A stretch of 64,000 nucleotides of DNA from an uncultured Gammaproteobacteria bacterium (GTDB lineage Bacteria; Pseudomonadota; Gammaproteobacteria; Steroidobacterales; Rariloculaceae). A program made the translations under genes and the position numbers. Positions 1-64,000 of the stretch are shown here, in pieces (position 1 is the first letter of the stretch; each line of letters starts with the position of its first letter). The DNA lies in NCBI GenBank assembly GCA_964503125.1, contig CAZCZE010000021.1:13207-77206 (forward strand). Reading direction: 5' to 3'. A model generated the notes under the pieces. The model saw only the letters and a list, made by a program, of their open reading frames with translations, was not told the DNA's origin and made no database searches.

Positions 1-209
1 GTCATGAGCTCCGGGCTGCGGAGAAGCGCAATCCAGGGCCCGGTCGGTTGACCGCGCGCAGCCACGAAACTCGCCAACGCTTGCGCTTGTGGCTCGGTCA
101 GCGCGTCGCTGGGTAGCGGCGGCATCCGGTCTTGCGCGCCGGCTCGCAGTGCGGTGACGGCAAGCGCCGTCGCAACCAGGATACTCATTCGCCGCTTTCG
201 GCTCTGCAT
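1..209 (-). CDS. Carboxymuconolactone decarboxylase (CMD)-family protein with signal peptide, 5' part only (runs off window)
   Basis: Not in the ORF track. My translation from ATG 209: [70 protein letters not shown]. It resembles the CMD-like protein at 24415-25107 (GPFNVMLRSPVM). Confidence 0.7.
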
Positions 210-287
210 GACTTTTCTCCGCCCTTCACCGAAGGCTCGCGGATAGTATGCTCGTGTATCGCGTCTAGCGAGCCGCTCGGGACCAGC

Positions 288-1655
288 ATGACCATTCAGT
301 TCTCGCCCGAAGAGATCCTCGAGACCATCCGCATGGTGCAGATGGAGAACCTCGACATCCGCACGATCACGATGGGCATCAGCCTCCGCGATTGCGCGCA
401 CCCGAGCCTCGAGGCGGCGGCGAAAAAAGCCTACGACAAGATCTGCCGCAAAGCCGCGCGCCTCGTCGCCGTCGGCGCCGAGATCGAGCGCGAGTACGGC
501 ATTCCGATCATCAACAAGCGCGTGTCCGTGACACCGATCGCGCTCGTCGCCGAAGCCAGCGGAAGCGACGACTACGTGCTGTTCGCCGAGTATCTCGAGC
601 GCGCGGCGGCCGAGGTCGGCGTCAACTTCATCGGCGGCTTCTCGGCGCTCGTGCACAAGGGCACTACGCCCGGCGATGACGCGCTCATCGCCTCGCTGCC
701 CGAGGCGCTCGCGCGCACGGAACGCGTCTGCGCGTCGGTCAACGTCGCGACGACGCGCGCCGGCATCAACATGGATGCCGTCGCGCGCATGGGTGAAGTC
801 ATCGTGGCGACCGCGGCGCGCACCGCGGAGCGCGACGGCATCGGCTGCGCCAAGCTCGTCGTGTTCTGCAACGCCGTCGAGGACAACCCGTTCATGGCGG
901 GCGCGTTCCACGGCATCGGCGAGCCCGACTGCGTCGTCAACGTCGGTGTCAGCGGCCCCGGCGTCGTGGCCAACGCCGTCGAAGCAGAGCCGCACGCCGA
1001 CTTCGGTGCACTCGCAAGCGTCATCAAGCGCACGGCATTCAAGATCACGCGCATGGGCGAGCTCGTCGGCCGCGCGGCCTCCGAGAAGCTCGGCGTGCCG
1101 TTCGGCATCGTCGATCTGTCGCTCGCGCCCACGCCCGCACCCGGCGACAGTGTCGCGCGCGTGCTGCAAGCCATGGGACTCGAGCGCGTCGGCACGCACG
1201 GCTCGACGGCGGCGCTCGCGCTGTTGAACGACGCCGTCAAGAAAGGCGGCGCCATGGCGTCGAGCTATGTCGGCGGGCTCTCGGGCGCGTTCATCCCCGT
1301 CTCCGAGGATGCCGTCATGATCGACGCGGCCGCCGACGGCGCGATCACGTTCGACAAGCTCGAGGCGATGACCGCCGTGTGCTCGGTCGGCCTCGACATG
1401 GTTGCCGTGCCCGGTGACACCCCGGCCGCGACGCTCGCGGCCATCATCGCGGACGAAGCCGCGATCGGCATGATCAACCGCAAGACGACGGCCGTGCGTT
1501 TGATCCCGGCGCCCGGCAAAAAAGTCGGCGACGTCGTGTCGTTCGGCGGCTTGCTCGGGCGCGCGCCCGTGATCGCGCTGCACCGCGAGTCGAGCGAGGC
1601 CTTCATCGCGCGTGGCGGGCGTATTCCCGCGCCGCTCCAGGCGCTCAACAACTAG
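288..1655 (+). CDS. DUF711/UPF0210 (PFL-like superfamily) protein
   Basis: From [16 protein letters not shown]; motifs [58 protein letters not shown]-terminal [13 protein letters not shown]. Confidence 0.9.
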
Positions 1656-1675
1656 AAATCGCCCCGGGCAGCGCG

Positions 1676-1719
1676 AAAAAAAAACGAGCGCAGCCGGCGG
1701 GGGGATACACCGGCTGCGC
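1676..1719 (-). terminator. Intrinsic terminator for the urcA-like gene
   Basis: Stem gcgcagccgg (1688-1697) / ccggctgcgc (1710-1719); the A9 tract at 1676-1684 reads as a U-tract downstream of the hairpin on the minus strand. Confidence 0.75.
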
Positions 1720-1739
1720 CCGTAGGCGCACTCGTACGA

Positions 1740-2072
1740 TCAGCGAGCCACGACCTCCTCGGTGCGTCCTGTAGCCGAGCGGTGTAGCGACGCCAACAGC
1801 GGGCTGCCGACGTCCCTGACGGCGTTCTCGACTGCCCGCGCCCGGCACTCATGCTCGAGCCTGTAGAACTCGTGACGGCAAACCAACCGCGCGGCCTCCT
1901 TGATTCGGCCGTACAGCGTCTGCACGCCGACGGCCGTAGAGAGATCGAGGTCTGCGACGCGGACGGTTCGCGTGGCGATTTCGGGAGCCCGAATCGGGGC
2001 AGCCAACGCGGCGGTCGAAACACCGAACGACAGGAACAACGCCGGGATCAAGCGAACTGAAGTCTTCTTCAT
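1740..2072 (-). CDS. UrcA-family small secreted protein
   Basis: Signal peptide, VRVADLDLSTAVGVQTLYGRIKEAARLVC, two Cys. Confidence 0.85.
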   Translation of the reverse strand: MKKTSVRLIPALFLSFGVSTAALAAPIRAPEIATRTVRVADLDLSTAVGVQTLYGRIKEAARLVCRHEFYRLEHECRARAVENAVRDVGSPLLASLHRSATGRTEEVVAR

Positions 2073-2372
2073 GGGGTGCCTCCTTGGCAGTGGGATGGAT
2101 ACAGCAACGAACCTCGTACGTGCGTATCGTTACTCGCCCCCGTTAAAGTCCGATGACGCTTCGCGTAAATATCGATAAGCAGCAAACGTGCCAACTGCCG
2201 GGCGGCGCGTCGTTCCGCCATTTTTCGTCACCCGCGACACGCCGTACGCCTTGCGCCGCACCGGCGCGGAGCGCTCCGGCGAGCGCGCGGCGCGCTTCCG
2301 GTGCGAAGCGGCGGCGCGAGTAGGCAGTAATACGGATACCGTGCCCGCGAAACGCCGCGTACGGTCAGGCGC

Positions 2373-3338
2373 ATGCGCAGTTATCGACGGAAACTCGGCA
2401 TCGCGGGGCTCGCCGTCGCCGCCACGATCGCAGCCATCAGTTACGGATTCCACCGGCGCGACCTTGCGGCAGCGCACGCACGCCTCGCGGGAGCCAGCGA
2501 CGTCGTGACGACACCGTGCGGGCCGATCGAGTACGCAACGGTCGGCGCCGGACCGCCGGTGCTTTTCGTGCACGGGGCGGGCGGCGGGTTCGATCAGGGC
2601 CTCGCGATCGGTGCGCCCGTCGCCGCACGCGGCTACCGTGTGATCGCGATGTCGCGCTTCGGCTACTTGCGCACACCGCTGCCGGCCGATGGCTCGGCGA
2701 AAGCGCAGGCGGCCGCGCACGTTTGCCTGCTCGACGCGCTCGGCCTCGAGCGCGCGGCCGTCGTGGGCGTCTCGGCCGGAGCGCCTTCGGCGCTGCAGCT
2801 GGCCGCGGACCATCCCACGCGTGTCGCCGCGCTCGTGCTCCTCGTGCCGGCCGCGTTCGTGCCGCGGCCCGACGGCGCGGCGCCCGTGCGCACGCCGCCG
2901 GGCACGCGTTGGCTGTTCGACACGGCGCTGCGTTCCGATTTCTTGTTCTGGGCCATGCGCCGCGCGGCGCCGGGCTTGATGACGCGCGCGCTGCTCGGGA
3001 CGCCGCCGGAGCTCGTCGCGCGCGCGGACGCCGCGGAGCGCGCCCGCGTCGCGGCCATTCTCGACGACATCCTGCCCGTGACCACGCGGCGGCTGGGGTT
3101 ACTCAACGACGCCGACGTCACGACGCACCTTACGCGCCCCGCGTTCGAGCTCGTCACGGCGCCGACGCTGACAATCAGCGCGGCCGACGATCTCTACGGG
3201 ACTTACGACGCGGCGCGCTACACGGCCGAGCAGATTCCGGGCGCGCGGTTCGTGGGCCTTGCCGAAGGGGGCCACGTGTTCGTCGGCCATGACGCGGAAG
3301 TGACCGACACGATCGCCGACTTCCTGCGCGCTCCGTAG
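2373..3338 (+). CDS. Alpha/beta-fold hydrolase with N-terminal membrane anchor
   Basis: FVHGAGGG oxyanion motif, GVSAG nucleophile elbow, Asp (ADDLY), His (GGHVF). Confidence 0.9.
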   Translation: MRSYRRKLGIAGLAVAATIAAISYGFHRRDLAAAHARLAGASDVVTTPCGPIEYATVGAGPPVLFVHGAGGGFDQGLAIGAPVAARGYRVIAMSRFGYLRTPLPADGSAKAQAAAHVCLLDALGLERAAVVGVSAGAPSALQLAADHPTRVAALVLLVPAAFVPRPDGAAPVRTPPGTRWLFDTALRSDFLFWAMRRAAPGLMTRALLGTPPELVARADAAERARVAAILDDILPVTTRRLGLLNDADVTTHLTRPAFELVTAPTLTISAADDLYGTYDAARYTAEQIPGARFVGLAEGGHVFVGHDAEVTDTIADFLRAP

Positions 3339-3371
3339 CTCGCTGATTCGGCTAGTCGCGGAACGCCTGAG

Positions 3372-3842
3372 CTACCTGCGGCGGGACTTGGCCTTGCCTT
3401 TCTTGCCCGGGCGCTTGGCCGCCTTTTTCTTCCGCTTCGGCGCCGAGCTCGCTTTCGCCGCCGGGGACTCGTGGACGACGCAGGCCTCGATCTTGTTGCC
3501 GTCCAAGTCGCGGACGAAGGCGCCGAAGTAGTGCGGACCATAGATCGGTCGCGGTCCCGCCACGCCTTCGTCCTTGCCGCCGGCGGCAAGCGCCTCGCGA
3601 TGAAACGCCTTGACGGCGGCGTGGTTGCGCGCCTTGAAAGCGACGTGCACGCCGTTGCCGAGCGTCGCCGGGGCGCGATTCATCGGCAACTGCACCCAGA
3701 ACTCCGGCTCGCTTTCGCCGTACGCAGCCGCATAGGGCAAGAATTCCATCAAGCGCTCGTAGCCGAGCGTCGCGAGCACGCGATCGTAGAAGCGCACGGC
3801 CTCTGCGACGTTTGCGACACCGACCGACACATGGTGCAACAT
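3372..3842 (-). CDS. VOC/glyoxalase-family protein with Lys-rich tail
   Basis: HHVSVGV, NGVHVAF, YFGAFVRDLDGNKIEAC. Confidence 0.9.
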   Translation of the reverse strand: MLHHVSVGVANVAEAVRFYDRVLATLGYERLMEFLPYAAAYGESEPEFWVQLPMNRAPATLGNGVHVAFKARNHAAVKAFHREALAAGGKDEGVAGPRPIYGPHYFGAFVRDLDGNKIEACVVHESPAAKASSAPKRKKKAAKRPGKKGKAKSRRR

Positions 3843-3871
3843 GCGTATCTCCGTGGTTGAAGCGGCAAGAG

Positions 3872-4612
3872 TCAGCTAGACGCGCCGCGACCGCACACGA
3901 CGCACTCGGGATCGCGCTTGAGCGCGACGCTCTGCCATTCGCCGCGTTTCGCGTCCCAGAGCAGCAAGCGGTCGTGCAGCGCCGACGGCCAGCCCAGCAC
4001 GAGCTTGAGCGCCTCCTCGGCCATGAGCGTGCCGATGACGCCCGGCACGGGCGCGAGCACGCCGTTGCCCTGGCAATCGCCGAGCCACTCGTCCTCGTCG
4101 TTGTAGAGGCACGCGTAGCAAGGTCCGTCGCCGCGATTCGGGAACACCGCGATCTGCCCTTCGACGCGCACCGCGGCGCCCGAGACGAGCGGCACGCGGC
4201 GCGTGACGCAGGCGCGGTTCACGGCGAAGCGCGCCGCGAAATTGTCGGTGCCGTCGAGCACAACGTCGACTTCCGCGACGGCCGTGTCGAGCGCGGCGCC
4301 ATCGAGACGCTCGGCCAAGCACACGACCTCGACCTCGGGATTGAGCGCCGTGAGCCGTTTCTTGGCCGCTTCGACCTTGAGCGCACCCACGTCCTCGGGC
4401 CCGTAGAGAATCTGCCGCGGCAAATTCGTCTCGTCGACGCGGTCGAAATCGTTGAGCACGAGCCGGCCGATGCCGCTCGTCGCGAGATAGAGCGCCGCGG
4501 GGCAGCCGAGGCCGCCCAAGCCCACGACGAGCACGCGGGCGCGGCCGAACTTGGCTTGGCCCTCGGCGCCGACGTCCGCGAGCGCAATTTGGCGCGCGTA
4601 ACGCTTGCTCAC
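3872..4612 (-). CDS. moeB: HesA/MoeB/ThiF-family adenylyltransferase
   Basis: RYARQI, GLGGLG, DFDRVDETNLPRQ, DGTDNF, CYAC and C-terminal CVVC; GTG start overlaps the prmC stop (GTGA). Confidence 0.9.
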   Translation of the reverse strand: MSKRYARQIALADVGAEGQAKFGRARVLVVGLGGLGCPAALYLATSGIGRLVLNDFDRVDETNLPRQILYGPEDVGALKVEAAKKRLTALNPEVEVVCLAERLDGAALDTAVAEVDVVLDGTDNFAARFAVNRACVTRRVPLVSGAAVRVEGQIAVFPNRGDGPCYACLYNDEDEWLGDCQGNGVLAPVPGVIGTLMAEEALKLVLGWPSALHDRLLLWDAKRGEWQSVALKRDPECVVCGRGASS

Positions 4613-5508
4613 GACGCGGCACCCCGCTCGAGCTCGAGCACGCGCGGCCGGCCCGCGAGATCGTCGCGCATCGCAGCCACACGCCAACCGTGCCGCGCCG
4701 CGAGCTCGACGAGCGCCGGGCGCTGCTCGGCACCGTGCTCGACGAGCAACGCGCCACCGGCGTTCAGATGCCGCGGCGCTTCGGCGAAGAGCACACGGTA
4801 CGCCTCGAGCCCGTCGGCGCCGCCGTCGAGAGCGAGCCGCGGCTCGAACGTAAGTCCCCCGACGATGTCGGTCGTTCGCACGTAAGGCGGGTTGCTCGCG
4901 ATGAGGTCGAAACGCTCTTCCGGAATCGCTTCGAACCAGCGCGACACGAGCCAACGAATGGTGGGTTCGGGCGTCTCCAGCACGAAGCTCTCATTCACCT
5001 GCGCCTGTTCGATCGCTTCCGGGCTTACGTCGAGCGCCGTCATTCGTATGTCGCGGCGGCTGTGTTTGACCGCGAGCGCGATGGCGCCGCTGCCGGTGCC
5101 CACGTCGAGCACCGTGGGCACCCGCACCGACGCGCAACGCGCGAGCGTCGCTTCGACGAGCAGCTCGGTCTCCGGCCGCGGAACCAGGACATCCGGGCAC
5201 ACCAGGATCGGCAACGAAAAGAACTCGTGGCTGCCGACGATATAGGCGACGGGCTCGCCGCGCACGCGCCGTGCTACGAGCTGCGCGAACTCGAGCCGCG
5301 CGAGGCGCGGAACCAAACGCTCGGGAAACGCGAAGAACGACGCCTGCGGCCGTTCCGTCGCCTGCCACAACAACAGCATCGCATCGAGCCGCGCCGATTC
5401 GCCGACGCCGGCGGCCTCGATGGCGCGCGTGGCGGCCGCCAACAGGTCGTCGGTGCGCTCGCACTGCGCCAGCGTCGCGGTCGGTGGAGACGACTCTGCC
5501 GCGTTCAT
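4609..5508 (-). CDS. prmC: Release factor glutamine methyltransferase
   Basis: VLVPRPETELLV, LDVGTGSGAIA, SNPPY; directly after prfA. Confidence 0.95.
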   Translation of the reverse strand: MNAAESSPPTATLAQCERTDDLLAAATRAIEAAGVGESARLDAMLLLWQATERPQASFFAFPERLVPRLARLEFAQLVARRVRGEPVAYIVGSHEFFSLPILVCPDVLVPRPETELLVEATLARCASVRVPTVLDVGTGSGAIALAVKHSRRDIRMTALDVSPEAIEQAQVNESFVLETPEPTIRWLVSRWFEAIPEERFDLIASNPPYVRTTDIVGGLTFEPRLALDGGADGLEAYRVLFAEAPRHLNAGGALLVEHGAEQRPALVELAARHGWRVAAMRDDLAGRPRVLELERGAAS

Positions 5509-5511
5509 CGT

Positions 5512-6600
5512 TCAGCCCTCGAGACCCAGCGCGCCGAGCAGGTCGGCCTGGTACTCGTTGGCGAGCGGGCCGATGACGTCGTCGAGATCGCCGTTCACGA
5601 TGTCCTCGAGCTGGTAGAGCGTCAGGTTGATGCGGTGATCCGTGAGCCGCCCTTGCGGGAAATTGTACGTGCGGATGCGCTCCGAGCGATCGCCCGTGCC
5701 GACGAGGCCACGGCGCTTCTCGGCCGTCTCGGTCGCCCTCTTCGTCTCTTCGGCATCGCGCAACCGCGCCGAGAGCAACGACATGGCGCGCGCGCGATTC
5801 TTGTGCTGCGAGCGCTCCTCCTGGCATTCCACGACGATCCCCGTCGGCAGGTGCGTGATGCGAATCGCCGAGTCCGTCTTGTTGACGTGCTGGCCGCCGG
5901 CGCCCGACGCGCGGTAGGTGTCGACCTTGAGATCGGCCTTGTTGATCTCGATCTCGCCGACGTCCTCGGGCTCGGGGAACACGGCCACGGTGCAGGTCGA
6001 GGTGTGGATGCGCCCTTGCGCCTCGGTCTCGGGCACGCGCTGCACGCGGTGCACGCCCGACTCGAACTTGAGCTTCGAATACGCGCCCTTGCCCGCGACG
6101 CGCGAGATGACCTCGCGATAGCCGCCGTGCTCGCCGGCATTCGAGCTCAACACCTCGACGGTCCAACCCTGCCGCTCCGCGTAGCGGCTGTACATCCGAA
6201 ACAGGTCGCCCGCGAAGATCGCGGCCTCGTCGCCGCCCGTGCCGGCGCGCACCTCGAGGAACAGGTTCGCGTCGTCGTTCGGGTCCTTCGGCACGAGATG
6301 CAGCAGCAATTGCCGCTCGAGCGCCGCGAGCCGGCCGGCGAGCTCCTTGTGCTCGTCGTCGGCGAGCGCACGCATGTCGAGATCGGCGCTGGCGCGCAGC
6401 TCCGCGGTCGCAGCGAGATGCCGCTCGAGCTCGCGATGGAGGTTGAAGTCGCGGGCGACGGCGTTGAGGCGCGCGTACTCTTTCGAAAGCTCGCGGAAAC
6501 GATCCTTGTCCGTGATCGTAGCGGTGTCACCGAGCAGCCGGGCGACCTCTTCGTGCCGCTCGACCAACTCCGTGAGCTTGGTGCGCAGCGACTCCTTCAC
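5512..6600 (-). CDS. prfA: Peptide chain release factor 1
   Basis: [44 protein letters not shown]; GTG start at 6600. Confidence 0.97.
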
Positions 6601-6728
6601 TTGGTTGCCGTGGCGCTTGCAATCGCCAGCGCGAGCGCGGCGAGCACTCGACCGCTCCAGAGCAAGGCGATATCGCCGAGTCTTTCGGGGTCGAGCCAGA
6701 TCGCAAAAAGTTCGCGCAGCTCCGCCAT
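6597..6728 (-). pseudogene. 43-aa membrane ORF, probable stub of an MscS-like N-terminus, coupled to prfA
   Basis: ATG 6728: [43 protein letters not shown]; its TGA overlaps the prfA GTG (GTGA). Confidence 0.45.
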
Positions 6729-6854
6729 CGGCAAATTGTCGAAGAATCATTGGGGGATCACAAGCAAGGCCCGTGTGGCGCGAGGCCGCGGCGCCGCCGC
6801 AAAGTGCGCTGCAATCGAGCATTAATCGGCCGACGGCTGGGGTATATTGAAGCC

Positions 6855-8633
6855 ATGAAGCGCGCCTTCCTGTTGATCCTCGCTGCAACGGTCGCCGCGC
6901 CCGCCCTGGGTCAGACGATCGATCTCAGCATCCCCGAGGTCGAGGTAGATTCGCACCTGCTGCTCGGCGAAATCGCGCTCGACCGCCGGGATCTCGCGAC
7001 GGCCGCGAACGAGTTCTTAGCGGCCGCGATGCTCGCCGAAACGCCCGGCCCCGCGGAGCGCGCCACGCGCATCGCCCATGAGGTCGAGCTCACCGAGGCG
7101 GGCCTCCAGGCCGCGCGCCGCTGGCGCGAGCTCGCGCCCGAGGACGAGCGTCCCGCCTGGTACCTCGGCGTATTCGAGACGCGCAGTAATCGCGTGCCGC
7201 GCGCGATCGCCGAGTTCGAGACGTTCATCCGCTCGCTCGACGAGGTGCGCACCGGGTTCGCGCTCGTGCTCGAGGCGCTCGGCGACGAGCCGTACACGGC
7301 CACGGCGACGGCCATCATGCGGGCGCTCAACGCCACTTTCCCCGACGTGCCCGCCGGGCAGTACGCGCTCGCGCGGCTCGCGCTGCGCTCCGGCGACTTC
7401 GAGCTCGCGCTCACGAACGCGGAGGCCGCGAGCAAGTCCGACGCCGATTGGATCGAGGCGCAACTGCTCTACGCGCGCACGCTGCTCGTCACGGGCCGCA
7501 GCGAGCAGAGCCTCGCGATTGCGGCCGAGCTCGCGGAGCGTCACGACGAAGTCGAGGTGCAGCTCCAATACGCCGAGCTGCTGCTCTCGGCCGCCCGGCC
7601 GCGCGAGGCTGAGGCGCTCTTGAACGAGATCCTCGCCGAGAATCCCGGCTTGCCCGAAGCGACGCGCGCGCTCGCGTTTCTTGCGATGACCGAGGAGCGT
7701 AACGAGGACGCGAAGCGCTACTTCAACGACCTGCGCGCCGAGCCCAACTACCGCAGCGAGGCGTTCTACTACTTAGGCAGGCTTGCCGAGACCGAGCGCG
7801 ACTTCTTGCAAGCCACGCGCTCCTACGCGCGCGTCACCGAGGGCACCCACGCCGTCGAGGCGCAACTGCGCACCGCGCGCATCCTGTTCGGCGAGCAGAA
7901 CGACGGCGAGGGCGCTATACGGCATCTGCGCGATTTCGGCGAGGCCAACTCGCGCTTCGCGACCGACATGCTCGTCGCGCAGGCACGGCTGCTGCTGCAA
8001 ATGGGGCAGCCCGAGGAGGCGATGCGGCTCTTCGACACGGCCCTCGCCGCAGCGCCCGACGACCCGGCGCTGCACGCCGCGCATGCGCAGCTCTACGTCA
8101 TCCAAGTACAGGGCCGAGTCGAACGCGGCGCGCTCGACGAAGCCGAAGCGCTGCTCACCGAAGGGCTGGACCGCTACCCCGACAACGTCACGCTGCGCTA
8201 CTCGCTCGCGTTGCTCTACGAGGATCAGAACCGCAACCGCAGGGCGCTCGAGGTGCTCGAGGCGCTCGCGGAGGAGCATCCCGACGACGCGGCGATCTTG
8301 AACGCCTACGGCTACTTGCTCACGGACGAGTTCGGCCGCCACGAGCAGGCGCGCGACTACATCGAACGCGCGCTTGCGCTCAATCCCGACAGCGCCGCCA
8401 TCATCGACAGCATGGGCTGGGTGCTGTTCAAGCTCGGGGACCATGAGGCGGCGCGCGATCACCTCGAGCGCGCCTATCGCCTCGAGCCCGAGGCCGAGAT
8501 CGCGGCGCATCTCGTCGACGTGCGTTGGCAGCTCGGCGAGCGCGACAGCGCGCTCAAGCTGCTGCGCGAGTCGCTCGAGGCCGATCCCGACAGCCCTCAT
8601 TTGCGGGAGCTCACGGACCGCCTCGCGCCATGA
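6855..8633 (+). CDS. Exported tetratricopeptide-repeat protein
   Basis: Signal peptide [20 protein letters not shown]; many TPRs, ending NAYGYLL...[11 protein letters not shown]; usual lolB neighbour. Confidence 0.92.
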
Positions 8634-9256
8634 CGGCCGGCCGCTCTGCGGCGGCCCTGCTCGTCGCGGCATCGCTCGCCGCGGCGTGCGCGACACTGCC
8701 GGTCGGCACCGACGGGCGCAGCTTCGACGAGCGGCGCGAGGTGCTCGAAGCAGTCGATTCGTGGGAGATGCGCGGCCGGCTCAGCGTCGATACGGGCGAT
8801 CGCGCGTTTCAAGGCCGCTTCGCCTGGCGCCAGGACTTGACCTCGCTCGATCTCGTGGTGCGCAATTTTCTCGGCGCCGGCGTGCTGCAAGTGGCCGGGC
8901 CGCGCGACGCGCTCACGGTCACGGCACGCGGCGAGACGCGGACGCTCGTCGATCCCGAGCGCGAGCTCTCGGAGCTCGTCGGCTGGTGGCTGCCCATCGG
9001 CAGCCTGCCCGCGTGGCTACTCGGGCTGCCCGATCCCGATTTTCGCGCGGCGACGGAGCCCGGCGCCGACGGCACGCTCGCGGCCCTCGAGCAGCGGCTC
9101 TGGCGCGTCGCTTACCCCGTCTATCAGCTCGCCGACGACACGGGCGCTGCGAGCGCCGTGCTCGTGCCGCGCCGCATCGACCTCGCGCACGAGGGTCTCG
9201 CGCTGCGCCTCACGATCGACGAGTGGCTTCCTAAGGGCAGCGCACGCTCGCCTTGA
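8630..9256 (+). CDS. lolB: Outer-membrane lipoprotein insertase LolB
   Basis: Lipobox LAAAC, WEMRGRLSV, FAWRQ, WWLPIGSLPAWLLGLP; ATGA overlap with the TPR gene. Confidence 0.9.
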   Translation: MTAGRSAAALLVAASLAAACATLPVGTDGRSFDERREVLEAVDSWEMRGRLSVDTGDRAFQGRFAWRQDLTSLDLVVRNFLGAGVLQVAGPRDALTVTARGETRTLVDPERELSELVGWWLPIGSLPAWLLGLPDPDFRAATEPGADGTLAALEQRLWRVAYPVYQLADDTGAASAVLVPRRIDLAHEGLALRLTIDEWLPKGSARSP

Positions 9257-9289
9257 ACGAAGCGCCACCGGCCCGCCACAATAGTGGCT

Positions 9290-9364
9290 TGGGGCGTAGC
9301 CAAGCGGTAAGGCAACGGGTTTTGATCCCGTCATACGTAGGTTCGATTCCTACCGCCCCAGCCA
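9290..9364 (+). tRNA. tRNA-Gln (anticodon TTG)
   Basis: Acceptor stem TGGGGCG/CGCCCCA, anticodon arm acggg-TTTTGAT-cccgt, T-loop GTTCGAT, encoded CCA. Confidence 0.97.
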
Positions 9365-9399
9365 CTCGTGCCGAGTGAACTCGAACCAGGAGCCGGAAC

Positions 9400-10353
9400 T
9401 TGGACCCGATCTCGACGACCATCTTCGCAGGCCGTGCCCACCCCGCTCTTGCGCGCGACATCGCCTTTCACCTCGGGCTATCGTTGGGCCGCATCACCGT
9501 CGGCCGTTTCAGCGACGGCGAGATCAGCGTCGAGATCATGGAGAACGTGCGCGGCCGCGACGTCTTCATCGTGCAGCCCACGTGCCCGCCCGTGAACGAA
9601 AATCTCATGGAGCTCTTGATCATGGCGGATGCGTGCCAGCGCGCCTCGGCGGCGCGCGTCACGGCCGTGGTCCCCTACTTCGGCTACGGCCGCCAAGACC
9701 GGCGCCGACGCGCCGCGCGCGTGCCGATCACGGCCAAGCTCGTCGCCAACCTCATCGCGACGGCCGGAATCGACCGCGTGCTGTTCGTCGACGTCCACGC
9801 CGACCAGATCACGGGGTTCTTCGATATCCCCGTCGACAACGTCTACGCCTCGCCCGTGCTGCTCGGCGACGCCTGGAAGCAGAAATACAAGGATATGGTC
9901 GTCGTGTCGCCCGACGTCGGCGGCGTCGAGCGGGCGCGCGCGCTCGCCAAGCGGCTCGACGACGCCGGCCTCGCAATCATCGACAAACGCCGCCCGCAGC
10001 CCAACATGGCCGAGGTCATGAACGTCATCGGCGAGGTGTCGGGCAAGAGCTGCGTGCTCGTCGACGACATGGTCGACACGGCCGGCACGCTTTGCCAAGC
10101 GGCTTCCGTGTTGAAGCAGCGCGGCGCGGTCCGTGTCGTGGCCTACATCACCCACCCCGTGCTCTCGGGCCCTGCCGTGGAGCGCATCAAGGAGTCGGCG
10201 CTCGACGAGATCGTCGTGACCGATACGATCCCGCTCAGCGAGGCAGCCCGGGCCTGCTCGCGGATCCGGCAGCTCTCCGTGGCCGAGCTCCTGGCCGAAA
10301 CGCTGCGCCGCATCAACGAATCCGACTCGGTCAGCTCGCTGTACCTCGACTAG
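9400..10353 (+). CDS. prs: Ribose-phosphate pyrophosphokinase
   Basis: TTG start after AGGAG; [39 protein letters not shown]. Confidence 0.97.
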
Positions 10354-10406
10354 CCTGGCCGGGTTTGGCCCTGCTATGATGCGCGGCTTCCTGGAGGTGC
10401 CGCCCC

Positions 10407-11171
10407 GTGAACGTGAAAGCCACATTCGAATTGGCCGGAGAGCCACGCCCGCAGCTCGGCCGCACGGAGAGCCGTCGCCTGCGCAAAGCGGGCAAAGTAC
10501 CCGCCATCATGTACGGTGGCGGCGAGCCCCCGGAAGCCGTGGTGCTCGACCACAACACGCTGCGTCATCAGATGAGCCGCGAGGCGTTCTTCACGAGCAT
10601 CCTCACGCTCAAGGTAGGTGCGAAAGCACAGCAGGTGGTCGTCAAGGGCGTCGAACGCCACCCGGTCAAACCACAGATCATGCACCTCGACTTGCAGCGC
10701 GTGCGCGAGGACGTCGAGATCACGCTGTCGGTGCGCATCCACTTCACGGGCGAGGCCGAAGCCAAGGGCGTCAAGGACCAAGGCGGCGTCGTCGATCACT
10801 TGATGACCGACGTCGAGATCCGCTGCTTGCCGCGTCACTTGCCGGAGTACCTCACGCTCGACGTCACGAACCTCGAGCTCAACCAGATCTACCACTTGTC
10901 GGACATCAAGCTGCCCGAAGGCGTGACGCTCGTGGCGCTCGCGGGCGGCCACGATCACCCCGTCGTCGCGATCAACCCGCCGCGCGCCGAGGAAATCGAC
11001 ATCCCCGTCGAGGCCGAGACGCCCGCGGGCGAAGTGCCGGCCTTGGCCCAGGTCGAGCCGGCCGCCGAAGGCGAAGCCGGTGCCGAGGCGAAGCCCGACG
11101 CCAAAGGCGCGAAACCCGAAGCGAAGGGCGCAAAGCCCGAGGCCAAGGCCAAGCCCGAAGGCAAGAAGTAG
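10407..11171 (+). CDS. rplY: 50S ribosomal protein L25/general stress protein Ctc
   Basis: SRRLRKAGKVPAIMYG, RHPVKPQIMHLDL, GVKDQGG; position between prs and pth. Confidence 0.95.
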   Translation: MNVKATFELAGEPRPQLGRTESRRLRKAGKVPAIMYGGGEPPEAVVLDHNTLRHQMSREAFFTSILTLKVGAKAQQVVVKGVERHPVKPQIMHLDLQRVREDVEITLSVRIHFTGEAEAKGVKDQGGVVDHLMTDVEIRCLPRHLPEYLTLDVTNLELNQIYHLSDIKLPEGVTLVALAGGHDHPVVAINPPRAEEIDIPVEAETPAGEVPALAQVEPAAEGEAGAEAKPDAKGAKPEAKGAKPEAKAKPEGKK

Positions 11172-11194
11172 CACGCTCCCGTTTCACCGCCCCC

Positions 11195-11225
11195 GAAAGG
11201 CCGCCCACGAGGCGGCCTTTCTGTT
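11195..11225 (+). terminator. Probable intrinsic terminator or attenuator after rplY
   Basis: gaaaggccgcc-cacga-ggcggcctttc followed by tgtt (weak U-tract). Confidence 0.6.
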
Positions 11226-11275
11226 CGCGCCGGGCGACCCGCCGATGTCCTATGCAATGATGCAGCCCTGATTCG

Positions 11276-11899
11276 ATGACCACGCCAATGGGCACGCAGA
11301 TAGACTTGATCGTCGGCCTCGGCAACCCGGGGCCCGAGTACGCGACGACCCGCCACAACGCGGGCTTCTGGTTCGCCGATCTGCTCGCCCAAGAGCACGG
11401 CGGGACGTTCACGGCCGCGCGCAAGCTCCACGGCGACAGCGCCGAGATCAAGATCGCGGGCCACCGGATTCGATTGCTCAAGCCGATGACGTACATGAAC
11501 CTCAGTGGCCAGTCCGTGAGCGCGACGATCAACTACTACAAGATTCCCGCGGAGCACGTGCTCGTCGCCTACGACGATCTCGACTTGCCACCGGGCCGCG
11601 TCCAGCTCAGGTTCGACGGCGGCAGCGCGGGACACAACGGCATAGCCAACGTCATCGAGCACATCGGCCCCACGTTCTGGCGCCTGCGCTTCGGCGTCGG
11701 GCACCCGCGCGATGCGGAGCGGGCGGGCCGCAAGCAAGTCATCGACCACGTGCTCGAGCGCGCCCGCGGCGCGGAAGAGGAGACGCTGCGCGAGACGTTG
11801 CGCGAAGCGGCCGATATCCTGCCCGTGCTGCTCGACCAAGGCGCCGAGCGCGCGAAGAATCGTTTGCACACGCGCAAGCGGGCCTTGGGGGCCGACTGA
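11276..11899 (+). CDS. pth: Peptidyl-tRNA hydrolase
   Basis: GLGNPG, TRHNAGF, YMNLSG, AGHNG. Confidence 0.96.
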   Translation: MTTPMGTQIDLIVGLGNPGPEYATTRHNAGFWFADLLAQEHGGTFTAARKLHGDSAEIKIAGHRIRLLKPMTYMNLSGQSVSATINYYKIPAEHVLVAYDDLDLPPGRVQLRFDGGSAGHNGIANVIEHIGPTFWRLRFGVGHPRDAERAGRKQVIDHVLERARGAEEETLRETLREAADILPVLLDQGAERAKNRLHTRKRALGAD

Positions 11900-11902
11900 C
11901 CC

Positions 11903-12994
11903 ATGGGAATCAAATGCGGCATCGTCGGCCTACCGAACGTCGGTAAGTCGACGCTGTTCAACGCGCTCACGGCCGCGGAGATCCCGGCCGAGAACTACCC
12001 GTTCTGCACGATCGACCCCAACGTCGGCGTCGTGACGGTGCCGGACGCGCGTCTCGATGCGCTCGCCGAGATCGTCAAACCGGAGAAAATCGTCCCGACG
12101 ATCGTCGAGTTCGTCGACATCGCGGGGCTCGTCGAAGGCGCGAGCCAGGGCCAGGGGCTCGGCAATCAGTTCCTCGCCCACATCCGCGAGACGCATGCGA
12201 TCGCCCATCTCGTGCGCTGCTTCGAGAACGACGACATCGTCCATGTCGCGGGCCGCATCGACCCGCTCCACGACATCGAGGTCATCGACACGGAGCTCAT
12301 GCTCGCCGACCTCGAGACCGTGCAGAAGGTCCATCAGCGCGCCGAGCGCGCGGCGAAGACCAACGAGAAAACCGCGGTCGCGCGGCGCGACGCGCTGCAC
12401 AAACTGGTGACGGCGCTTGGGGAAGGCAAGCCGGCCCGCAGCGTCACGTTCGCCGCAGGCGAGGACGAGGTCCTGAACGAGCTGCACCTCATCACGGCGA
12501 AGCCCGTCATGTACGTCGCCAACGTCGCCGAGAGCTCGCCCGCCGACAACCCGCACGTGGCCGCCGTGTGCAAGCTCGCGGCCGCGCAAGGCGCCGAGGT
12601 CGTCATGATTTCTGCCGCCATCGAGGCCGAGATCGCGCGCTTGCCGGAAGCCGAGCGCGCCGAGTTCCTCCGCAGTCTCGGGCTCGAAGAGCCGGGCTTG
12701 AACCGCGTGATTCGCTCGGCCTACAAGCTGCTGGGGCTCAAGACGTTCTACACGGCCGGCCCGAAAGAGGTGCGCGCGTGGACCGTGAAACGCGACGCGA
12801 CGGCGCCGCAGGCCGCTGGCGCGATCCACACGGATTTCGAGCGCGGCTTCATCCGCGCCGAGGTCATCGGCTACGAGCAGTACGTCGCGCGGCGCGGCGA
12901 GCAGGGCGCGCGCGAAGCGGGCGAGCTGCGTCTCGAAGGCAAAACCTACGTCGTGCAGGAAGGCGACGTGGTCCACTTCCGGTTCAACGTTTGA
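11903..12994 (+). CDS. ychF: Redox-regulated ATPase YchF
   Basis: GLPNVGKSTLFN, NYPFCTIDPN, DIAGLV, IHTDFERGFIRAE. Confidence 0.97.
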   Translation: MGIKCGIVGLPNVGKSTLFNALTAAEIPAENYPFCTIDPNVGVVTVPDARLDALAEIVKPEKIVPTIVEFVDIAGLVEGASQGQGLGNQFLAHIRETHAIAHLVRCFENDDIVHVAGRIDPLHDIEVIDTELMLADLETVQKVHQRAERAAKTNEKTAVARRDALHKLVTALGEGKPARSVTFAAGEDEVLNELHLITAKPVMYVANVAESSPADNPHVAAVCKLAAAQGAEVVMISAAIEAEIARLPEAERAEFLRSLGLEEPGLNRVIRSAYKLLGLKTFYTAGPKEVRAWTVKRDATAPQAAGAIHTDFERGFIRAEVIGYEQYVARRGEQGAREAGELRLEGKTYVVQEGDVVHFRFNV

Positions 12995-13019
12995 CTAGCG
13001 CACCGCGGAGGATGCCGTC

Positions 13020-14282
13020 GTGCACGTGATCGTACTGGGCGCGGGGTTGTTGGGGGTCACGTCGGCGTATTTCCTGCGCCAACTTGGGGCAGACGTGACG
13101 GTCGTCGACCGGCAGGCCACGCCGGCCGCCGAGACGAGCTTCGCGAACGGCGGGCAGATCTCGGTGAGCCACGCCGAGCCGTGGGCGAATCCGAGCGCGC
13201 CGCTCAAAGTGCTCAAGTGGCTCGCGAAAGAAGACGCCCCACTGCTCTTTCGGCTGCGCGCCGATCTTCACCAGTGGCTCTGGACGCTCGAGTTCCTGCG
13301 CGAATGCACGCCCGCGCGCACGCGGCGCAACATCGAGCGCACCGTGCGCCTCGGCACCTACAGCCGCGAGATGCTCCAGCAATTGCGCCGCGACATCGGC
13401 ATCGACTACGACCAGCGCACGCAGGGCATTCTGCATTTCTACACGAGCCAAAAAGAGCTCGAAGCCGCAGAGGCGCCGGCCGCCCAAATGCGCGCGCTCG
13501 GTTGCGACCGCGTGGTCATCACGGCCGACGAGGCCGTGCGCATCGAGCCCGCGCTGCGCCACATTCGCGTGAAGCTTGCGGGAGCGACCTACACGTCGCA
13601 GGACGAGTCGGGCGACGCCAACCGCTTCGCGCGCGAGCTCGTCGAGCACTGCCAAGCCGACGGCGTGCGGTTCCTCATGAGCCACACGGTCACGGCATTG
13701 CGCGCGGCCGCGGGACGTCTCGAGCACGTCGAAGCAACGGACAGCGAAGGCCGGTTCCAATTCCTGCGCGCCGACGCCTACGTGGTGGCCCTCGGCAGCT
13801 GGAGCCCGATCTACGTGCGGCCTCTCGGGATACGGCTGCCGATCTACCCCGCCAAGGGCTACTCGGTGACGATGCCCGTGCGCGATCGCACGCGAGCGCC
13901 GGAAGTATCGCTGACCGACGACGAGTACAAGCTCGTGTTCTCGCGGCTCGGCGAGCACCTGCGGATCGCGGGTACGGCCGAGCTCAACGGCTACGACCGC
14001 GACTTGAACCGCGTGCGCTGCGAGGCGATCGTGCGCCGCACCGAGGACCTGTTCCCGGGCGCCGGCGACGCGGAGCGCGCGCAGTTCTGGACGGGCCTGC
14101 GGCCCGCAACGCCGTCGAACGTACCGCTCATCGGCCGCTCGAAGCTGCCGAACCTATATCTCAACACGGGCCACGGCACGCTCGGCTGGACCCACGCGTG
14201 CGGCTCGGGCAAGAGCATCGCCCGCATCATCAGCGGTCTGAAACCCGAGGTGGAGTTCCCTTTTCTCGGCATGCCGACGTGA
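13020..14282 (+). CDS. dadA: D-amino acid dehydrogenase
   Basis: GAGLLG, ETSFANGGQIS, YPAKGYS, WTGLRPATP, NTGHGTLGWT. Confidence 0.92.
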   Translation: MHVIVLGAGLLGVTSAYFLRQLGADVTVVDRQATPAAETSFANGGQISVSHAEPWANPSAPLKVLKWLAKEDAPLLFRLRADLHQWLWTLEFLRECTPARTRRNIERTVRLGTYSREMLQQLRRDIGIDYDQRTQGILHFYTSQKELEAAEAPAAQMRALGCDRVVITADEAVRIEPALRHIRVKLAGATYTSQDESGDANRFARELVEHCQADGVRFLMSHTVTALRAAAGRLEHVEATDSEGRFQFLRADAYVVALGSWSPIYVRPLGIRLPIYPAKGYSVTMPVRDRTRAPEVSLTDDEYKLVFSRLGEHLRIAGTAELNGYDRDLNRVRCEAIVRRTEDLFPGAGDAERAQFWTGLRPATPSNVPLIGRSKLPNLYLNTGHGTLGWTHACGSGKSIARIISGLKPEVEFPFLGMPT

Positions 14283-15067
14283 CCGACCTGTTGCTGCCGC
14301 TCCTGGCCGGTGTCCCGATGGGACTCGCCATCGGCTTGATCGGCGGCGGCGGCTCGATTCTCGCCGTGCCGTTGCTCGTCTACGTCGTGGGCGCGGCATC
14401 GCCGCACGTCGCTGTCGGCACGGCGGCCGTCGCCGTCACGCTCAATGCCGCCTGGGGCCTCGTGTCGCACGCACGCGCCGCCAACGTCAAATGGCCGTGC
14501 GCAGCCGTGTTCGCGGCCACCGGCGTCATCGGCGCGGCGCTGGGCGCCGAGGCAGGCAAGGCGCTCGAAGGCGAGCGCTTGCTCGCGGCGTTCGGCGTGC
14601 TCCTGATCGTGGTAGGGGCGTTGCTGTTTCGGCCGCGCCGCACGCCGGCGCAGCCTGACGTTCGGCTCTCGCGCGACACCGCGGCGCACCTGTTGCCTCG
14701 CCTGCTGCCCATCGGGCTTGGCGTGGGGCTACTTGCCGGCTTCTTCGGGATCGGCGGCGGCTTTCTCATCGTGCCGGGGCTGGTGCTGGCGACCGCGATG
14801 CCGATGAGCACGGCGATCGGCACCTCACTCGTCATCGTCACCGCTCTCGGCGCGACGACGGCCGCCTCGTACGCGTGGTCGGGGCTCGTCGACTGGCGGC
14901 TTACGGCGCTGCTCGTCCTCGGCGGAGCGGTCGGCTCGACCATCGGCATGCGGTTGGGCCGGCGACTCGCAAGCCGCAAACGCGCGCTCGACGTCGCCTT
15001 CGCCGGCATCGTGATCGCCGTCGGCGTTCTCGTGATCCTCGAATCCGCGCAGACGATCGGCGAGTGA
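14279..15067 (+). CDS. Sulfite exporter TauE/SafE-family membrane protein
   Basis: GLIGGGGSILAVP and GFFGIGGGFLIVP repeats, about 8 TM segments; GTGA overlap with dadA. Confidence 0.9.
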   Translation: MTDLLLPLLAGVPMGLAIGLIGGGGSILAVPLLVYVVGAASPHVAVGTAAVAVTLNAAWGLVSHARAANVKWPCAAVFAATGVIGAALGAEAGKALEGERLLAAFGVLLIVVGALLFRPRRTPAQPDVRLSRDTAAHLLPRLLPIGLGVGLLAGFFGIGGGFLIVPGLVLATAMPMSTAIGTSLVIVTALGATTAASYAWSGLVDWRLTALLVLGGAVGSTIGMRLGRRLASRKRALDVAFAGIVIAVGVLVILESAQTIGE

Positions 15068-15079
15068 GCTCCGCCTACC

Positions 15080-15784
15080 CTACTGCACGACCGTCGCGGT
15101 CACGATCATCGTCGGCTTGACGGCCAGCGAGTCGAGGTAGGCGCCGCCGTCGGCCCATAGCCGGCCCTGGTCGAGCCCGCCGTTCGGATCGCCGACCTGC
15201 ACGAAACGGTCGACGACGTCCATGCCGCTCACGACCTTGCCGAACGCCGTGAAGTTGTACTCCGGATCGGCGAGCCGGTTGTTCTCGCGATAGTTGATGA
15301 ACACCTGGGTCGAGTTGGTGTCGACGCCGGCCTTGGCGAACGCGAGCGTGCCGCGCTCGAGCGCGAACAGCGTCGGGTCGTCGCGAAACATGCGGTTCTC
15401 CCACGCGCGATGCGGCGCGCGCCAGTTGATGCCGAACTGGGCGACGAATCCGGCGACGACGCGCGACACGGGCGTGTCGTCGAAGAACCCGCTGCGCGCG
15501 AGCTCGATGAACCGCTGCGCGGCGTTCGGCGCGGCCTGTGGATAGACCTCGATCACCACGTCTCCGGCCGTCGTCGCGAGCCGCACGGTCGTCACTTCCG
15601 TGATCGCAGGCACCGTGCCCTCCTTGCCCGGCAGCGGCACGAGCTTCACGGCCGGCGCGGGGGCCGACGCCGCGTTGGACTCGGGCGCGGCGGTCGCCTC
15701 TTGGCTGTCGGTGCTCGGTTGGCAGGCGGACAGCAGCACGCCTGTCAGCACTGCTGCGAGCCGTAGCCGCGAAGAATGGTTCAT
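15080..15784 (-). CDS. Cyclophilin-type peptidyl-prolyl isomerase (lipoprotein)
   Basis: Lipobox LLSAC, GFVAQFG, RGTLAFAKAG, STQVFIN, FTAFGKVVSGMDVV; GGAGG before ATG 15784. Confidence 0.9.
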   Translation of the reverse strand: MNHSSRLRLAAVLTGVLLSACQPSTDSQEATAAPESNAASAPAPAVKLVPLPGKEGTVPAITEVTTVRLATTAGDVVIEVYPQAAPNAAQRFIELARSGFFDDTPVSRVVAGFVAQFGINWRAPHRAWENRMFRDDPTLFALERGTLAFAKAGVDTNSTQVFINYRENNRLADPEYNFTAFGKVVSGMDVVDRFVQVGDPNGGLDQGRLWADGGAYLDSLAVKPTMIVTATVVQ

Positions 15785-15888
15785 GCCGAAATCCTCCAAT
15801 AGGGTCGCGTCGCCGCAAACTGCCAAACCGGCCGCGAAAAAGCAATGCTAAAGTCTCGCCGTCGCGAGCGCGTCCAAAGGGGGGGCTC

Positions 15889-17190
15889 ATGCAGTCGGCG
15901 TCGTCCATCTCACGCGCGGATTGGCGCGTGATCCTGCTCGCGAGCTTAGGCGGCGCGCTCGAGTTCTACGACTTCGTCGTCTACAGCCAGTTCGCGCGGT
16001 ACATCGGCAGCAACTTCTTTCCGAACGACGACCCCATGGTGTCGCTCGTCGTGTCGTTCGGCGTGTTCGCCGTCGGCTATTTCGCGCGGCCGCTCGGCGG
16101 CCTCTTCTTCAGCCACATCGGCGATCGCATCGGCCGGCGCCGCGTGCTGATCATCACGATTCTCGCCATGTCCGCGGCCACGGCCGGCATCGGCCTGCTG
16201 CCGACCTACGCGCAGTGGGGCATCGCGGCCTCGGTGCTGCTCGTCGCGCTGCGTATCGTGCAGGGTTTCTGCCTCGGCGGCGAGCTGCCGGGCGCCATCT
16301 CGTACGTCGTCGAGACCGCGCCGCGGCGCTCGGGCTTCTCCGTCGGCGTCGTATTCTTCTGCGTGAACACGGGCGTCCTGCTCGCCGCACTACTCAATGT
16401 CGTCGTGCACGAGACGCTGACCGTCGAGCAGATCGGCGACTGGGGCTGGCGCATCGGCTTTCTCGTGGGCGGCGGTTTGGGCCTCATCAGCTTCTTCTTG
16501 CGGCTCTCGCTCGAGGAGAGCAAAGAGTTCGCGCGCATTCGCAAGGTCGCGGGCGCGTCGGCCGTGCCGATCGCAGAGCTCCTGCGTACGCATTCGCGCG
16601 CCGTGCTCGTCGGTGTCGGGATTCTCGCCGTGACGGCGGGCTTCAACGGCCTGCTGTTCGCGATGCCGGCGTTCCTGCCGCAGACGATGGGCTACGAGGC
16701 GGCGCACGCGAGCGCGGCGCAGACCGTCGCGCTGGCGATCATGTCCGCAGGCCTATTGTTCGTGGCCTGGCTCAGCGATCGCGTGTCGCGCGCGCGGTTG
16801 ACCCTCGTCGGCACGGCGCTGCTCGTGCTGCTCGCGTGGCCGTTCTTCGCGGCCGCAGAGAGCCGCAGCGTCGACTTGCTGTTGCTGTTCGCGCTGGCCG
16901 GCGCCGTCGGCTCGATTTGCGCCGGCACCGTGATCGCGATCTCCGCCGATCTCTTCCCCACGCGCATTCGCTTCTCGGGCGTGGCGCTGTCCTACAACCT
17001 CGCCTTTACGCTGTTCAGCGGGCTCGCACCCGTGATCGCCGCGCTGCTGGCGCGCAACACGGGAGTCGCAGCGACAGCCGCGTACTACATGATCGGCTGC
17101 GCCGCGCTATCGTTCGGCGCGGCGCTCGTCATGCACCGGTACGACGGTCGGATCCTCGCAGACGCCGCCGCGCACGATCGGCCCGGCTGA
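15889..17190 (+). CDS. MFS transporter (metabolite:H+ symporter type)
   Basis: LEFYDF, RPLGG, GDRIGRR, GGELPG, 12 TM pattern. Confidence 0.92.
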   Translation: MQSASSISRADWRVILLASLGGALEFYDFVVYSQFARYIGSNFFPNDDPMVSLVVSFGVFAVGYFARPLGGLFFSHIGDRIGRRRVLIITILAMSAATAGIGLLPTYAQWGIAASVLLVALRIVQGFCLGGELPGAISYVVETAPRRSGFSVGVVFFCVNTGVLLAALLNVVVHETLTVEQIGDWGWRIGFLVGGGLGLISFFLRLSLEESKEFARIRKVAGASAVPIAELLRTHSRAVLVGVGILAVTAGFNGLLFAMPAFLPQTMGYEAAHASAAQTVALAIMSAGLLFVAWLSDRVSRARLTLVGTALLVLLAWPFFAAAESRSVDLLLLFALAGAVGSICAGTVIAISADLFPTRIRFSGVALSYNLAFTLFSGLAPVIAALLARNTGVAATAAYYMIGCAALSFGAALVMHRYDGRILADAAAHDRPG

Positions 17191-17203
17191 GGCGCCGTCA
17201 CGG

Positions 17204-18220
17204 TCATTGGCGGCATTCGTAGGGATGTAGCTCTTCGCCCGGCCGCCACTCCCAAGCCTTGCGCAAGGTGACGGGGCGCGAGAAGGTCGAGGGATCCGTC
17301 ACGATCATCGTGTATTCGAGGCGGCTGCCGTCGGCGTTCAGCGCGAAGCGCTCCTCGAGCGCCGCGTCGGGACCGAGCGGAATGCCCGTGCCGTTGAGCC
17401 AGCCGTAACCGAGGTTCGTCGTCGACACGACGAGCGTCTGACCTTCCCACCGCCCGTGCGACACGCCGAGCAACGTGCGTGCGCCGGTGCCGGCCGGCGC
17501 CTCTCGCGCCATCGCGATGCGGCGCACCGTGTCGTACTCCTCCATCTTGAGGAGGATGTCGTCGCCGTCCCTGGCGAGCTCCATAGGATACGGCTGCTCC
17601 ATGATGTACGGCATACCCTTCGGTGCGCAGTTCGCCGTGGGGTCGTCGCGCAGCGGGTCGAACTCGGCGCGCACGGCCACGGCCGCTTCCGTGAGCGGTA
17701 GCTCGCCGCCCCAAAACGCCGGCGGGCTCGTGGCGTTCGTCCAAACGCGAAAGAGCCCGAGGCCTTGCGAATCGGCGGCCACGGCGCTGCGGATGTCGCG
17801 GCCGATCGTTTGCTGCGACCAACGCGGCCTGACCGCCGCGCCGAACAGGATCTCGTTGCCGTTCGGCAGCAGCATGTTCGTCAGCCACATGACGTTGTTC
17901 GCCTGCCGCCCGCCGTTGCCGGCGATGCGCACGCGGTTGCCGATGCTCACGAGCTCGGCCGTGAGGCCGAAGCGGCTCACGATGCTCACCGAGTTCGTCT
18001 CGATCTCCCAGAGCCGCTCGACGCCGTCGGCGCCCGCGCCGCGCATCTTAAAGCGGACGTGCGGGTTGACCCACGCCACTTCGGTAATCACGCCTTCGGC
18101 CTCGATGAGCGGGCCGGCGCGGTCGTAGACGGCTGCCGTCGAATGGTGGGCCGAAGCGGCTGCCGCGGCGACGAAACTCGCGGCGACGATGCTCACCCGA
18201 GCGGTAAACACGACTGTCAT
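17204..18220 (-). CDS. Secreted fusion: DUF6152-like N-domain plus uncharacterised beta-rich C-domain
   Basis: Signal peptide then HHS...WVNPH...WEIE...GNRVRIAG; C-domain DPTANC..GMP...PYP...SHGRWEGQTLV...YEC. ATGA overlap with the upstream SBP gene. Confidence 0.8.
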   Translation of the reverse strand: MTVVFTARVSIVAASFVAAAAASAHHSTAAVYDRAGPLIEAEGVITEVAWVNPHVRFKMRGAGADGVERLWEIETNSVSIVSRFGLTAELVSIGNRVRIAGNGGRQANNVMWLTNMLLPNGNEILFGAAVRPRWSQQTIGRDIRSAVAADSQGLGLFRVWTNATSPPAFWGGELPLTEAAVAVRAEFDPLRDDPTANCAPKGMPYIMEQPYPMELARDGDDILLKMEEYDTVRRIAMAREAPAGTGARTLLGVSHGRWEGQTLVVSTTNLGYGWLNGTGIPLGPDAALEERFALNADGSRLEYTMIVTDPSTFSRPVTLRKAWEWRPGEELHPYECRQ

Positions 18221-18993
18221 CGTTCGACTCCTTTGGCCGCGAACGTCGCGACCGCGGCCGGCGCCGCGACGCAGTCGACGAGCGCGCGGGCCGCGTCTTG
18301 GCTCGTCGCGTGCGCACCGAGTGCCGCCGCGAACGACACATAGCTCTGAAACTCCGCGGGCAGCGGCCCGACGAGCTCTAGGCCTTCGACGGGCAGAACC
18401 TCGCTCACGAGCGTGAACAGAAGCTCGGCCTCGCCCGCGACTACTTTGGCCGCCGCGCGCACCGAGCCCTGCTCGAGCAGCGCCTTGGCCTTCATCTCTG
18501 CCGAAATCCCTAGGTGCTCGAACATGCGCTCGATGTATATGCGGCTCGCACCGTCCTGCGCGTAGGTCACGGACTTCGCAGCCAGCAGCGTTTGCTTGAT
18601 GCCGGTGGGCGTCGCGATGTCGGGATGGCGCGCGCCCGCGCGAACACCGACGCCGATGCCGGAGCGACCGAGCGGCGCAAGCGAGTCCTTCGTGAGATGG
18701 CCCGCCCCTGCGAGCTCGGCGGCGACCTCCGTCGTCGCGAACACCACGTCGACGCCCTCGCCCGCCGCCACACGTTGGCGAATCGACGCCGACGTGCCGT
18801 AGTCGATGGTCACGCTGCGCCCGAGCGTGCGCTCGCACTGCGGCACGAGCTCGTCGAGCGCGGCGCGCACGCCGTTCGAGGACAGCACTCGGACGTCCGC
18901 GCTCTGCGCCGCGGCCTGGGACGTGCTCGCGCCGGCGAGCGCCACTAGCGCGGCCGCCAGGGCCGCACGCGGCGCTGCCGCCGCCGCGCTCAT
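18217..18993 (-). CDS. ModA-like (SBP_bac_11-type) substrate-binding protein
   Basis: Signal peptide; LSSNG, GTSASI, GEGVDVV, RSGIGVGV, GASRIY, SEVLPVEG. Confidence 0.85.
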   Translation of the reverse strand: MSAAAAAPRAALAAALVALAGASTSQAAAQSADVRVLSSNGVRAALDELVPQCERTLGRSVTIDYGTSASIRQRVAAGEGVDVVFATTEVAAELAGAGHLTKDSLAPLGRSGIGVGVRAGARHPDIATPTGIKQTLLAAKSVTYAQDGASRIYIERMFEHLGISAEMKAKALLEQGSVRAAAKVVAGEAELLFTLVSEVLPVEGLELVGPLPAEFQSYVSFAAALGAHATSQDAARALVDCVAAPAAVATFAAKGVER

Positions 18994-19448
18994 CGCGTTT
19001 CGGCCGCGGTGCTCGTGGCGGGGCCCATGCCCCAGACTTGGATCAACGCCGGCTCCTCTTTCGCGCCGTCGTAATGCACCTGCCCGGCCTTGTGGTAGAC
19101 GTAGGTGCCGGCCTTCACGGGCACGGTGCTGTCGGGATCGAACGTGTTGCCCGTGCCGAGCCACCACGTGCCCTCGAGCACGACGAAGAACCGGTCGTTC
19201 GGGTGGAAATGCGGCCGGCTCATGTTGCCGGGCAGCCACCGCAGCTGAATGACGTACGGGCCGGGCTGCGACGGGTCGCCAAACAGCACGGCTTGCTCGT
19301 TGGTGCCGGCGGCGTTCCTCACGAATTTGATGTCCTCGGGAGCCACGAAGTCGACGGCGTTGCGGTCGATGTCCGCCGCCCCCGAGCCCGTGAGCACGAC
19401 GGTCAGGATTCCAAGGGCGGCGGTGCAGAGGCGAATGGGGCCTTTCAT
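18990..19448 (-). CDS. Secreted cupin-domain protein
   Basis: GDPSQPGPYV, SRPHFHPNDR, H(K)AGQVHYDGAKEE cupin His motifs. Confidence 0.88.
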   Translation of the reverse strand: MKGPIRLCTAALGILTVVLTGSGAADIDRNAVDFVAPEDIKFVRNAAGTNEQAVLFGDPSQPGPYVIQLRWLPGNMSRPHFHPNDRFFVVLEGTWWLGTGNTFDPDSTVPVKAGTYVYHKAGQVHYDGAKEEPALIQVWGMGPATSTAAETR

Positions 19449-19462
19449 GGTGCGTCCTTCTT

Positions 19463-19538
19463 GGTGCCGGTGTTACGGTTTCGGTTAGACCGAAAGGTGC
19501 CGGTGTTACGGTCTAACCGAAACCGTAACACCGGCACC
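19463..19538. repeat. Perfect 30-bp inverted repeat with an internal third copy of a 17-mer (REP-like)
   Basis: Arms 19463-19492 and 19509-19538 are exact reverse complements; ggtgccggtgttacggt occurs at 19463 and 19496, and inverted at 19522-19538. Confidence 0.9.
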
Positions 19539-19547
19539 TCCTCGCCG

Positions 19548-20459
19548 CTAGGTCGACGACGACGCCGGGCGCGGCGACCAATCCCCGGGGCCGAAGAACT
19601 GCTCGATGAGCCCGCCCAAGCTCCCGCCGAACACTTCCTCCGCGGCCGATTCACCGCCGTCCCGGAACGACGCCCGGCGCGTGAACTCGATGAGCGCAGC
19701 GATGTCGTGGCCCAGCGCGCGCACGCAGTAGCGCGCGAGCTCGTAGCTCAGGCCGTTGCCTTCGTCGGTGCGGGCGAACGAGCGCCCGCTCCAGAATTCC
19801 TGAATGGTCTGCTCGTTCCAGAAGTCCTGGTGCTCCGTCATTCGCTCCGGGTCCATGCGCAACGGCCGGTTGCCGCAGATCTCGTTCTCGAATGTCACGG
19901 CAAACCCCTCGTTGAGCCAGAGCGGCAGCGGCAGGTTCCTCAGGTGACAGTGCGTGAGCTCGTGGGCGATGACGGCCTCGGTTTCGGGCAAATCGAAAAA
20001 CGGGATGGCGACATGGCCGTATTCGGCGTTGAGGAAGACACCGCTGCTCAACGGGTGCTCGCCGTCGGGATAGAAGTAGGCGCTGTACTCGTAGTACGCC
20101 TCCTGGCTCGCGAACAGCATGACGACGCTCTTGCCGTGACCGCCATCCTCGACCGCGCTGTCCAGCCCGGCGCGAATCTGCTTCCAGGCGCGCTCGACGA
20201 AGCGCTCGACGAGCGCGGACACGCGCGTATCGAGCGGCGTCAGCACCAGGAAATTCGCGGTCTCCGCCACCCTGTACGGGGAGCCGAGATGCTCCGCCGT
20301 GACCTCGAGCCACGTGCGCGCGACGCGGCACCAGTGCTCGTGCGCCCCGGTCTGCGGCAAGCGCTCGACGAGCGCGTCGAGAGCCTGCCAATGGGGGCGC
20401 GGGAAACCCTCGAGCACGGGCATGTGGCGCGCGACGGACTCTCGATCGAGCACATCCAT
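19548..20459 (-). CDS. Hypothetical protein with gluzincin-type HExxH motif
   Basis: AHELTH followed by WLNEG; GGAG before ATG 20459. Confidence 0.7.
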   Translation of the reverse strand: MDVLDRESVARHMPVLEGFPRPHWQALDALVERLPQTGAHEHWCRVARTWLEVTAEHLGSPYRVAETANFLVLTPLDTRVSALVERFVERAWKQIRAGLDSAVEDGGHGKSVVMLFASQEAYYEYSAYFYPDGEHPLSSGVFLNAEYGHVAIPFFDLPETEAVIAHELTHCHLRNLPLPLWLNEGFAVTFENEICGNRPLRMDPERMTEHQDFWNEQTIQEFWSGRSFARTDEGNGLSYELARYCVRALGHDIAALIEFTRRASFRDGGESAAEEVFGGSLGGLIEQFFGPGDWSPRPASSST

Positions 20460-20550
20460 TGGAGCACTCCCCGACGATTTCGCCCCAAATCGAACACGGC
20501 GCCGCGGGTCCGATAGACTCGCCTTACATCCTAGCGAAAGGAACCGTGCA

Positions 20551-21858
20551 ATGGAGAGTCTATTCTCTGCGGAGCGTTGGCTGGCGGTGTGGAACACCGC
20601 CGTCGACTGGCTGCTCGCGAACGTCCTCGTCGTCGACACCGGAACGCAACTCGCGCTCGTCGCATTCGCATTCGGCGTCGCGGCGCTCTCGGCCCGCCGC
20701 TTGCGGCCGGTGCTCGACCGCCTGAAAACCCACGCGATCCTGGGCCGCGGCGCACAACTGCTGGCGCAGCTGTTGCTCCCGCTCATCTGGCTCATAGCGT
20801 TGTGGCTCGGTCTCTCCGCGGCCATCGCCATGGGCCAGCCTTCGGGCATCGTGAGCACCTTCGCGACGCTCGTGGCGGCGTGGATCGCCATCTATTTGGC
20901 GTCGCAGCTCGTCAAGAACCCGATCTGGGCGAAGCTCTTCGCCTGGGTCGCGTGGTCGATCGCGGCCCTCAGCATCGTCGGGCTGCTCGACCCGGCCGTG
21001 GCGTTGCTCGACTCGGCCGCGATCCAGGGCGTCTCCGCCTATGACGTCATCAAATCCACGATCGCATTCGCTGTGCTGCTGTCGGTCGCGATGTACTCCG
21101 CGGGATTGATCGAGTCGCGCATTCGCACGAGCAGCGCGTTGTCGCCCACGGTGCAGGTGCTATTCACGAAGTCGCTCAAGATCGTCCTCGTCTCGCTCGC
21201 GATCCTCATCGCGATCAACAGCGTCGGCATCGACCTCACGGCCCTGGCCGTCGTCGGCGGCGCGATCGGCCTCGGCATCGGGTTCGGCTTCCAGAGGACC
21301 ATCAGCAATTTGGTCAGCGGCCTCATCCTGCTCATCGACGAGTCGATCAAACCGGGCGACATCATCTCCGTGTCGGGCACCTATGGCTGGGTCACGACGC
21401 TCGGCGGCCGCTACGTCTCGGTCGTGACGCGCGACGGCGTCGAGCACTTGATCCCGAACGAGACGCTGATCTCCGAACGCGTGGAGAACTGGACGCACAC
21501 GCACAGCCGCACGCGGCTCAAGCTCGACGTCGGCGTGCACTTCGACTCGGACCTGCGGCGGGTGATCGGCCTCTGCGAGGAGGCGGCGCGCGAGACCGAG
21601 CGCGTGCTCGCAGATCCCGAGCCGAGATGCCTGTTCATCGAGTTCGGCGACAGCGCGCTGAAGCTCCAGGTGCGTTTTTGGATCGCCGACGCGCAGAACG
21701 GCGTGCAGAACGTCAAGAGCGCCGTGCTGCTGCGCATCTGGGAGAAGTTCAAGGAGCACGCCGTCGAGGTGCCCTACCCGCAGCGCGACCTGCACGTGCG
21801 CTCGCCGGGGCCGAGCCCGCTCCCGGCGCCCGAACGCACCGCCCAGCGCTCGGCGTAG
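20551..21858 (+). CDS. Small-conductance mechanosensitive channel (MscS family)
   Basis: GIDLTALAVVGGAIGLGIGFGFQ, IKPGDII, LIPNETLI, FGDSAL, VPYPQRDLH. Confidence 0.93.
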   Translation: MESLFSAERWLAVWNTAVDWLLANVLVVDTGTQLALVAFAFGVAALSARRLRPVLDRLKTHAILGRGAQLLAQLLLPLIWLIALWLGLSAAIAMGQPSGIVSTFATLVAAWIAIYLASQLVKNPIWAKLFAWVAWSIAALSIVGLLDPAVALLDSAAIQGVSAYDVIKSTIAFAVLLSVAMYSAGLIESRIRTSSALSPTVQVLFTKSLKIVLVSLAILIAINSVGIDLTALAVVGGAIGLGIGFGFQRTISNLVSGLILLIDESIKPGDIISVSGTYGWVTTLGGRYVSVVTRDGVEHLIPNETLISERVENWTHTHSRTRLKLDVGVHFDSDLRRVIGLCEEAARETERVLADPEPRCLFIEFGDSALKLQVRFWIADAQNGVQNVKSAVLLRIWEKFKEHAVEVPYPQRDLHVRSPGPSPLPAPERTAQRSA

Positions 21859-21876
21859 GAGCTCGACGCGGAGCGA

Positions 21877-22065
21877 CACGAGGAGTTGTTGGCCAAGCTC
21901 GACGCGGACGAGGAAGGCCGTGCTGCGGCGAGCGGCCGAAGAGTACCAGACGTGATTCTTGCGATCGATCAATCCAGGTTGCTGTCGTTCGTGGGTTCGC
22001 TGAGCGCAGCGCAGATGCGGCAGGTGTGCCGCGCGTTGGCGATCGCGGCGGGATGCGCGGATTGA
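21877..22065 (+). pseudogene. Collapsed relic of an RHH antitoxin plus PemK/MazF-type toxin pair
   Basis: One frame gives EELLAKLDADEE then IDQSRLLSFVGSLSAAQMRQVCRALAIAAGCAD*. A shifted frame at 21917-21946 gives AVLRRAAEEY. No start codon. Confidence 0.6.
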
Positions 22066-22080
22066 AGGCTGCCTAGAGAG

Positions 22081-23787
22081 TCACGCCGCTATCGTCGACC
22101 AGCTCGCGATCACGCGCTCGGCCGTGCGCCAGGCGAGCGCCTGGGCCGTGAGCGTCGGATTGCGCGCGCCGCTCGTGCCCATCACGGACGCGCCGAGCAC
22201 GCCCAAGTTCGGCACCTCGTGACAGAAGCCCCAGCGGTCGACGACGTTGCTCTCGGGGTTGTCGCCCATGCGCGTGCCCCCGTACGCGTGCGTCGAGACA
22301 CCCATCGTGCCTATGGCCAAGCGCACCGTCGCGATCGCGCCCGCTTCGAGGAACCACTGTTCCATCTTGTCCTGGATGAAAGCGGCGACGCGTTTCTCGT
22401 TTTCTTGGTGATCGGCCGTGATGCGCACGACGGGGTCGCCGAGCGGATCCTTCACCGTAGGGTGCAGATCGAGGTAGTTCACCTCGTACGGCAGCGTCGT
22501 CTTCTGCAAGTACGAGTTGACCCAACGGTCGGCGTTCTCCATGACGAACGCCTTCCACTGCGAACCCCAACGCGGCGCGCGGTCGAACGTCGGCATGCTC
22601 GCGGCCGCGATCGGCCGTTGGTCGGAGTACACCCAGAGATTGCCGCCGCCGACGAAGTCGAGACCCGCGTGGTCGAAGTTGTCGTCGGCAAAATCGTCGA
22701 TCGCGACGCCTTGCGCCGGGAGCCCGTACCAACGGTTGAGCTTGTGCGGAAACAACGCGAGCACGCCGCCGGCCTGGTTGTGCGTGAAGTAGTGGCGGCC
22801 CACCTGGCCGCGATTGTTTGCGAGCCCGCGCCTAAAAGCGCGCGACGTCGAGAGCAGCAACAACCGTGTGTTCTCGTACGTGTAGCCCGCGAGCAGCACG
22901 ACCGACGCCGGCTGAATGTAGGTCTCGCCTTCCTTCAGATACTGCACGCCCGACGCGCGCCCTTCCCCATCGACGTCGATGCGCGTGACGTGTGCCTCGG
23001 TCACTACGCGCAAGTTGCCCGTCGCCTCCGCGCGCGGAATCGTCGTCACGGCCGTCGAGTTCTTCGCCGACACGTGGCAGCCGCCGCGATTGCAGAAGCC
23101 GTGATAGAGGCACGCGCTCCGGCCTTGATAGGTCTCGGAGTTGACAGCCGCGGGACCGGGGAACGGGTGCCAGCCGAGCCGCCGTGCCGCACCGCCCATG
23201 AGCTCCGTGAACTCCGTGCCGCGCAGCGGCGGCATCGGGTACGCCTGCTCGCGCGCGCCCTCGAAGATGTTGCCGCGGGGATCGATGGCGCCTTTGACGT
23301 TGCCGGCCTGCCCCGAGACGCCGAGCGCGCGCTCGACCTTGTCGTAGTAAGGCTCGAGCTCCGTAAGACCGAACGGCCAGTTTTCGACGGTCGAGCCCTT
23401 GGGGATGCGCGCCGCGCCGTAGCGCCGCGTGGTGTCGCTCACCACCTTGAAGTCCCAGGGGTTCAAGCGCCAGCTCTGCGCCCAGTAGTGCAACGTCGTG
23501 CCGCCGATGCCGTTCATCATCGGGTGAATCGCGCCGCGCGGGTTGTCGGGCGCCGCGGCGTTCGGCCGGTGCACGGGCACCTCGCGATTGGCCTTCTGCG
23601 CAGCGTGAGGCCAACCGCGGAAATTGTTGCGCAGCTCGTCGGGCGCGAAGTCGCGCGGCGTAAGGCGCGTGCCGGCCTCGAGGCCGACGACCATAAGCCC
23701 CGCGGCCGCGAGCGGCTCCACGGCCACGCCGCCGGCACCGCCGAGGCCGATGACGACCACGTCGGTCGGCGTAAGCCTAGTCGTCAT
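22081..23787 (-). CDS. GMC-family flavoprotein (gluconate 2-dehydrogenase alpha-subunit-like)
   Basis: GLGGAGG, NGIGGTTLHY, CLYHGFCNRGGC, STHAYGGTRMG, NPTLTAQALA. Confidence 0.9.
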   Translation of the reverse strand: MTTRLTPTDVVVIGLGGAGGVAVEPLAAAGLMVVGLEAGTRLTPRDFAPDELRNNFRGWPHAAQKANREVPVHRPNAAAPDNPRGAIHPMMNGIGGTTLHYWAQSWRLNPWDFKVVSDTTRRYGAARIPKGSTVENWPFGLTELEPYYDKVERALGVSGQAGNVKGAIDPRGNIFEGAREQAYPMPPLRGTEFTELMGGAARRLGWHPFPGPAAVNSETYQGRSACLYHGFCNRGGCHVSAKNSTAVTTIPRAEATGNLRVVTEAHVTRIDVDGEGRASGVQYLKEGETYIQPASVVLLAGYTYENTRLLLLSTSRAFRRGLANNRGQVGRHYFTHNQAGGVLALFPHKLNRWYGLPAQGVAIDDFADDNFDHAGLDFVGGGNLWVYSDQRPIAAASMPTFDRAPRWGSQWKAFVMENADRWVNSYLQKTTLPYEVNYLDLHPTVKDPLGDPVVRITADHQENEKRVAAFIQDKMEQWFLEAGAIATVRLAIGTMGVSTHAYGGTRMGDNPESNVVDRWGFCHEVPNLGVLGASVMGTSGARNPTLTAQALAWRTAERVIASWSTIAA

Positions 23788-24418
23788 CGCGCTCGCCTTC
23801 CGTCTCGTGCGCGTCGAACTGCGCGTGGTCGTAGGCGGAGCGGTAGTCGGGTGACGGCGCCGCGCTCATGCGCTGTTGCTCGGCCGTGACCGCGAGCGCG
23901 ACCCCGGGATAGCCGAGCAGCTCCCAGCCGACGAAACCCTGATTGCCGCCGTAGTGCGGGTCGCCGAACGTGCCTTCGAACGTGTGGCCGAGCACGAGGT
24001 CGAAGAACGCGGCCGACGACGGCGTGAAACCGGTCGCGCGGTTCTGCTCGAGGTCGGTGAGCACGGCGTCCTGCCGCTCGGGCGCGAGCGCGGCAAACCC
24101 GGCGCCCGCTGTTGCGCGCGCATAGGATTCGAGCGCTGCGAGGCCGGCGGCGTAGGCCGGCCGGTGCGCCCCAAGCGCGTCGCCGAGCGCGCCGTCGATG
24201 TAGCGTGCGGCGCCGGCCTCGAGCGCACCGGGCCCGTTCGCGTCGTTCGGGATGAGCCGCGCGACGACGGCCTCGAGCGTGGCGGCCTCGGCCGGCGACA
24301 GGTTGACGTACGGCGCAGCGCGCGCGGCCTGCGCGAGCGCTGCCGCCGGTATGACCGTGACGGCGCCGACCGCAGCGCTGCCGCGCAGCACGGCACGGCG
24401 CGACCACCGCGGGCTCAT
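23777..24418 (-). CDS. Gluconate 2-dehydrogenase subunit 3-family protein, Tat signal
   Basis: SRRAVL twin-Arg motif, LIPND..GPGA, EGTFGDPHYGGN...GW..LGYPG. Confidence 0.9.
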   Translation of the reverse strand: MSPRWSRRAVLRGSAAVGAVTVIPAAALAQAARAAPYVNLSPAEAATLEAVVARLIPNDANGPGALEAGAARYIDGALGDALGAHRPAYAAGLAALESYARATAGAGFAALAPERQDAVLTDLEQNRATGFTPSSAAFFDLVLGHTFEGTFGDPHYGGNQGFVGWELLGYPGVALAVTAEQQRMSAAPSPDYRSAYDHAQFDAHETEGERDDD

Positions 24419-25107
24419 GGCGCGAGCTCGGGCGCCACGCCTTCGGGCAACGGGTGCTCGTCGACGTTGAGCAGCATCGACACGAGCCCGTAGTAGCCGA
24501 GCGTGAAGACGATCTCCGTGACGCCCTGCTCGCCGAACGCCGTTTTCGCGGCGGCGAACGTGGCATCGTCGACGCGCTGGGTCCCCAGCAGCGCGGAGCA
24601 GAAGTCGTAGAGGGCCGCCTCGGGCGCCGACAGCCCGCCCGGCCGTTCGCCGCGAGCGACGGCCGCGATGATCTTGGGGTCGAGCCCAGCCGCGAGAGCC
24701 GCGTTCTTGTGCGCGTTCCACTCGTAGTGCGTAGTCCAGTGGCGCGCCGACAGCAGAATCGCGAGCTCGCGCAACGCCGGCGGCAGCGACGAGCTGAAAC
24801 GCACCTGCGCGCCGAGCTCCTGTGCGAGGTCGCCCATGACCGGCGAGCGCAGCATGACGTTGAACGGCCCGCTCATCGCCGTGCGCGGGCCGTCGAGCAC
24901 GTGACGCGTCATGGTCTTCTGCGCCTCGGTCATCTCGGCCCACGTGAGCGCGCGGAAGCGGTTGCCGACGAGCTTGGGGTCGAGCGTGTCGGGCAGCGCG
25001 GCCGCGTCGGCCGCAGGCGGCGCCGCGCCCTGGGCCGCGAGATTCGCCGCCCCGACGATCGACAGCATCGATGACCCGAGCCAAACCGCGACGAATCGAG
25101 CTTTCAT
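24415..25107 (-). CDS. CMD-family protein with signal peptide
   Basis: GPFNVMLRSP, RELAIL..ARHW..HYEWNAH, GYYGLVSMLLNV; no CxxC. Confidence 0.85.
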   Translation of the reverse strand: MKARFVAVWLGSSMLSIVGAANLAAQGAAPPAADAAALPDTLDPKLVGNRFRALTWAEMTEAQKTMTRHVLDGPRTAMSGPFNVMLRSPVMGDLAQELGAQVRFSSSLPPALRELAILLSARHWTTHYEWNAHKNAALAAGLDPKIIAAVARGERPGGLSAPEAALYDFCSALLGTQRVDDATFAAAKTAFGEQGVTEIVFTLGYYGLVSMLLNVDEHPLPEGVAPELAP

Positions 25108-25213
25108 GACCGCCCCCTTATGGCACCTGGTCCGCCGTGCGAGACGATACACCAGGCCCGTGTTGCAGCGTACAATCCCGGCCGCGAGCCCCACGAATCA
25201 CGAGGCTACCGCC

Positions 25214-26245
25214 ATCGCCACCGAGCCCCTCAGCGAAACGCTGGTTCTGCCCGCCCGCTCGACGTTGTTCCATGTCATCGACCCGCGCGTGTTCGAGCGC
25301 CCGTTGCTCGACGAGCTCTGCGCGCTCGCGACCCGTGTGCGCCTGCTCGCCAAGTCCGACGAGGGCGCCCGTGCGCTGCGCGACCTGCTGCCGACGCGCC
25401 GGGCCATGCTCTATTTCACGCAGCCCTCGACGCGGACGTTCCTGTCCTTCAACAACGCCTGCCACATCGTAGGCATGCGCACGAGCGAGATTCGCGACCC
25501 CTCGACGTCGTCGGAGGTGAAAGGCGAGAGCTTCGAGGACTCGATCCGCACGTTCAGCTCGTACGTCGACGTCATCGTCATGCGCACCAAGGAGTCGGGC
25601 CGAGCCGCGCAGGCCGCACGGCTCATGAACGGCATTCCACGCCCCGTGCCCGTCATCAATGCCGGCAGCGGCAGCGACCAGCACCCGACGCAAGCCCTGC
25701 TCGACATCTACACGTTGGCACGCAGCTTCGCAGCCAGCGGCGGCATCGACGGCAAGGTCATCGGCATGATGGGCGACTTGAAACGCGGCCGCACCGTGCG
25801 CTCGCTCTGCTACCTCATGAAGAGCTACGTCGGCGTGCGGCTCGTGTTCATCGCGCCCGAGCACTTCGCCATGCAGGCCGACGTCAAGGCCTACCTCGAC
25901 CAGCACGACATTCGCTACAGCGAGACGACGAGCCTCGACGACGTGCTGCCGACGCTCGACGCGCTCTACGTGACGCGCATGCAAACCGAGTGGGACACGG
26001 CCGGCGAATCGAGCGCGCTGGATCTGCGCCGCTTCAGCGTCGGCGAGCGCGAGCTCGCGCAGCTCAGGCGCGATGCGATCATCATGCACCCGCTGCCGCG
26101 CGGTCCCGAGATCGACCCCGTCGTCGACCAAGATCCACGAGCGATGTACTGGCGCCAGGAGCGCAACGGCATGTGGATGCGCGTCGCCGTGCTCATCAAG
26201 ATCTTCGCGGCCGAGAGCAGCGTGCTCGAGACCGAGCCGCGCTAA
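25214..26245 (+). CDS. pyrB: Aspartate carbamoyltransferase catalytic subunit (start uncertain)
   Basis: FTQPSTRTFLSF, HPTQALLD, GDLKRGRTVRS, MHPLPR, YWRQERNG. No in-frame ATG near the 5' end. Confidence 0.9.
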   Translation: MATEPLSETLVLPARSTLFHVIDPRVFERPLLDELCALATRVRLLAKSDEGARALRDLLPTRRAMLYFTQPSTRTFLSFNNACHIVGMRTSEIRDPSTSSEVKGESFEDSIRTFSSYVDVIVMRTKESGRAAQAARLMNGIPRPVPVINAGSGSDQHPTQALLDIYTLARSFAASGGIDGKVIGMMGDLKRGRTVRSLCYLMKSYVGVRLVFIAPEHFAMQADVKAYLDQHDIRYSETTSLDDVLPTLDALYVTRMQTEWDTAGESSALDLRRFSVGERELAQLRRDAIIMHPLPRGPEIDPVVDQDPRAMYWRQERNGMWMRVAVLIKIFAAESSVLETEPR

Positions 26246-27249
26246 TCGCCGTCGCTCGCCGAGCCGGCGCTCTCTCGATAGGCGTCTGCCTCGCCGGGCC
26301 GGTCCTTGAACTTCCGGTGGGTCCAGAAATATTGCTCGGGACATTCGCGGATGAAGCTCTCGAGGACGGCGGTGAGCTTGAGAGTGTCGTCGAGGACGTC
26401 CTTGCTCGGGACATCGGGAGGCGGCGCCTGGAAGCGCAGTAGATAACCCGAGTCGTCCGGAAGCCTACGGAAGAACATCGGCACGATCGCCGCGCCGCTG
26501 AGCCGCGCAAGGCGGCTCGGCGCCGTGCTCGTCATGGCCGGATGCGAGAAGAACGGCACGAGCTCGCCACTGTCGATACGCGCCTGATCCGGCGCATAGA
26601 AAACAGCGGCGTTCTGCGCGAGCAAGGCCAGCATCTCGCGGATGCTATCGTTCGCAACCGAAACGTGGGCGTAGCCGGCGCGGCCGCGTCTCTGCAACGC
26701 GTTGAGCAGCGGATTACGCCGCCCGCGGAACATGAACGCATAGAGCGGCACCAGCGGCTTGACCATCGGCGCGCAAATCTCGAGCGTCGTGAAGTGCCCC
26801 AAGTACAACAGGACGCCTTTGCCCTTCGCGAGCGCGTCGTGCAGGTGCTCGACGCCTTCGATGCGAAACAAGTGCGCGCGCCGCTCTGCCGAGCCGTACC
26901 ACGCGAACGCGAGCTCTGCGAAGAACGCGCCGACGTTCGCGAAGTGCCGCGCCATGATCGCGTTTATCTCGCGCGGGGCGAGCTCGGGGAAACAGAGCTC
27001 GAGATTGCGCTTCACGATACGGCGCCGGCGCCGCGACAGCGCGCCGGCGATGCGTCCCAGCACCTTGTGAAGCCGGATCGCCGTGCGCCACGGCAGAGCC
27101 GCCGTTGCGCGCAGCCAGAACGCGAACGCCCATACGGGCCAATACCGCGGCGAGCGGCAACGCGCAAACACGACCTCCGGCGGAGCGTTGAGCAGCTCCT
27201 GAACGTCGGCGCGCGTTCTGCGCGGCTGACTCGAAGGGGATACGGGCAC
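26242..27249 (-). CDS. lpxL: Lipid A lauroyl/myristoyl acyltransferase (start uncertain, GTG 27249 or 27171)
   Basis: PRYWPVW, HFTTLE (Hx4E), YAPDQ, VPFF, PEQYFWTHRKFKDRP. Confidence 0.85.
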   Translation of the reverse strand: MPVSPSSQPRRTRADVQELLNAPPEVVFARCRSPRYWPVWAFAFWLRATAALPWRTAIRLHKVLGRIAGALSRRRRRIVKRNLELCFPELAPREINAIMARHFANVGAFFAELAFAWYGSAERRAHLFRIEGVEHLHDALAKGKGVLLYLGHFTTLEICAPMVKPLVPLYAFMFRGRRNPLLNALQRRGRAGYAHVSVANDSIREMLALLAQNAAVFYAPDQARIDSGELVPFFSHPAMTSTAPSRLARLSGAAIVPMFFRRLPDDSGYLLRFQAPPPDVPSKDVLDDTLKLTAVLESFIRECPEQYFWTHRKFKDRPGEADAYRESAGSASDGD

Positions 27250-27301
27250 CGGAACGTCGTGCTGGCGGGCGGCGCGCTCGCGCCGTCCGCCGGCCCTGCG
27301 G

Positions 27302-27880
27302 CTATTGCGGCGGCGGTGCGCTGCGGTAGCGCCCCACGTAGGCCGCCTTCGCAAAGATCTTGCCCGCCATCGCCGCGAGCAGCTCGTCGCGGCCCGCCGT
27401 GTTCGGCAAATCGAGGTTGGCGTTCAACGCGTAGAGCTCGAACACGTAATGGTGATAGCGCGGTCCCGGCGGCGCGCCCGGGCCGAAGTACGAGTTCTGG
27501 CCCGCGATGTTGCGGCCCGTCACCGAGCCCTCGGGCAAGCTGCCCTCGGGGATGCCTTTGGCCGTGGCCGGGATGTTCCAAGCGAGCCAGTGCAGCACGT
27601 CGTTGGTTCCGCCTTGGAGCGCGACGTCGAGGTCATGAAAAATGAGCGCGTAGCTCACGGTCGTGTCGGGCGCGTTCGAGAACGTGAAGCCGGGCTGCAC
27701 GCCTTCGCGGCCCGCGTACTTCTGCGGCACGATGCCGCCGTCCTCGAACGCCGTGCTCTCCATGAGCAGCGGCGGTAGCCGGAACCCGCCGCCGCCTTGA
27801 GCGAGCGCCGGCGCGCCGGCGAGCGTTGCCAAGATCACGAGCGCGGTCGTCCCGCACACCTTAGTCAATTTCATCGTCAT
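27302..27880 (-). CDS. YbhB/YbcL (PEBP/Raf-kinase-inhibitor-like) protein, secreted
   Basis: HDLD...HWLAWNIP, YFGPGAP, HHYVFELYAL; AGGAGG RBS. Confidence 0.9.
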   Translation of the reverse strand: MTMKLTKVCGTTALVILATLAGAPALAQGGGGFRLPPLLMESTAFEDGGIVPQKYAGREGVQPGFTFSNAPDTTVSYALIFHDLDVALQGGTNDVLHWLAWNIPATAKGIPEGSLPEGSVTGRNIAGQNSYFGPGAPPGPRYHHYVFELYALNANLDLPNTAGRDELLAAMAGKIFAKAAYVGRYRSAPPPQ

Positions 27881-27887
27881 GTTCCTC

Positions 27888-28253
27888 CTAGTAATCGAAT
27901 TCGTAACCGGCCGCGAGATGCAGACCGACCACCACGGCGGCTGCAATCCCCGCGATGAGCCCCGCGCGTTTCCCGCGCGAGGGCGCGGGCACCCGCAACT
28001 CCCAGACTTCGGCACGGCTCACATTGACGCGCTCGTCACGCAGCGTTTTGAGCTCGATCGCACTGTCGGTCAGCGCCACGACGTTGACGTCGTCGTGCCA
28101 ACCGGTCGGCGTCAGCACCGACACACGGTCGCCGGGCTCGAGAGCCGCGACCGTGGCCGCTAGCTCAGGTGACTCGACCGGGCGCATCGTCGTGCAGCCG
28201 GTCGCCGCCCAGGCAGCGAAACACAGTAACGAGACGCGCAGAACACTCGGCAT
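27888..28253 (-). CDS. Hypothetical lipoprotein with C-terminal hydrophobic helix
   Basis: Lipobox-like AATGC; GAGG RBS; GC3-rich codons. Confidence 0.65.
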   Translation of the reverse strand: MPSVLRVSLLCFAAWAATGCTTMRPVESPELAATVAALEPGDRVSVLTPTGWHDDVNVVALTDSAIELKTLRDERVNVSRAEVWELRVPAPSRGKRAGLIAGIAAAVVVGLHLAAGYEFDY

Positions 28254-28275
28254 TGCCCGCTCCTCTGGCCCGACG

Positions 28276-29634
28276 TCAGTCGACGATCGCCTGATAGGCG
28301 AGCGTCTGGAAGCGCGCCGCGAAATCGAAATCTGCAATCATGTACTGAGCCATGAGGATCAAGACGAGATCCTCCTCGGGATCGAGGATGGCCCAGGTCG
28401 ATGCGGCGCCCGCCCAGCCGAACGTGCCCTTCGATCCCAAGTTGCCGGCCTGCGCCGGGTCGAGCAGCACGGACACGCCGAGCCCGTAGGCCAGCGAGCC
28501 TCCTCCGCTAGCGCCCGGCGCGCCGATACTGATGGCGGGGATGCTCGGCGGTAGGTTGTTGCTCGTCATGAGCTCGACGGTCTTCGTGCCGAGCAACCGC
28601 TGGCCGTCGAGCTCGCCGCCGTTGACGAGCATCTGGCCGAAGCGCGCGTAGTCCATGGCCGTCGACGACATGCTCAAGCCGCCGAACGGAATGTCGGTGT
28701 AACGCGCGTAACCGCCGCCGACCGGCCCGTTCGTCGGCGCCCCGGGCGGGGGCACGCCTTCGCGCGTCTCGACGCGCACGAGGCCGGAAGCGGGATTCGT
28801 AGGGTCGTTCGGCGCGTAGTTGGCCGTGTAGCGCCCGACGTACGAGCGCGGCACGCCGAACGTCGCGTCGCTCATGCCGAGCGGCTCGAAAATGCGCTCG
28901 CGCACGAAGTCGTCGAACGGCATGCCCGAGAAATGCTCGACGAGATACGCCTGCACGTCGTGCGCGACGCTGTATACCCACTGCTCTCCCGGGTGGTAGA
29001 GCAGCGGCACCTTCGGCAGGTTCTCGGCGACGAGCTGCTCAAGCGAGGTCGTCGTGACGAAGTCGACGCCGTTCTCTGCATACGCGCGGTCGAGGACGGG
29101 CGCGGTGCCGAATCCGTAGCTGAACCCCGCCGTGTGGCGGAACACGTCGTGGATCGTGGGCTTGCGCCGCGGCGCCGCAAGAAGCATGCGCTCGCCGTCC
29201 ATGCCGTCGAGCACCTGTACGTCCTTGAACGCCGGGATGTACTTGTCGAGCGGGTCGCTGAGCTGGAACTTGCCCTCCTCGTAGAGCATGAGCAGCGCGA
29301 CGCTCGTGACGGGCTTGGTCATCGAGTAGAGCCGGAACAGGCTGTCGGCGCGCATCGGCATGTTCGTCTCGCGCTCCGCCATGCCGTAGGCCTTGAGATG
29401 CGCGACGCGCCCGCGCCGCGCGATGAGCACGACGACGCCGGCCTTGCGGCCCGCATCGACCTCGGCCTGCATCGCGGCGTCAAGTCGTGCGAGGCGCTCG
29501 GCCGAGAGGCCGACCTCGGCCGGCCGCGCCGTCGGCAGCTCGGCCGCGGTCACTGTCGACGCCGCGCCCGCGAGAAGCAGCGCCGCAACGAACGGGAGCT
29601 GTCGCGCGCGCCGGCGCGATCCCAAGGTAGCCAT
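28276..29634 (-). CDS. Serine hydrolase (beta-lactamase class C/esterase family), secreted
   Basis: YSMTKPVT (SxxK), PGEQWVYS, FGWAGAAST. Confidence 0.92.
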   Translation of the reverse strand: MATLGSRRRARQLPFVAALLLAGAASTVTAAELPTARPAEVGLSAERLARLDAAMQAEVDAGRKAGVVVLIARRGRVAHLKAYGMAERETNMPMRADSLFRLYSMTKPVTSVALLMLYEEGKFQLSDPLDKYIPAFKDVQVLDGMDGERMLLAAPRRKPTIHDVFRHTAGFSYGFGTAPVLDRAYAENGVDFVTTTSLEQLVAENLPKVPLLYHPGEQWVYSVAHDVQAYLVEHFSGMPFDDFVRERIFEPLGMSDATFGVPRSYVGRYTANYAPNDPTNPASGLVRVETREGVPPPGAPTNGPVGGGYARYTDIPFGGLSMSSTAMDYARFGQMLVNGGELDGQRLLGTKTVELMTSNNLPPSIPAISIGAPGASGGGSLAYGLGVSVLLDPAQAGNLGSKGTFGWAGAASTWAILDPEEDLVLILMAQYMIADFDFAARFQTLAYQAIVD

Positions 29635-29687
29635 GAATCCCCCTTCGTGACCGGCCGAGGGCCGGCGTTTTCCAGGCATCGTAGTCC

Positions 29688-30227
29688 GTGGCCGCGCCTG
29701 GCCGCAACGGCGAGCTCGCACTCGTCGCTCTCGACGGGCGACGCGAAGTGCTCGGCCGGCTACCGGGCACCGTCTACGCGCCGCGGCTCACGCGCGAGGG
29801 CTTGCACGTGGCGTTCGACGATCAAGCCGGCGGCACGTCGAGGGTATACGTCGCCGCGCTCGACTCGCGGCAGCCGCTGCCTTCGGTCGAAGGTGGTAGC
29901 TCATTCCCGCTCTGGTCGTTCGACGACGAGAGCGTCTTTTTCATCGCGACCCGCAACGGCGAGCAAGCGCTGTTCGCGCAGCTCGCGGACGGCACGGGTG
30001 CACCGGAGCTCATCGTGTCGCCGGCGCGCGCGCCCGAGGCCTGGACTCCGAACGGTCGCCTGCTGAATTTCATCACGCCGCGCGACGGCGACTACGCGAT
30101 CTCGGCCTGGGACGCGTTCGACCGCACCGTCACGCGGGTCTTAGGGCGTGACGGCTCGCTGCAGCACAGCAGCCACTACTCGCCCGACGGCCGGCTGCTC
30201 ATGCTGTTTTCCGGTCGACTGAGGCCG
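29688..30227 (+). pseudogene. Truncated TolB/PD40 beta-propeller gene fragment
   Basis: APRLTREG.HVAF, PLWSFDDESVFF, PEAWTPNGRLL, HYSPDGRLL repeats. No RBS or N-terminal domain; similarity stops at the direct repeat. Confidence 0.65.
30183..30227 (+). repeat. Left direct repeat of the 13.3-kb block
   Basis: cccgacggccggctgctcatgctgttt (30183-30209) is identical to 43526-43552; the next 18 nt match with 1 indel and 2 mismatches. Confidence 0.92.
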
Positions 30228-30636
30228 TTCGCGGATAGGACGGATAATCGGGTTGTGTCGGCCGATGAGCTGCGCGCGCGACTGGAGCGCGCGACGGCCT
30301 GCCGATGCCGGCATGCGCGGTGCTCGCGGTTTCCGTGGCGCTGTGTCTCCTTTGCGGCGTTCGGGTCTTCCAGCTCCCGGGACGCATCGAGGTCGCCCAG
30401 CAATACGGATATACAGCGGAGCGTGCGCCGCATTCGTCGACGAGTTGCGCGAGCGCTTGGGTCAGAACGACGCCATCGAGTCCGTCTCGATCCTGCACAA
30501 CGTAGACGGCATGCAGGGGGGGCCTCCGATCGCCATCGGGGAATTGGCGCAGGGCCAGCATTGCAAGCTTGGTAGCCTGTTCCCTTCAACGGGCGTACGC
30601 TTGGCGATTAGCTCCCCGCCAAGAGGGAGGGCCACG

Positions 30637-33600
30637 ATGAATTGTCCGCGCTGCGGAACGCCAAACCGCGACGATCGACGGTTCTGCTCCGCGTGCGGGA
30701 TGCGTTTGACCGTCGCGTGCCAGGATTGCGGCACGCAGAACGAGCCGCCCGTGCGTTTCTGCGGCGGGTGCGGCAAAGCCTTGCCGAGCGCGGACGCGGC
30801 AGCGGCGCGGAGTCCTTTCCACGATATCGAGCGCCGTCAGCTGACGGTGATGTTCTGCGATTTGGTCGGTTCGACCGCGCTGTCGCGCGAGCTCGATCCG
30901 GAGGATCTACGTGACCTGCTGCGCCGGTATCACGAGCAAACGCGGCGGGTCATCGCGCGCTACGGTGGATTCATCGCGCGTTACGTGGGCGATGGGCTCC
31001 TGATCTACTTCGGCTACCCGCATGCGCGCGAGGACGCAGCCGTGCGGGCGATCCACTCCGGCCTCGAGATCACGAGCCTGGTTCGGGAAACGGCTGAACC
31101 TCTCCGCGGCAATCCCGCCGGACTGGCAGTTCGAATCGGCATCGCAACCGGTCTCGTCGTCGTCGACGACTCGATCGGCGACCGCGTCGCCGAAGACGCT
31201 GAAGCCGTCGGCGAAACTCCGAATCTCGCTGCCCGCCTACAGGGTCTCGCGGAACCGAACAGCGTCGTCGCCGCCGACGCGACACGCGAGCTGGCAGGCG
31301 GCCTATTCGTCTACGAAGATCTCGGCCTACAGCAACTGCGCGGCTTCGACCAGCCGGTCCGCGCATGGCGCGTGCTGCGCACGAGCGAAGCCCAGAGTCG
31401 GTTCGCGGCGGCACGCGGCACCCAGCAGACACGTCTGATCGGTCGCGACACCGAGCTGGGCCTCTTGCACGGTCACTGGCGAGACGCGGCGCGCGGCGAT
31501 GGCCGGCTCGTTCTGCTCACGGGCGAGGCCGGCATCGGCAAGTCGCGGCTCGCCGAGTCTCTCGCCGATCAAATCGCCGGCGAGCCGCATGTGACCATTC
31601 GATATCAGTGCTCGCCGTATCACCTCAACACTGCGCTGCACCCTTTCATTCACCAACTGGAGCTCGCGGCGAATCTGCGGCGCAACGACGATCTCGCGAG
31701 CAAGGTCGAAAGGCTCGAAGCGTTGCTTGCCGACGCGCGCATGGAGAAGGAGGAAGGCGTTCCGCTGTTTGCCGCATTGTTGTCGCTGCCTGCGTTGGAT
31801 CGCTATCCGCGCCTACAAATGACTCCGCAACAGCAGAAGCAGAAGACTCTGGTGGCGTTGCTCGACTATGTCAGGAGCAGCGCTTCGCACAGCCCGGCAC
31901 TCCTCATTTTCGAGGATTTGCACTGGATCGACCCGACGTCCACGGAATTTTTGACTCTGCTTGCGCCGCTCGTCGCGAGCATGCCGGTTCTGGTCGTCGC
32001 GACTTCACGGTCGACGACGCAGCACGACTGGCTTCAACTACAGCACGTTCATACGCTGCAACTCGAAAGGCTCGACCGCCGCCATGCGGCGACCATGATC
32101 AGCCATCTTCTCGAGAACGAGAACCCGCCGGCCAACCTCGTGAATGAGATCATGGCGAAGACCGATGGTGTACCGCTCTTCATCGAAGAGCTCGCGAGAA
32201 CGCTACTGACGGCCGGGCTCCCGAAGGAGCACGATCCGGCGTCGCTGCGCCAGCCGGCGACGATTCCATCTACGCTGCAAGATTCGTTGATGGCGCGACT
32301 CGATCAGCTCGGCACCGCTCGAAAGGTCGCCCAAGTCGCGGCTGCCATCGGACGCGAGTTCTCTTTCGAGCTGCTGGCGGCGATCGCGCCGCTCGACGAG
32401 ACCGAGCTACGCGATGCGCTGTCGACGTTGACCGATGGAGCGGTCCTGCTCGCACGCGAGGAAGGCGCGACGACCACGTTCCAATTCCGGCACTCGCTGG
32501 TGCAAGCCGTGGCGTACTCCAGCTTGCTGCGCAGCACTCGCCGCGAGCTTCATCAACAGATCGCGGCAACTCTCGAGAGCCGCTATCCGGAGCGCGTGCG
32601 CGTCGAGCCCGAAATCATCGCGCATCACTACACCCAGGCTCACGAGGATTTGCGCGCGGCGACCTACTGGGCGGCGGCAGCGCTGCGCGCGCTCGAACGT
32701 TCGGCGTTCGTGGAAGCACAAGGACACGTCACCAAGGGACTGAGCCTGCTCGAAGGCGCCGACGAGACGGACCGCGACCGCGCTCGGTTGACGCTCAACC
32801 TCGAAGTGCTGCGCGGCGCTGTGTACCGCGCCGTGAAAGGCTTCGCCTCGTCGGGCGCAGAGCAGAGTTTCACGCACGCACTCGACTTGTGCGAGCGCCT
32901 CGGCGACACCCGCAGGCTCGTGGATGTGCGTCGCGGGTTGTTCGCCTGCTACTACTCGCGCGGCACGCATGCGCTGGCGCAGGAGCAAGGCCAAGAGGTC
33001 AAGGCATTGGCCGAACGACTCGGCGATTCGGGCGCACGCATGCTGGCTCACTGGATGCTCGGCTGCGTCGCCTTTTGGAGAGGCGAGCTCGTCGCGGCCG
33101 ATCGCGAGCTCGAGGAAGCGATCGCGCTTTATGACCCGAAGCAGCAGCAAGCGAACACGCTCGCGCTACAGATCGATCCGGGCGCCAACGCGCTCTGCCA
33201 TCGCGGCTGGCTGCAGTGGACGCTCGGTTATCCGGACCGCGCCCTGCAGACGAGCGAGCACGCGATAAAAACAGCGCGTGACCTCAACCAACCGTTCGCT
33301 TTGTCGATGGCGCTGTTCTTTGCGATCGTCACACGCACGTGCTGCGGCGATTGGGAGATCGCGGCGCGCCAACTCGAAGAGCTTACGTCCGTGACCACGG
33401 AACACGGGCTAGAGTATCTGCGCAGCGTCGCGCGAGTGCTCAAAGGCCAGGAGCTGATCGCATCCGGCGAACTTGCGGCCGGCGTCGACGAGACGTTGCT
33501 CGCGCTCTCCGAGCTCGAAACTCAAGAGGCAGGTTTGGGAGTGCCCTGGACCTTGTCGATCCTCGCGCTCGGGTACACGCGGCTCGGCAAGACTGCCGAG

Positions 33601-33975
33601 GGCTTCGATACGCTGGACAAGGCGTTCGCAGTGGCCGAGCGAAACGGCGAACGCCACTGGGAAGCCGAGCTGCACCGCCAGCGTGGCGACCTGCTGCTGT
33701 TAGGCCCATCGCCCGATCAGACGGAAGCCGAGCGCTGCTACCGAAACGCGATGCAGGTCGCGCACCTCCAAGGCGCGACGTCGCTCGAGCTGCGGGCCGC
33801 GATGAGCCTCGCCCGGTTGCTCGAGCGCCAGCGCCGGCAGGCAATGGCGCAAGACGTTCTCTCCGAGGCTCATGCCCGGCTCACCGAGGGCTTCGACACC
33901 GTCGACCTGCGCGAGGCGAGCACGCGGTTGGAATCTTTCGTCGCCGCTAGGCATGACAAGCTGCGATCTTCGTAG
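30637..33975 (+). CDS. Double zinc ribbon - class III adenylate/guanylate cyclase - STAND AAA ATPase - TPR protein
   Basis: Four CxxC pairs; FCDLVGST, YVGDG, GETPNLAARLQ; Walker A GEAGIGKS; FEDLHWID; TPR-like tail; GGAGG before ATG 30637. Confidence 0.93.
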   Translation: MNCPRCGTPNRDDRRFCSACGMRLTVACQDCGTQNEPPVRFCGGCGKALPSADAAAARSPFHDIERRQLTVMFCDLVGSTALSRELDPEDLRDLLRRYHEQTRRVIARYGGFIARYVGDGLLIYFGYPHAREDAAVRAIHSGLEITSLVRETAEPLRGNPAGLAVRIGIATGLVVVDDSIGDRVAEDAEAVGETPNLAARLQGLAEPNSVVAADATRELAGGLFVYEDLGLQQLRGFDQPVRAWRVLRTSEAQSRFAAARGTQQTRLIGRDTELGLLHGHWRDAARGDGRLVLLTGEAGIGKSRLAESLADQIAGEPHVTIRYQCSPYHLNTALHPFIHQLELAANLRRNDDLASKVERLEALLADARMEKEEGVPLFAALLSLPALDRYPRLQMTPQQQKQKTLVALLDYVRSSASHSPALLIFEDLHWIDPTSTEFLTLLAPLVASMPVLVVATSRSTTQHDWLQLQHVHTLQLERLDRRHAATMISHLLENENPPANLVNEIMAKTDGVPLFIEELARTLLTAGLPKEHDPASLRQPATIPSTLQDSLMARLDQLGTARKVAQVAAAIGREFSFELLAAIAPLDETELRDALSTLTDGAVLLAREEGATTTFQFRHSLVQAVAYSSLLRSTRRELHQQIAATLESRYPERVRVEPEIIAHHYTQAHEDLRAATYWAAAALRALERSAFVEAQGHVTKGLSLLEGADETDRDRARLTLNLEVLRGAVYRAVKGFASSGAEQSFTHALDLCERLGDTRRLVDVRRGLFACYYSRGTHALAQEQGQEVKALAERLGDSGARMLAHWMLGCVAFWRGELVAADRELEEAIALYDPKQQQANTLALQIDPGANALCHRGWLQWTLGYPDRALQTSEHAIKTARDLNQPFALSMALFFAIVTRTCCGDWEIAARQLEELTSVTTEHGLEYLRSVARVLKGQELIASGELAAGVDETLLALSELETQEAGLGVPWTLSILALGYTRLGKTAEGFDTLDKAFAVAERNGERHWEAELHRQRGDLLLLGPSPDQTEAERCYRNAMQVAHLQGATSLELRAAMSLARLLERQRRQAMAQDVLSEAHARLTEGFDTVDLREASTRLESFVAARHDKLRSS

Positions 33976-33987
33976 GAGCAGGGAAAA

Positions 33988-35490
33988 ATGACCAACAACA
34001 GACTCACGAGCAGCAAGATATTCGAGCCGATCAAGATCGGTAACGTGACGTTCGATAACCGGATCCTGCGATCGTCCGTCGGCGGACGTCATTGCACTTA
34101 CGACGGTACGGTCACCGACGTCTGGAAGAACTTCGAGACGCGCTTCGCGGAGGGCGGCGTCGGCGGAATCATCGCGACGACATTTCACGTGAATCCTCAT
34201 CGGCTTTCACCGATGCAATATCCCTCGATCGCCGACGACAAGTTCATGTTGAACCTCGAGCGGCGCATCCGCGAAATCAAGCGCGCGCGCCCGGGATTGA
34301 AGTACATCATCCAGATCGGCGACCCCGGTTACGTCACGTACGAAAGCCTTTTCAGAGATCCGAAGGACGCGCTGTCTGCGTACGGTGGATTCGATCTCGC
34401 GTTCGGCTATCAAACGTGGCGCAAACCGATGTCCGAGGGGGAAATCTGGCAATCGATCGCCGATCACGCAGAGGCCGCGAGGCGCGTGCGAGAGGTCGAC
34501 GCCGACGGCGTCGAGATCGCGGCCGCCAAAGGCTACCTGATCCACCAGTTCCTGAACCCCGGCATCAATCGCAGGCGGGACCAATGGGGCGGAAACCCCG
34601 AGAACCGGTTTCGGTTCTTTGAGGAAGTCGTCAAGGCAGTACGGAAAGCAGTCAAGGACGACTTTCTCGTCGGAGTCAGGCTCGCGGCCGCCGACCACAA
34701 CCTGAGCCCATTGGCCTTTGCGGCGATGCGCTGGCCGTCACCGTTGCTTGCGTTATCGCGAGAGCGCCGGCACGGCAACGACGAGGCGCAGATGATCGCC
34801 TACGCGCAAAAGCTGCAGAGACGAGTCGACTATCTGCACATCGTGTCGGGTTTCGGTTTCCCGAGCCCGCGCGAGACACCCGGCGACTTCCCGTACGACG
34901 AAGTCAAGATGTTCTTTCACGCGACCCATACGCTGACGGGGAAGACCCGGCTGCGATCGGGGCTGTTGACGTTGATCCCGAAGCACGTCCTGCGATGGGT
35001 GCTGTCGCGCGGGTGGAAGTACGTTCCGGCGATCAATCGCGACGCCGCAAAACGGTTCAAGGAGCAGGTGCGGGACTGCAAGGTCATCGTCAACGGCGGT
35101 TTCCGCGAGCGCGCCACGATCGAAGAAGCGCTCGACTCGGGCTCGGCCGACATGGTGTCGATGGCGCGCGCATTGCTCGCGAACCCCAACTTGCTGAACT
35201 TGCTCCGCGACGGTCACGACGCACCGAACCGTTGCTCCGGCTGCAACAAGTGCGTCGGACGGACCGGAACGAGCCCGTTGGGTTGTTACGACGTACGCCG
35301 GTTCAACGGCGATGTACAACGGATGTACGAAGAGATACTGAAATGGAACGAGCCCGATCGGTTCGACGCCGCCGACCGCGAGCCCTCCGAGCGACAGGAT
35401 GAAGAAGAAACGGCTCCGCCGCCGAATGTCGAGGTCCTGAGGGCTGAGCTCAGCCGCCTATCCCCTGGTGCGCAGCCGGCACCGAAATGA
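33988..35490 (+). CDS. NADH:flavin oxidoreductase (Old Yellow Enzyme family), atypical
   Basis: FEPIKIG...NRILRS, GYLIHQFLNP..NRR.DQWGG..ENRFRF, VNGGFR, SMARALLANP, CSGCNKC. Confidence 0.88.
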   Translation: MTNNRLTSSKIFEPIKIGNVTFDNRILRSSVGGRHCTYDGTVTDVWKNFETRFAEGGVGGIIATTFHVNPHRLSPMQYPSIADDKFMLNLERRIREIKRARPGLKYIIQIGDPGYVTYESLFRDPKDALSAYGGFDLAFGYQTWRKPMSEGEIWQSIADHAEAARRVREVDADGVEIAAAKGYLIHQFLNPGINRRRDQWGGNPENRFRFFEEVVKAVRKAVKDDFLVGVRLAAADHNLSPLAFAAMRWPSPLLALSRERRHGNDEAQMIAYAQKLQRRVDYLHIVSGFGFPSPRETPGDFPYDEVKMFFHATHTLTGKTRLRSGLLTLIPKHVLRWVLSRGWKYVPAINRDAAKRFKEQVRDCKVIVNGGFRERATIEEALDSGSADMVSMARALLANPNLLNLLRDGHDAPNRCSGCNKCVGRTGTSPLGCYDVRRFNGDVQRMYEEILKWNEPDRFDAADREPSERQDEEETAPPPNVEVLRAELSRLSPGAQPAPK

Positions 35491-38400
35491 CGGCGGCCGC
35501 TGCGCATTCGCCGAGGCGGCGGTAGCTTTCCCACTGCTCGTCGGTGAAGAACTGGTCGAGCGTCGAATCGTGCGGAAAATGCAGATTGCGGGCCGCGTAT
35601 GAACGGAGGTCGAGCGGCATATCGCCAAGCCGGCTCGCATTGATCATCAACAACCAACACGGCGTCCCACCGTTATCGTAGTCGACGCGCGCCAACGCGC
35701 TGGAGTGACGTCCGAGACGCCCGATCTCCCACAGAGACCCGACGCCGGCGGGGTCGACCCACTCTCGAACCCACTTTGGAACGTGGCCGTTCGGGTCGAG
35801 AGCGGACCAACGGCCACCACCGGGCGGCGCTGGTCTCGGCTCGAGCCAACTGATCTCGGCGCCGAAGTCCAAACGGGCGCGCCGCATGAGCAGCGCGATC
35901 GCCGCCAGCTGATAGTCCTTATCCTCCGTCGCATTCGCGCAGATCATCAAAGCCACACGCCGGCGCAGCAACTCGTAGACGCCGGTCTCCTCGAAGTGCC
36001 CGCCGTCGCTCAGATACCAAAGCCGCTCGGAGGGTCCCGTGAAGTACCCCCGCCACTCGTTCAAGATCGCCGCGTGCGCGGGGAATATCCGCGCAACCGA
36101 GGACTTCAGGCGCCGCAGCAGTGCCGGCGGGTAGCGGCCGGGCCTCGCGCCGCCTTCGATGCCGGAGTTCCACCAATAGCCGAGCCGGATGTTGAACAAG
36201 CCGAGCAGCAGCGACGTCGGCAGGCTGGTGTGCCGCCCCAAGCCGGTCCCGAGCGCCGCGCCGGACGTCGAGATCCACTGGCTCAGCATGAGCGGCTCCA
36301 CGGGCGCCGGCTCGCCGCTGCGCTGTGCGAGCACATGAAATGCGCCCGGATCCGTGCCGCTCGTGACGGCCGTGAGGCCCGCCCGGAGCGCATGCGGGTC
36401 GTCCGCATCGGGTTCCCACAGCGCGTGGAACCGTCTACCGACGCTGACACCGCTCGGACCGACACACATCGACAGACCTTTGTCGAGACGCAACGGGCGT
36501 GCCGAGGCTGCATCGACCGTCTCGTTGACGCAGGCGTTGATGAGGTGCAGCGGTCCGCCGTAACGCTGTGGGTCGTACTCATCGAACGGCAAGTCGTCCC
36601 CGGGATCCGCCGCCTGCACTTCCGAGTTCGCGTCCGCGGGCCTTGCATGCACGCGGGTTGGGTTCGCGGCTCCGAGGAAAGCGCGGCTCAAGCGCGCGGC
36701 ATACAGCGCCTGCAACGAGAGCGTGTTCGGAAAGTCGCTCGACTGCCCGATCGCGAGCGACAGCCCGAGCGCGGCGAGCAACAGCCAGATCCCGAGAGTG
36801 CGGCTCGACTCGAATGCCGAGTGCACGAGAAGATCCAGGGTGAACAGCAGGAAGCCGAGCAACACGAACGCCAGCACCCACCGCACGAATCGGCGCAACC
36901 AGCGACTCAGAACGGAGAACGACCCTTCTTCGCCGCGGACGAGATTCTCGACGAACGCGCGCAACACGGGCAGCGCGGCCGCAATGCCGGCCATGCCGAC
37001 CGTCGCCATCGGCAGCATGCCCGTCACGGTTGAGCGGCGCGCGAGCGCGTCGAGCGCTACCCAACCGGCGCAGATCGCGACGAGTAGCAAGCTTTCGCCG
37101 GCCGCGCGCGTGAGCCGGTTGCGGGCGAGATCGCCGCGCAGCTTGAGCGGCGCCGCGGCACGCCAGCGCACCGCCTCCTGCGCGACCCAAGCGAGCACCA
37201 GCAGCAACAAGGCGAGCGGCGCGTAGGGCCGCAACTGCGGCACGCCGAGCGCGGATACCGCGGCCGCGAGCCCGAACAACCAGACTGGAATCGAGGCGCG
37301 CGGATGCTCCAGCGTGCTGGCGCGCGGCGGAGCGAGCCAGTACGCGAGCGTAGTCGGCACGAGCGCGACTGCGGCCACGACGACCGGCAGCCACCACCAG
37401 GGCCCGAGCGGGATCCCGAGCAGCGTCACGCCGTCGATCTGCGCGAACACCGTGTCGGCGGCCAACCGCAAAGTCGCGAGCGCCGCGACGAAGAATGCGC
37501 CGATGCACACGTGCACCGCGAGCAGGTTGCGCCAGATCGTCGCGATGTTCGACGTCAAGTCCGAGCGACCTTCGCCCGAGATGTAGTTTGCATGCGTGCG
37601 GAGCCACCACATTTCCGGGGAACCCGTATCGGCGAGCGCGGCTTGCACGCGTCGCGGCATGTGAGCCATGTCCTTGCCGCGCATGAACAGTCTGCCGAGA
37701 AAGGCCCCGATATAGCCGCCTCCCGATACGGTCGATAGGAAATCGATGCCGCGGAACCGATCGCAGCGCGCGAGCGCCTGCACGACGCCCAGCGCGAAGG
37801 TCGCACTGCGGATACCGCCGCCCGACAGAGCGAGCCCGACCGCGTCCGCGGGCAACTTTGCGTCGGCCGGGTTCGCCGGAGGCGGCGGTGGCCGATCGAT
37901 CGCGAGCTCACGCCGCCTATGCACGGCCCTCGCCTCGGCGGCGCGCAGGTGACGCGGATATTCGCGGCGGTCTGCGAGCAGCACGTCGGCTGCCTTCTCG
38001 CCGATCATGAACACCGACGCAGCGATGAAGTAGCCGGGGATCTCGGGAAACACCGACGCATCGACGACGCGTAGACCCTCGACGCCGTACACCCGGAAAT
38101 CGCTCGAAACGACTGCGTCGGTCTTTTTCGTATCGGGGCGCCACGCGTCGGAACCCATGCGACACGTGCCGCACGCGTGGTGGCCCCAAGCTTGGTACTT
38201 GACCCACTCCTCGAGCACACGCGAGTAGTCCCCGGCCTGCGGGCCGGGCTGAAGCTCGGACTTGAACGGCTTGATCGTCGCGTTGAGCTTGCGCACCCAC
38301 TCGATTCCCTCGAGCAGCGTCGTGACATCCTTGTCCGCCTCCTCCGAGCTCTCGTCGAAGTAACGGAAGTTGATCACCGGCTGCTCGAACGCAGAATCCG

Positions 38401-40138
38401 ACCGAAGCTCGACCGTACCGCTGCGATTGCGCGTGTGGCCCTGCAGGAGGACCCACGTCCACAGCCTCCGGGTCAGCGCGTGCTCGGGCGGCCACGTCAT
38501 GTCCCCGAGGCGCAGGACGGTGCTCAGCAATTGTCTCGACCAGCCGTGGTAGTAACCACGAAACGCCACCGGGAAGCCCACGATCAGCAGGTCCGGCTCC
38601 TCGCCATAACGAGGCTCGTCGGTGGTCATGAAGATCGCGAGCGCACCGCCGTTCGTCGCGTAGAGCCCGCGGCCGGTCCTGAGCCACTCGTCGCGCGCGC
38701 GATCCCCGTCGTGCCCTGGCTGGAACGACACGGTGCGTAGCGTCCGGAATTCCTTCTTCGTCTCGCTGATGATGCTGATCTCGTTGCGGTCCTGAAGGTA
38801 GCGCCCGACCGCCGGCAAATGGACGATTTCGCCGACCTTCGCGCCGTCGTGGCCCTGCAGTCCGTCGATGCCGTGCTTCTGCAACTGTTCCTTGTCGCCG
38901 ATGCCGCTCAGCATGAGCAGCTGCGGTGTGTTGAAGACACCGGCCGAAAGAACGATCTCGCGCGAAGCATAGAACCGCTTCAACGGAGCCTTCTCCGCGG
39001 CCTGCGCGCAGAAGCGTGGACTCGCGTCGTAAAGGTGCGCCCCGCAACGCACTTCAACGCCGATGGCGCGCGGCGTTTCACCTTCGACGTGGTCGGCGAA
39101 AATCACGCGCGTGACGTGCGCGCCGGTCAGAATCACGAGCCGATCCGGATGCCGGGTGGCAGTCTCGCGCAAATGCTCGCGAACACCGACGCGACGGCTG
39201 CCGTCGGTGCCGATCGGGATGAACGACAGCGTCGGGTTGTCCGTCGCGCGCGGCGTGTCGAGGTTCGGGTCGAGATACTTCACCCACTGCGTCACCAACA
39301 CGCGCTTGAGCAGCTCGCCGATACCTCCGGCTCGGAGCAGATGGCCGAATACTCGCAGGATTATGCGGCGGAAGGTCCCGTCTCGCAGTGCGATACCGAC
39401 GACGAGCACCGGATCGATGAAGCTCGTCTTCTGCCAACCGGCGAACCCGTGCCCTCCGCCGTCGAGTGTCAGGCGCGGATTCAGGAAAGCGACGAGGTGA
39501 CGCCAGCCGCTGTAGAAAAACCCGAGGGCCCTACGAAAGAACCCGTGGTACTGCGTGTAATAGAGGCAATTCTCGACGCGAGTGAAGTAGCCGTTCATTT
39601 TCTCCGCGCGCCAGCTATCGTCGTGCGTCAGGCTGGCGATTCGGTTCCAGTCGCCGGCCGGAGGCTTGACCACGATCATGGCGTGATGCGCCGTGCAGCC
39701 GCCGAGCGCGCTGGAACGCGGATAGTGCACGCCGCCTTTCGGCCCATCCCCGCCCTTCGAGGGGTCGGTGCGGATGTCGTACTTCAAGTCACGCTGTTGC
39801 AGCTCGTCGTCGTCGTAGTGACGCACCGAGTAATCCCAGTTCAGCACCTCGTCCTCGGCCGCGGCGGGGTGATAACCGGGGATGCGATAGACCTCGCGCT
39901 CCTCGCGATCGTTCGGGGCGCCGTCGGCATCGGCGCGCGGCGGCACGAACGGACCGCCCGTTTCCGTGTGCGGCAATCCGGGGTCCAATCCCGACTCGAT
40001 GACGAGCACGCGCAGGCCTTCGAGGGCGAGGCGCGCCGCCAACGGGCCGCCACCGGCTCCCGACCCGACGACGATGTAATCGAACGGGGTCTCCTCGTGA
40101 GCCTGCGCCTTCTCGATCAGCTCGTGGACAGTTGGCAT
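35450..40138 (-). CDS. GMC oxidoreductase - patatin/cPLA2-like phospholipase fusion with membrane helices (1562 aa)
   Basis: GSGAGGG, WGHHACGTCRMG, RVVDASVFP; then LALSGGGIRSATF, STVSGGGY, many hydrophobic helices, and LSDGGHFE. GAGG before ATG 40138. Confidence 0.88.
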   Translation of the reverse strand: MPTVHELIEKAQAHEETPFDYIVVGSGAGGGPLAARLALEGLRVLVIESGLDPGLPHTETGGPFVPPRADADGAPNDREEREVYRIPGYHPAAAEDEVLNWDYSVRHYDDDELQQRDLKYDIRTDPSKGGDGPKGGVHYPRSSALGGCTAHHAMIVVKPPAGDWNRIASLTHDDSWRAEKMNGYFTRVENCLYYTQYHGFFRRALGFFYSGWRHLVAFLNPRLTLDGGGHGFAGWQKTSFIDPVLVVGIALRDGTFRRIILRVFGHLLRAGGIGELLKRVLVTQWVKYLDPNLDTPRATDNPTLSFIPIGTDGSRRVGVREHLRETATRHPDRLVILTGAHVTRVIFADHVEGETPRAIGVEVRCGAHLYDASPRFCAQAAEKAPLKRFYASREIVLSAGVFNTPQLLMLSGIGDKEQLQKHGIDGLQGHDGAKVGEIVHLPAVGRYLQDRNEISIISETKKEFRTLRTVSFQPGHDGDRARDEWLRTGRGLYATNGGALAIFMTTDEPRYGEEPDLLIVGFPVAFRGYYHGWSRQLLSTVLRLGDMTWPPEHALTRRLWTWVLLQGHTRNRSGTVELRSDSAFEQPVINFRYFDESSEEADKDVTTLLEGIEWVRKLNATIKPFKSELQPGPQAGDYSRVLEEWVKYQAWGHHACGTCRMGSDAWRPDTKKTDAVVSSDFRVYGVEGLRVVDASVFPEIPGYFIAASVFMIGEKAADVLLADRREYPRHLRAAEARAVHRRRELAIDRPPPPPANPADAKLPADAVGLALSGGGIRSATFALGVVQALARCDRFRGIDFLSTVSGGGYIGAFLGRLFMRGKDMAHMPRRVQAALADTGSPEMWWLRTHANYISGEGRSDLTSNIATIWRNLLAVHVCIGAFFVAALATLRLAADTVFAQIDGVTLLGIPLGPWWWLPVVVAAVALVPTTLAYWLAPPRASTLEHPRASIPVWLFGLAAAVSALGVPQLRPYAPLALLLLVLAWVAQEAVRWRAAAPLKLRGDLARNRLTRAAGESLLLVAICAGWVALDALARRSTVTGMLPMATVGMAGIAAALPVLRAFVENLVRGEEGSFSVLSRWLRRFVRWVLAFVLLGFLLFTLDLLVHSAFESSRTLGIWLLLAALGLSLAIGQSSDFPNTLSLQALYAARLSRAFLGAANPTRVHARPADANSEVQAADPGDDLPFDEYDPQRYGGPLHLINACVNETVDAASARPLRLDKGLSMCVGPSGVSVGRRFHALWEPDADDPHALRAGLTAVTSGTDPGAFHVLAQRSGEPAPVEPLMLSQWISTSGAALGTGLGRHTSLPTSLLLGLFNIRLGYWWNSGIEGGARPGRYPPALLRRLKSSVARIFPAHAAILNEWRGYFTGPSERLWYLSDGGHFEETGVYELLRRRVALMICANATEDKDYQLAAIALLMRRARLDFGAEISWLEPRPAPPGGGRWSALDPNGHVPKWVREWVDPAGVGSLWEIGRLGRHSSALARVDYDNGGTPCWLLMINASRLGDMPLDLRSYAARNLHFPHDSTLDQFFTDEQWESYRRLGECAAAAVISVPAAHQGIGG

Positions 40139-40182
40139 CGTGCTCACCTCGTTGCCGTGCGGCTGAAGCGGACGCTCGAGCG

Positions 40183-43100
40183 CTAGAGCGTGCGTAGGAA
40201 CGCTTTGAGCTGCCGCTTTTCGTCGTCCGACAGCGGCTCTGCGAACCAATGGCCCCGGTCGAGCACGAAGTCCGGGCTCTTGTTGATGCGCAGCAGCGCG
40301 AGCCCGGCCTCGCGCTCGAACTCTGCAAGCACGTCCGCGTCCGTCACCCTATCCGCCTCAACCTCCACACAAGGTTTGTGCGCCGCTAGCAGCCGCGCCT
40401 TGAAACCGGCGCGTAGCAATGCCGAGAGTCCGTTCGCAATGTCGCCTCCGGCCGCCGACGAGCTCGCGTTGATGACGAGACTCACGGGCGTGCCTTTCGG
40501 TATCGGTCCGACGATGAGGTCTCCGCGCCGGCCCGACGTGAACTCGTTGAGCCACCAGCCGAGGTACAAGCTGAGGGCCGCGAGCAAGGCGAATGTCGCT
40601 CGTGCGAGCCAGCGCCGACGATCGCGTGCCCAGAACAACAACACGACCGCCACGGCTACGGTCGCCACAGGCCCCACCCACGGCCAGATGCCGAAGACAT
40701 AATCGAGGCGGGTGACGACGAGAACGGCCGCGTTGAGGACCGCGATCAGAAACAGTGCAAACGCCGCATGGCGGGCGCGCCCCGCGGCCGCGAACACGAG
40801 GCACGCGGCGGCGAGCGCAATCCAGAGGTACAGGGTTGCGACCCGCGTCCCGAACGGGCCCAGCACGCTCTCGAACAACGAACGAATGAACGGCTCCCGG
40901 AAAATGAAACAGCTCTCGGCTGTCGTCCGGTAGATGAAACCCGGGTCGTTGCCGGCGAGCTCGGGGTGCGTCAAGCGCAGGTCGCCGGGCCGGGAATTTG
41001 CGCTGGGTTGCCGCCGGTCTTTCCAGAGCAGCTTGTCGATACCGTCCTCGAACGCGAGCAGTCGACCTTCGATGGACGGATCTCGATTTAAGAGCCCTAG
41101 CGCATTGTTATGCAGGTACGGTGCCGTCGCCCAGAGGCCGATCAGGGACGGCGGCCGGTAATAGCCGGGTCCGCCGGACGGCGGGTAGTAGACATCGTTG
41201 TTGCCCCAGACATCGAGCGGCGCGCCGGAATAGGGATTGTAGAAATGCACGGGCCCGACGGCCGGCAGGCTCTTGTAATCCTCCGAGGAGAAATTGTCCC
41301 AGACCTGTCCGCGCATCGCGTTCGTGCCGACGGCACGCTGAGAGTTCGTGCCGACGAGCGTGACCGGGACACGGATGTCCGTCGAAAGAAAATTGTCTTC
41401 GAGGAAGGGGTCGGTCGCCGCGGCCGGCGTATCGGCCGGGGTACCTGCGATCGTACTGATTTGCCGCACGTAGCCGGCATACGCCGCGCTGTTCGTGAAC
41501 CTCTCCCAGTCCGCGAATGTGCGCGGCAACACGAGCCGCGTGAAGGGCCACGCCGTCGATCCCGAGTGCTCTTCCCAGTCGTCCGCGAACTGAAGTGCGA
41601 ATCCTTCGGGCTGCTTGCTCGAGTGGCAGATCGCGCAGTTCGCGATGAACACGGCGCGGCCGGCGCTCGCGCGCGCGCGCTCCTCCTCCGAGATCGGCGG
41701 GGCGCCTCGCGCGCTCGCGAGCGGCATCGGTGGCGCGACGTTGGCTCCGGTCCGCGGGTTCTCGTAGAGGAAGTAGTCGAGAATCGCCGGCACTCGATAC
41801 TTTAGCGAGGTGCGCCAATAGACGGAATTCGCGCGCAGGCTCGCGACCGAGAACGGCCGTTGCCCGCGGAAACCGATGATCGGCCGCGACGTGCGGGCCC
41901 ACTCCTCCGAAAACGTGCCGATGTTGAGGTACACGCGTGCGACGGAGGCTACCGCGCCGATGCTGTCGCCGCCGTCGACGAGCATCCGCGGCGTATGGCG
42001 CGGCGTAACCCTCGCATCGCTCTCCTCGAGCGACGGCACGAGCAGGCTCGCGCGACCTTGCTCTTCGGGCGGGTTTCGCATCGCGCGGTCGACCCGGGCC
42101 GGCAAGTCGAACACCGCGTTGATCGTGTTCGAGTTGTTGATGTGGTCGGAGCTGAGCAGCGACGTGTCGACGGTGCCGGGCTGTTGGCTGTTGAGGAAGT
42201 GGAAGAAGAAGGACTTCTCGTCCGTGAGATTCGCGAAGAGTCGGACGGGCGTCCAGTATTGATTGCCGATCGTGCTCGACAGATTGCTCCACGCGGGCTC
42301 CGCGGGATCCGCCGGCGGGTTCAGCGGGTGCGGCGCGACGTGGCAATACGCGCACGACATGCCGACGCGAAACGGCCGAACCAACTTGGGGTCGCCGTGG
42401 ACGTCGCGAGCGAGGTCGTAGAACGCGTCGCTCGAGTCCTCGACGCGCTCCTTCCAACGGAGACGCGCTTCTCCGGCCTCTGTGGTGTTGCCGAAAAAAT
42501 CCGGGTTCAGCATCAGACGTAACCCGATCACGCCGCTCGGATACCCGTAGACGAGCGGGTCGACGCCGTCCTTCGGCAGGCGCTGGATGGTGTCCTCGTA
42601 GAGCTCGCGGTCACCCGGCTCGAACGGCTCGTAGAGCCCGGTCGGCTGCGGCCGAGGCGGCTCGGACATCCCCACATCGGCGTCCGCTTCCGGCGGCCGC
42701 AACAGGATCTCGTCGCCGTTCGCTTCGTCGAGATAGAGGCCGAGCAACTTGCGGGCGGGATCGGTCTGCGCCCGCATGCCGGGCTGATTGATCATTCCGC
42801 GGTCGCGGAAGCGAAACGCGCGCTGACGCGAATCGAGCAGAACTAGAAAGTCGACGAGGCCGAAGCCGTGCTGCTGTGCCCAGTTCCAGAATTCGTCGTT
42901 GCCGCCAGCCCACAGCATCCAAGAGTTCTTGCCGCGAATGGCGTCGCGCGCGTCCGGTGTAACGCGCGCGTCCGCGGGGACAGGCGCGCCATCAGTGAAG
43001 TCGAACGGCTCGAGTTGACCCGTGGGCCCGACGATCTGATCCATTTCGTGGAACAGATTGCGTGGTTCCACCGGAAACGAGTCGTCGTCGCGCTGCCAAA

Positions 43101-43341
43101 CAGGCGTACCGCTTGCCGTGTGGCCGCGCTGAGGCTCGTCTTGCGGCGCGGCGGGATCGGCCTCCGTCTGCCACTGCTCCCACCCTTGTTCGGAGGAGGG
43201 TGCCCGCGCGGCCTGAGGAAGAGGTGTCGCGCCCCGATCGTCGCCGCCCTCGCGCACGAGCAGGACGACGACGGCGACGAGAGCCGCCGCATAGAGCAAA
43301 GATTGGCGCCTCGCCCCGTGACGCTGCTGCCGACGCTTCAT
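40183..43341 (-). CDS. Membrane-anchored di-haem c-type cytochrome, RoxA/di-haem peroxidase-like (1052 aa)
   Basis: CAYCH (42340-42354), CAICH (41623-41637), PSLIGLWATAPYLHNN, C-terminal RGHWF..LSDDEKRQLKAFLRTL; N-terminal anchor plus about 4 internal TM helices. Confidence 0.8.
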   Translation of the reverse strand: MKRRQQRHGARRQSLLYAAALVAVVVLLVREGGDDRGATPLPQAARAPSSEQGWEQWQTEADPAAPQDEPQRGHTASGTPVWQRDDDSFPVEPRNLFHEMDQIVGPTGQLEPFDFTDGAPVPADARVTPDARDAIRGKNSWMLWAGGNDEFWNWAQQHGFGLVDFLVLLDSRQRAFRFRDRGMINQPGMRAQTDPARKLLGLYLDEANGDEILLRPPEADADVGMSEPPRPQPTGLYEPFEPGDRELYEDTIQRLPKDGVDPLVYGYPSGVIGLRLMLNPDFFGNTTEAGEARLRWKERVEDSSDAFYDLARDVHGDPKLVRPFRVGMSCAYCHVAPHPLNPPADPAEPAWSNLSSTIGNQYWTPVRLFANLTDEKSFFFHFLNSQQPGTVDTSLLSSDHINNSNTINAVFDLPARVDRAMRNPPEEQGRASLLVPSLEESDARVTPRHTPRMLVDGGDSIGAVASVARVYLNIGTFSEEWARTSRPIIGFRGQRPFSVASLRANSVYWRTSLKYRVPAILDYFLYENPRTGANVAPPMPLASARGAPPISEEERARASAGRAVFIANCAICHSSKQPEGFALQFADDWEEHSGSTAWPFTRLVLPRTFADWERFTNSAAYAGYVRQISTIAGTPADTPAAATDPFLEDNFLSTDIRVPVTLVGTNSQRAVGTNAMRGQVWDNFSSEDYKSLPAVGPVHFYNPYSGAPLDVWGNNDVYYPPSGGPGYYRPPSLIGLWATAPYLHNNALGLLNRDPSIEGRLLAFEDGIDKLLWKDRRQPSANSRPGDLRLTHPELAGNDPGFIYRTTAESCFIFREPFIRSLFESVLGPFGTRVATLYLWIALAAACLVFAAAGRARHAAFALFLIAVLNAAVLVVTRLDYVFGIWPWVGPVATVAVAVVLLFWARDRRRWLARATFALLAALSLYLGWWLNEFTSGRRGDLIVGPIPKGTPVSLVINASSSAAGGDIANGLSALLRAGFKARLLAAHKPCVEVEADRVTDADVLAEFEREAGLALLRINKSPDFVLDRGHWFAEPLSDDEKRQLKAFLRTL

Positions 43342-43525
43342 TTTCGTTTTCTCCCCCAGGCTCGAGCCGGGGTACGCGGTTATACGAAGCGGAAAGGAGC
43401 CTCAGCGCTGCTATCTTATGTAAGTTCTCTCCAAAACGTTAGCTCTCGTAGCCAAGACGGCTGCGCGCGGCCGGGTAGTGGCGGTTGCGAGGACCGTGAA
43501 CCGGTCGCCGGCCGTCGACATCGCA

Positions 43526-43569
43526 CCCGACGGCCGGCTGCTCATGCTGTTTCCCGTCGACTGGGGCCG
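43526..43569 (+). repeat. Right direct repeat of the 13.3-kb block
   Basis: 43526-43552 is identical to 30183-30209 and continues cccgtcgactggggccg. Confidence 0.92.
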
Positions 43570-43684
43570 CGTTGCCGGCGAGGGCCCCGTCGAACTTGGC
43601 CTTAGGACCGCAGTCGAACTCGAGTCGGTCGAGCCGGCGCCGTGCTACCGTAATGGCAACAATAATGAGCTCCGGGGGATGCCC

Positions 43685-46438
43685 ATGAAGTCGCTCCACG
43701 CTGTTCGCGTTTGCTGCCTGTCGTTCGCCCTCCTCTTCACCGCCGTCGCCGCCGCGCAGGGGCCGCTGCCCGCCGGCATCACGCACGTCACGACCGTGGA
43801 AGGGATCGCCGAGTACCGGCTCGCGAACGGTCTGCGCGTGCTGCTGTTCCGCGATCCTTCGAAGGCGACGATCACCGTCAACATGACGTACCTCGTCGGC
43901 TCGGCCGACGAGAGCTACGGCGAGACCGGCATGGCGCACCTGCTCGAGCACATGCTGTTCAAGGGCTCGACGAAGTACCCCGACATCCTCGCCGCGATCC
44001 GCAGCCGCGGCGCACAGTTCAACGGCACGACGTCGTGGGACCGCACCAACTACTTCGAGACGTTCGACGCGACCGACGCCAACCTCGAGTGGGCGCTCGA
44101 TCTCGAAGCCGATCGCATGATCAACGCCTTCGTCGCCCAGAGCGACCTCGACACCGAGATGACCGTCGTGCGCAACGAGTTCGAGTCCGGCGAGAACAAT
44201 CCGACCGGCGTGCTCTACCAGCGCGTACTGAGCACGGCGTACCTCTGGCACAGCTACGGCAAATCGCCGATCGGCAGTCGCAGCGACATCGAGGGCGTCC
44301 CAATCGAGCGCTTGCGAGCGTTCTACGAGCGCCACTACCAGCCCGACAACGCCGTGCTGGTCGTCGCCGGGCGGTTCGAGGAGCCCCGCGTGCTCGAGCT
44401 CATCGCCGGTAAATTCGGCCCCATTCCGGTACCCACGCGCGTGCTCATCGACAATTACACGATCGAGCCGACCCAGGACGGCGAGCGCGAAGTCATCGTC
44501 CGGCGCGTCGGCGACGTGCAGATCCTCATGGCCGGTTATCACGCACCCGCCGGCACGCACACGGACTTCGTGCCGTTGCAGTTCGCCGCGGACGCGCTCG
44601 CCGACGAGCCCGGCGGGCGACTCTACAAGGCACTCGTGCAGACGGGGCTCGCGTCGCAAGTAGCCGCGCAGACCCTGCAGCTCCGCGACCCCGGCATGAT
44701 CGTCTTCTTCGCGCTGGTTCGCGAAGACGCGTCGCTCGACGAGGCGCGCGCCGCGATGATGAAGACGATCGACGACTTGCGCACGAACCCGATTACGGCC
44801 GAAGAGGTCGAGCGCACGCGCAACCAGGCGCTGTCCGGCTTCGAGCGGCAAATGAACAACACACAGGCCATCGCCGTGCAGCTCAGCACTTGGGCGTCGA
44901 TCGGCGATTGGCGTCTATTGTTCCTCGACCGCGATCGCGTCCGCGCAGCGACCGTCGCCGACGCGCAGCGCGTCGCGCTCGAGTACTTCAAGAGCTCGAA
45001 CCGGACCGTCGGCCTGTTCATCCCCGGCGAGCCGGACCGCGCCGAGATTCCGGCGCGGCCCGACATCACGGCCATGTTGCAGGGCTACAAAGGCGACGAA
45101 GCGCGCTCCGAAGGCGAAGCGTTCGAGCCGACGCCCGCGAACATCGACGCCCGCACGTCCCGCGTCGACCTACCGAACGGCATCAAGCTCGTCATGCTGC
45201 AAAAGGAGACGCGCGGCGATGCGGTCAATGCCCTGATCCGTTTGAACTACGGCGACGAGAACAGCTTGAAGGGTGTGGGCCAATTCGCGGGGCTCATGAC
45301 GCCGATGATGACGCGCGGCACTCGCGAGCGGTCACGGCAGGAAATCCAGGACGAGCTCGCGCGCCTACAAAGCACGCTCGGCATCGGCGGCAGCCCGGGC
45401 CTCACGTCCGCGAACATCCAGAGCACGCGGGCGAATCTTGCGGCGACGCTCGAGCTCGCGATCGACGTGCTGCGCGAGCCCTCGTTCCCGGAAGACGAGC
45501 TCAAGACGCTCAAGGACCAGCTGCTCACGAGCATCGAGGCGCAGCGCAGCGAGCCGCAGGCGATCGTCGCGCGCGCTTACGGCCGGCACTGGGGGCGCAA
45601 CTATGCGCGCGACGACGTGCGCTACGCCGCCACTGTCGACGAGGACATCGAGTTCATCACGCGCGCCACGGCAGCCGACCTGCGCAGGCTGCACTCGGAG
45701 TTTTTCGGCGCTACGCAGGCCGAGGTCGTCATTGTCGGCGACTTCGATGCCGACGCGATCCGCGCGCTGCTCACCGAACGGATGGGCGATTGGCGCAGCC
45801 CGAAACCCGCCAGCGACGTGTTGAACCTCTATGCCAACCTCGCAACCGACCCGAAGACCGAGCTGTTCAACACGCCCGACAAGGAGAACGCCTTCTTCCT
45901 CGCCGGAATGCGGATCGAGATGCGCGATTCGCATCCCGACTACCCGGCGCTCGTGCTAGGCAACTACATCTTAGGCTCAGGCGCGGCCTCGCGGCTGTTC
46001 GGCCGCATCCGCGGCCGCGAGGGCTTGAGCTACGGCGTGGGCTCGGGCTTCAGCGCGTCGCCGCGCAGCGACGGCGCCTCGTTCACGGTGAACGCGATCT
46101 CGGCGCCGCAGAACAGCGAGCGTGTCGAAGCGTCGTTCCGCGACGAGCTCGCGACGATCTTGCGTGACGGCTACACGGAGCAGGAGCTCACCGAAGCGAA
46201 ACGCAGCTGGGCGCAGCAGCGCCAGGTCGCTCGCACCCAGGACGGCGGGGTGGCCAACACGCTCGGCTTATGGACGCACGTCGGCCGCACGATGGCGTGG
46301 GACGCGGAGCTCGAGGCGCGCGTGCAGGCGCTGACCGTGGAGCAAGTTCGCGACACGATGCGCCGGCATCTCGACGTGAGCAAGATGACGTTCATGCGCG
46401 GCGGGGACTTCGAGGGCGCGGCGGGCGGCTCGCAGTAG
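43685..46438 (+). CDS. M16 zinc peptidase (pitrilysin/PqqL-like, double domain), secreted
   Basis: Signal peptide MKSLHAVRVCCLSFALLFTAVAAAQ; AHLLEH (HxxEH); NGTTSWDRTNY; second half with RGREGLSYG. Confidence 0.93.
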   Translation: MKSLHAVRVCCLSFALLFTAVAAAQGPLPAGITHVTTVEGIAEYRLANGLRVLLFRDPSKATITVNMTYLVGSADESYGETGMAHLLEHMLFKGSTKYPDILAAIRSRGAQFNGTTSWDRTNYFETFDATDANLEWALDLEADRMINAFVAQSDLDTEMTVVRNEFESGENNPTGVLYQRVLSTAYLWHSYGKSPIGSRSDIEGVPIERLRAFYERHYQPDNAVLVVAGRFEEPRVLELIAGKFGPIPVPTRVLIDNYTIEPTQDGEREVIVRRVGDVQILMAGYHAPAGTHTDFVPLQFAADALADEPGGRLYKALVQTGLASQVAAQTLQLRDPGMIVFFALVREDASLDEARAAMMKTIDDLRTNPITAEEVERTRNQALSGFERQMNNTQAIAVQLSTWASIGDWRLLFLDRDRVRAATVADAQRVALEYFKSSNRTVGLFIPGEPDRAEIPARPDITAMLQGYKGDEARSEGEAFEPTPANIDARTSRVDLPNGIKLVMLQKETRGDAVNALIRLNYGDENSLKGVGQFAGLMTPMMTRGTRERSRQEIQDELARLQSTLGIGGSPGLTSANIQSTRANLAATLELAIDVLREPSFPEDELKTLKDQLLTSIEAQRSEPQAIVARAYGRHWGRNYARDDVRYAATVDEDIEFITRATAADLRRLHSEFFGATQAEVVIVGDFDADAIRALLTERMGDWRSPKPASDVLNLYANLATDPKTELFNTPDKENAFFLAGMRIEMRDSHPDYPALVLGNYILGSGAASRLFGRIRGREGLSYGVGSGFSASPRSDGASFTVNAISAPQNSERVEASFRDELATILRDGYTEQELTEAKRSWAQQRQVARTQDGGVANTLGLWTHVGRTMAWDAELEARVQALTVEQVRDTMRRHLDVSKMTFMRGGDFEGAAGGSQ

Positions 46439-46552
46439 GTCGCGACGCCGTTCCTCGGGCAAGTAGATCTCGCAAGTCCGCGCTGAATCGTCTTGAATCG
46501 TTCTGATCGGGTCGCCGCGCCCGCCCGGCGCAATTTCCGGTATCGTCGCGCC

Positions 46553-48445
46553 ATGAATCGCCCCCGCTCTTCGCGCCAGCACTACGACGTCTTCCGCAAG
46601 CACTACCGCGAGGGCACGCTCGACGACGTCACGCCGGGCGCGACGCCGGCCAAAGCGGCGCCCGGCGCGAAGCGCCGCGACTACCTCAAGGACTATCTGC
46701 GCTGGCTCTGGCCCGAGCGCTGGGCCGTCGTGGTCATCTTCTCGCTCGCGATCCTCACGGCGGGGCTCGAGATGATCGAGCCGCTGTTCATGCGCTTCAT
46801 CACCGACCGCGTCCTGCTCGACAGCACGGCCGCGACGCCCGACCGCCTGAGGCTCCTCAACCTCGCGGGCGGCGCGTTCCTAGGCGTCATCACGCTGTCG
46901 GCGGCGCTCAACCTCACCCGCGACTACCGCCAGCGCCTCGTCAACACGCGCGTGATGCTGTCGCTGCGGCGCTCGCTGTTCGAGCGGCTGCTGCGCTTGC
47001 CGCTCGCGACGCTCTGGGACATGAAGACCGGCGGCATCCTGTCGCGGCTCTCGGGCGACGTCGATTCGACGACGGGCCTGCTGCAAATGGCCATCGTCTC
47101 GCCGTCGATCTCGGTGATTCGCTTAGCGATCGCCGTGACCGTGCTCACGGTGTTGAACTGGCAGCTCGCGCTCGTCGCGCTCGCGGTCATTCCCGGTGCC
47201 GTGCTCATCAGCTTCACGTCGGCGAGGCGCATTCGGCCGATCTACCGCTCGATGCGCAAGGACGTCGAGGGCATCGACGGTCGCGTCGGCGAGACGTTCT
47301 CCGGCATTCGCGTCGTGCGCGCCTTCGGCCGCGAGCTGCGCGAGATGCTCGAGTACGCGCGGGGCCGCAACTCCCTCGTGCGCAAGGAGCTGTTCGCGCG
47401 CCGTCGCGAGCTCTGGCTCTGGACGTCGTGGGGCTTCGCGCTATCGGCCGTCAACGTCGCCATCGTCTGGTACGGCGGCCACCTCTACATGGCGGGCGAG
47501 GCTTCGATCGGCGACATCATGGCGTTCCAGTGGTATTCGTTCCTGCTGCTGAACCCCGTCTGGCAGATCGTCAACTCGTTCTCCGAGCTCCAGCGCTCGC
47601 TCGCGGCCACGGAGCGCGTGTTCGAGGTGCTCGCAATGCCGAGCGACAAACCCGACCGGCCCGACGCGCGCGACGCGCCGCCCGCCGTCCGCGAGATCGA
47701 GTTTAAGGACGTCGAGTTCGAGTATCGTGAGGGCCGGCCCGTTGTGCGCGAGTTCAACGTCAAGGTGCCGGGCGGCACCGTGGTCGCGCTCGTCGGCCGC
47801 AGCGGCGCCGGCAAGACCACGGTGACCGATCTCGTCGCGCGGTTTCACGACCCGACGCGCGGCCGGATCTTGCTCAACGGCGTCGACGTCCGCGACTTGC
47901 GGCTGCGCAGCTACCGCGACCTGTTGGCGATCGTGCAGCAGGACGTGTTCCTGTTCGACGGCTCGGTGCGCGACAACATCGCTTACGGGCGCCACGCTGC
48001 GACCGACGCCGACGTCGAGGACGCCGCGCGGCGCGCCAACGCGCACGAATTCATCGTGAACCTGCCCGAGCGCTACGACACGTTCATCGGCGAGCGCGGC
48101 GTGAAGCTCTCGGGCGGCCAGCAGCAGCGGCTCGCGATCGCGCGCGCGATTCTCGCGGCGCCGCAGATCCTGATTCTCGACGAGGCCACGAGCAACCTCG
48201 ACACCGAGAGCGAGCAGCTCATCCAAGCGTCGATGGCCGAGCTGCTCAAGGGCCGCACGACGTTCGTGATCGCACACCGCCTGTCGACGGTGCGCCGCGC
48301 GGATCTCATCCTCCTCATGGACGACGGCCGCATCGTCGAGCGCGGCACGCACGCGGAGCTCATGGCGCGCCGCGGCCTGTACCACGAGATGGTCGTGCGG
48401 CAGATGGCCGCCGACAGCCAGGAAGTCGGCGCCGCGTGGCAGTGA
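46553..48445 (+). CDS. ABC exporter, fused permease/ATPase
   Basis: TM domain, GRSGAGKT, LSGGQQQR, ILDEATS, IAHRLST. Confidence 0.93.
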   Translation: MNRPRSSRQHYDVFRKHYREGTLDDVTPGATPAKAAPGAKRRDYLKDYLRWLWPERWAVVVIFSLAILTAGLEMIEPLFMRFITDRVLLDSTAATPDRLRLLNLAGGAFLGVITLSAALNLTRDYRQRLVNTRVMLSLRRSLFERLLRLPLATLWDMKTGGILSRLSGDVDSTTGLLQMAIVSPSISVIRLAIAVTVLTVLNWQLALVALAVIPGAVLISFTSARRIRPIYRSMRKDVEGIDGRVGETFSGIRVVRAFGRELREMLEYARGRNSLVRKELFARRRELWLWTSWGFALSAVNVAIVWYGGHLYMAGEASIGDIMAFQWYSFLLLNPVWQIVNSFSELQRSLAATERVFEVLAMPSDKPDRPDARDAPPAVREIEFKDVEFEYREGRPVVREFNVKVPGGTVVALVGRSGAGKTTVTDLVARFHDPTRGRILLNGVDVRDLRLRSYRDLLAIVQQDVFLFDGSVRDNIAYGRHAATDADVEDAARRANAHEFIVNLPERYDTFIGERGVKLSGGQQQRLAIARAILAAPQILILDEATSNLDTESEQLIQASMAELLKGRTTFVIAHRLSTVRRADLILLMDDGRIVERGTHAELMARRGLYHEMVVRQMAADSQEVGAAWQ

Positions 48446-48454
48446 GGCGCTACG

Positions 48455-48664
48455 CTAGCGCTTGCCCGTGAACACGAGCAGGCCGAGGCCCGCGACTGCG
48501 GCGACCGCACCGCCGATGAGGTACAGCATCGTCTGATCGCTGTACTCACCCGTCAGCGTCTCACGCACCTCCTCGAGCGGCGCGTCGGTTGCTTGGAACC
48601 CGAAGTACAGCGCTATGGCGCCCGCGACGAGCAACACGAGGCCGGCGATCTTCTTGCTGGGCAT
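48455..48664 (-). CDS. DUF3185-like small membrane protein
   Basis: Two TM helices flanking EVRETLTGEYSDQTMLYL. Confidence 0.75.
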   Translation of the reverse strand: MPSKKIAGLVLLVAGAIALYFGFQATDAPLEEVRETLTGEYSDQTMLYLIGGAVAAVAGLGLLVFTGKR

Positions 48665-48670
48665 GATGGG

Positions 48671-50188
48671 CTACTCCGGTAACGCACACTCGAAACTCGT
48701 GGCATCGTTGGTGTCACCGCGGCCTTCGTAGCGCGCCACCTGCGGGTGTGGGCACAGCGGCCGCGTCATGGCGACGTTGCCGTCGCGCACGGCGCGTGCG
48801 GTGATGCTCGCGGGCTTGACTCCCTTCTCGACCCAGCCCGCAAGCGCCGCCATCCAGTCGACCTGATCGGGGCCCACTCCGCCGCGGCAGTGGCCGACGC
48901 CCGGCAGCATGAAGAGCCGCAGGTAGTCGTCGGTGAGCGCCGCACCGTCGCCGCCCGTGGTCTTGCTCGCGAACTCGACGACGTCGTCGTAGTACTCGAG
49001 CGTCTGCTGCGGCATGACGCCGGGATCGTTCCAGCCGTGCCAGACGATGAGCTTGCCGCCGGCGGCCTTGAAGTCGCGCAGATCGGGATCGACGGCATTC
49101 AAGACGCCGAACAGCTTCGCGTCGATGAGGTCGACGTCGGAGTCGAAGTCGAACGTCTTCCAATCCCAATTCGGATTCTCGAAGCCCAAGCCGTTGAGCA
49201 CCGCGCCCGAGATCGCGAACGGCGTTTGGCCGTTCATGAGCATGCCCCACCCCGGATTGCCGGGCTGCGGGCCCTCGCCGCCGGGCTCGAGGCCGGCATA
49301 GATCTGCGCGCCCGTGCGCGGATTCACGGCGCCCTGGTAGGCAAGCTCGAGTGCCTCGATCTGCGGCGCACTCAAGCCCGGCACTTTGCTCGGATCGAAA
49401 TCGCAGGTACTCGGATCGGTGAGGATTCCATCTTTGACCCCATCGTTGGCGTCGCACTGCGCGAGCGCGGCTTCGCCCACGCGCGTGAGGTCCTCGCGCG
49501 TCAACACGGCACCGGGCTTCTTGAGCGTGGCGTGCGCCATCCAGAGCTGTCCCATGTGCAGCTGTGTGAAACGGTTGACCGGCGCGCCGGACGCGATGCC
49601 GTCGTAGTCGTCGGGATAGCGTTGCGCGGTCATGAGGCCTTGCCGCCCGCCCGTCGAGCAGCCGTTGAAGTACGAGTACTCGGCCGCCCGCCCGTAGTGC
49701 GCCTCGATCACGGCTTTCGCCTTGACGGTCATCTCGTGGATCGCGCGATAACCGTAGTCGATGACGCGCTGACGGTCGGCCATCCAGGTCGTGTCGGAAG
49801 CCACGTGACCCGTGTCCGTCGACGACGAGGCGTAGCCCGCACGCACGGCTTCGGCCATCGCGGGATAACTGATGATGCCGGCGAGCCCGCCGCCGCCGAC
49901 GGCTTGGAAGCGGCCGTTCCAGGCGCTGCCCTCGGGCAACCAGACCTCGAAATTGATCGCCGGCGCCACCGTGCCCGCGACGCGACACATAGCCGGCACC
50001 GCCAGGGGCTGCTGCATGCCGGGCGCCGCGAAATTACCGGCGGCGACACGCTCGGCGACCGTGATTTTCGCCTCCGGGAGCGCGAGCTTGGCTAGCTCTG
50101 CGCACGCCGTCGCGGCGTAAGCCGGCGCGCCGAAGCAGAACGAAACGGCAGATGCGAGCGTCGAGAGCGTGAGCAACGGGCGCTTCAT
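48671..50188 (-). CDS. Tannase/feruloyl esterase-family hydrolase, secreted
   Basis: NGCSTGG, HGWND, PGVGHC, RPLCPHP. Confidence 0.93.
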   Translation of the reverse strand: MKRPLLTLSTLASAVSFCFGAPAYAATACAELAKLALPEAKITVAERVAAGNFAAPGMQQPLAVPAMCRVAGTVAPAINFEVWLPEGSAWNGRFQAVGGGGLAGIISYPAMAEAVRAGYASSSTDTGHVASDTTWMADRQRVIDYGYRAIHEMTVKAKAVIEAHYGRAAEYSYFNGCSTGGRQGLMTAQRYPDDYDGIASGAPVNRFTQLHMGQLWMAHATLKKPGAVLTREDLTRVGEAALAQCDANDGVKDGILTDPSTCDFDPSKVPGLSAPQIEALELAYQGAVNPRTGAQIYAGLEPGGEGPQPGNPGWGMLMNGQTPFAISGAVLNGLGFENPNWDWKTFDFDSDVDLIDAKLFGVLNAVDPDLRDFKAAGGKLIVWHGWNDPGVMPQQTLEYYDDVVEFASKTTGGDGAALTDDYLRLFMLPGVGHCRGGVGPDQVDWMAALAGWVEKGVKPASITARAVRDGNVAMTRPLCPHPQVARYEGRGDTNDATSFECALPE

Positions 50189-50364
50189 GTTCTTGGTTCC
50201 TTGTCAGGTGGACGCCGGGCCCAACGCCGGCGGAGCTCTTCAGCCGAAAAGCATAGGGCGTTTACCGCTGCGCTGTCACGAGTTTTGCCAAGACACGTCC
50301 GCTCGGGGTCCCGTTCGTCGGGGCTGCGCTACCATGGCCCGCAACGATCTCGAGGGGGTGTCAC

Positions 50365-51627
50365 ATGTCGAGCGTTTCGAAGCTTGCTGCCGCGTCCGTC
50401 GGCATGGTCGCGGTCATCGCCGCAGCCTGGCCCAGCGCCACGCTGGCCGGTTCGCTCCCGACCGCCCGGCCCGAGGAGGTCGGGTTGTCGTCCGAGCGGC
50501 TCGCGCGTATCGGCCCAGCGATGCAAAGACACATCGACGCCGGCGAGATCGCGGGCGTCGTGACGCTCGTCGCGCGCCGCGGGCGAATCGCGCATTTCGA
50601 AGCGTACGGGTTCGCGGACATCGCCAAACGCACGCCGATGCGCACCGACCACATCTTCGGCTTGGCGTCGTCGTCGAAGCCGATCACGGCCGTCGCTATC
50701 ATGATGCTCGTCGAAAGCGGCGAGATCCGGCTGACGGATCCCGTCTCCAAGTTCATCCCCGAGTTCGCGGCGCCGGCGCAGGTCGCCGTGCCGAAACAGG
50801 GGGGACCCGAGGGCTCCTACGATCTCGTGCCGGCGACACGACCGATCACGGTCGCCGATCTTCTGAAGCACGGTTCCGGCCTGGTCAGCGGCGGCCTCGG
50901 CGCCCGCGCGGCGAACACCATCGCGCCGCGCACGCCTCAGGACACGCTGGTCACGTACATTGCGAAGCTCGGCGCCGTGCCGCTCGATTTCCAGCCGGGC
51001 ACGCTCTGGCGCTACAGCGGCCTCGCGGGCTTCGATGTGCTGTCACGCATCGTCGAGGTCGCGTCGCAGCAGACGTTCGACGAGTTCTTGCGCGAGCGCA
51101 TCTTCGAGCCGCTCGACATGCCCGATTCGGGGTTCTACTTCACGGGCCGGCAGGTGGACCGCCTCGCCATGATGCACGCGCGGCGCGACGGCAAGCTCGA
51201 GCCGGCACCGCGCGAGCTGTCCCAAGTGTATTTCTCGGGCGCCGGCGGGCTCGCCACTTCGGTCGAGGACTATCTACAGTTTACGCAGATGCTCTTGAAC
51301 GGCGGCGAGCTCAACGGGCGCCGCTTGCTCGGCCCGCGCACGGTTGAGCTCATGACGGCCAACCACACGGGCGACATGGTCAACGGCCAGTTCGGGCGGC
51401 CTGCGCGCGGCATGGGCTTCGGGCTCGGCATGCAAGTCGTGCTCGATCCCGTGGCCGCGGAGCTTGCCGTCTCGAAAGGCGCGATTAGCTGGCCCGGCGG
51501 CACGGGCGTCGCTCATTGGATCGAGCCGGCCGAAGAGCTCGTGTCGATCTACTTCATCCAGGGCGGGCAAGGCGGCCCCGCGCGCCAGGCGTTCGAGAAC
51601 GCCGTGCGCCAGGCCATCATCGACTGA
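50365..51627 (+). CDS. Serine hydrolase (beta-lactamase class C/esterase family), secreted
   Basis: ASSSKPIT (SxxK), PGTLWRYS, SWPGGTG. Confidence 0.92.
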   Translation: MSSVSKLAAASVGMVAVIAAAWPSATLAGSLPTARPEEVGLSSERLARIGPAMQRHIDAGEIAGVVTLVARRGRIAHFEAYGFADIAKRTPMRTDHIFGLASSSKPITAVAIMMLVESGEIRLTDPVSKFIPEFAAPAQVAVPKQGGPEGSYDLVPATRPITVADLLKHGSGLVSGGLGARAANTIAPRTPQDTLVTYIAKLGAVPLDFQPGTLWRYSGLAGFDVLSRIVEVASQQTFDEFLRERIFEPLDMPDSGFYFTGRQVDRLAMMHARRDGKLEPAPRELSQVYFSGAGGLATSVEDYLQFTQMLLNGGELNGRRLLGPRTVELMTANHTGDMVNGQFGRPARGMGFGLGMQVVLDPVAAELAVSKGAISWPGGTGVAHWIEPAEELVSIYFIQGGQGGPARQAFENAVRQAIID

Positions 51628-51643
51628 TTCAGCGGCTCTACGC

Positions 51644-51835
51644 TCAGCGCTTGCGCCGGCCCGCGGCGCGCTTGAGGTTGACGGATTCGTGCGACGCCGA
51701 ATCCGCGAGCTCGCGCACGTATTCATCGTAGAGCGCGAGGTTGTCGCTGTCGCGGCTCACCACTTGCAGCACGGGCTGCACGTCGAGCACGTGCGTCTCG
51801 GCCCAGACGTCCCCTTGTTCGCGTCGGTTGCTCAT
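51644..51835 (-). CDS. Small hypothetical protein (63 aa)
   Basis: Fills an otherwise empty intergenic gap and has GC3-rich codons; no recognised motif. Confidence 0.45.
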   Translation of the reverse strand: MSNRREQGDVWAETHVLDVQPVLQVVSRDSDNLALYDEYVRELADSASHESVNLKRAAGRRKR

Positions 51836-51953
51836 TCGTCACCACAACAGCTGTATTAAGAGCACACGGTACGCGTAGAGGCGACGTGGCGCCTCGAAGG
51901 CCGTCACGATCGGACATAACGCATTCGGCGCGCCCACATGCGATGATTCGTGC

Positions 51954-53015
51954 GTGACCCGTCGCCCTGTAGCCGCCTCGGCAGCGATAGTCGCGCTCCT
52001 CGTGGGCGGCGGGTGCACGGACGTGACGCAATCTACTGAACCGCAATGGTCCTTGGTCTTGCACGGCGGCGCCGGCACCATTGAGCGCGCCGAGCTCACG
52101 CCCGACGTCGAGGCCCAGTATCGCGACGCGCTCGGCGAGGCGGCGAAGCGCGGCGGCGCCATCCTCGCGAGCGGCGGCTCGGCGCTCGACGCCGTGACGG
52201 CGACCGTGGCGTATCTCGAGGACAGCGAGATCTTCAACGCGGGACGCGGCGCGGTGTTCACGGCCGAGGGCCGCAACGAGCTCGACGCGTCGATCATGGA
52301 CGGGCGCACGCGCGCGGCGGGCGCCGTGGCCGGGCTCACGCGCACGCGCAACCCGATCCGCGCCGCGCGCGCGGTCATGGAGAGCTCCCCGCACGTGATG
52401 CTCGTAGGCGACGGTGCCGAGGCATTCGCGCGCTCGCAGGGGCTGGAGCAAGTCGAACCCGGCTATTTCTTCACCGAACGGCGCTGGCAGCAGCTACAGG
52501 AACTCCTACGGCAACAGAATCTGCCGTTGCCGCCGCGCCCCCCCGGCGCGCCACCCGCCGAGCAAGCGCGTGCCGCCGGAACGCCCGACGACCACACGTT
52601 CGGCACCGTCGGCGCCGTCGCGTTCGATCAAGCCGGCAACCCCGCGGCCGCCACGTCCACGGGCGGCACGACCGGCAAACGCTGGGGCCGCGTCGGCGAC
52701 TCGCCGATCATCGGCGCGGGCACCTATGCACAGAACGGCGTCTGCGGCGTGAGCGCCACGGGCACGGGCGAGTTCTTCATCCGCGCGGGCGTGGCGCGCG
52801 CGATCTGCGCGCGCATGGAGCTCACGGGCGAGAGCGCGGCGCAAGCAGCCATAACGGCGATCGCCGAAGTCGGCGCGCTCGGCGGCGACGGCGGCGTCAC
52901 CGTGCTCGACCGGAGCGGCCGACACGCCTGGGCGATGAACACTTCGGGCATGTACCGCGCGTATCTGGCCGACGGCGGTGAGCCGTCGATCGAGATTTAC
53001 GCGGGCGACGAGTAA
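51954..53015 (+). CDS. iaaA: Isoaspartyl peptidase/L-asparaginase (Ntn hydrolase)
   Basis: LHGGAG, FNAGRG, ELDASIM, GTVGAVA (Thr nucleophile), STGG, GRVGDSP, SATGTGE. Confidence 0.92.
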   Translation: MTRRPVAASAAIVALLVGGGCTDVTQSTEPQWSLVLHGGAGTIERAELTPDVEAQYRDALGEAAKRGGAILASGGSALDAVTATVAYLEDSEIFNAGRGAVFTAEGRNELDASIMDGRTRAAGAVAGLTRTRNPIRAARAVMESSPHVMLVGDGAEAFARSQGLEQVEPGYFFTERRWQQLQELLRQQNLPLPPRPPGAPPAEQARAAGTPDDHTFGTVGAVAFDQAGNPAAATSTGGTTGKRWGRVGDSPIIGAGTYAQNGVCGVSATGTGEFFIRAGVARAICARMELTGESAAQAAITAIAEVGALGGDGGVTVLDRSGRHAWAMNTSGMYRAYLADGGEPSIEIYAGDE

Positions 53016-53031
53016 CGTCGGCGCCTGGGGG

Positions 53032-53472
53032 TTATTGCTCGGCCTGCCCGCCTTCGACCGTCGGGTCGCCCGGCGTGCCGACGCCCGTCGAGCCCACGAA
53101 CAACCGCGAGCCGTCCTTGACGAGCGTCACTTGCGTGCCCGCGGCGCGGTGGGTGCGGTCGCGCGCTTGGAAGCCGCGGATGCGGATCTCGGTGCCGGCC
53201 GGCAGCGAGTCGCGGTTGAAGCCGCGGCGCAGCAGCGCATTCGGCGCAGCGCCTTCGAAAGCCCAGTCCTGCACCTCGCCGCTGTCGGTCTTTACGGTGA
53301 TGTAGATCCACGAGTGCGGATTGCTGAAGCGCATTTCCTTGACGACGCCGACGACCTCGACGGGCCGGTTGGCATCGAACTCCGAGGCGAACGAGTGGTG
53401 GCCCTCGCCGCGCGCGCCAGCGAGCAGCGCCGCGGCGGCAACGGCGGTCAAGAGCGATAGCTTCGCGTTCAT
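53032..53472 (-). CDS. DUF6152-like secreted protein
   Basis: Signal peptide then HHSFASEFD, FSNPHSWI, WAFE, LPAGTEIRIRG. Confidence 0.85.
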   Translation of the reverse strand: MNAKLSLLTAVAAAALLAGARGEGHHSFASEFDANRPVEVVGVVKEMRFSNPHSWIYITVKTDSGEVQDWAFEGAAPNALLRRGFNRDSLPAGTEIRIRGFQARDRTHRAAGTQVTLVKDGSRLFVGSTGVGTPGDPTVEGGQAEQ

Positions 53473-53481
53473 GGCTCCTCC

Positions 53482-54324
53482 TTACTTGATCGGTTCCTTG
53501 AGGAGCTCGCCGTAGAGCAACGGCTCGGCGAGCTCGACACATTTGTACTCGAAGATCTCGGCGTTCGGCTCGACGCGTCGATAGAGCGGCATCGCAATTT
53601 TCCAGGGCCGCGAGTAGGTGCGCGGATCGGCGATCGTCGCTTCGTACCAGAGGTGGTTGTCGCCCATCGGCGTGTAGCGCTCGGTCACGGTCATGCCCTG
53701 GTGGTAGTTGCCGGCGCGGTCGAGCCAGGTGTCGCGAATCTGGCCGAACACCTCGATGACGAGCGTCTCACCCTCCCAGTGGCCGTTCGACCAGCCGAGC
53801 CATTGATCGACGAGCACCTCCTGCGGATTCAAGTGGTTCGTCATGCGCACGGTGCGATTCGACGTGGCGAACTCGTAGACGAACATGATATCGCCGTCGC
53901 CCTGCACGATCTGGAACGGATACGGCAGGTACGTCGAGCGCGGAATGCCGGCGCGGTAGCACTTCGCCTCGGGATCGTTGGCGGGCCAGCCGGCGTGGTT
54001 CTCGTCGCGCTGCTCGAGGGCTTCGGGCAGGTACGGTATCGTGCCGCCCTCGACGACGCTCTGCCCCGGCGGCACGCCGAACAGCGCGCCGAGCCGCCAC
54101 TGCCCCGGCACGGCCTGCATCGGGCCGCCCTCAAGGTTCCAGTGCGCGGTGTTGAGCGCCTGCCACACACCGTTCAAGTTCGGATGGCCGTCGATGCGCG
54201 CGGGGCCCGAGATCGTCGGCGCTGCAGACGCGGCGGCCTGCTCGGTCGACGTCTCTGCGGCGGGGCCGCAGGCCGCGAGCAACGTGCAGCACGAGACGAG
54301 CGCAGCGAGTTTTCTTGTTGGCAC
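53482..54324 (-). CDS. Uncharacterised lipoprotein, partner of DUF6152
   Basis: Lipobox LLAAC; GHPNLNGVW, DPEAKC..G.P, GWSNGHWEGETLV, TERY, YSRPW, EYKC. Confidence 0.8.
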   Translation of the reverse strand: MPTRKLAALVSCCTLLAACGPAAETSTEQAAASAAPTISGPARIDGHPNLNGVWQALNTAHWNLEGGPMQAVPGQWRLGALFGVPPGQSVVEGGTIPYLPEALEQRDENHAGWPANDPEAKCYRAGIPRSTYLPYPFQIVQGDGDIMFVYEFATSNRTVRMTNHLNPQEVLVDQWLGWSNGHWEGETLVIEVFGQIRDTWLDRAGNYHQGMTVTERYTPMGDNHLWYEATIADPRTYSRPWKIAMPLYRRVEPNAEIFEYKCVELAEPLLYGELLKEPIK

Positions 54325-54342
54325 GGCTCGATACTCCGGCGG

Positions 54343-54531
54343 CTACTCGCGCTCGTGCTCTTGGCGGTTGGCCTGCGCCTCGCGCACGCGCGCTTCATAG
54401 TTGCGCTCGGCCGTGTCCTCCGCGGGCGTGGTCGCGACGACGATCGGCACCTGCGCCGCGGCGGCCGTGGGCATGACCACGCTGGCGCATACCACTGCCC
54501 GGCGCAACGCCGCCCATTCGCTGCTTCGCAT
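54343..54531 (-). CDS. Small secreted peptide (62 aa)
   Basis: AGGGGG before ATG 54531; signal-like region ending AAAAQ; charged helical tail. Confidence 0.5.
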   Translation of the reverse strand: MRSSEWAALRRAVVCASVVMPTAAAAQVPIVVATTPAEDTAERNYEARVREAQANRQEHERE

Positions 54532-54636
54532 AGCCCCCCTTCTACGCCGCGCGCTCGAGCGCGAGCGTTCTTTGCTCGATAGTAGTACTGCCTCTTCGGG
54601 CAGCACAACGGGGAGCCCGGCAAGCCGGCCGACGGC

Positions 54637-55155
54637 TCAGAGGCCGAAGGCGTAGAGCAGCGTGTCGTTGTACATGATCATTCGGCCGAAATAGATGACG
54701 CCGAACCAGGCGACGAGCGACACGACGGCCACGACCTTCGCGGCCGGCGCCGCGTCGCCCGCGGCGGGGACGGCTTCGGCGGCCCGCGCAATGCCCGTGA
54801 AGTAGTACGCCACGAGGTTGAGCGCGGCGATGAGGATCAGCAGCATCTTTATCTGGAACGCTAGATTGCCGAGGTAGGCCATCGGCCCGCCCGCGATGTT
54901 GCCCGTGACGAATACGAGCCCGGTGCCGACGTTCAACAAGAACCCCACCACGCCGACGGGGATGAGCTTCTCGAGGCTCGCAATCGGCACACCTTTGCCT
55001 AGGCCTAAGATCCGTAAGTCGAGCCAGCCGACCGTGCCGATCAAGAGCGCCATGCCGATGAAGTGCAGCATTTCGCAGATCGGCCACACCCAATCGTAGT
55101 CGTTGACGAGCTGCGCGAGCCAACCGAGGTCGAGTATTGCCGCCAACGCTTCCAT
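54637..55155 (-). CDS. DUF6644-like membrane protein
   Basis: WPICEMLHFIG, DLRILG, TGLVF, FQIKM, GRMI; 4 TM helices. Confidence 0.8.
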   Translation of the reverse strand: MEALAAILDLGWLAQLVNDYDWVWPICEMLHFIGMALLIGTVGWLDLRILGLGKGVPIASLEKLIPVGVVGFLLNVGTGLVFVTGNIAGGPMAYLGNLAFQIKMLLILIAALNLVAYYFTGIARAAEAVPAAGDAAPAAKVVAVVSLVAWFGVIYFGRMIMYNDTLLYAFGL

Positions 55156-55183
55156 CAGTGCCTTTCCCCAACGCGTCAGCGCG

Positions 55184-55699
55184 TCAGATGCCGAAGTAGT
55201 ACTCGATGAGGTACGGGTACGCCGTCAGACGACCCGCGATGATGGCGAGGCCCCAGCATGCCAGCGAGGCGATCGCGAGCTTGCGCGCCGACGCCGGGGC
55301 GTCGCCGGCGCTCGCGAGCTCGCTCGCGAACACCCGGTGGCGCAGCAACCGCATCACGAGCACGCCGCCTGCGACGAACACGAGCTTCGCGTAGAACAAC
55401 GGATTCGCGAGCATGCCCGTGGCATTGGCCGCGAGCAGCGCGAGGCCCGAGAGCGCGTTGACCCAGAAACCCACGTACATGACGGGAAACAGCCGGCCGA
55501 GCGGCGCGAGCGGAATGCCCTTCGCAAAACCGAGCAGGCGCAGCGCGACCGCGGAGCTCAGGCCGACGACCACGGCGAGGCCCATCGCGTGCAGCGACAG
55601 CACGAGTGTGTACGCCCAGAGCGACGGGGACTCGCGAACGAACGTGGGATAAGCGCTGTTCTCTATGGCTTCGAGGAGTTGCAGCACGGCTTCCGTCAC
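55184..55699 (-). CDS. DUF6644-like membrane protein (tandem paralogue)
   Basis: LSLHAMG, ALRLLG, SGLALL, FYAKL, GRLTAY; 4 TM helices. Confidence 0.8.
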   Translation of the reverse strand: MTEAVLQLLEAIENSAYPTFVRESPSLWAYTLVLSLHAMGLAVVVGLSSAVALRLLGFAKGIPLAPLGRLFPVMYVGFWVNALSGLALLAANATGMLANPLFYAKLVFVAGGVLVMRLLRHRVFASELASAGDAPASARKLAIASLACWGLAIIAGRLTAYPYLIEYYFGI

Positions 55700-55850
55700 C
55701 TCTCGGCCCACGCGCTTGCAGCAAGCGCCCAGGCGTCGTCGTTGTCGCGTGGCAATGTGTCACGCAACGGCGAGCGCGCTGAATACGTAGAAGCACGTAC
55801 GAGCGGTTGAGAGTCCGGCCCCGCCGGATCGAGTGGACGCGGCCCGCGCG

Positions 55851-56240
55851 TCAGCGCGTCTTGGAATCGCGTGCGCGGCGGATCAGGTCAGCCATCGCCT
55901 CGAGATCCGCCGGATCGAGCCGCCCCAGCATCTCGGCAATTCGCTCCAACGTGCGCGCCATTCCCTTTTCGAGGGTCGCGCGTCCTATCGTCGGGGCAGT
56001 CACGGCTTCGACGACGGAGAGCTCGGAGATGGAGACCGGCTCGCGTCGAGCCACGACGCTGAGCGTGCTCAACCGTTCCCACGTCAGGTCGCGCAACAAG
56101 GCCGCGTTCTTCAGGCCTCGGGACAGCCGATAGAACGCCAGGACAGCCTTTGGAAAGGTCGAGCGGCCGGAAGCGAGACCGGCCCGGGGCGGCCCCGAGA
56201 CTTCGTTTGCGCCGTTTTGCGGCCTGACACTGCGGGTCAA
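55851..56240 (-). pseudogene. MarR-family regulator with an internal in-frame deletion
   Basis: LTWERLSTLSVV...PVSISELS..EAVTAPTI runs directly into GRATLEKG; the rest of the recognition helix and the wing are absent. Confidence 0.6.
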
Positions 56241-56369
56241 TACGCCTGCCTAGTCCGAATGGACTACGTGCTTTTCGCATTTATATACGTGCATCACGCA
56301 GCTAAATATGGCCTTTTTGTGACGCGGGCGGCGTTTCCGTTCGTGGCATTTTGCAATGCTTCGCAACTA

Positions 56370-56397
56370 CCCAGGGACGGATTCCCTGGGCCGGGAG
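56370..56397 (+). promoter_or_regulatory. GGA-loop hairpin plus GGA-containing SD (candidate CsrA/Rsm sites)
   Basis: cccaggga-cggat-tccctggg (56370-56390) contains ACGGAU; SD GGGAG at 56393-56397 before ATG 56404. Confidence 0.55.
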
Positions 56398-56403
56398 CAT
56401 TGA

Positions 56404-56676
56404 ATGCTCGTGGTCTCGCGCAAGGAGAATGAGTGGATCCGGATCGAGCCCGTCGAGGGCCTCGATCCGGCCCTTACGTTGCATGACGTTTTTGCGGACG
56501 GACCGATCATCGTCGAGGTGATGCACGTTGGCCGGCGCGCGCGGCTGGTCATCGACGCACCTCCCGCACTCAAGATCTCGCGCGGTTCGCCGGCCGCCCC
56601 GGGTGAGGCGCCCGCCGTGCCGGAGCCGGGCGTTGCCGCAACCGCCGTCGCTGCACTGCTGCAAAGCTCGCCATGA
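56404..56676 (+). CDS. Atypical CsrA/RsmA-family protein
   Basis: MLVVSRKENEWIRI...IIVEVMHVGRRARLVIDAPPALKISR follows the CsrA pattern, with an insertion after strand 2 and no HREE. Confidence 0.75.
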   Translation: MLVVSRKENEWIRIEPVEGLDPALTLHDVFADGPIIVEVMHVGRRARLVIDAPPALKISRGSPAAPGEAPAVPEPGVAATAVAALLQSSP

Positions 56677-58178
56677 GACCAGCGACGAGCACGCTACCGG
56701 CGCGCCCAGAGATTCTGCCGAAGTCCGTCGACGGCAGCGGTCTGCTCGCGGCAATTCTGGTTTCGCCCCGCGGCCGCGTGCTCGGCGTGAACAAAGAGCT
56801 CGAACGGCTGCTCGGCTATCCCTCACGCGAGGCGCTCCTGAACAGGTACGTGCCGGACGACCTCCTCCGGCAATCGGGCGACTGGGCGCGCTGGGCGCAG
56901 GTAGCGACCGACGGCGACGCCAAAGACATCGAGACCGAGTTCGTGACGGCCGACGGGCGCAGCGTTTACCTGCGCGGCAAGATCGAACGCGTCACGCGGC
57001 ACAAGAGCGGAGCCGCATCCGTGCGGGGCATTTTCGTCGACGACACGCCACTGCACCGGCTCCGCGAGCTCTCGCTCGAGACGGCGAGAATCGAGGCTGC
57101 GCTCAGTCTCGCGGCTGGAGTCTCCCACGACTTCAACAACCTCCTGACCGTTCTCGTCGGCAATCTGTATCTCGTTTCGGAGCTCGTCCGGACGGACGCC
57201 GCATTGCACGAAAAAGTACGCAAAGCACGCGACGCCGCGAAACGGGGTGCTGCTCTCGCGCGGCAGCTTCTCGACGTCGCTCGAGGCGCCGACGCCGACG
57301 TCGGTGCCGCGCTCGTCAACGCTAAGCAGGTCGTCGAAACGCTGTCGCCGCTTCTGAAGGCTGTGCTCGGAGCCCGCATCAGTCTCAAGACGACCGTCGG
57401 CCAGAACGTCCCTGCGGTCAACGTCAATCGAGCACAGCTCGAGAGCGTCGTCACCAACCTCGTCATCAACGCGCGCGACGCGATTCCCGACGGCCGCCCG
57501 GGGACCGTCACGATCACCGTGGGCAAACGAGAAATCCCGGCGGCCAACGTGACGGCGGTCAAGGCCGGCTCGTACGTCGAGCTGGCGGTCGGCGATGACG
57601 GCTGCGGGATTCCGTCCGAGCTCATCGAGCGCGTGTTCGAGCCCTTCTTCTCGACCAAGGCCAAGACCAAGGGGAATGGCCTTGGGCTGCCGATGGTCCG
57701 CTGGTTCGCCGAGAAGGCCGGCGGCGCCGTATCGCTCAAGAGCCGTCCCGGCGAAGGGACCGCCGTCGCCGTCCTCTTGCCCGCGCATCACACGGAGGCT
57801 GCGGACACGGCGGGTCTCACGATGCCGCTATCGTCGCTCCCGAGCGGTAACGAGCAGGTCATCGTTCTTTCGGACGACGACGAGTTCCGCGTGACGGTAG
57901 AGCAGATCCTTAGCACGTTGGGATACCGCACGTTATCGCGAGACCACGGTAGCGACGACGACGCGCTGCGCGCCGTGCTTGTCGTGGACGCGCAAGCGCT
58001 TCGGACGGAGGCGGCCGAGCGAATCGATGCGCTCGTGCGCCGTCAAGGCCGAGCGCTCGGCGTCGTCGTGGTCGGCGAATGCCAGGCCGACTGGCCGATC
58101 ACGCCCGTGACGATCGGGAAGCCATTCACTTTGCCCGAGCTCGCCAAAGCTGTTCGCACTGCGGCCGAAGGAGTCTGA
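56673..58178 (+). CDS. PAS-containing hybrid histidine kinase with divergent receiver
   Basis: SHDFNNLL H-box, NLVINARDA, DDGCGI, FEPFFSTK, GLGL; C-terminal REC-like domain ending IGKPF. ATGA overlap with the csrA-like gene. Confidence 0.92.
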   Translation: MRPATSTLPARPEILPKSVDGSGLLAAILVSPRGRVLGVNKELERLLGYPSREALLNRYVPDDLLRQSGDWARWAQVATDGDAKDIETEFVTADGRSVYLRGKIERVTRHKSGAASVRGIFVDDTPLHRLRELSLETARIEAALSLAAGVSHDFNNLLTVLVGNLYLVSELVRTDAALHEKVRKARDAAKRGAALARQLLDVARGADADVGAALVNAKQVVETLSPLLKAVLGARISLKTTVGQNVPAVNVNRAQLESVVTNLVINARDAIPDGRPGTVTITVGKREIPAANVTAVKAGSYVELAVGDDGCGIPSELIERVFEPFFSTKAKTKGNGLGLPMVRWFAEKAGGAVSLKSRPGEGTAVAVLLPAHHTEAADTAGLTMPLSSLPSGNEQVIVLSDDDEFRVTVEQILSTLGYRTLSRDHGSDDDALRAVLVVDAQALRTEAAERIDALVRRQGRALGVVVVGECQADWPITPVTIGKPFTLPELAKAVRTAAEGV

Positions 58179-58180
58179 CC

Positions 58181-59377
58181 ATGCCCCAGAAGGATCCCGT
58201 TCTCCTTGCGCTCGACGACGAGGAGGAAATAGCCGAAACCGTGTGTGCCATCGGCGCCAGAGCCGGTTTCCGTACCATCTCATCCACGACGCCGGCGCGA
58301 ATCCGCGAGCTCGTCGAGCAAAACCACCCGGACGTCATCGTGCTCGACCTGCAGATGCCCGGCCTCGACGGCGTCAGCGCGCTCCGGCACCTCGCCGACG
58401 TGCGTTCAACCGCGAAAATCTTTCTCGTGACCGGGATGGACGAGCGCACGATCGCCTCCGCAGAGCAGTACGGGCTGCGCCGTGGCCTCACGATTTTCGG
58501 CACGCTCCAGAAGCCCTTCGATCCCGACGAGCTCTTCGCGCGGCTGGAGCGCGCGCATGCGGCCATTCGCCCGTTGACGGCTCACGACCTCGAACAGGCC
58601 ATCGCCAACGGCGAGCTCGTGGTCCACTACCAGCCGATCATCCGGCGGTTCGCGGACAACACTTGGGACATCGCGGCAGTCGAAGCCTTACTGCGCTGGA
58701 ACCACCCGATCCGCGGGCACCTGACGCCCGACTCGTTCGTGTCGATGGGCGAGGCTGGCGGCTTGAGTCGCGCCATCACCGACTTCGTTCTCCAACGCGG
58801 CATCGAACAGCTCAAAGGCTGGGAGGCGCTGCGTCTGCGATTGGGGCTTAGGATCAACGTCGCCGCAACGCTGATTTCCGACATCGGCTTCCCGGATCGC
58901 CTCGAAGCGATGCTCGTTCAGCACTCCCTCGATGCCGAGATGCTCGCCTTGGAGATCACGGAAACGGCGATGCTCGAGCAGACGCCCGACGCGTTCGACA
59001 TTCTCACGCGGCTCAGAATCAAGAACATCGGCCTCGCGATCGACGACTTCGGCATCGGCTATTCCTCGCTGACACAGCTGTTTCGGATGCCGTTCAACGA
59101 AATGAAAATCGATCGGTCCTTGGTCGGTCGAATCATCGAAGCGAAAGAAGCCATGATCATGGTCGACGCGCTCGTGGCGCTGGCGCACAAGCTCAACCTC
59201 GTGGTGTGCGCGGAAGGCGTGGAGAATCAGGCGACGCTCGACGCTCTCGGCGGATTCGGCTGCGACTTCGCGCAGGGCTATCACATCAGTCCGCCGGTGC
59301 CGGCCGCGGAGATCCCGAAGATCATCGCCCGCTGGGATCAGCAGCAGCACCGCCAGCCTGCGGCCAAGTCGCGCTAG
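58181..59377 (+). CDS. REC-EAL c-di-GMP phosphodiesterase
   Basis: DLQMPGLDG, KPF; EALLRW, LEITET, DDFGIGYSSL, KIDRS, AEGVE, QGY. Confidence 0.93.
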   Translation: MPQKDPVLLALDDEEEIAETVCAIGARAGFRTISSTTPARIRELVEQNHPDVIVLDLQMPGLDGVSALRHLADVRSTAKIFLVTGMDERTIASAEQYGLRRGLTIFGTLQKPFDPDELFARLERAHAAIRPLTAHDLEQAIANGELVVHYQPIIRRFADNTWDIAAVEALLRWNHPIRGHLTPDSFVSMGEAGGLSRAITDFVLQRGIEQLKGWEALRLRLGLRINVAATLISDIGFPDRLEAMLVQHSLDAEMLALEITETAMLEQTPDAFDILTRLRIKNIGLAIDDFGIGYSSLTQLFRMPFNEMKIDRSLVGRIIEAKEAMIMVDALVALAHKLNLVVCAEGVENQATLDALGGFGCDFAQGYHISPPVPAAEIPKIIARWDQQQHRQPAAKSR

Positions 59378-59483
59378 CTGCTACCCGCGACGTTCTCGCC
59401 CGCGAGCGCTCGCCGGCTTGCAAGCGGCGGGCGTGCACGTCAAAGTCCTGCCCTTCGCGCGCGATTACCGCTAAGGGACGATC

Positions 59484-60365
59484 ATGAAAGTCGGATTCGT
59501 CGGCCTCGGCCGCATGGGACAGGGCATGGCCCGCCGCCTGCTCGATGCGGGGCACACGCTCACGGTGTTCGATCAGTTCCCCGCGCAGGCCACGGCGCTC
59601 GGCGCCGCGGGCGCGCACGTCGCGGCGTCCGTGGCCGAGCTCGCCGCACGCAGCGACGTCGTCGTCACGATGCTCGTCCAGGACTTAGGTCTAGCGCAGG
59701 TCGCGCTCGGTCCCGGTGGCATCAAAGACTCGCTCGCGAAAGGCGCGATCCATCTCGTCATGGGCACGCACGGCGTCGCCGTGGTGCGCGAGCTCGAGGC
59801 CGGCCATCGCGCCGCAGGCCAGACGCTCGTCGCCGCGCCCGTGCTCGGCCGGCCCGATCTGGCCGCGAGCGGCCAGCTCGGCATCGTCGTCGCGGGGCCC
59901 GAGCCCGCCGTCGCGCGCTGCAACGAGCTACTCCAGTCGATGGGCGGGCGTATTTTCGCCGCGGGTGTCAAGCCCGAGTCCGCCACGGCCATCAAGCTCG
60001 CGAACAACGCCGTGCTCGGCTGCGCGATGGTCGCGATGGCCGAGGGCTTCGCGCTCGTGCGCAAGTACGACGTGGCGCCGCAGGTGTTTCAGGACGTCAT
60101 GGTCGAAGGCTTGTTCGCCGCGACCGCGTACAAGGTGTACGGCCAGAAGATGGTCGACGAGAGCTTCGATCAGGTCGGCTCGCCGATCCATGTGGGACTC
60201 AAAGACTCGAACTTGATTGCGGCCGCCGCCGACCTCGCGCGCGTGCCGATGCCAAGCCACAACGTCTATCGCGACCGGCTGCTCGGCGCCGTCGCTCACG
60301 GCGACGGCGATCGCGACCAGGCCGTGCTCGCGCGCGAGCAGGCCCGCGCGTCGGGGCTCGAGTAA
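59484..60365 (+). CDS. NAD(P)-dependent beta-hydroxyacid dehydrogenase-family oxidoreductase
   Basis: GFVGLGRMG, APVLG, KLANN. Confidence 0.9.
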   Translation: MKVGFVGLGRMGQGMARRLLDAGHTLTVFDQFPAQATALGAAGAHVAASVAELAARSDVVVTMLVQDLGLAQVALGPGGIKDSLAKGAIHLVMGTHGVAVVRELEAGHRAAGQTLVAAPVLGRPDLAASGQLGIVVAGPEPAVARCNELLQSMGGRIFAAGVKPESATAIKLANNAVLGCAMVAMAEGFALVRKYDVAPQVFQDVMVEGLFAATAYKVYGQKMVDESFDQVGSPIHVGLKDSNLIAAAADLARVPMPSHNVYRDRLLGAVAHGDGDRDQAVLAREQARASGLE

Positions 60366-60371
60366 CGCGAG

Positions 60372-60845
60372 TTAGGCTGCCGAGAGCGTTCTAGCGGGCT
60401 GCGGGCGGCCGAGATACAACAGGTGCGCCGCGCCCATCGCGGGCAAAGCCACGAACATCACGTAGAACCCGCCCCACTCGATCGAGAACTCGGTGCCGCT
60501 CGCGAGGTTCGCCACGACGTAGACCGCGGCGAGCAGAATCGGCCCTCCGACGAGGGCCGCGCTGACCCAGCCGCGCCGCAACGCTCGACCGAGCACGATG
60601 TGGCGCATGGCGACGACGAGCCCGAGCGGGCCGAGCAGGCCGATCACGGCACCCACGAGCATCTTCGCGAGCATCGCGACGCCTACGGGCGTGCCGACGT
60701 AGAGGTCGATGGTCGCGCCGTCGAGCCACGCGACGCCCGACGGGTCGAACATGACAGCGAACCAGCCCAACGTCAGCGGAACAAAACACAGCGCCATCTC
60801 GAGCGCCAACACGAAACGCGAAACTCGCAGAGTGCCCATGTCCAT
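60372..60845 (-). CDS. Hypothetical 4-TM membrane protein
   Basis: GAGGAG before ATG 60845; four hydrophobic segments. Confidence 0.7.
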   Translation of the reverse strand: MDMGTLRVSRFVLALEMALCFVPLTLGWFAVMFDPSGVAWLDGATIDLYVGTPVGVAMLAKMLVGAVIGLLGPLGLVVAMRHIVLGRALRRGWVSAALVGGPILLAAVYVVANLASGTEFSIEWGGFYVMFVALPAMGAAHLLYLGRPQPARTLSAA

Positions 60846-60907
60846 GTCAGTTCTCCTCAAGTTGATGGCGGCGAGCGAGCAACCGCACGCCTAGCGCAAT
60901 CCTTCCC

Positions 60908-61318
60908 TCAGCGCACACGATCCACGGACATGGGTCCATACGGCGTCGCCGCGTCGAAGCCCAGCACCGCGCCACGGCCGTCGACACGGAACTTCACGTC
61001 GACGTCCGGGGACTGCTGCAGGAAGAACTCTGTTTCGGACGTCCCCAGCATCTCGAACGGCACGTACCCGGGGCTCTGCGCGTAGAGCCGCCCATCCTTC
61101 ATGCTGAGATCGACCGCGAAATCCGCCCGCCCTTCGTAGCGACCGACGTAGCGCTCGAGAATCGCCGGATCCAGCGTGATCGAGGCGCGCACCGGCCGGG
61201 CGATGCGAGGAGTTCTCACCGGCGCGAGCGGCGACTCCACGGGTTTGAGCCAGAGCCATAGCGCGCAAAACACCACGCAGGCGGAGAGGAACACGGCGGG
61301 ATGTATCGTGATTTTCAT
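60908..61318 (-). CDS. DUF3471-like domain protein with N-terminal anchor
   Basis: ITLDPAILERYVGRY, DGRLYAQ, SETEFF. Confidence 0.75.
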   Translation of the reverse strand: MKITIHPAVFLSACVVFCALWLWLKPVESPLAPVRTPRIARPVRASITLDPAILERYVGRYEGRADFAVDLSMKDGRLYAQSPGYVPFEMLGTSETEFFLQQSPDVDVKFRVDGRGAVLGFDAATPYGPMSVDRVR

Positions 61319-61328
61319 TGCACTCGCC

Positions 61329-62684
61329 TCAGGCCGCCGCACGCACGGTGGCGTCCGCTCGGCAGCGCATCCAATCGAGCTGCGCCCAGCGGCGCTGCGC
61401 GATGCTCCGGAAGGTGAGCGCAAGCACCGCGAGCGCGCCCTCGAAAACGTAGACCACCGTCGCCGGCGTCGCCGGCCTGGACGCGTAGTTCGCGGCGATC
61501 ATCAATAGGACCATCGCCGCAACCGCGAGCGCGGCATCGAGCCAGCCGATCGGCGCGGTGATCATCATGCCGAGATAGGTGCTGAGCGCGATGCCAAGCA
61601 TCGCGAGACCCATGCCGAAAACGAGCACCTTCGTCGGCACGTACGCCTCCGAGCCGAGCACGACGAGCAGCACGAGCAGCACGCCGAGCGCAAAGCTGTT
61701 GTGGCGCCAGAGCGCTTCCTCGACGCGTCTGAACAGCTCCGCGCGCGTCCAGCGGGCTCGCAGCCACAGCCTGCGGCTACGCGTGGCCGCCATGCTTGCG
61801 ATCGCGCCTGCCAGGATGCTTAAGATCGACATAAAAAACAGCCACGGGCTAAATGCTGACGGCGCCGCGACTTCGAATCCGGAGAGGAAATACCAGGCCA
61901 TCAGAATCGCCACGACTTGCCCGAGCGCCAGCGCCCACGGCCGCCCGGTCCCGATCAAGAAATCGACCTCCCCACCCCCGTGGTACGCCGCGCCCTTGAA
62001 GCGCGCCGCGATCGCTTGCCGGATCCGGCCGACGGTGCCCTTCCACCGCGGGGCCAGCAGAAATGCGGCGGCGAACACGCCCCAGATCAGAAACGACGCG
62101 GCCCATGGGGCGGTGAGCGATCTCGACGGCGCCGCGATGAAAGGCAGCGGCACGATGAGCGTCGCGATCATGACGATCGACCCGACGAGGAGGCCGATCG
62201 CAGAGCTGGTCCTACCGATGATCCAAAGCACGACGTACAGCAGATTGCTCGTGAGTAGCGCCACCACGAACGCACGCTCGAACACGACGTCGAGCTGCAG
62301 CGGCGTGCGCATGTAGTAAACCGTGGTCGTGCCGGCCACGACCAAGGCCACAAGAGTCAGCGTGACGAATACGCTCGCGAGGAGCTTGATGCGCCCGTGC
62401 GGCAACACGTACAGGTAGTGGCTCGCCGCGAGCCGCGCAAACAGCGTCGGCAGCAGCGAAGCGCCGAACGCGACGGCTACGACGCCGGCGACGGGCGTCA
62501 AGAATATGAGCGTTTCTACGCCCTGCGAGAAGCGCGATGGCTCGCCCTGGCTGCGGAGAATCGGCGGCAGGTACAGAAACAGCACGCTCCCGCCGAACAC
62601 GCCGAGCGCACCGAGCGTCGTCGTGATTGCGAGCAGCGGCGTGCCCGTGAAATACGTGCGCACGAGCCTGAGCAGGGCTTTCAT
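61329..62684 (-). CDS. ABC transporter permease-like membrane protein (about 12 TM)
   Basis: Highly hydrophobic; ATGA overlap with the ABC ATPase gene. Confidence 0.75.
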   Translation of the reverse strand: MKALLRLVRTYFTGTPLLAITTTLGALGVFGGSVLFLYLPPILRSQGEPSRFSQGVETLIFLTPVAGVVAVAFGASLLPTLFARLAASHYLYVLPHGRIKLLASVFVTLTLVALVVAGTTTVYYMRTPLQLDVVFERAFVVALLTSNLLYVVLWIIGRTSSAIGLLVGSIVMIATLIVPLPFIAAPSRSLTAPWAASFLIWGVFAAAFLLAPRWKGTVGRIRQAIAARFKGAAYHGGGEVDFLIGTGRPWALALGQVVAILMAWYFLSGFEVAAPSAFSPWLFFMSILSILAGAIASMAATRSRRLWLRARWTRAELFRRVEEALWRHNSFALGVLLVLLVVLGSEAYVPTKVLVFGMGLAMLGIALSTYLGMMITAPIGWLDAALAVAAMVLLMIAANYASRPATPATVVYVFEGALAVLALTFRSIAQRRWAQLDWMRCRADATVRAAA

Positions 62685-63559
62685 CGATGCAGCTCCAAGA
62701 AGATGTCCTCGAGCGCGAGGTGCTCGACCTCGAGCTCCGCGTCGAGCTCCCTGCTCAGCGTCTTCTCGGCGTCCGGTCCCCAGTCCTTCACGATGGCCGT
62801 CGCCGAGATGCCGTTGCGCTTCAGCTTCAGCACGTTGGGGATCGGGAGGGACTCGGGTAACGGGCTCGTCGCGCGCACGTGCAACCGCACGATCGACTCC
62901 TTCAGAGAATCGAAGTCGCCCTGCCAATACATTCGCTGATCCTTGAGAATCCAGATCTTGTTCGCGAGCCGCTCGACGTCCGATACGATGTGCGACGAGA
63001 AGACCACGGCGCGGCTGCCGTCTGCTGCGACCTCGACGATCTGCTCGAGGAATTGGCGCCGTGCAATCGGATCGAGGCTGGCCACGGGCTCGTCGAGGAT
63101 CAGGACGTCGGGCTTGTGGCCGAGCGCGAGCAGGATCGAGAGCTTCTGTCGCTGCCCGACCGACATGCTCTTGATTCGCTGGCGTGAATCGACTTCCCAC
63201 TCATCGCACAACCGCGCGACGAGCGCATCGTCCCAGCGCGAGTAGAACGAGGCGATCACGCCGATCTGATCCGCCGCCGTGAGTTGATTGACGAGCTCGT
63301 CTTGCTGCGGCACGAAGCCGATGCGCGCTTTTGCGGCGCCCGGCAAGCCATAGCTGTCGTAGCCGAAAATCTGCACGCTGCCGGTGGTTGCCGGCGTGAA
63401 GCCGAGAACGAGCTCGAGCAAGGTTGTCTTGCCCGCACCGTTCTTGCCGAGCACGCCGACGACGTCGCCCGGCCCGACCGCGAACGAGGCGCCGGCGAGC
63501 ACAGTCTTGCCCGAGAAGGACTTACCGAGGTCGTGCGCGACGATGTACGGATCGCTCAT
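62681..63559 (-). CDS. ABC transporter ATP-binding protein (YtrB-like)
   Basis: GKNGAGKT, MSVGQRQK, ILDEPV, FSSH. Confidence 0.93.
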   Translation of the reverse strand: MSDPYIVAHDLGKSFSGKTVLAGASFAVGPGDVVGVLGKNGAGKTTLLELVLGFTPATTGSVQIFGYDSYGLPGAAKARIGFVPQQDELVNQLTAADQIGVIASFYSRWDDALVARLCDEWEVDSRQRIKSMSVGQRQKLSILLALGHKPDVLILDEPVASLDPIARRQFLEQIVEVAADGSRAVVFSSHIVSDVERLANKIWILKDQRMYWQGDFDSLKESIVRLHVRATSPLPESLPIPNVLKLKRNGISATAIVKDWGPDAEKTLSRELDAELEVEHLALEDIFLELHR

Positions 63560-63932
63560 CTTTGATCTCCCATGCGTTGCGTAAAGCCGCGACGACCTCG
63601 CCCTCTCCGAGCTCGAGCTGCCGGGCCGCGAGGACGAGCTGCTCGATCTGCGGCTCGAGCTGCGCCACTCGTTTCGCCGGCGGCGACTGCGTGCGGCCCG
63701 GCTTTGCGACCGTCATCGGCTTGCCACGATGCCGTTCGAGCACGCCCTCCGTCTCGAGCAGGTTGTAGACCTTCGATACCGTCATCGGATTGATCGCATG
63801 CTCCAACGCCAATGCGCGAATCGACGGTAGCTCCGTGCCCGGCGGCAGCTGGCCGCTCGCGGCCATGCGCCGAATTTGCTCGGAGAGCTGCCTGTAGATC
63901 GGTACGCCCGAGTGAGGTTTGAGGATGAACAT
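63522..63932 (-). CDS. GntR-family regulator, YtrA subfamily
   Basis: PIYRQL...GQLPPGTELPSIRALA....INPMTVSKVY..LE.EG; short C-domain; upstream of an ABC ATPase. Confidence 0.92.
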   Translation of the reverse strand: MFILKPHSGVPIYRQLSEQIRRMAASGQLPPGTELPSIRALALEHAINPMTVSKVYNLLETEGVLERHRGKPMTVAKPGRTQSPPAKRVAQLEPQIEQLVLAARQLELGEGEVVAALRNAWEIKDERSVHRRARPR

Positions 63933-63950
63933 CGGTAATGGCTAGCCGCC

Positions 63951-63978
63951 TAAGTGCACTAGTACAATGATGCACTTA
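63951..63978. promoter_or_regulatory. Palindromic operator upstream of the ytrA-like gene
   Basis: taagtgca-N12-tgcactta, a perfect 8-bp inverted repeat ending 19 nt upstream of the start codon. Confidence 0.7.
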
Positions 63979-64000
63979 TGCGATGTTGCGGCGCAAGGCT

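Follow-up and report, generated by a model that had tools for sequence, protein, structure and literature searches.

A two-module envelope locus of a soil gammaproteobacterium encoding a calycin-like protein, a DUF6152 protein and paired DUF6644-like membrane proteins

Background

In YcnI, CopC, LPMOs and PmoB, cleavage of a signal peptide frees an N-terminal histidine that binds Cu(II) (PMC8424229; PMC10952591). The genes for YcnI and CopC adjoin genes for CopD, with which their products work (PMC8424229). Two further points of comparison are HemJ, a homodimeric membrane b-type haemoprotein (PMC13564367), and SilF, a small exported metal-binding protein (PMC10656224). Here we compare with these systems an envelope locus of an uncultured gammaproteobacterium, lying in a stretch of 64,000 nucleotides that is called the window below. 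In a search of sequencing runs the locus was present only in contigs of one soil metagenome. The original prediction described five co-directional ORFs, and the coordinates and the common minus strand of all five agree with our gene calls. The gaps separating A, B, the peptide, the lipoprotein and DUF6152 are 28, 105, 18 and 9 nt. The features considered are:

55851..56240, minus strand: internally deleted MarR-family ORF, 129 aa, upstream of A
55184..55711, minus strand: gene A, four-segment (4-TM) membrane protein, divergent member of the DUF6644 superfamily
54637..55155, minus strand: gene B, 172-aa 4-TM paralogue of A
54343-54606, minus strand: peptide ORF; from its probable start (54343..54531) a 62-aa deletion remnant
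53482..54324, minus strand: lipoprotein (calycin-like or barrel protein), 280-aa exported protein with lipobox LLAAC
53032..53472, minus strand: DUF6152 gene, 146 aa, signal peptide and a predicted OB-fold domain
17204..18220, minus strand: separate fusion gene in the same window, 338 aa, DUF6152 N-terminal and a calycin-like domain after it

The locus is made up of four working genes and one remnant, and is built from two modules. Module 1 (53032-54324) consists of the calycin-like (lipo)protein gene followed by DUF6152; module 2 (54637-55711) consists of the two paralogous 4-TM proteins, A and B.

The closest parallels are with YcnI (DUF1775)/YcnJ (a CopC-CopD fusion) of Bacillus subtilis and with CopC/CopD, which likewise combine a small exported protein having an N-terminal histidine with a linked polytopic membrane protein having a conserved histidine (PMC8424229; PMC12362106). 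Unlike CopC and YcnI, DUF6152 is modelled as an OB-fold and not as a cupredoxin or CopC-type sandwich, has two N-terminal histidines, and has as its obligatory partner a calycin-like protein, encoded alongside or fused to it. The membrane partner, unlike CopD, comprises two 4-TM DUF6644-like proteins and is found in a minority of loci, and the gene context is catabolic rather than one of copper homeostasis. [quoted passage not shown] PQQ-dependent AA12 dehydrogenases are electron donors of fungal LPMOs, which are His-brace enzymes, and the DUF6152 module is likewise genomically linked to a PQQ dehydrogenase; its likely ligand, however, is small and hydrophobic and not a polysaccharide. With the metallochaperones CusF and SilF, DUF6152 shares a small exported beta-barrel and a presumed capacity to bind metal. 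CusF is an OB-fold whose Met/His/Trp site for Cu(I)/Ag(I) lies in the barrel and not at the N-terminus; DUF6152 differs from this group in lacking sequence similarity to it and in the absence of CusCBA-type efflux genes from the locus. The haem ligand of HemJ is a conserved histidine of the first transmembrane segment (TM1). Like HemJ/PgdH2 protoporphyrinogen dehydrogenase, whose dimer binds haem b (PMC13564367), A and B are small polytopic membrane proteins, but they are two distinct paralogues, their context is not tetrapyrrole synthesis, and neither has a Pfam or NCBIfam match to the HemJ/PgdH2 family.

A deletion remnant and a damaged regulator

The five-component system originally envisaged does not stand, the peptide being the stump of a deleted paralogue. 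Its probable start is the ATG at 54531, behind the ribosome-binding site GAAGGGGGG, and the 62-aa product has a signal peptide that ends AAA, followed by Q. The window DNA is contiguous where L014, the nearest barrel+DUF6152 relative, has an extra 861 bp; identity in the flanks is 81% and 93%, and the junction, at 54410/54409, is in-frame. From this alignment the peptide is identified as an in-frame 861-bp deletion remnant of a secreted paralogue of the calycin-like protein of about 375 aa ('P376'), of which there remain the signal peptide, some 15 residues of the mature N-terminus and some 20 of the C-terminus. The same remnant structure occurs in an independent Logan contig, and the peptide forms a singleton cluster among 15 billion proteins. 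The DNA alignment and the singleton look-up together rule the peptide out as a genuine component. Three exported products had been predicted, and export signals are indeed present in all three, but one of the genes is this remnant, which belongs to no family.

Alignment of the 129-aa MarR-family ORF with a 164-aa MarR protein of L177, the nearest A-B relative, revealed an in-frame 33-codon deletion in the winged-helix region. The ORF has no Pfam match and is probably an inactivated regulator; its tie to the cluster is uncertain. No sigma-70-like promoter sites were found at the locus, and terminator-like matches there were no more frequent than in shuffled sequence.

The calycin-like protein and DUF6152

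The calycin-like protein of the window passed the test for a bacterial lipoprotein, with the lipobox LLAAC at residues 15-19. A lipobox occurs in a minority of its homologues, most of which have ordinary AxA signal peptides. The family is large (its retrieved members form more than 7,000 clusters at 90% identity), yet neither this protein nor its paralogue of about 375 aa falls into a Pfam or NCBIfam family, and no characterised member, structure or paper was found in the literature searched. An AF2 model of moderate quality (pLDDT 68.7) has eight beta-strands. It gave no Foldseek match at E <= 1e-3; the best matches, to CRBP and FABP, were weak (E 4e-3, TM to target 0.46-0.51). An invariant pair, Cys122/Cys262, accompanies a conserved core of Q141, R157, W183-x-G-D-T-L-V, E215, R216 and D233. 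No His is conserved in the family, and neither is a Met or Tyr that could act as axial ligand; a metal, if bound, must therefore be held by residues of DUF6152. Searches of the PDB with the barrel protein and DUF6152, by single sequence and by profile, returned nothing meaningful; a match to Colicin S4 (E 0.0024) that spans only 58 residues was treated as chance.

The DUF6152 protein matches Pfam PF19649 over residues 21-106 (97.1 bits, E 6.5e-28; cut-off 27 bits). This is its sole Pfam match, with none to CopC or DUF1775, and about 3,700 clusters of the family at 90% identity were retrieved. The signal peptide, whose cleavage site is predicted from the sequence, ends GEG and is followed by HHSF, giving a mature N-terminus of His-His-Ser-Phe. 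With this cleavage His is the first mature residue, as it is in histidine-brace proteins. A signal-peptide-like segment (AxA) directly precedes HH in 96 of 98 scored copies, and among the 46 copies outside the scored set it was seen by eye in about 20 that were printed. In 136 distinct copies H1 and H2 are conserved at 100%, D9 at 99%, N27/P28/H29 at 98-100% and E49 at 96%; R58 is also conserved family-wide. The invariant N-terminal His-His suggests a metal site, with copper the probable metal. A periplasmic metalloprotein partner, which had been proposed on other grounds, is plausible because of the predicted mature His-His, as in CopC and YcnI. The AF2 model of DUF6152 (pLDDT 80.4) has strands beta1-beta3, a helix and strands beta4-beta5, and Foldseek matched it to SSB, PriB and the N-domains of LysRS (probability 1.0, E 7e-4 to 1e-2, TM to target 0.5-0.6). 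As modelled, the domain is an OB-fold.

In 66 of 75 related loci the DUF6152 gene directly follows the barrel gene, and in at least seven of the other nine it is elsewhere in the cluster (the score is lower in L017, and L060 is ambiguous). Fusions of the two are encoded by 14 ORFs, with DUF6152 always first and the AxA before HH kept. The fusion gene of the window (17204..18220) scores 57.6 bits for DUF6152 and keeps AxA before HHS; such a fusion is Rosetta-stone evidence for joint action of the two proteins of module 1. One Ca. Rariloculus genome has at least four module 1 copies, and both families have several copies per genome in abundant, mostly uncultured bacteria of soil and sediment. 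An SBP_bac_11 gene lies directly upstream of the fusion gene in the window.

The membrane proteins A and B

Gene A encodes 175 aa from a GTG at 55711, or 167 aa with the start of an independent gene call. It is related to B (BLASTP E 5e-14, 38% identity over 68 aa), and each protein has four hydrophobic segments. As the original prediction had it, the two are 4-TM paralogues with a His in the first helix and a Lys in the third, in the motifs LHAMG/FYAKL in A and LHFIG/FQIKM in B. Neither residue varies among 54 A-type and 66 B-type sequences, and the two are the signature residues of a superfamily of 4,960 representatives. The invariant residues are R26, H41 (TM1), R58, N85, K109 (TM3) and R161 in A, and E28, H31 (TM1), D46, R48, N75, N86, K103 (TM3), N113, K140 and R158 in B, which also has an invariant MYNDT motif at its C-terminus. 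Loss of the His, named earlier as a finding that would tell against the idea, was not seen: in 107 distant A/B representatives, clustered at 50% identity, conservation is 98% for the His, 97% for the Lys and 97% for an Arg. The conservation moments of B point to N75 in TM2 and to K103 in TM3, both on conserved helix faces, and TM1, which bears the His, is conserved on every side. Judged by hydropathy and the positive-inside rule, the conserved polar residues of A and B are probably mostly in the periplasmic half of the membrane.

Both proteins had been assigned to DUF6644. They fall below the Pfam threshold, but homology to the family can be traced through intermediates that are above it. A scores 16.2 bits against DUF6644 (PF20349; gathering cut-off 27), and B has no DUF6644 match at E <= 10 and a weak match to DUF2214 (PF09980; 14.9 bits). 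Sub-threshold DUF6644 matches were found for 16 of 32 B homologues (best E 1.2e-4), and four sequences matched by the A/B profiles (E 1e-32 to 1e-41) exceed the DUF6644 cut-off, namely P0379 (117.9 bits), P0407 (73.4), P0368 (31.5) and P0372 (31.5). Tandem A-B fusions occur occasionally and score 118 and 73 bits on DUF6644. Linked through these intermediate sequences, A and B are identified as divergent DUF6644 relatives. DUF6644 and DUF2214, both distant relatives of A and B, are presumably members of the Pfam CopD-like clan. CopD itself (PF05425) was not matched by A or B at E <= 10, nor by any of the 32 B homologues at E <= 1, and a profile search of the PDB with A and B gave no meaningful match. 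In 67 of 67 loci a B-type gene directly follows the A gene.

Linkage of the modules and gene neighborhoods

Where both flanks of the A-B pair were available, it adjoins a barrel+DUF6152 pair in 11 of 18 loci (about 60%). The linkage occurs in at least three orders and orientations, in divergent subfamilies, across several phyla, and in both Gammaproteobacteria and Sphingomonadales, and such repeated linkage in varied orders is the pattern expected from repeated selection for it. Viewed from module 1, the A-B pair is present in only 4 of 80 loci, which implies that most copies of module 1 work without a dedicated adjacent membrane pair. Homology between the window and L177 ends 17 bp after B, and in this closest relative A-B is followed by a different exported pair, a 537-aa protein and a DUF1501 protein; L014 has no A-B. 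Since the closest A-B relative has other exported genes after B, the juxtaposition in the window is recent, and these comparisons identify the locus as a recent mosaic of the two modules.

Many barrel+DUF6152 pairs are directly preceded by a PQQ dehydrogenase gene of the 7wmd/4cvb/4mh1 type. PQQ dehydrogenases are present in 26 of 80 calycin+DUF6152 loci and missing from two thirds, and half of the copies (17 of 34) adjoin a barrel gene co-directionally. The enzymes also resemble the NCBIfam 'acido-empty-quinoprotein' group, and in the one example inspected, that of L020, no haem c domain and no CxxCH motif were seen. A D-x-D motif, a potential lanthanide signature, was noticed in the PQQ enzymes by eye. 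Other neighbors of the modules are tannase and other esterases, FAD oxidases, cupins, an aromatic-acid-type MFS transporter, TonB-dependent receptors and SBP_bac_11 proteins. A role as accessory to TonB-dependent receptors was considered and rejected as a general explanation, these receptors being found in only about 11/80 and 8/80 loci. CopC, PCuAC, YcnI, CopA, CueO, Sco, metal sensors and copper regulators are absent from the annotated neighbors.

Possible functions

The evidence supports the view that this is an undescribed, conserved envelope system. A full-text literature search for DUF6152, DUF6644, PF19649 and PF20349 found no paper, and literature and structure searches found no function, solved structure or paper for DUF6644, DUF2214 or DUF6152. 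The reading that we favor, though tentatively, is a periplasmic N-terminal-His metalloprotein module in oxidative catabolism, to which a DUF6644 heterodimer supplies metal or electrons. The calycin-like protein and the OB-fold DUF6152 would form an obligate two-subunit periplasmic unit in which signal-peptidase cleavage exposes His1-His2. A metal ion, most likely Cu(II), would then be bound in a histidine-brace-like site by His1 and the free amino terminus, with His2 or His29 and with Asp9 or Glu49 as further probable ligands, and the pocket of the barrel subunit would take a small ligand, probably a hydrophobic or aromatic one. Such a unit could have a redox or oxidative part in catabolism in the periplasm, often with a soluble PQQ dehydrogenase in the operon and usually with a third, larger barrel paralogue, the one destroyed by deletion in the window. 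A and B may form a heterodimer whose conserved His, Lys, Arg and Asn bind a cofactor or metal, and we infer that transfer runs from this pair to the periplasmic unit, in the manner of CopD or of the haem-b protein HemJ. Counting against this reading are the lack of copper-handling genes and metal regulators in the loci, the two thirds of loci without a PQQ dehydrogenase, the moderate barrel model with its weak calycin matches, and the recent juxtaposition in the window. A His-brace site is, moreover, not a typical electron carrier.

The nearest rival, which we regard as doubtful, is an electron-transfer chain running from the PQQ dehydrogenase through a DUF6152+barrel redox carrier to a haem-b A-B heterodimer and the quinone pool; the carrier would hold Cu, or else a haem b that sits in the barrel with the N-terminal histidines as its ligands. 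The PQQ dehydrogenase genes directly upstream of barrel+DUF6152, the apparent lack of a haem c domain in the L020 enzyme and the 98% conservation of the TM1 His in both paralogues fit such a chain, and HemJ offers the precedent of a small membrane protein that is a dimeric b-type haemoprotein (PMC13564367). However, in most barrel+DUF6152 loci both a PQQ dehydrogenase and A-B are missing from the neighborhood, and the barrel family offers no conserved His, Met or Tyr as axial ligand.

It is unlikely, and less likely than the oxidative catabolism favored above, that the locus is a dedicated acquisition or homeostasis system for copper or another metal, of the CopC/CopD or YcnI/YcnJ type, in which DUF6152 is a chaperone that delivers to an A-B importer. 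The universal N-terminal His-His of DUF6152, the distant relationship of A and B to DUF6644 and DUF2214 and the probable position of their conserved polar residues in the periplasmic half of the membrane are consistent with it, and so is the adjacency of YcnI and CopC to CopD (PMC8424229). Nevertheless 76 of 80 barrel+DUF6152 loci have no A-B; the four or more module copies in one Ca. Rariloculus genome are unlike a homeostasis system; and the obligatory barrel partner is left without a role. Counting further against the metal uptake of CopD/CopC type that was originally proposed are the missing CopD match even at E <= 10, the modelled OB-fold of DUF6152, the rarity of A-B, and neighbors that are catabolic and not CopA, CueO, Sco or metal sensors.

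Non-redox ligand handling is improbable to the same degree. On this view the two exported proteins would bind a hydrophobic substrate or a cofactor, such as PQQ scavenged together with its metal, and carry it within the periplasm, with A-B serving as a small permease or as a docking site at the membrane. Foldseek places the barrel model closest to fatty-acid- and retinol-binding proteins, and a ligand bearing a carboxylate could be bound by the conserved Arg, Gln and Glu of this protein. The neighbors include TonB-dependent receptors, SBP_bac_11 proteins and MFS transporters, and the resemblance of the PQQ enzymes to the 'acido-empty-quinoprotein' group is also compatible with such a cargo. 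Yet a processed His-His terminus that is absolutely conserved, together with Asp, His and Glu, is what one would rather expect of a metal site than of a ligand shuttle, the receptors are infrequent, as noted above, and there is no homology to known binding-protein families.

A bolder form of the oxidative reading, and one that we rate lower again, is that DUF6152 and its calycin-like partner constitute copper oxygenases or peroxygenases of a new periplasmic class, with an operon-borne PQQ dehydrogenase or a membrane haem-b DUF6644 heterodimer as reductant. A histidine-brace centre on the OB-fold subunit would cap the ligand pocket of the barrel, as a bacterial small-molecule counterpart of the LPMO/AA12 partnership, and the family would have expanded in soil Gammaproteobacteria, Acidobacteriota and Sphingomonadales into numerous copies that differ in substrate. 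Least probable of all is that the two modules are unrelated and were merely joined by a rearrangement that damaged flanking genes, to which the end of L177 homology just past B, the absence of A-B from L014, the deletion stump at the junction and the internally deleted MarR gene upstream would conform, but against which stands the adjacency of the modules in 11 of the 18 fully flanked A-B loci, in at least three orders and orientations and in divergent subfamilies.

The invariant His-His terminus, the strict pairing or fusion of DUF6152 with a barrel partner, and the gene neighborhoods that tie it to PQQ dehydrogenases and the membrane pair offer a testable hypothesis for four families without an assigned function. 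If the metal site is real, DUF6152 would add a new fold to the few N-terminal-His (histidine-brace-type) metalloproteins, and could supply soluble quinoproteins with a redox partner that they have so far lacked, or else prove to be a new oxidative enzyme of the periplasm that takes part in the breakdown of aromatic or hydrophobic compounds. A four-gene version, A-B with barrel+DUF6152, was found in Novosphingobium sp. PP1Y, on plasmid records without annotation for which ORFs were called in this analysis; this strain is cultured, so that genetics is feasible.

Gene layout and family assignment

The original prediction had read positions 53032-55699 as one five-gene envelope locus containing two membrane paralogues. 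The five co-directional ORFs and the paralogy of A and B (E 5e-14) were borne out; all five are arranged in tandem on the minus strand:

55184-55711, minus: A, 175 aa, DUF6644-like four-TM membrane protein
54637-55155, minus: B, 172 aa, membrane paralogue of A
54343-54606, minus: short ORF ("secreted peptide"), likely ATG 54531, 62 aa
53482-54324, minus: 280-aa barrel protein, calycin-like and exported, with lipobox
53032-53472, minus: DUF6152 protein, 146 aa

As a five-gene unit the locus did not hold together; it is better described as two modules, A-B and barrel+DUF6152, separated by a gene stump. From A to DUF6152 the intergenic gaps are 28, 105, 18 and 9 nt, the second counted to the likely peptide start. 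This start is most likely the ATG at 54531, preceded by GAAGGGGGG, which gives a 62-aa product; the same start was chosen when genes were called independently on a Logan contig, assembled separately from the same soil metagenome and identical in gene order. G+C is about 68% across the whole window.

DUF6152 is the sole firm family among the five (Pfam, 97.1 bits against a cut-off of 27). A scored 16.2 bits on DUF6644, below the cut-off of 27, and the best Pfam score of B was 14.9 bits (DUF2214); neither the peptide nor the 280-aa protein matched Pfam or NCBIfam even at E <= 10. PDB sequence comparison found no related chain for A, B, the barrel protein or DUF6152, and neither DUF6152 nor DUF6644 is mentioned in any paper of the literature searched. 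None of these four families has a characterised member.

The surrounding genes are:

48455-48664, minus: 69-aa ORF with two hydrophobic segments, between an ABC-transporter gene and the tannase gene
48671-50188, minus: tannase/feruloyl esterase (371 bits), flanking the cluster
50365-51627, plus: beta-lactamase-family serine hydrolase, flanking the cluster
51954-53015, plus: Asparaginase_2/isoaspartyl peptidase, flanking the cluster
55851-56240, minus: MarR-family gene, 129 aa, upstream of A
56404-56676, plus: 90-aa ORF with a CsrA match just below threshold (25 bits against 27)
56673-58178: PAS/histidine kinase
58079-59377: response-regulator-EAL-like gene

The last three could possibly form a local regulatory unit.

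The short ORF is a remnant of P376

In related loci the 280-aa barrel gene adjoins a gene for P376. This secreted protein is about 375 aa long, has no Pfam family and is paralogous to the 280-aa protein, with which it shares motifs including WEGDTLVVE and IFEYSCHE. The window peptide consists of a signal peptide followed by QVPIVVATTPAEDTA and ERNYEARVREAQ, that is, the P376 N-terminus joined to its C-terminal region. Aligned at DNA level with its nearest relative, L014, the window runs without a break through 54410/54409, whereas L014 carries an extra 861 bp (287 codons) there; the two are 81% identical 5' of this junction and 93% identical 3' of it. The 62-aa product is moreover a singleton among some 15 billion proteins. 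The peptide gene is therefore a recent in-frame deletion remnant, and we rejected the peptide as a component of the system. A second in-frame internal deletion lies nearby, in the MarR-family gene, which lacks 33 codons of the winged-helix region found in the 164-aa MarR of L177, the locus with the closest relative of the window A-B pair.

The barrel protein and DUF6152

The 280-aa family is very large and strongly conserved, with at least 7,036 clusters at E <= 1e-3 among 8,000 candidates scored. The best matches have 60-83% identity, those with names being labelled "hypothetical". Two Cys are invariant; the lipobox of the window copy is present in some members only. A scan of one genome per species yielded 574 barrel loci, mostly in uncultured Gammaproteobacteria (including Ca. 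Rariloculus), Acidobacteriota/Vicinamibacterales and Rhodospirillales, and a single Ca. Rariloculus chromosome carries at least four copies. The AF2 model, of moderate quality (pLDDT 68.7, pTM 0.68), has eight beta-strands behind a partly helical N-terminal region; the best Foldseek matches were retinol- and fatty-acid-binding proteins, though weak (E 4e-3, TM to target about 0.5). Across the 280-aa type, the P376 type and the fusions described below, the conserved core is C122, Q141, R157, W183-x-G-D-T-L-V, E215, R216, D233 and C262. This superfamily has no conserved His, so that any metal ligands of the barrel-DUF6152 pair must come from DUF6152.

About 3,700 DUF6152 clusters were retrieved. 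In all copies examined, small residues at -1 and -3 of the signal peptide are immediately followed by His-His. Automatic scoring placed the predicted cleavage site before His-His in 96 of 98 copies; the other 46 differ in spacing alone, with the same AxA/HH (slash marking cleavage) in the roughly 20 inspected by eye. Among 136 distinct copies, including fusions, H1 and H2 are conserved at 100%, D9 at 99%, N27-P28-H29 at 98-100%, and E49 and R58 at 96% each. The mature protein is modelled by AF2 as an OB-fold (pLDDT 80.4), for which Foldseek returned SSB, PriB and LysRS N-domains (probability 1.0, best E 7e-4). Model confidence is lower over its first ten residues (mean pLDDT 67), which a metal-free terminus would lead one to expect. 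Proteins with a metal site at an N-terminal His show this pattern: the processed His is never replaced, and further His, Asp and Glu residues are invariant. The same reasoning had singled out YcnI, which binds Cu(II) through its N-terminal amine, the His side chain and a Glu, and adjoins CopC/CopD genes (PMC8424229); what defines the histidine brace is a His at the N-terminus combined with another His (PMC10952591). Because of this match, we take DUF6152 to be the putative metal-binding half of a two-subunit periplasmic protein, with Cu(II) as the most probable metal; the barrel subunit would hold a small ligand. No counterpart is known for such a pairing of a barrel protein with a His-His subunit of OB-fold type.

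Pairing was surveyed in the best 80 of the 574 loci, with ORFs and HMM matches called in this analysis; these are the closest relatives of the query, and the figures best describe that subfamily. DUF6152 lies directly downstream of the barrel gene on the same strand in 66 of the 75 loci with room for it, and elsewhere in the cluster in at least seven of the remaining nine (L017 has a lower score only and L060 is ambiguous). P376 is found within 3 kb of the barrel gene in 54/80. In 14 ORFs the two domains are fused, with DUF6152 first in every case. One fusion is in the window itself (17204-18220, minus): a 338-aa exported protein with DUF6152 (57.6 bits in Pfam; ASA/HHST) followed by a calycin-like domain. 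An SBP_bac_11 solute-binding-protein gene (18217-19239, minus) directly precedes it and an MFS transporter gene (15889-17190, plus) is convergent with it; SBP_bac_11 also occurs downstream of barrel+DUF6152 in L003-L005.

The A-B membrane pair

The B family has 643 matches of near-constant length, and of 80 metagenome loci, all 67 that reach far enough have an A-type gene immediately upstream of B. An A+B profile gathered 4,960 representatives clustered at 50% identity. Six of ten of its best matches (E 1e-29 to 1e-41) pass the DUF6644 cut-off, two of these being tandem double domains; A and B are therefore divergent DUF6644 relatives, with a two-domain unit as the probable working form. The membrane His and Lys singled out in the original prediction are indeed conserved: among 107 representatives the TM1 His is conserved at 98%, the TM3 Lys and a loop Arg at 97% each, and two Gly at 100%. 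In TM2 and TM3 the conservation moment is directed to within 4 degrees of Asn75 and Lys103, respectively (p = 0.004 and 0.014); in TM1 conservation extends around the whole helix, which would suit a central or interface position. Reading hydropathy and the positive-inside rule by eye, we place the N-terminus in the periplasm and most conserved polar residues (E28, H31, N86, N97, K103 and Y162-T165 in B) in the periplasmic half of the membrane. Because of the conserved His, Lys and Arg in the membrane helices and the tandem-fusion relatives, A-B may be a heterodimer that binds metal or haem and serves as membrane partner of the periplasmic unit. HemJ, a dimeric haem-b membrane protein (PMC13564367), offers an analogy; homology is not demonstrated.

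Recurrent neighbours and possible function

PQQ-dependent dehydrogenases of the methanol/ethanol family occur in 26/80 barrel loci (closest PDB relatives 7wmd, 9m2c, 4cvb and 4mh1, E about 1e-126 to 1e-130). Half of the copies (17/34) adjoin a barrel-type gene co-directionally, typically in the order PQQ dehydrogenase, barrel, DUF6152. Those beside barrel+DUF6152 (L020 9193-11028, L062 6047-7789 and others) have W-D-x-D, as in HWDLDH and HWDQDH, at the position of W-D-S-E in the DepA-like 7wmd. An extra Asp two residues past the catalytic Asp is a mark of lanthanide-dependent enzymes.

In 39 of 80 A-B loci, A is preceded closely by the gene of an MFS transporter most similar to the aromatic acid/H+ symporter family. 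Other neighbours are tannase/feruloyl esterases (in the window and in L012, L013, L014, L052, L074 and L177), carboxylesterases, VAO-type FAD oxidases, cupins, SnoaL-like proteins, an intradiol dioxygenase domain, SBP_bac_11 and TonB-dependent receptors, the last in only about 11/80 and 8/80 loci. Copper-homeostasis genes and metal sensors were not seen among the annotated neighbours of the surveyed loci.

Because the module is multi-copy and its context is catabolic and includes PQQ dehydrogenases, we favour a redox or oxidative role for the barrel+DUF6152 unit over metal homeostasis. The whole reading beyond the sequence statistics, with metal subunit, ligand barrel, redox role and A-B partner, is offered tentatively, at somewhat less than even odds. 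A chain from PQQ dehydrogenase through a carrier to a membrane cytochrome would suit the co-directional genes and a haem-binding A-B; with the dehydrogenase in 26 of 80 barrel loci, we consider it unlikely. The membrane pair with a periplasmic metalloprotein that had been proposed is retained in part, and the system as a whole resembles in principle the known N-terminal-His periplasmic metalloproteins with CopD-like partners; its reading as a dedicated CopC/CopD-like uptake system is, given the neighbours listed, less favoured and rather improbable. Equally improbable is a non-redox shuttle for a ligand or cofactor, to which the Foldseek matches of the barrel would lend themselves. The more radical reading of barrel+DUF6152 as a new class of copper oxygenase is a little harder still to credit.

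Linkage of the two modules

That the modules stand side by side without meaning is the least probable alternative, and we doubt it strongly. From the barrel side linkage is rare, with A or B anywhere in the locus in 4/80. From the A-B side it is frequent: 12/28 loci have a barrel-like gene with DUF6152 in the 2.5 kb downstream, 14/23 have one in the 4 kb upstream, and 11 of the 18 loci with both flanks have one on one side or the other. The order is A-B-cupin-barrel-DUF6152 in L006, L102, L108 and L140 and P376-barrel-DUF6152-A-B in L013; many loci have the modules divergent or convergent.

In the window itself the juxtaposition is, to judge from sequence comparison, recent. The A-B pair of L177 has 86% DNA identity to that of the window over 1,183 bp, and similarity stops 17 bp past B, where L177 (7643-10630) has a 537-aa protein without Pfam match and DUF1501 in place of barrel+DUF6152; the tannase, beta-lactamase-family, MarR and ABC flanking genes are rearranged between the two contigs. 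The L177 layout suggests that the DUF6644 pair may serve different exported partners.

On the megaplasmid of the cultured Novosphingobium sp. PP1Y (L175; plasmid Mpl, NC_015583.1 652574-667089), barrel-DUF6152 is divergent from A-B, with AFA/HHSF intact; the four genes occupy about 664.5-667.0 kb. In cultured Novosphingobium, further calycin-like genes come directly after genes for TonB-dependent receptors, as at L176 4443-6941 followed by 6938-7645. DUF6152 there has an M20 peptidase gene next to it, and an M20 peptidase also adjoins the lone A-B pair in L010/L011.
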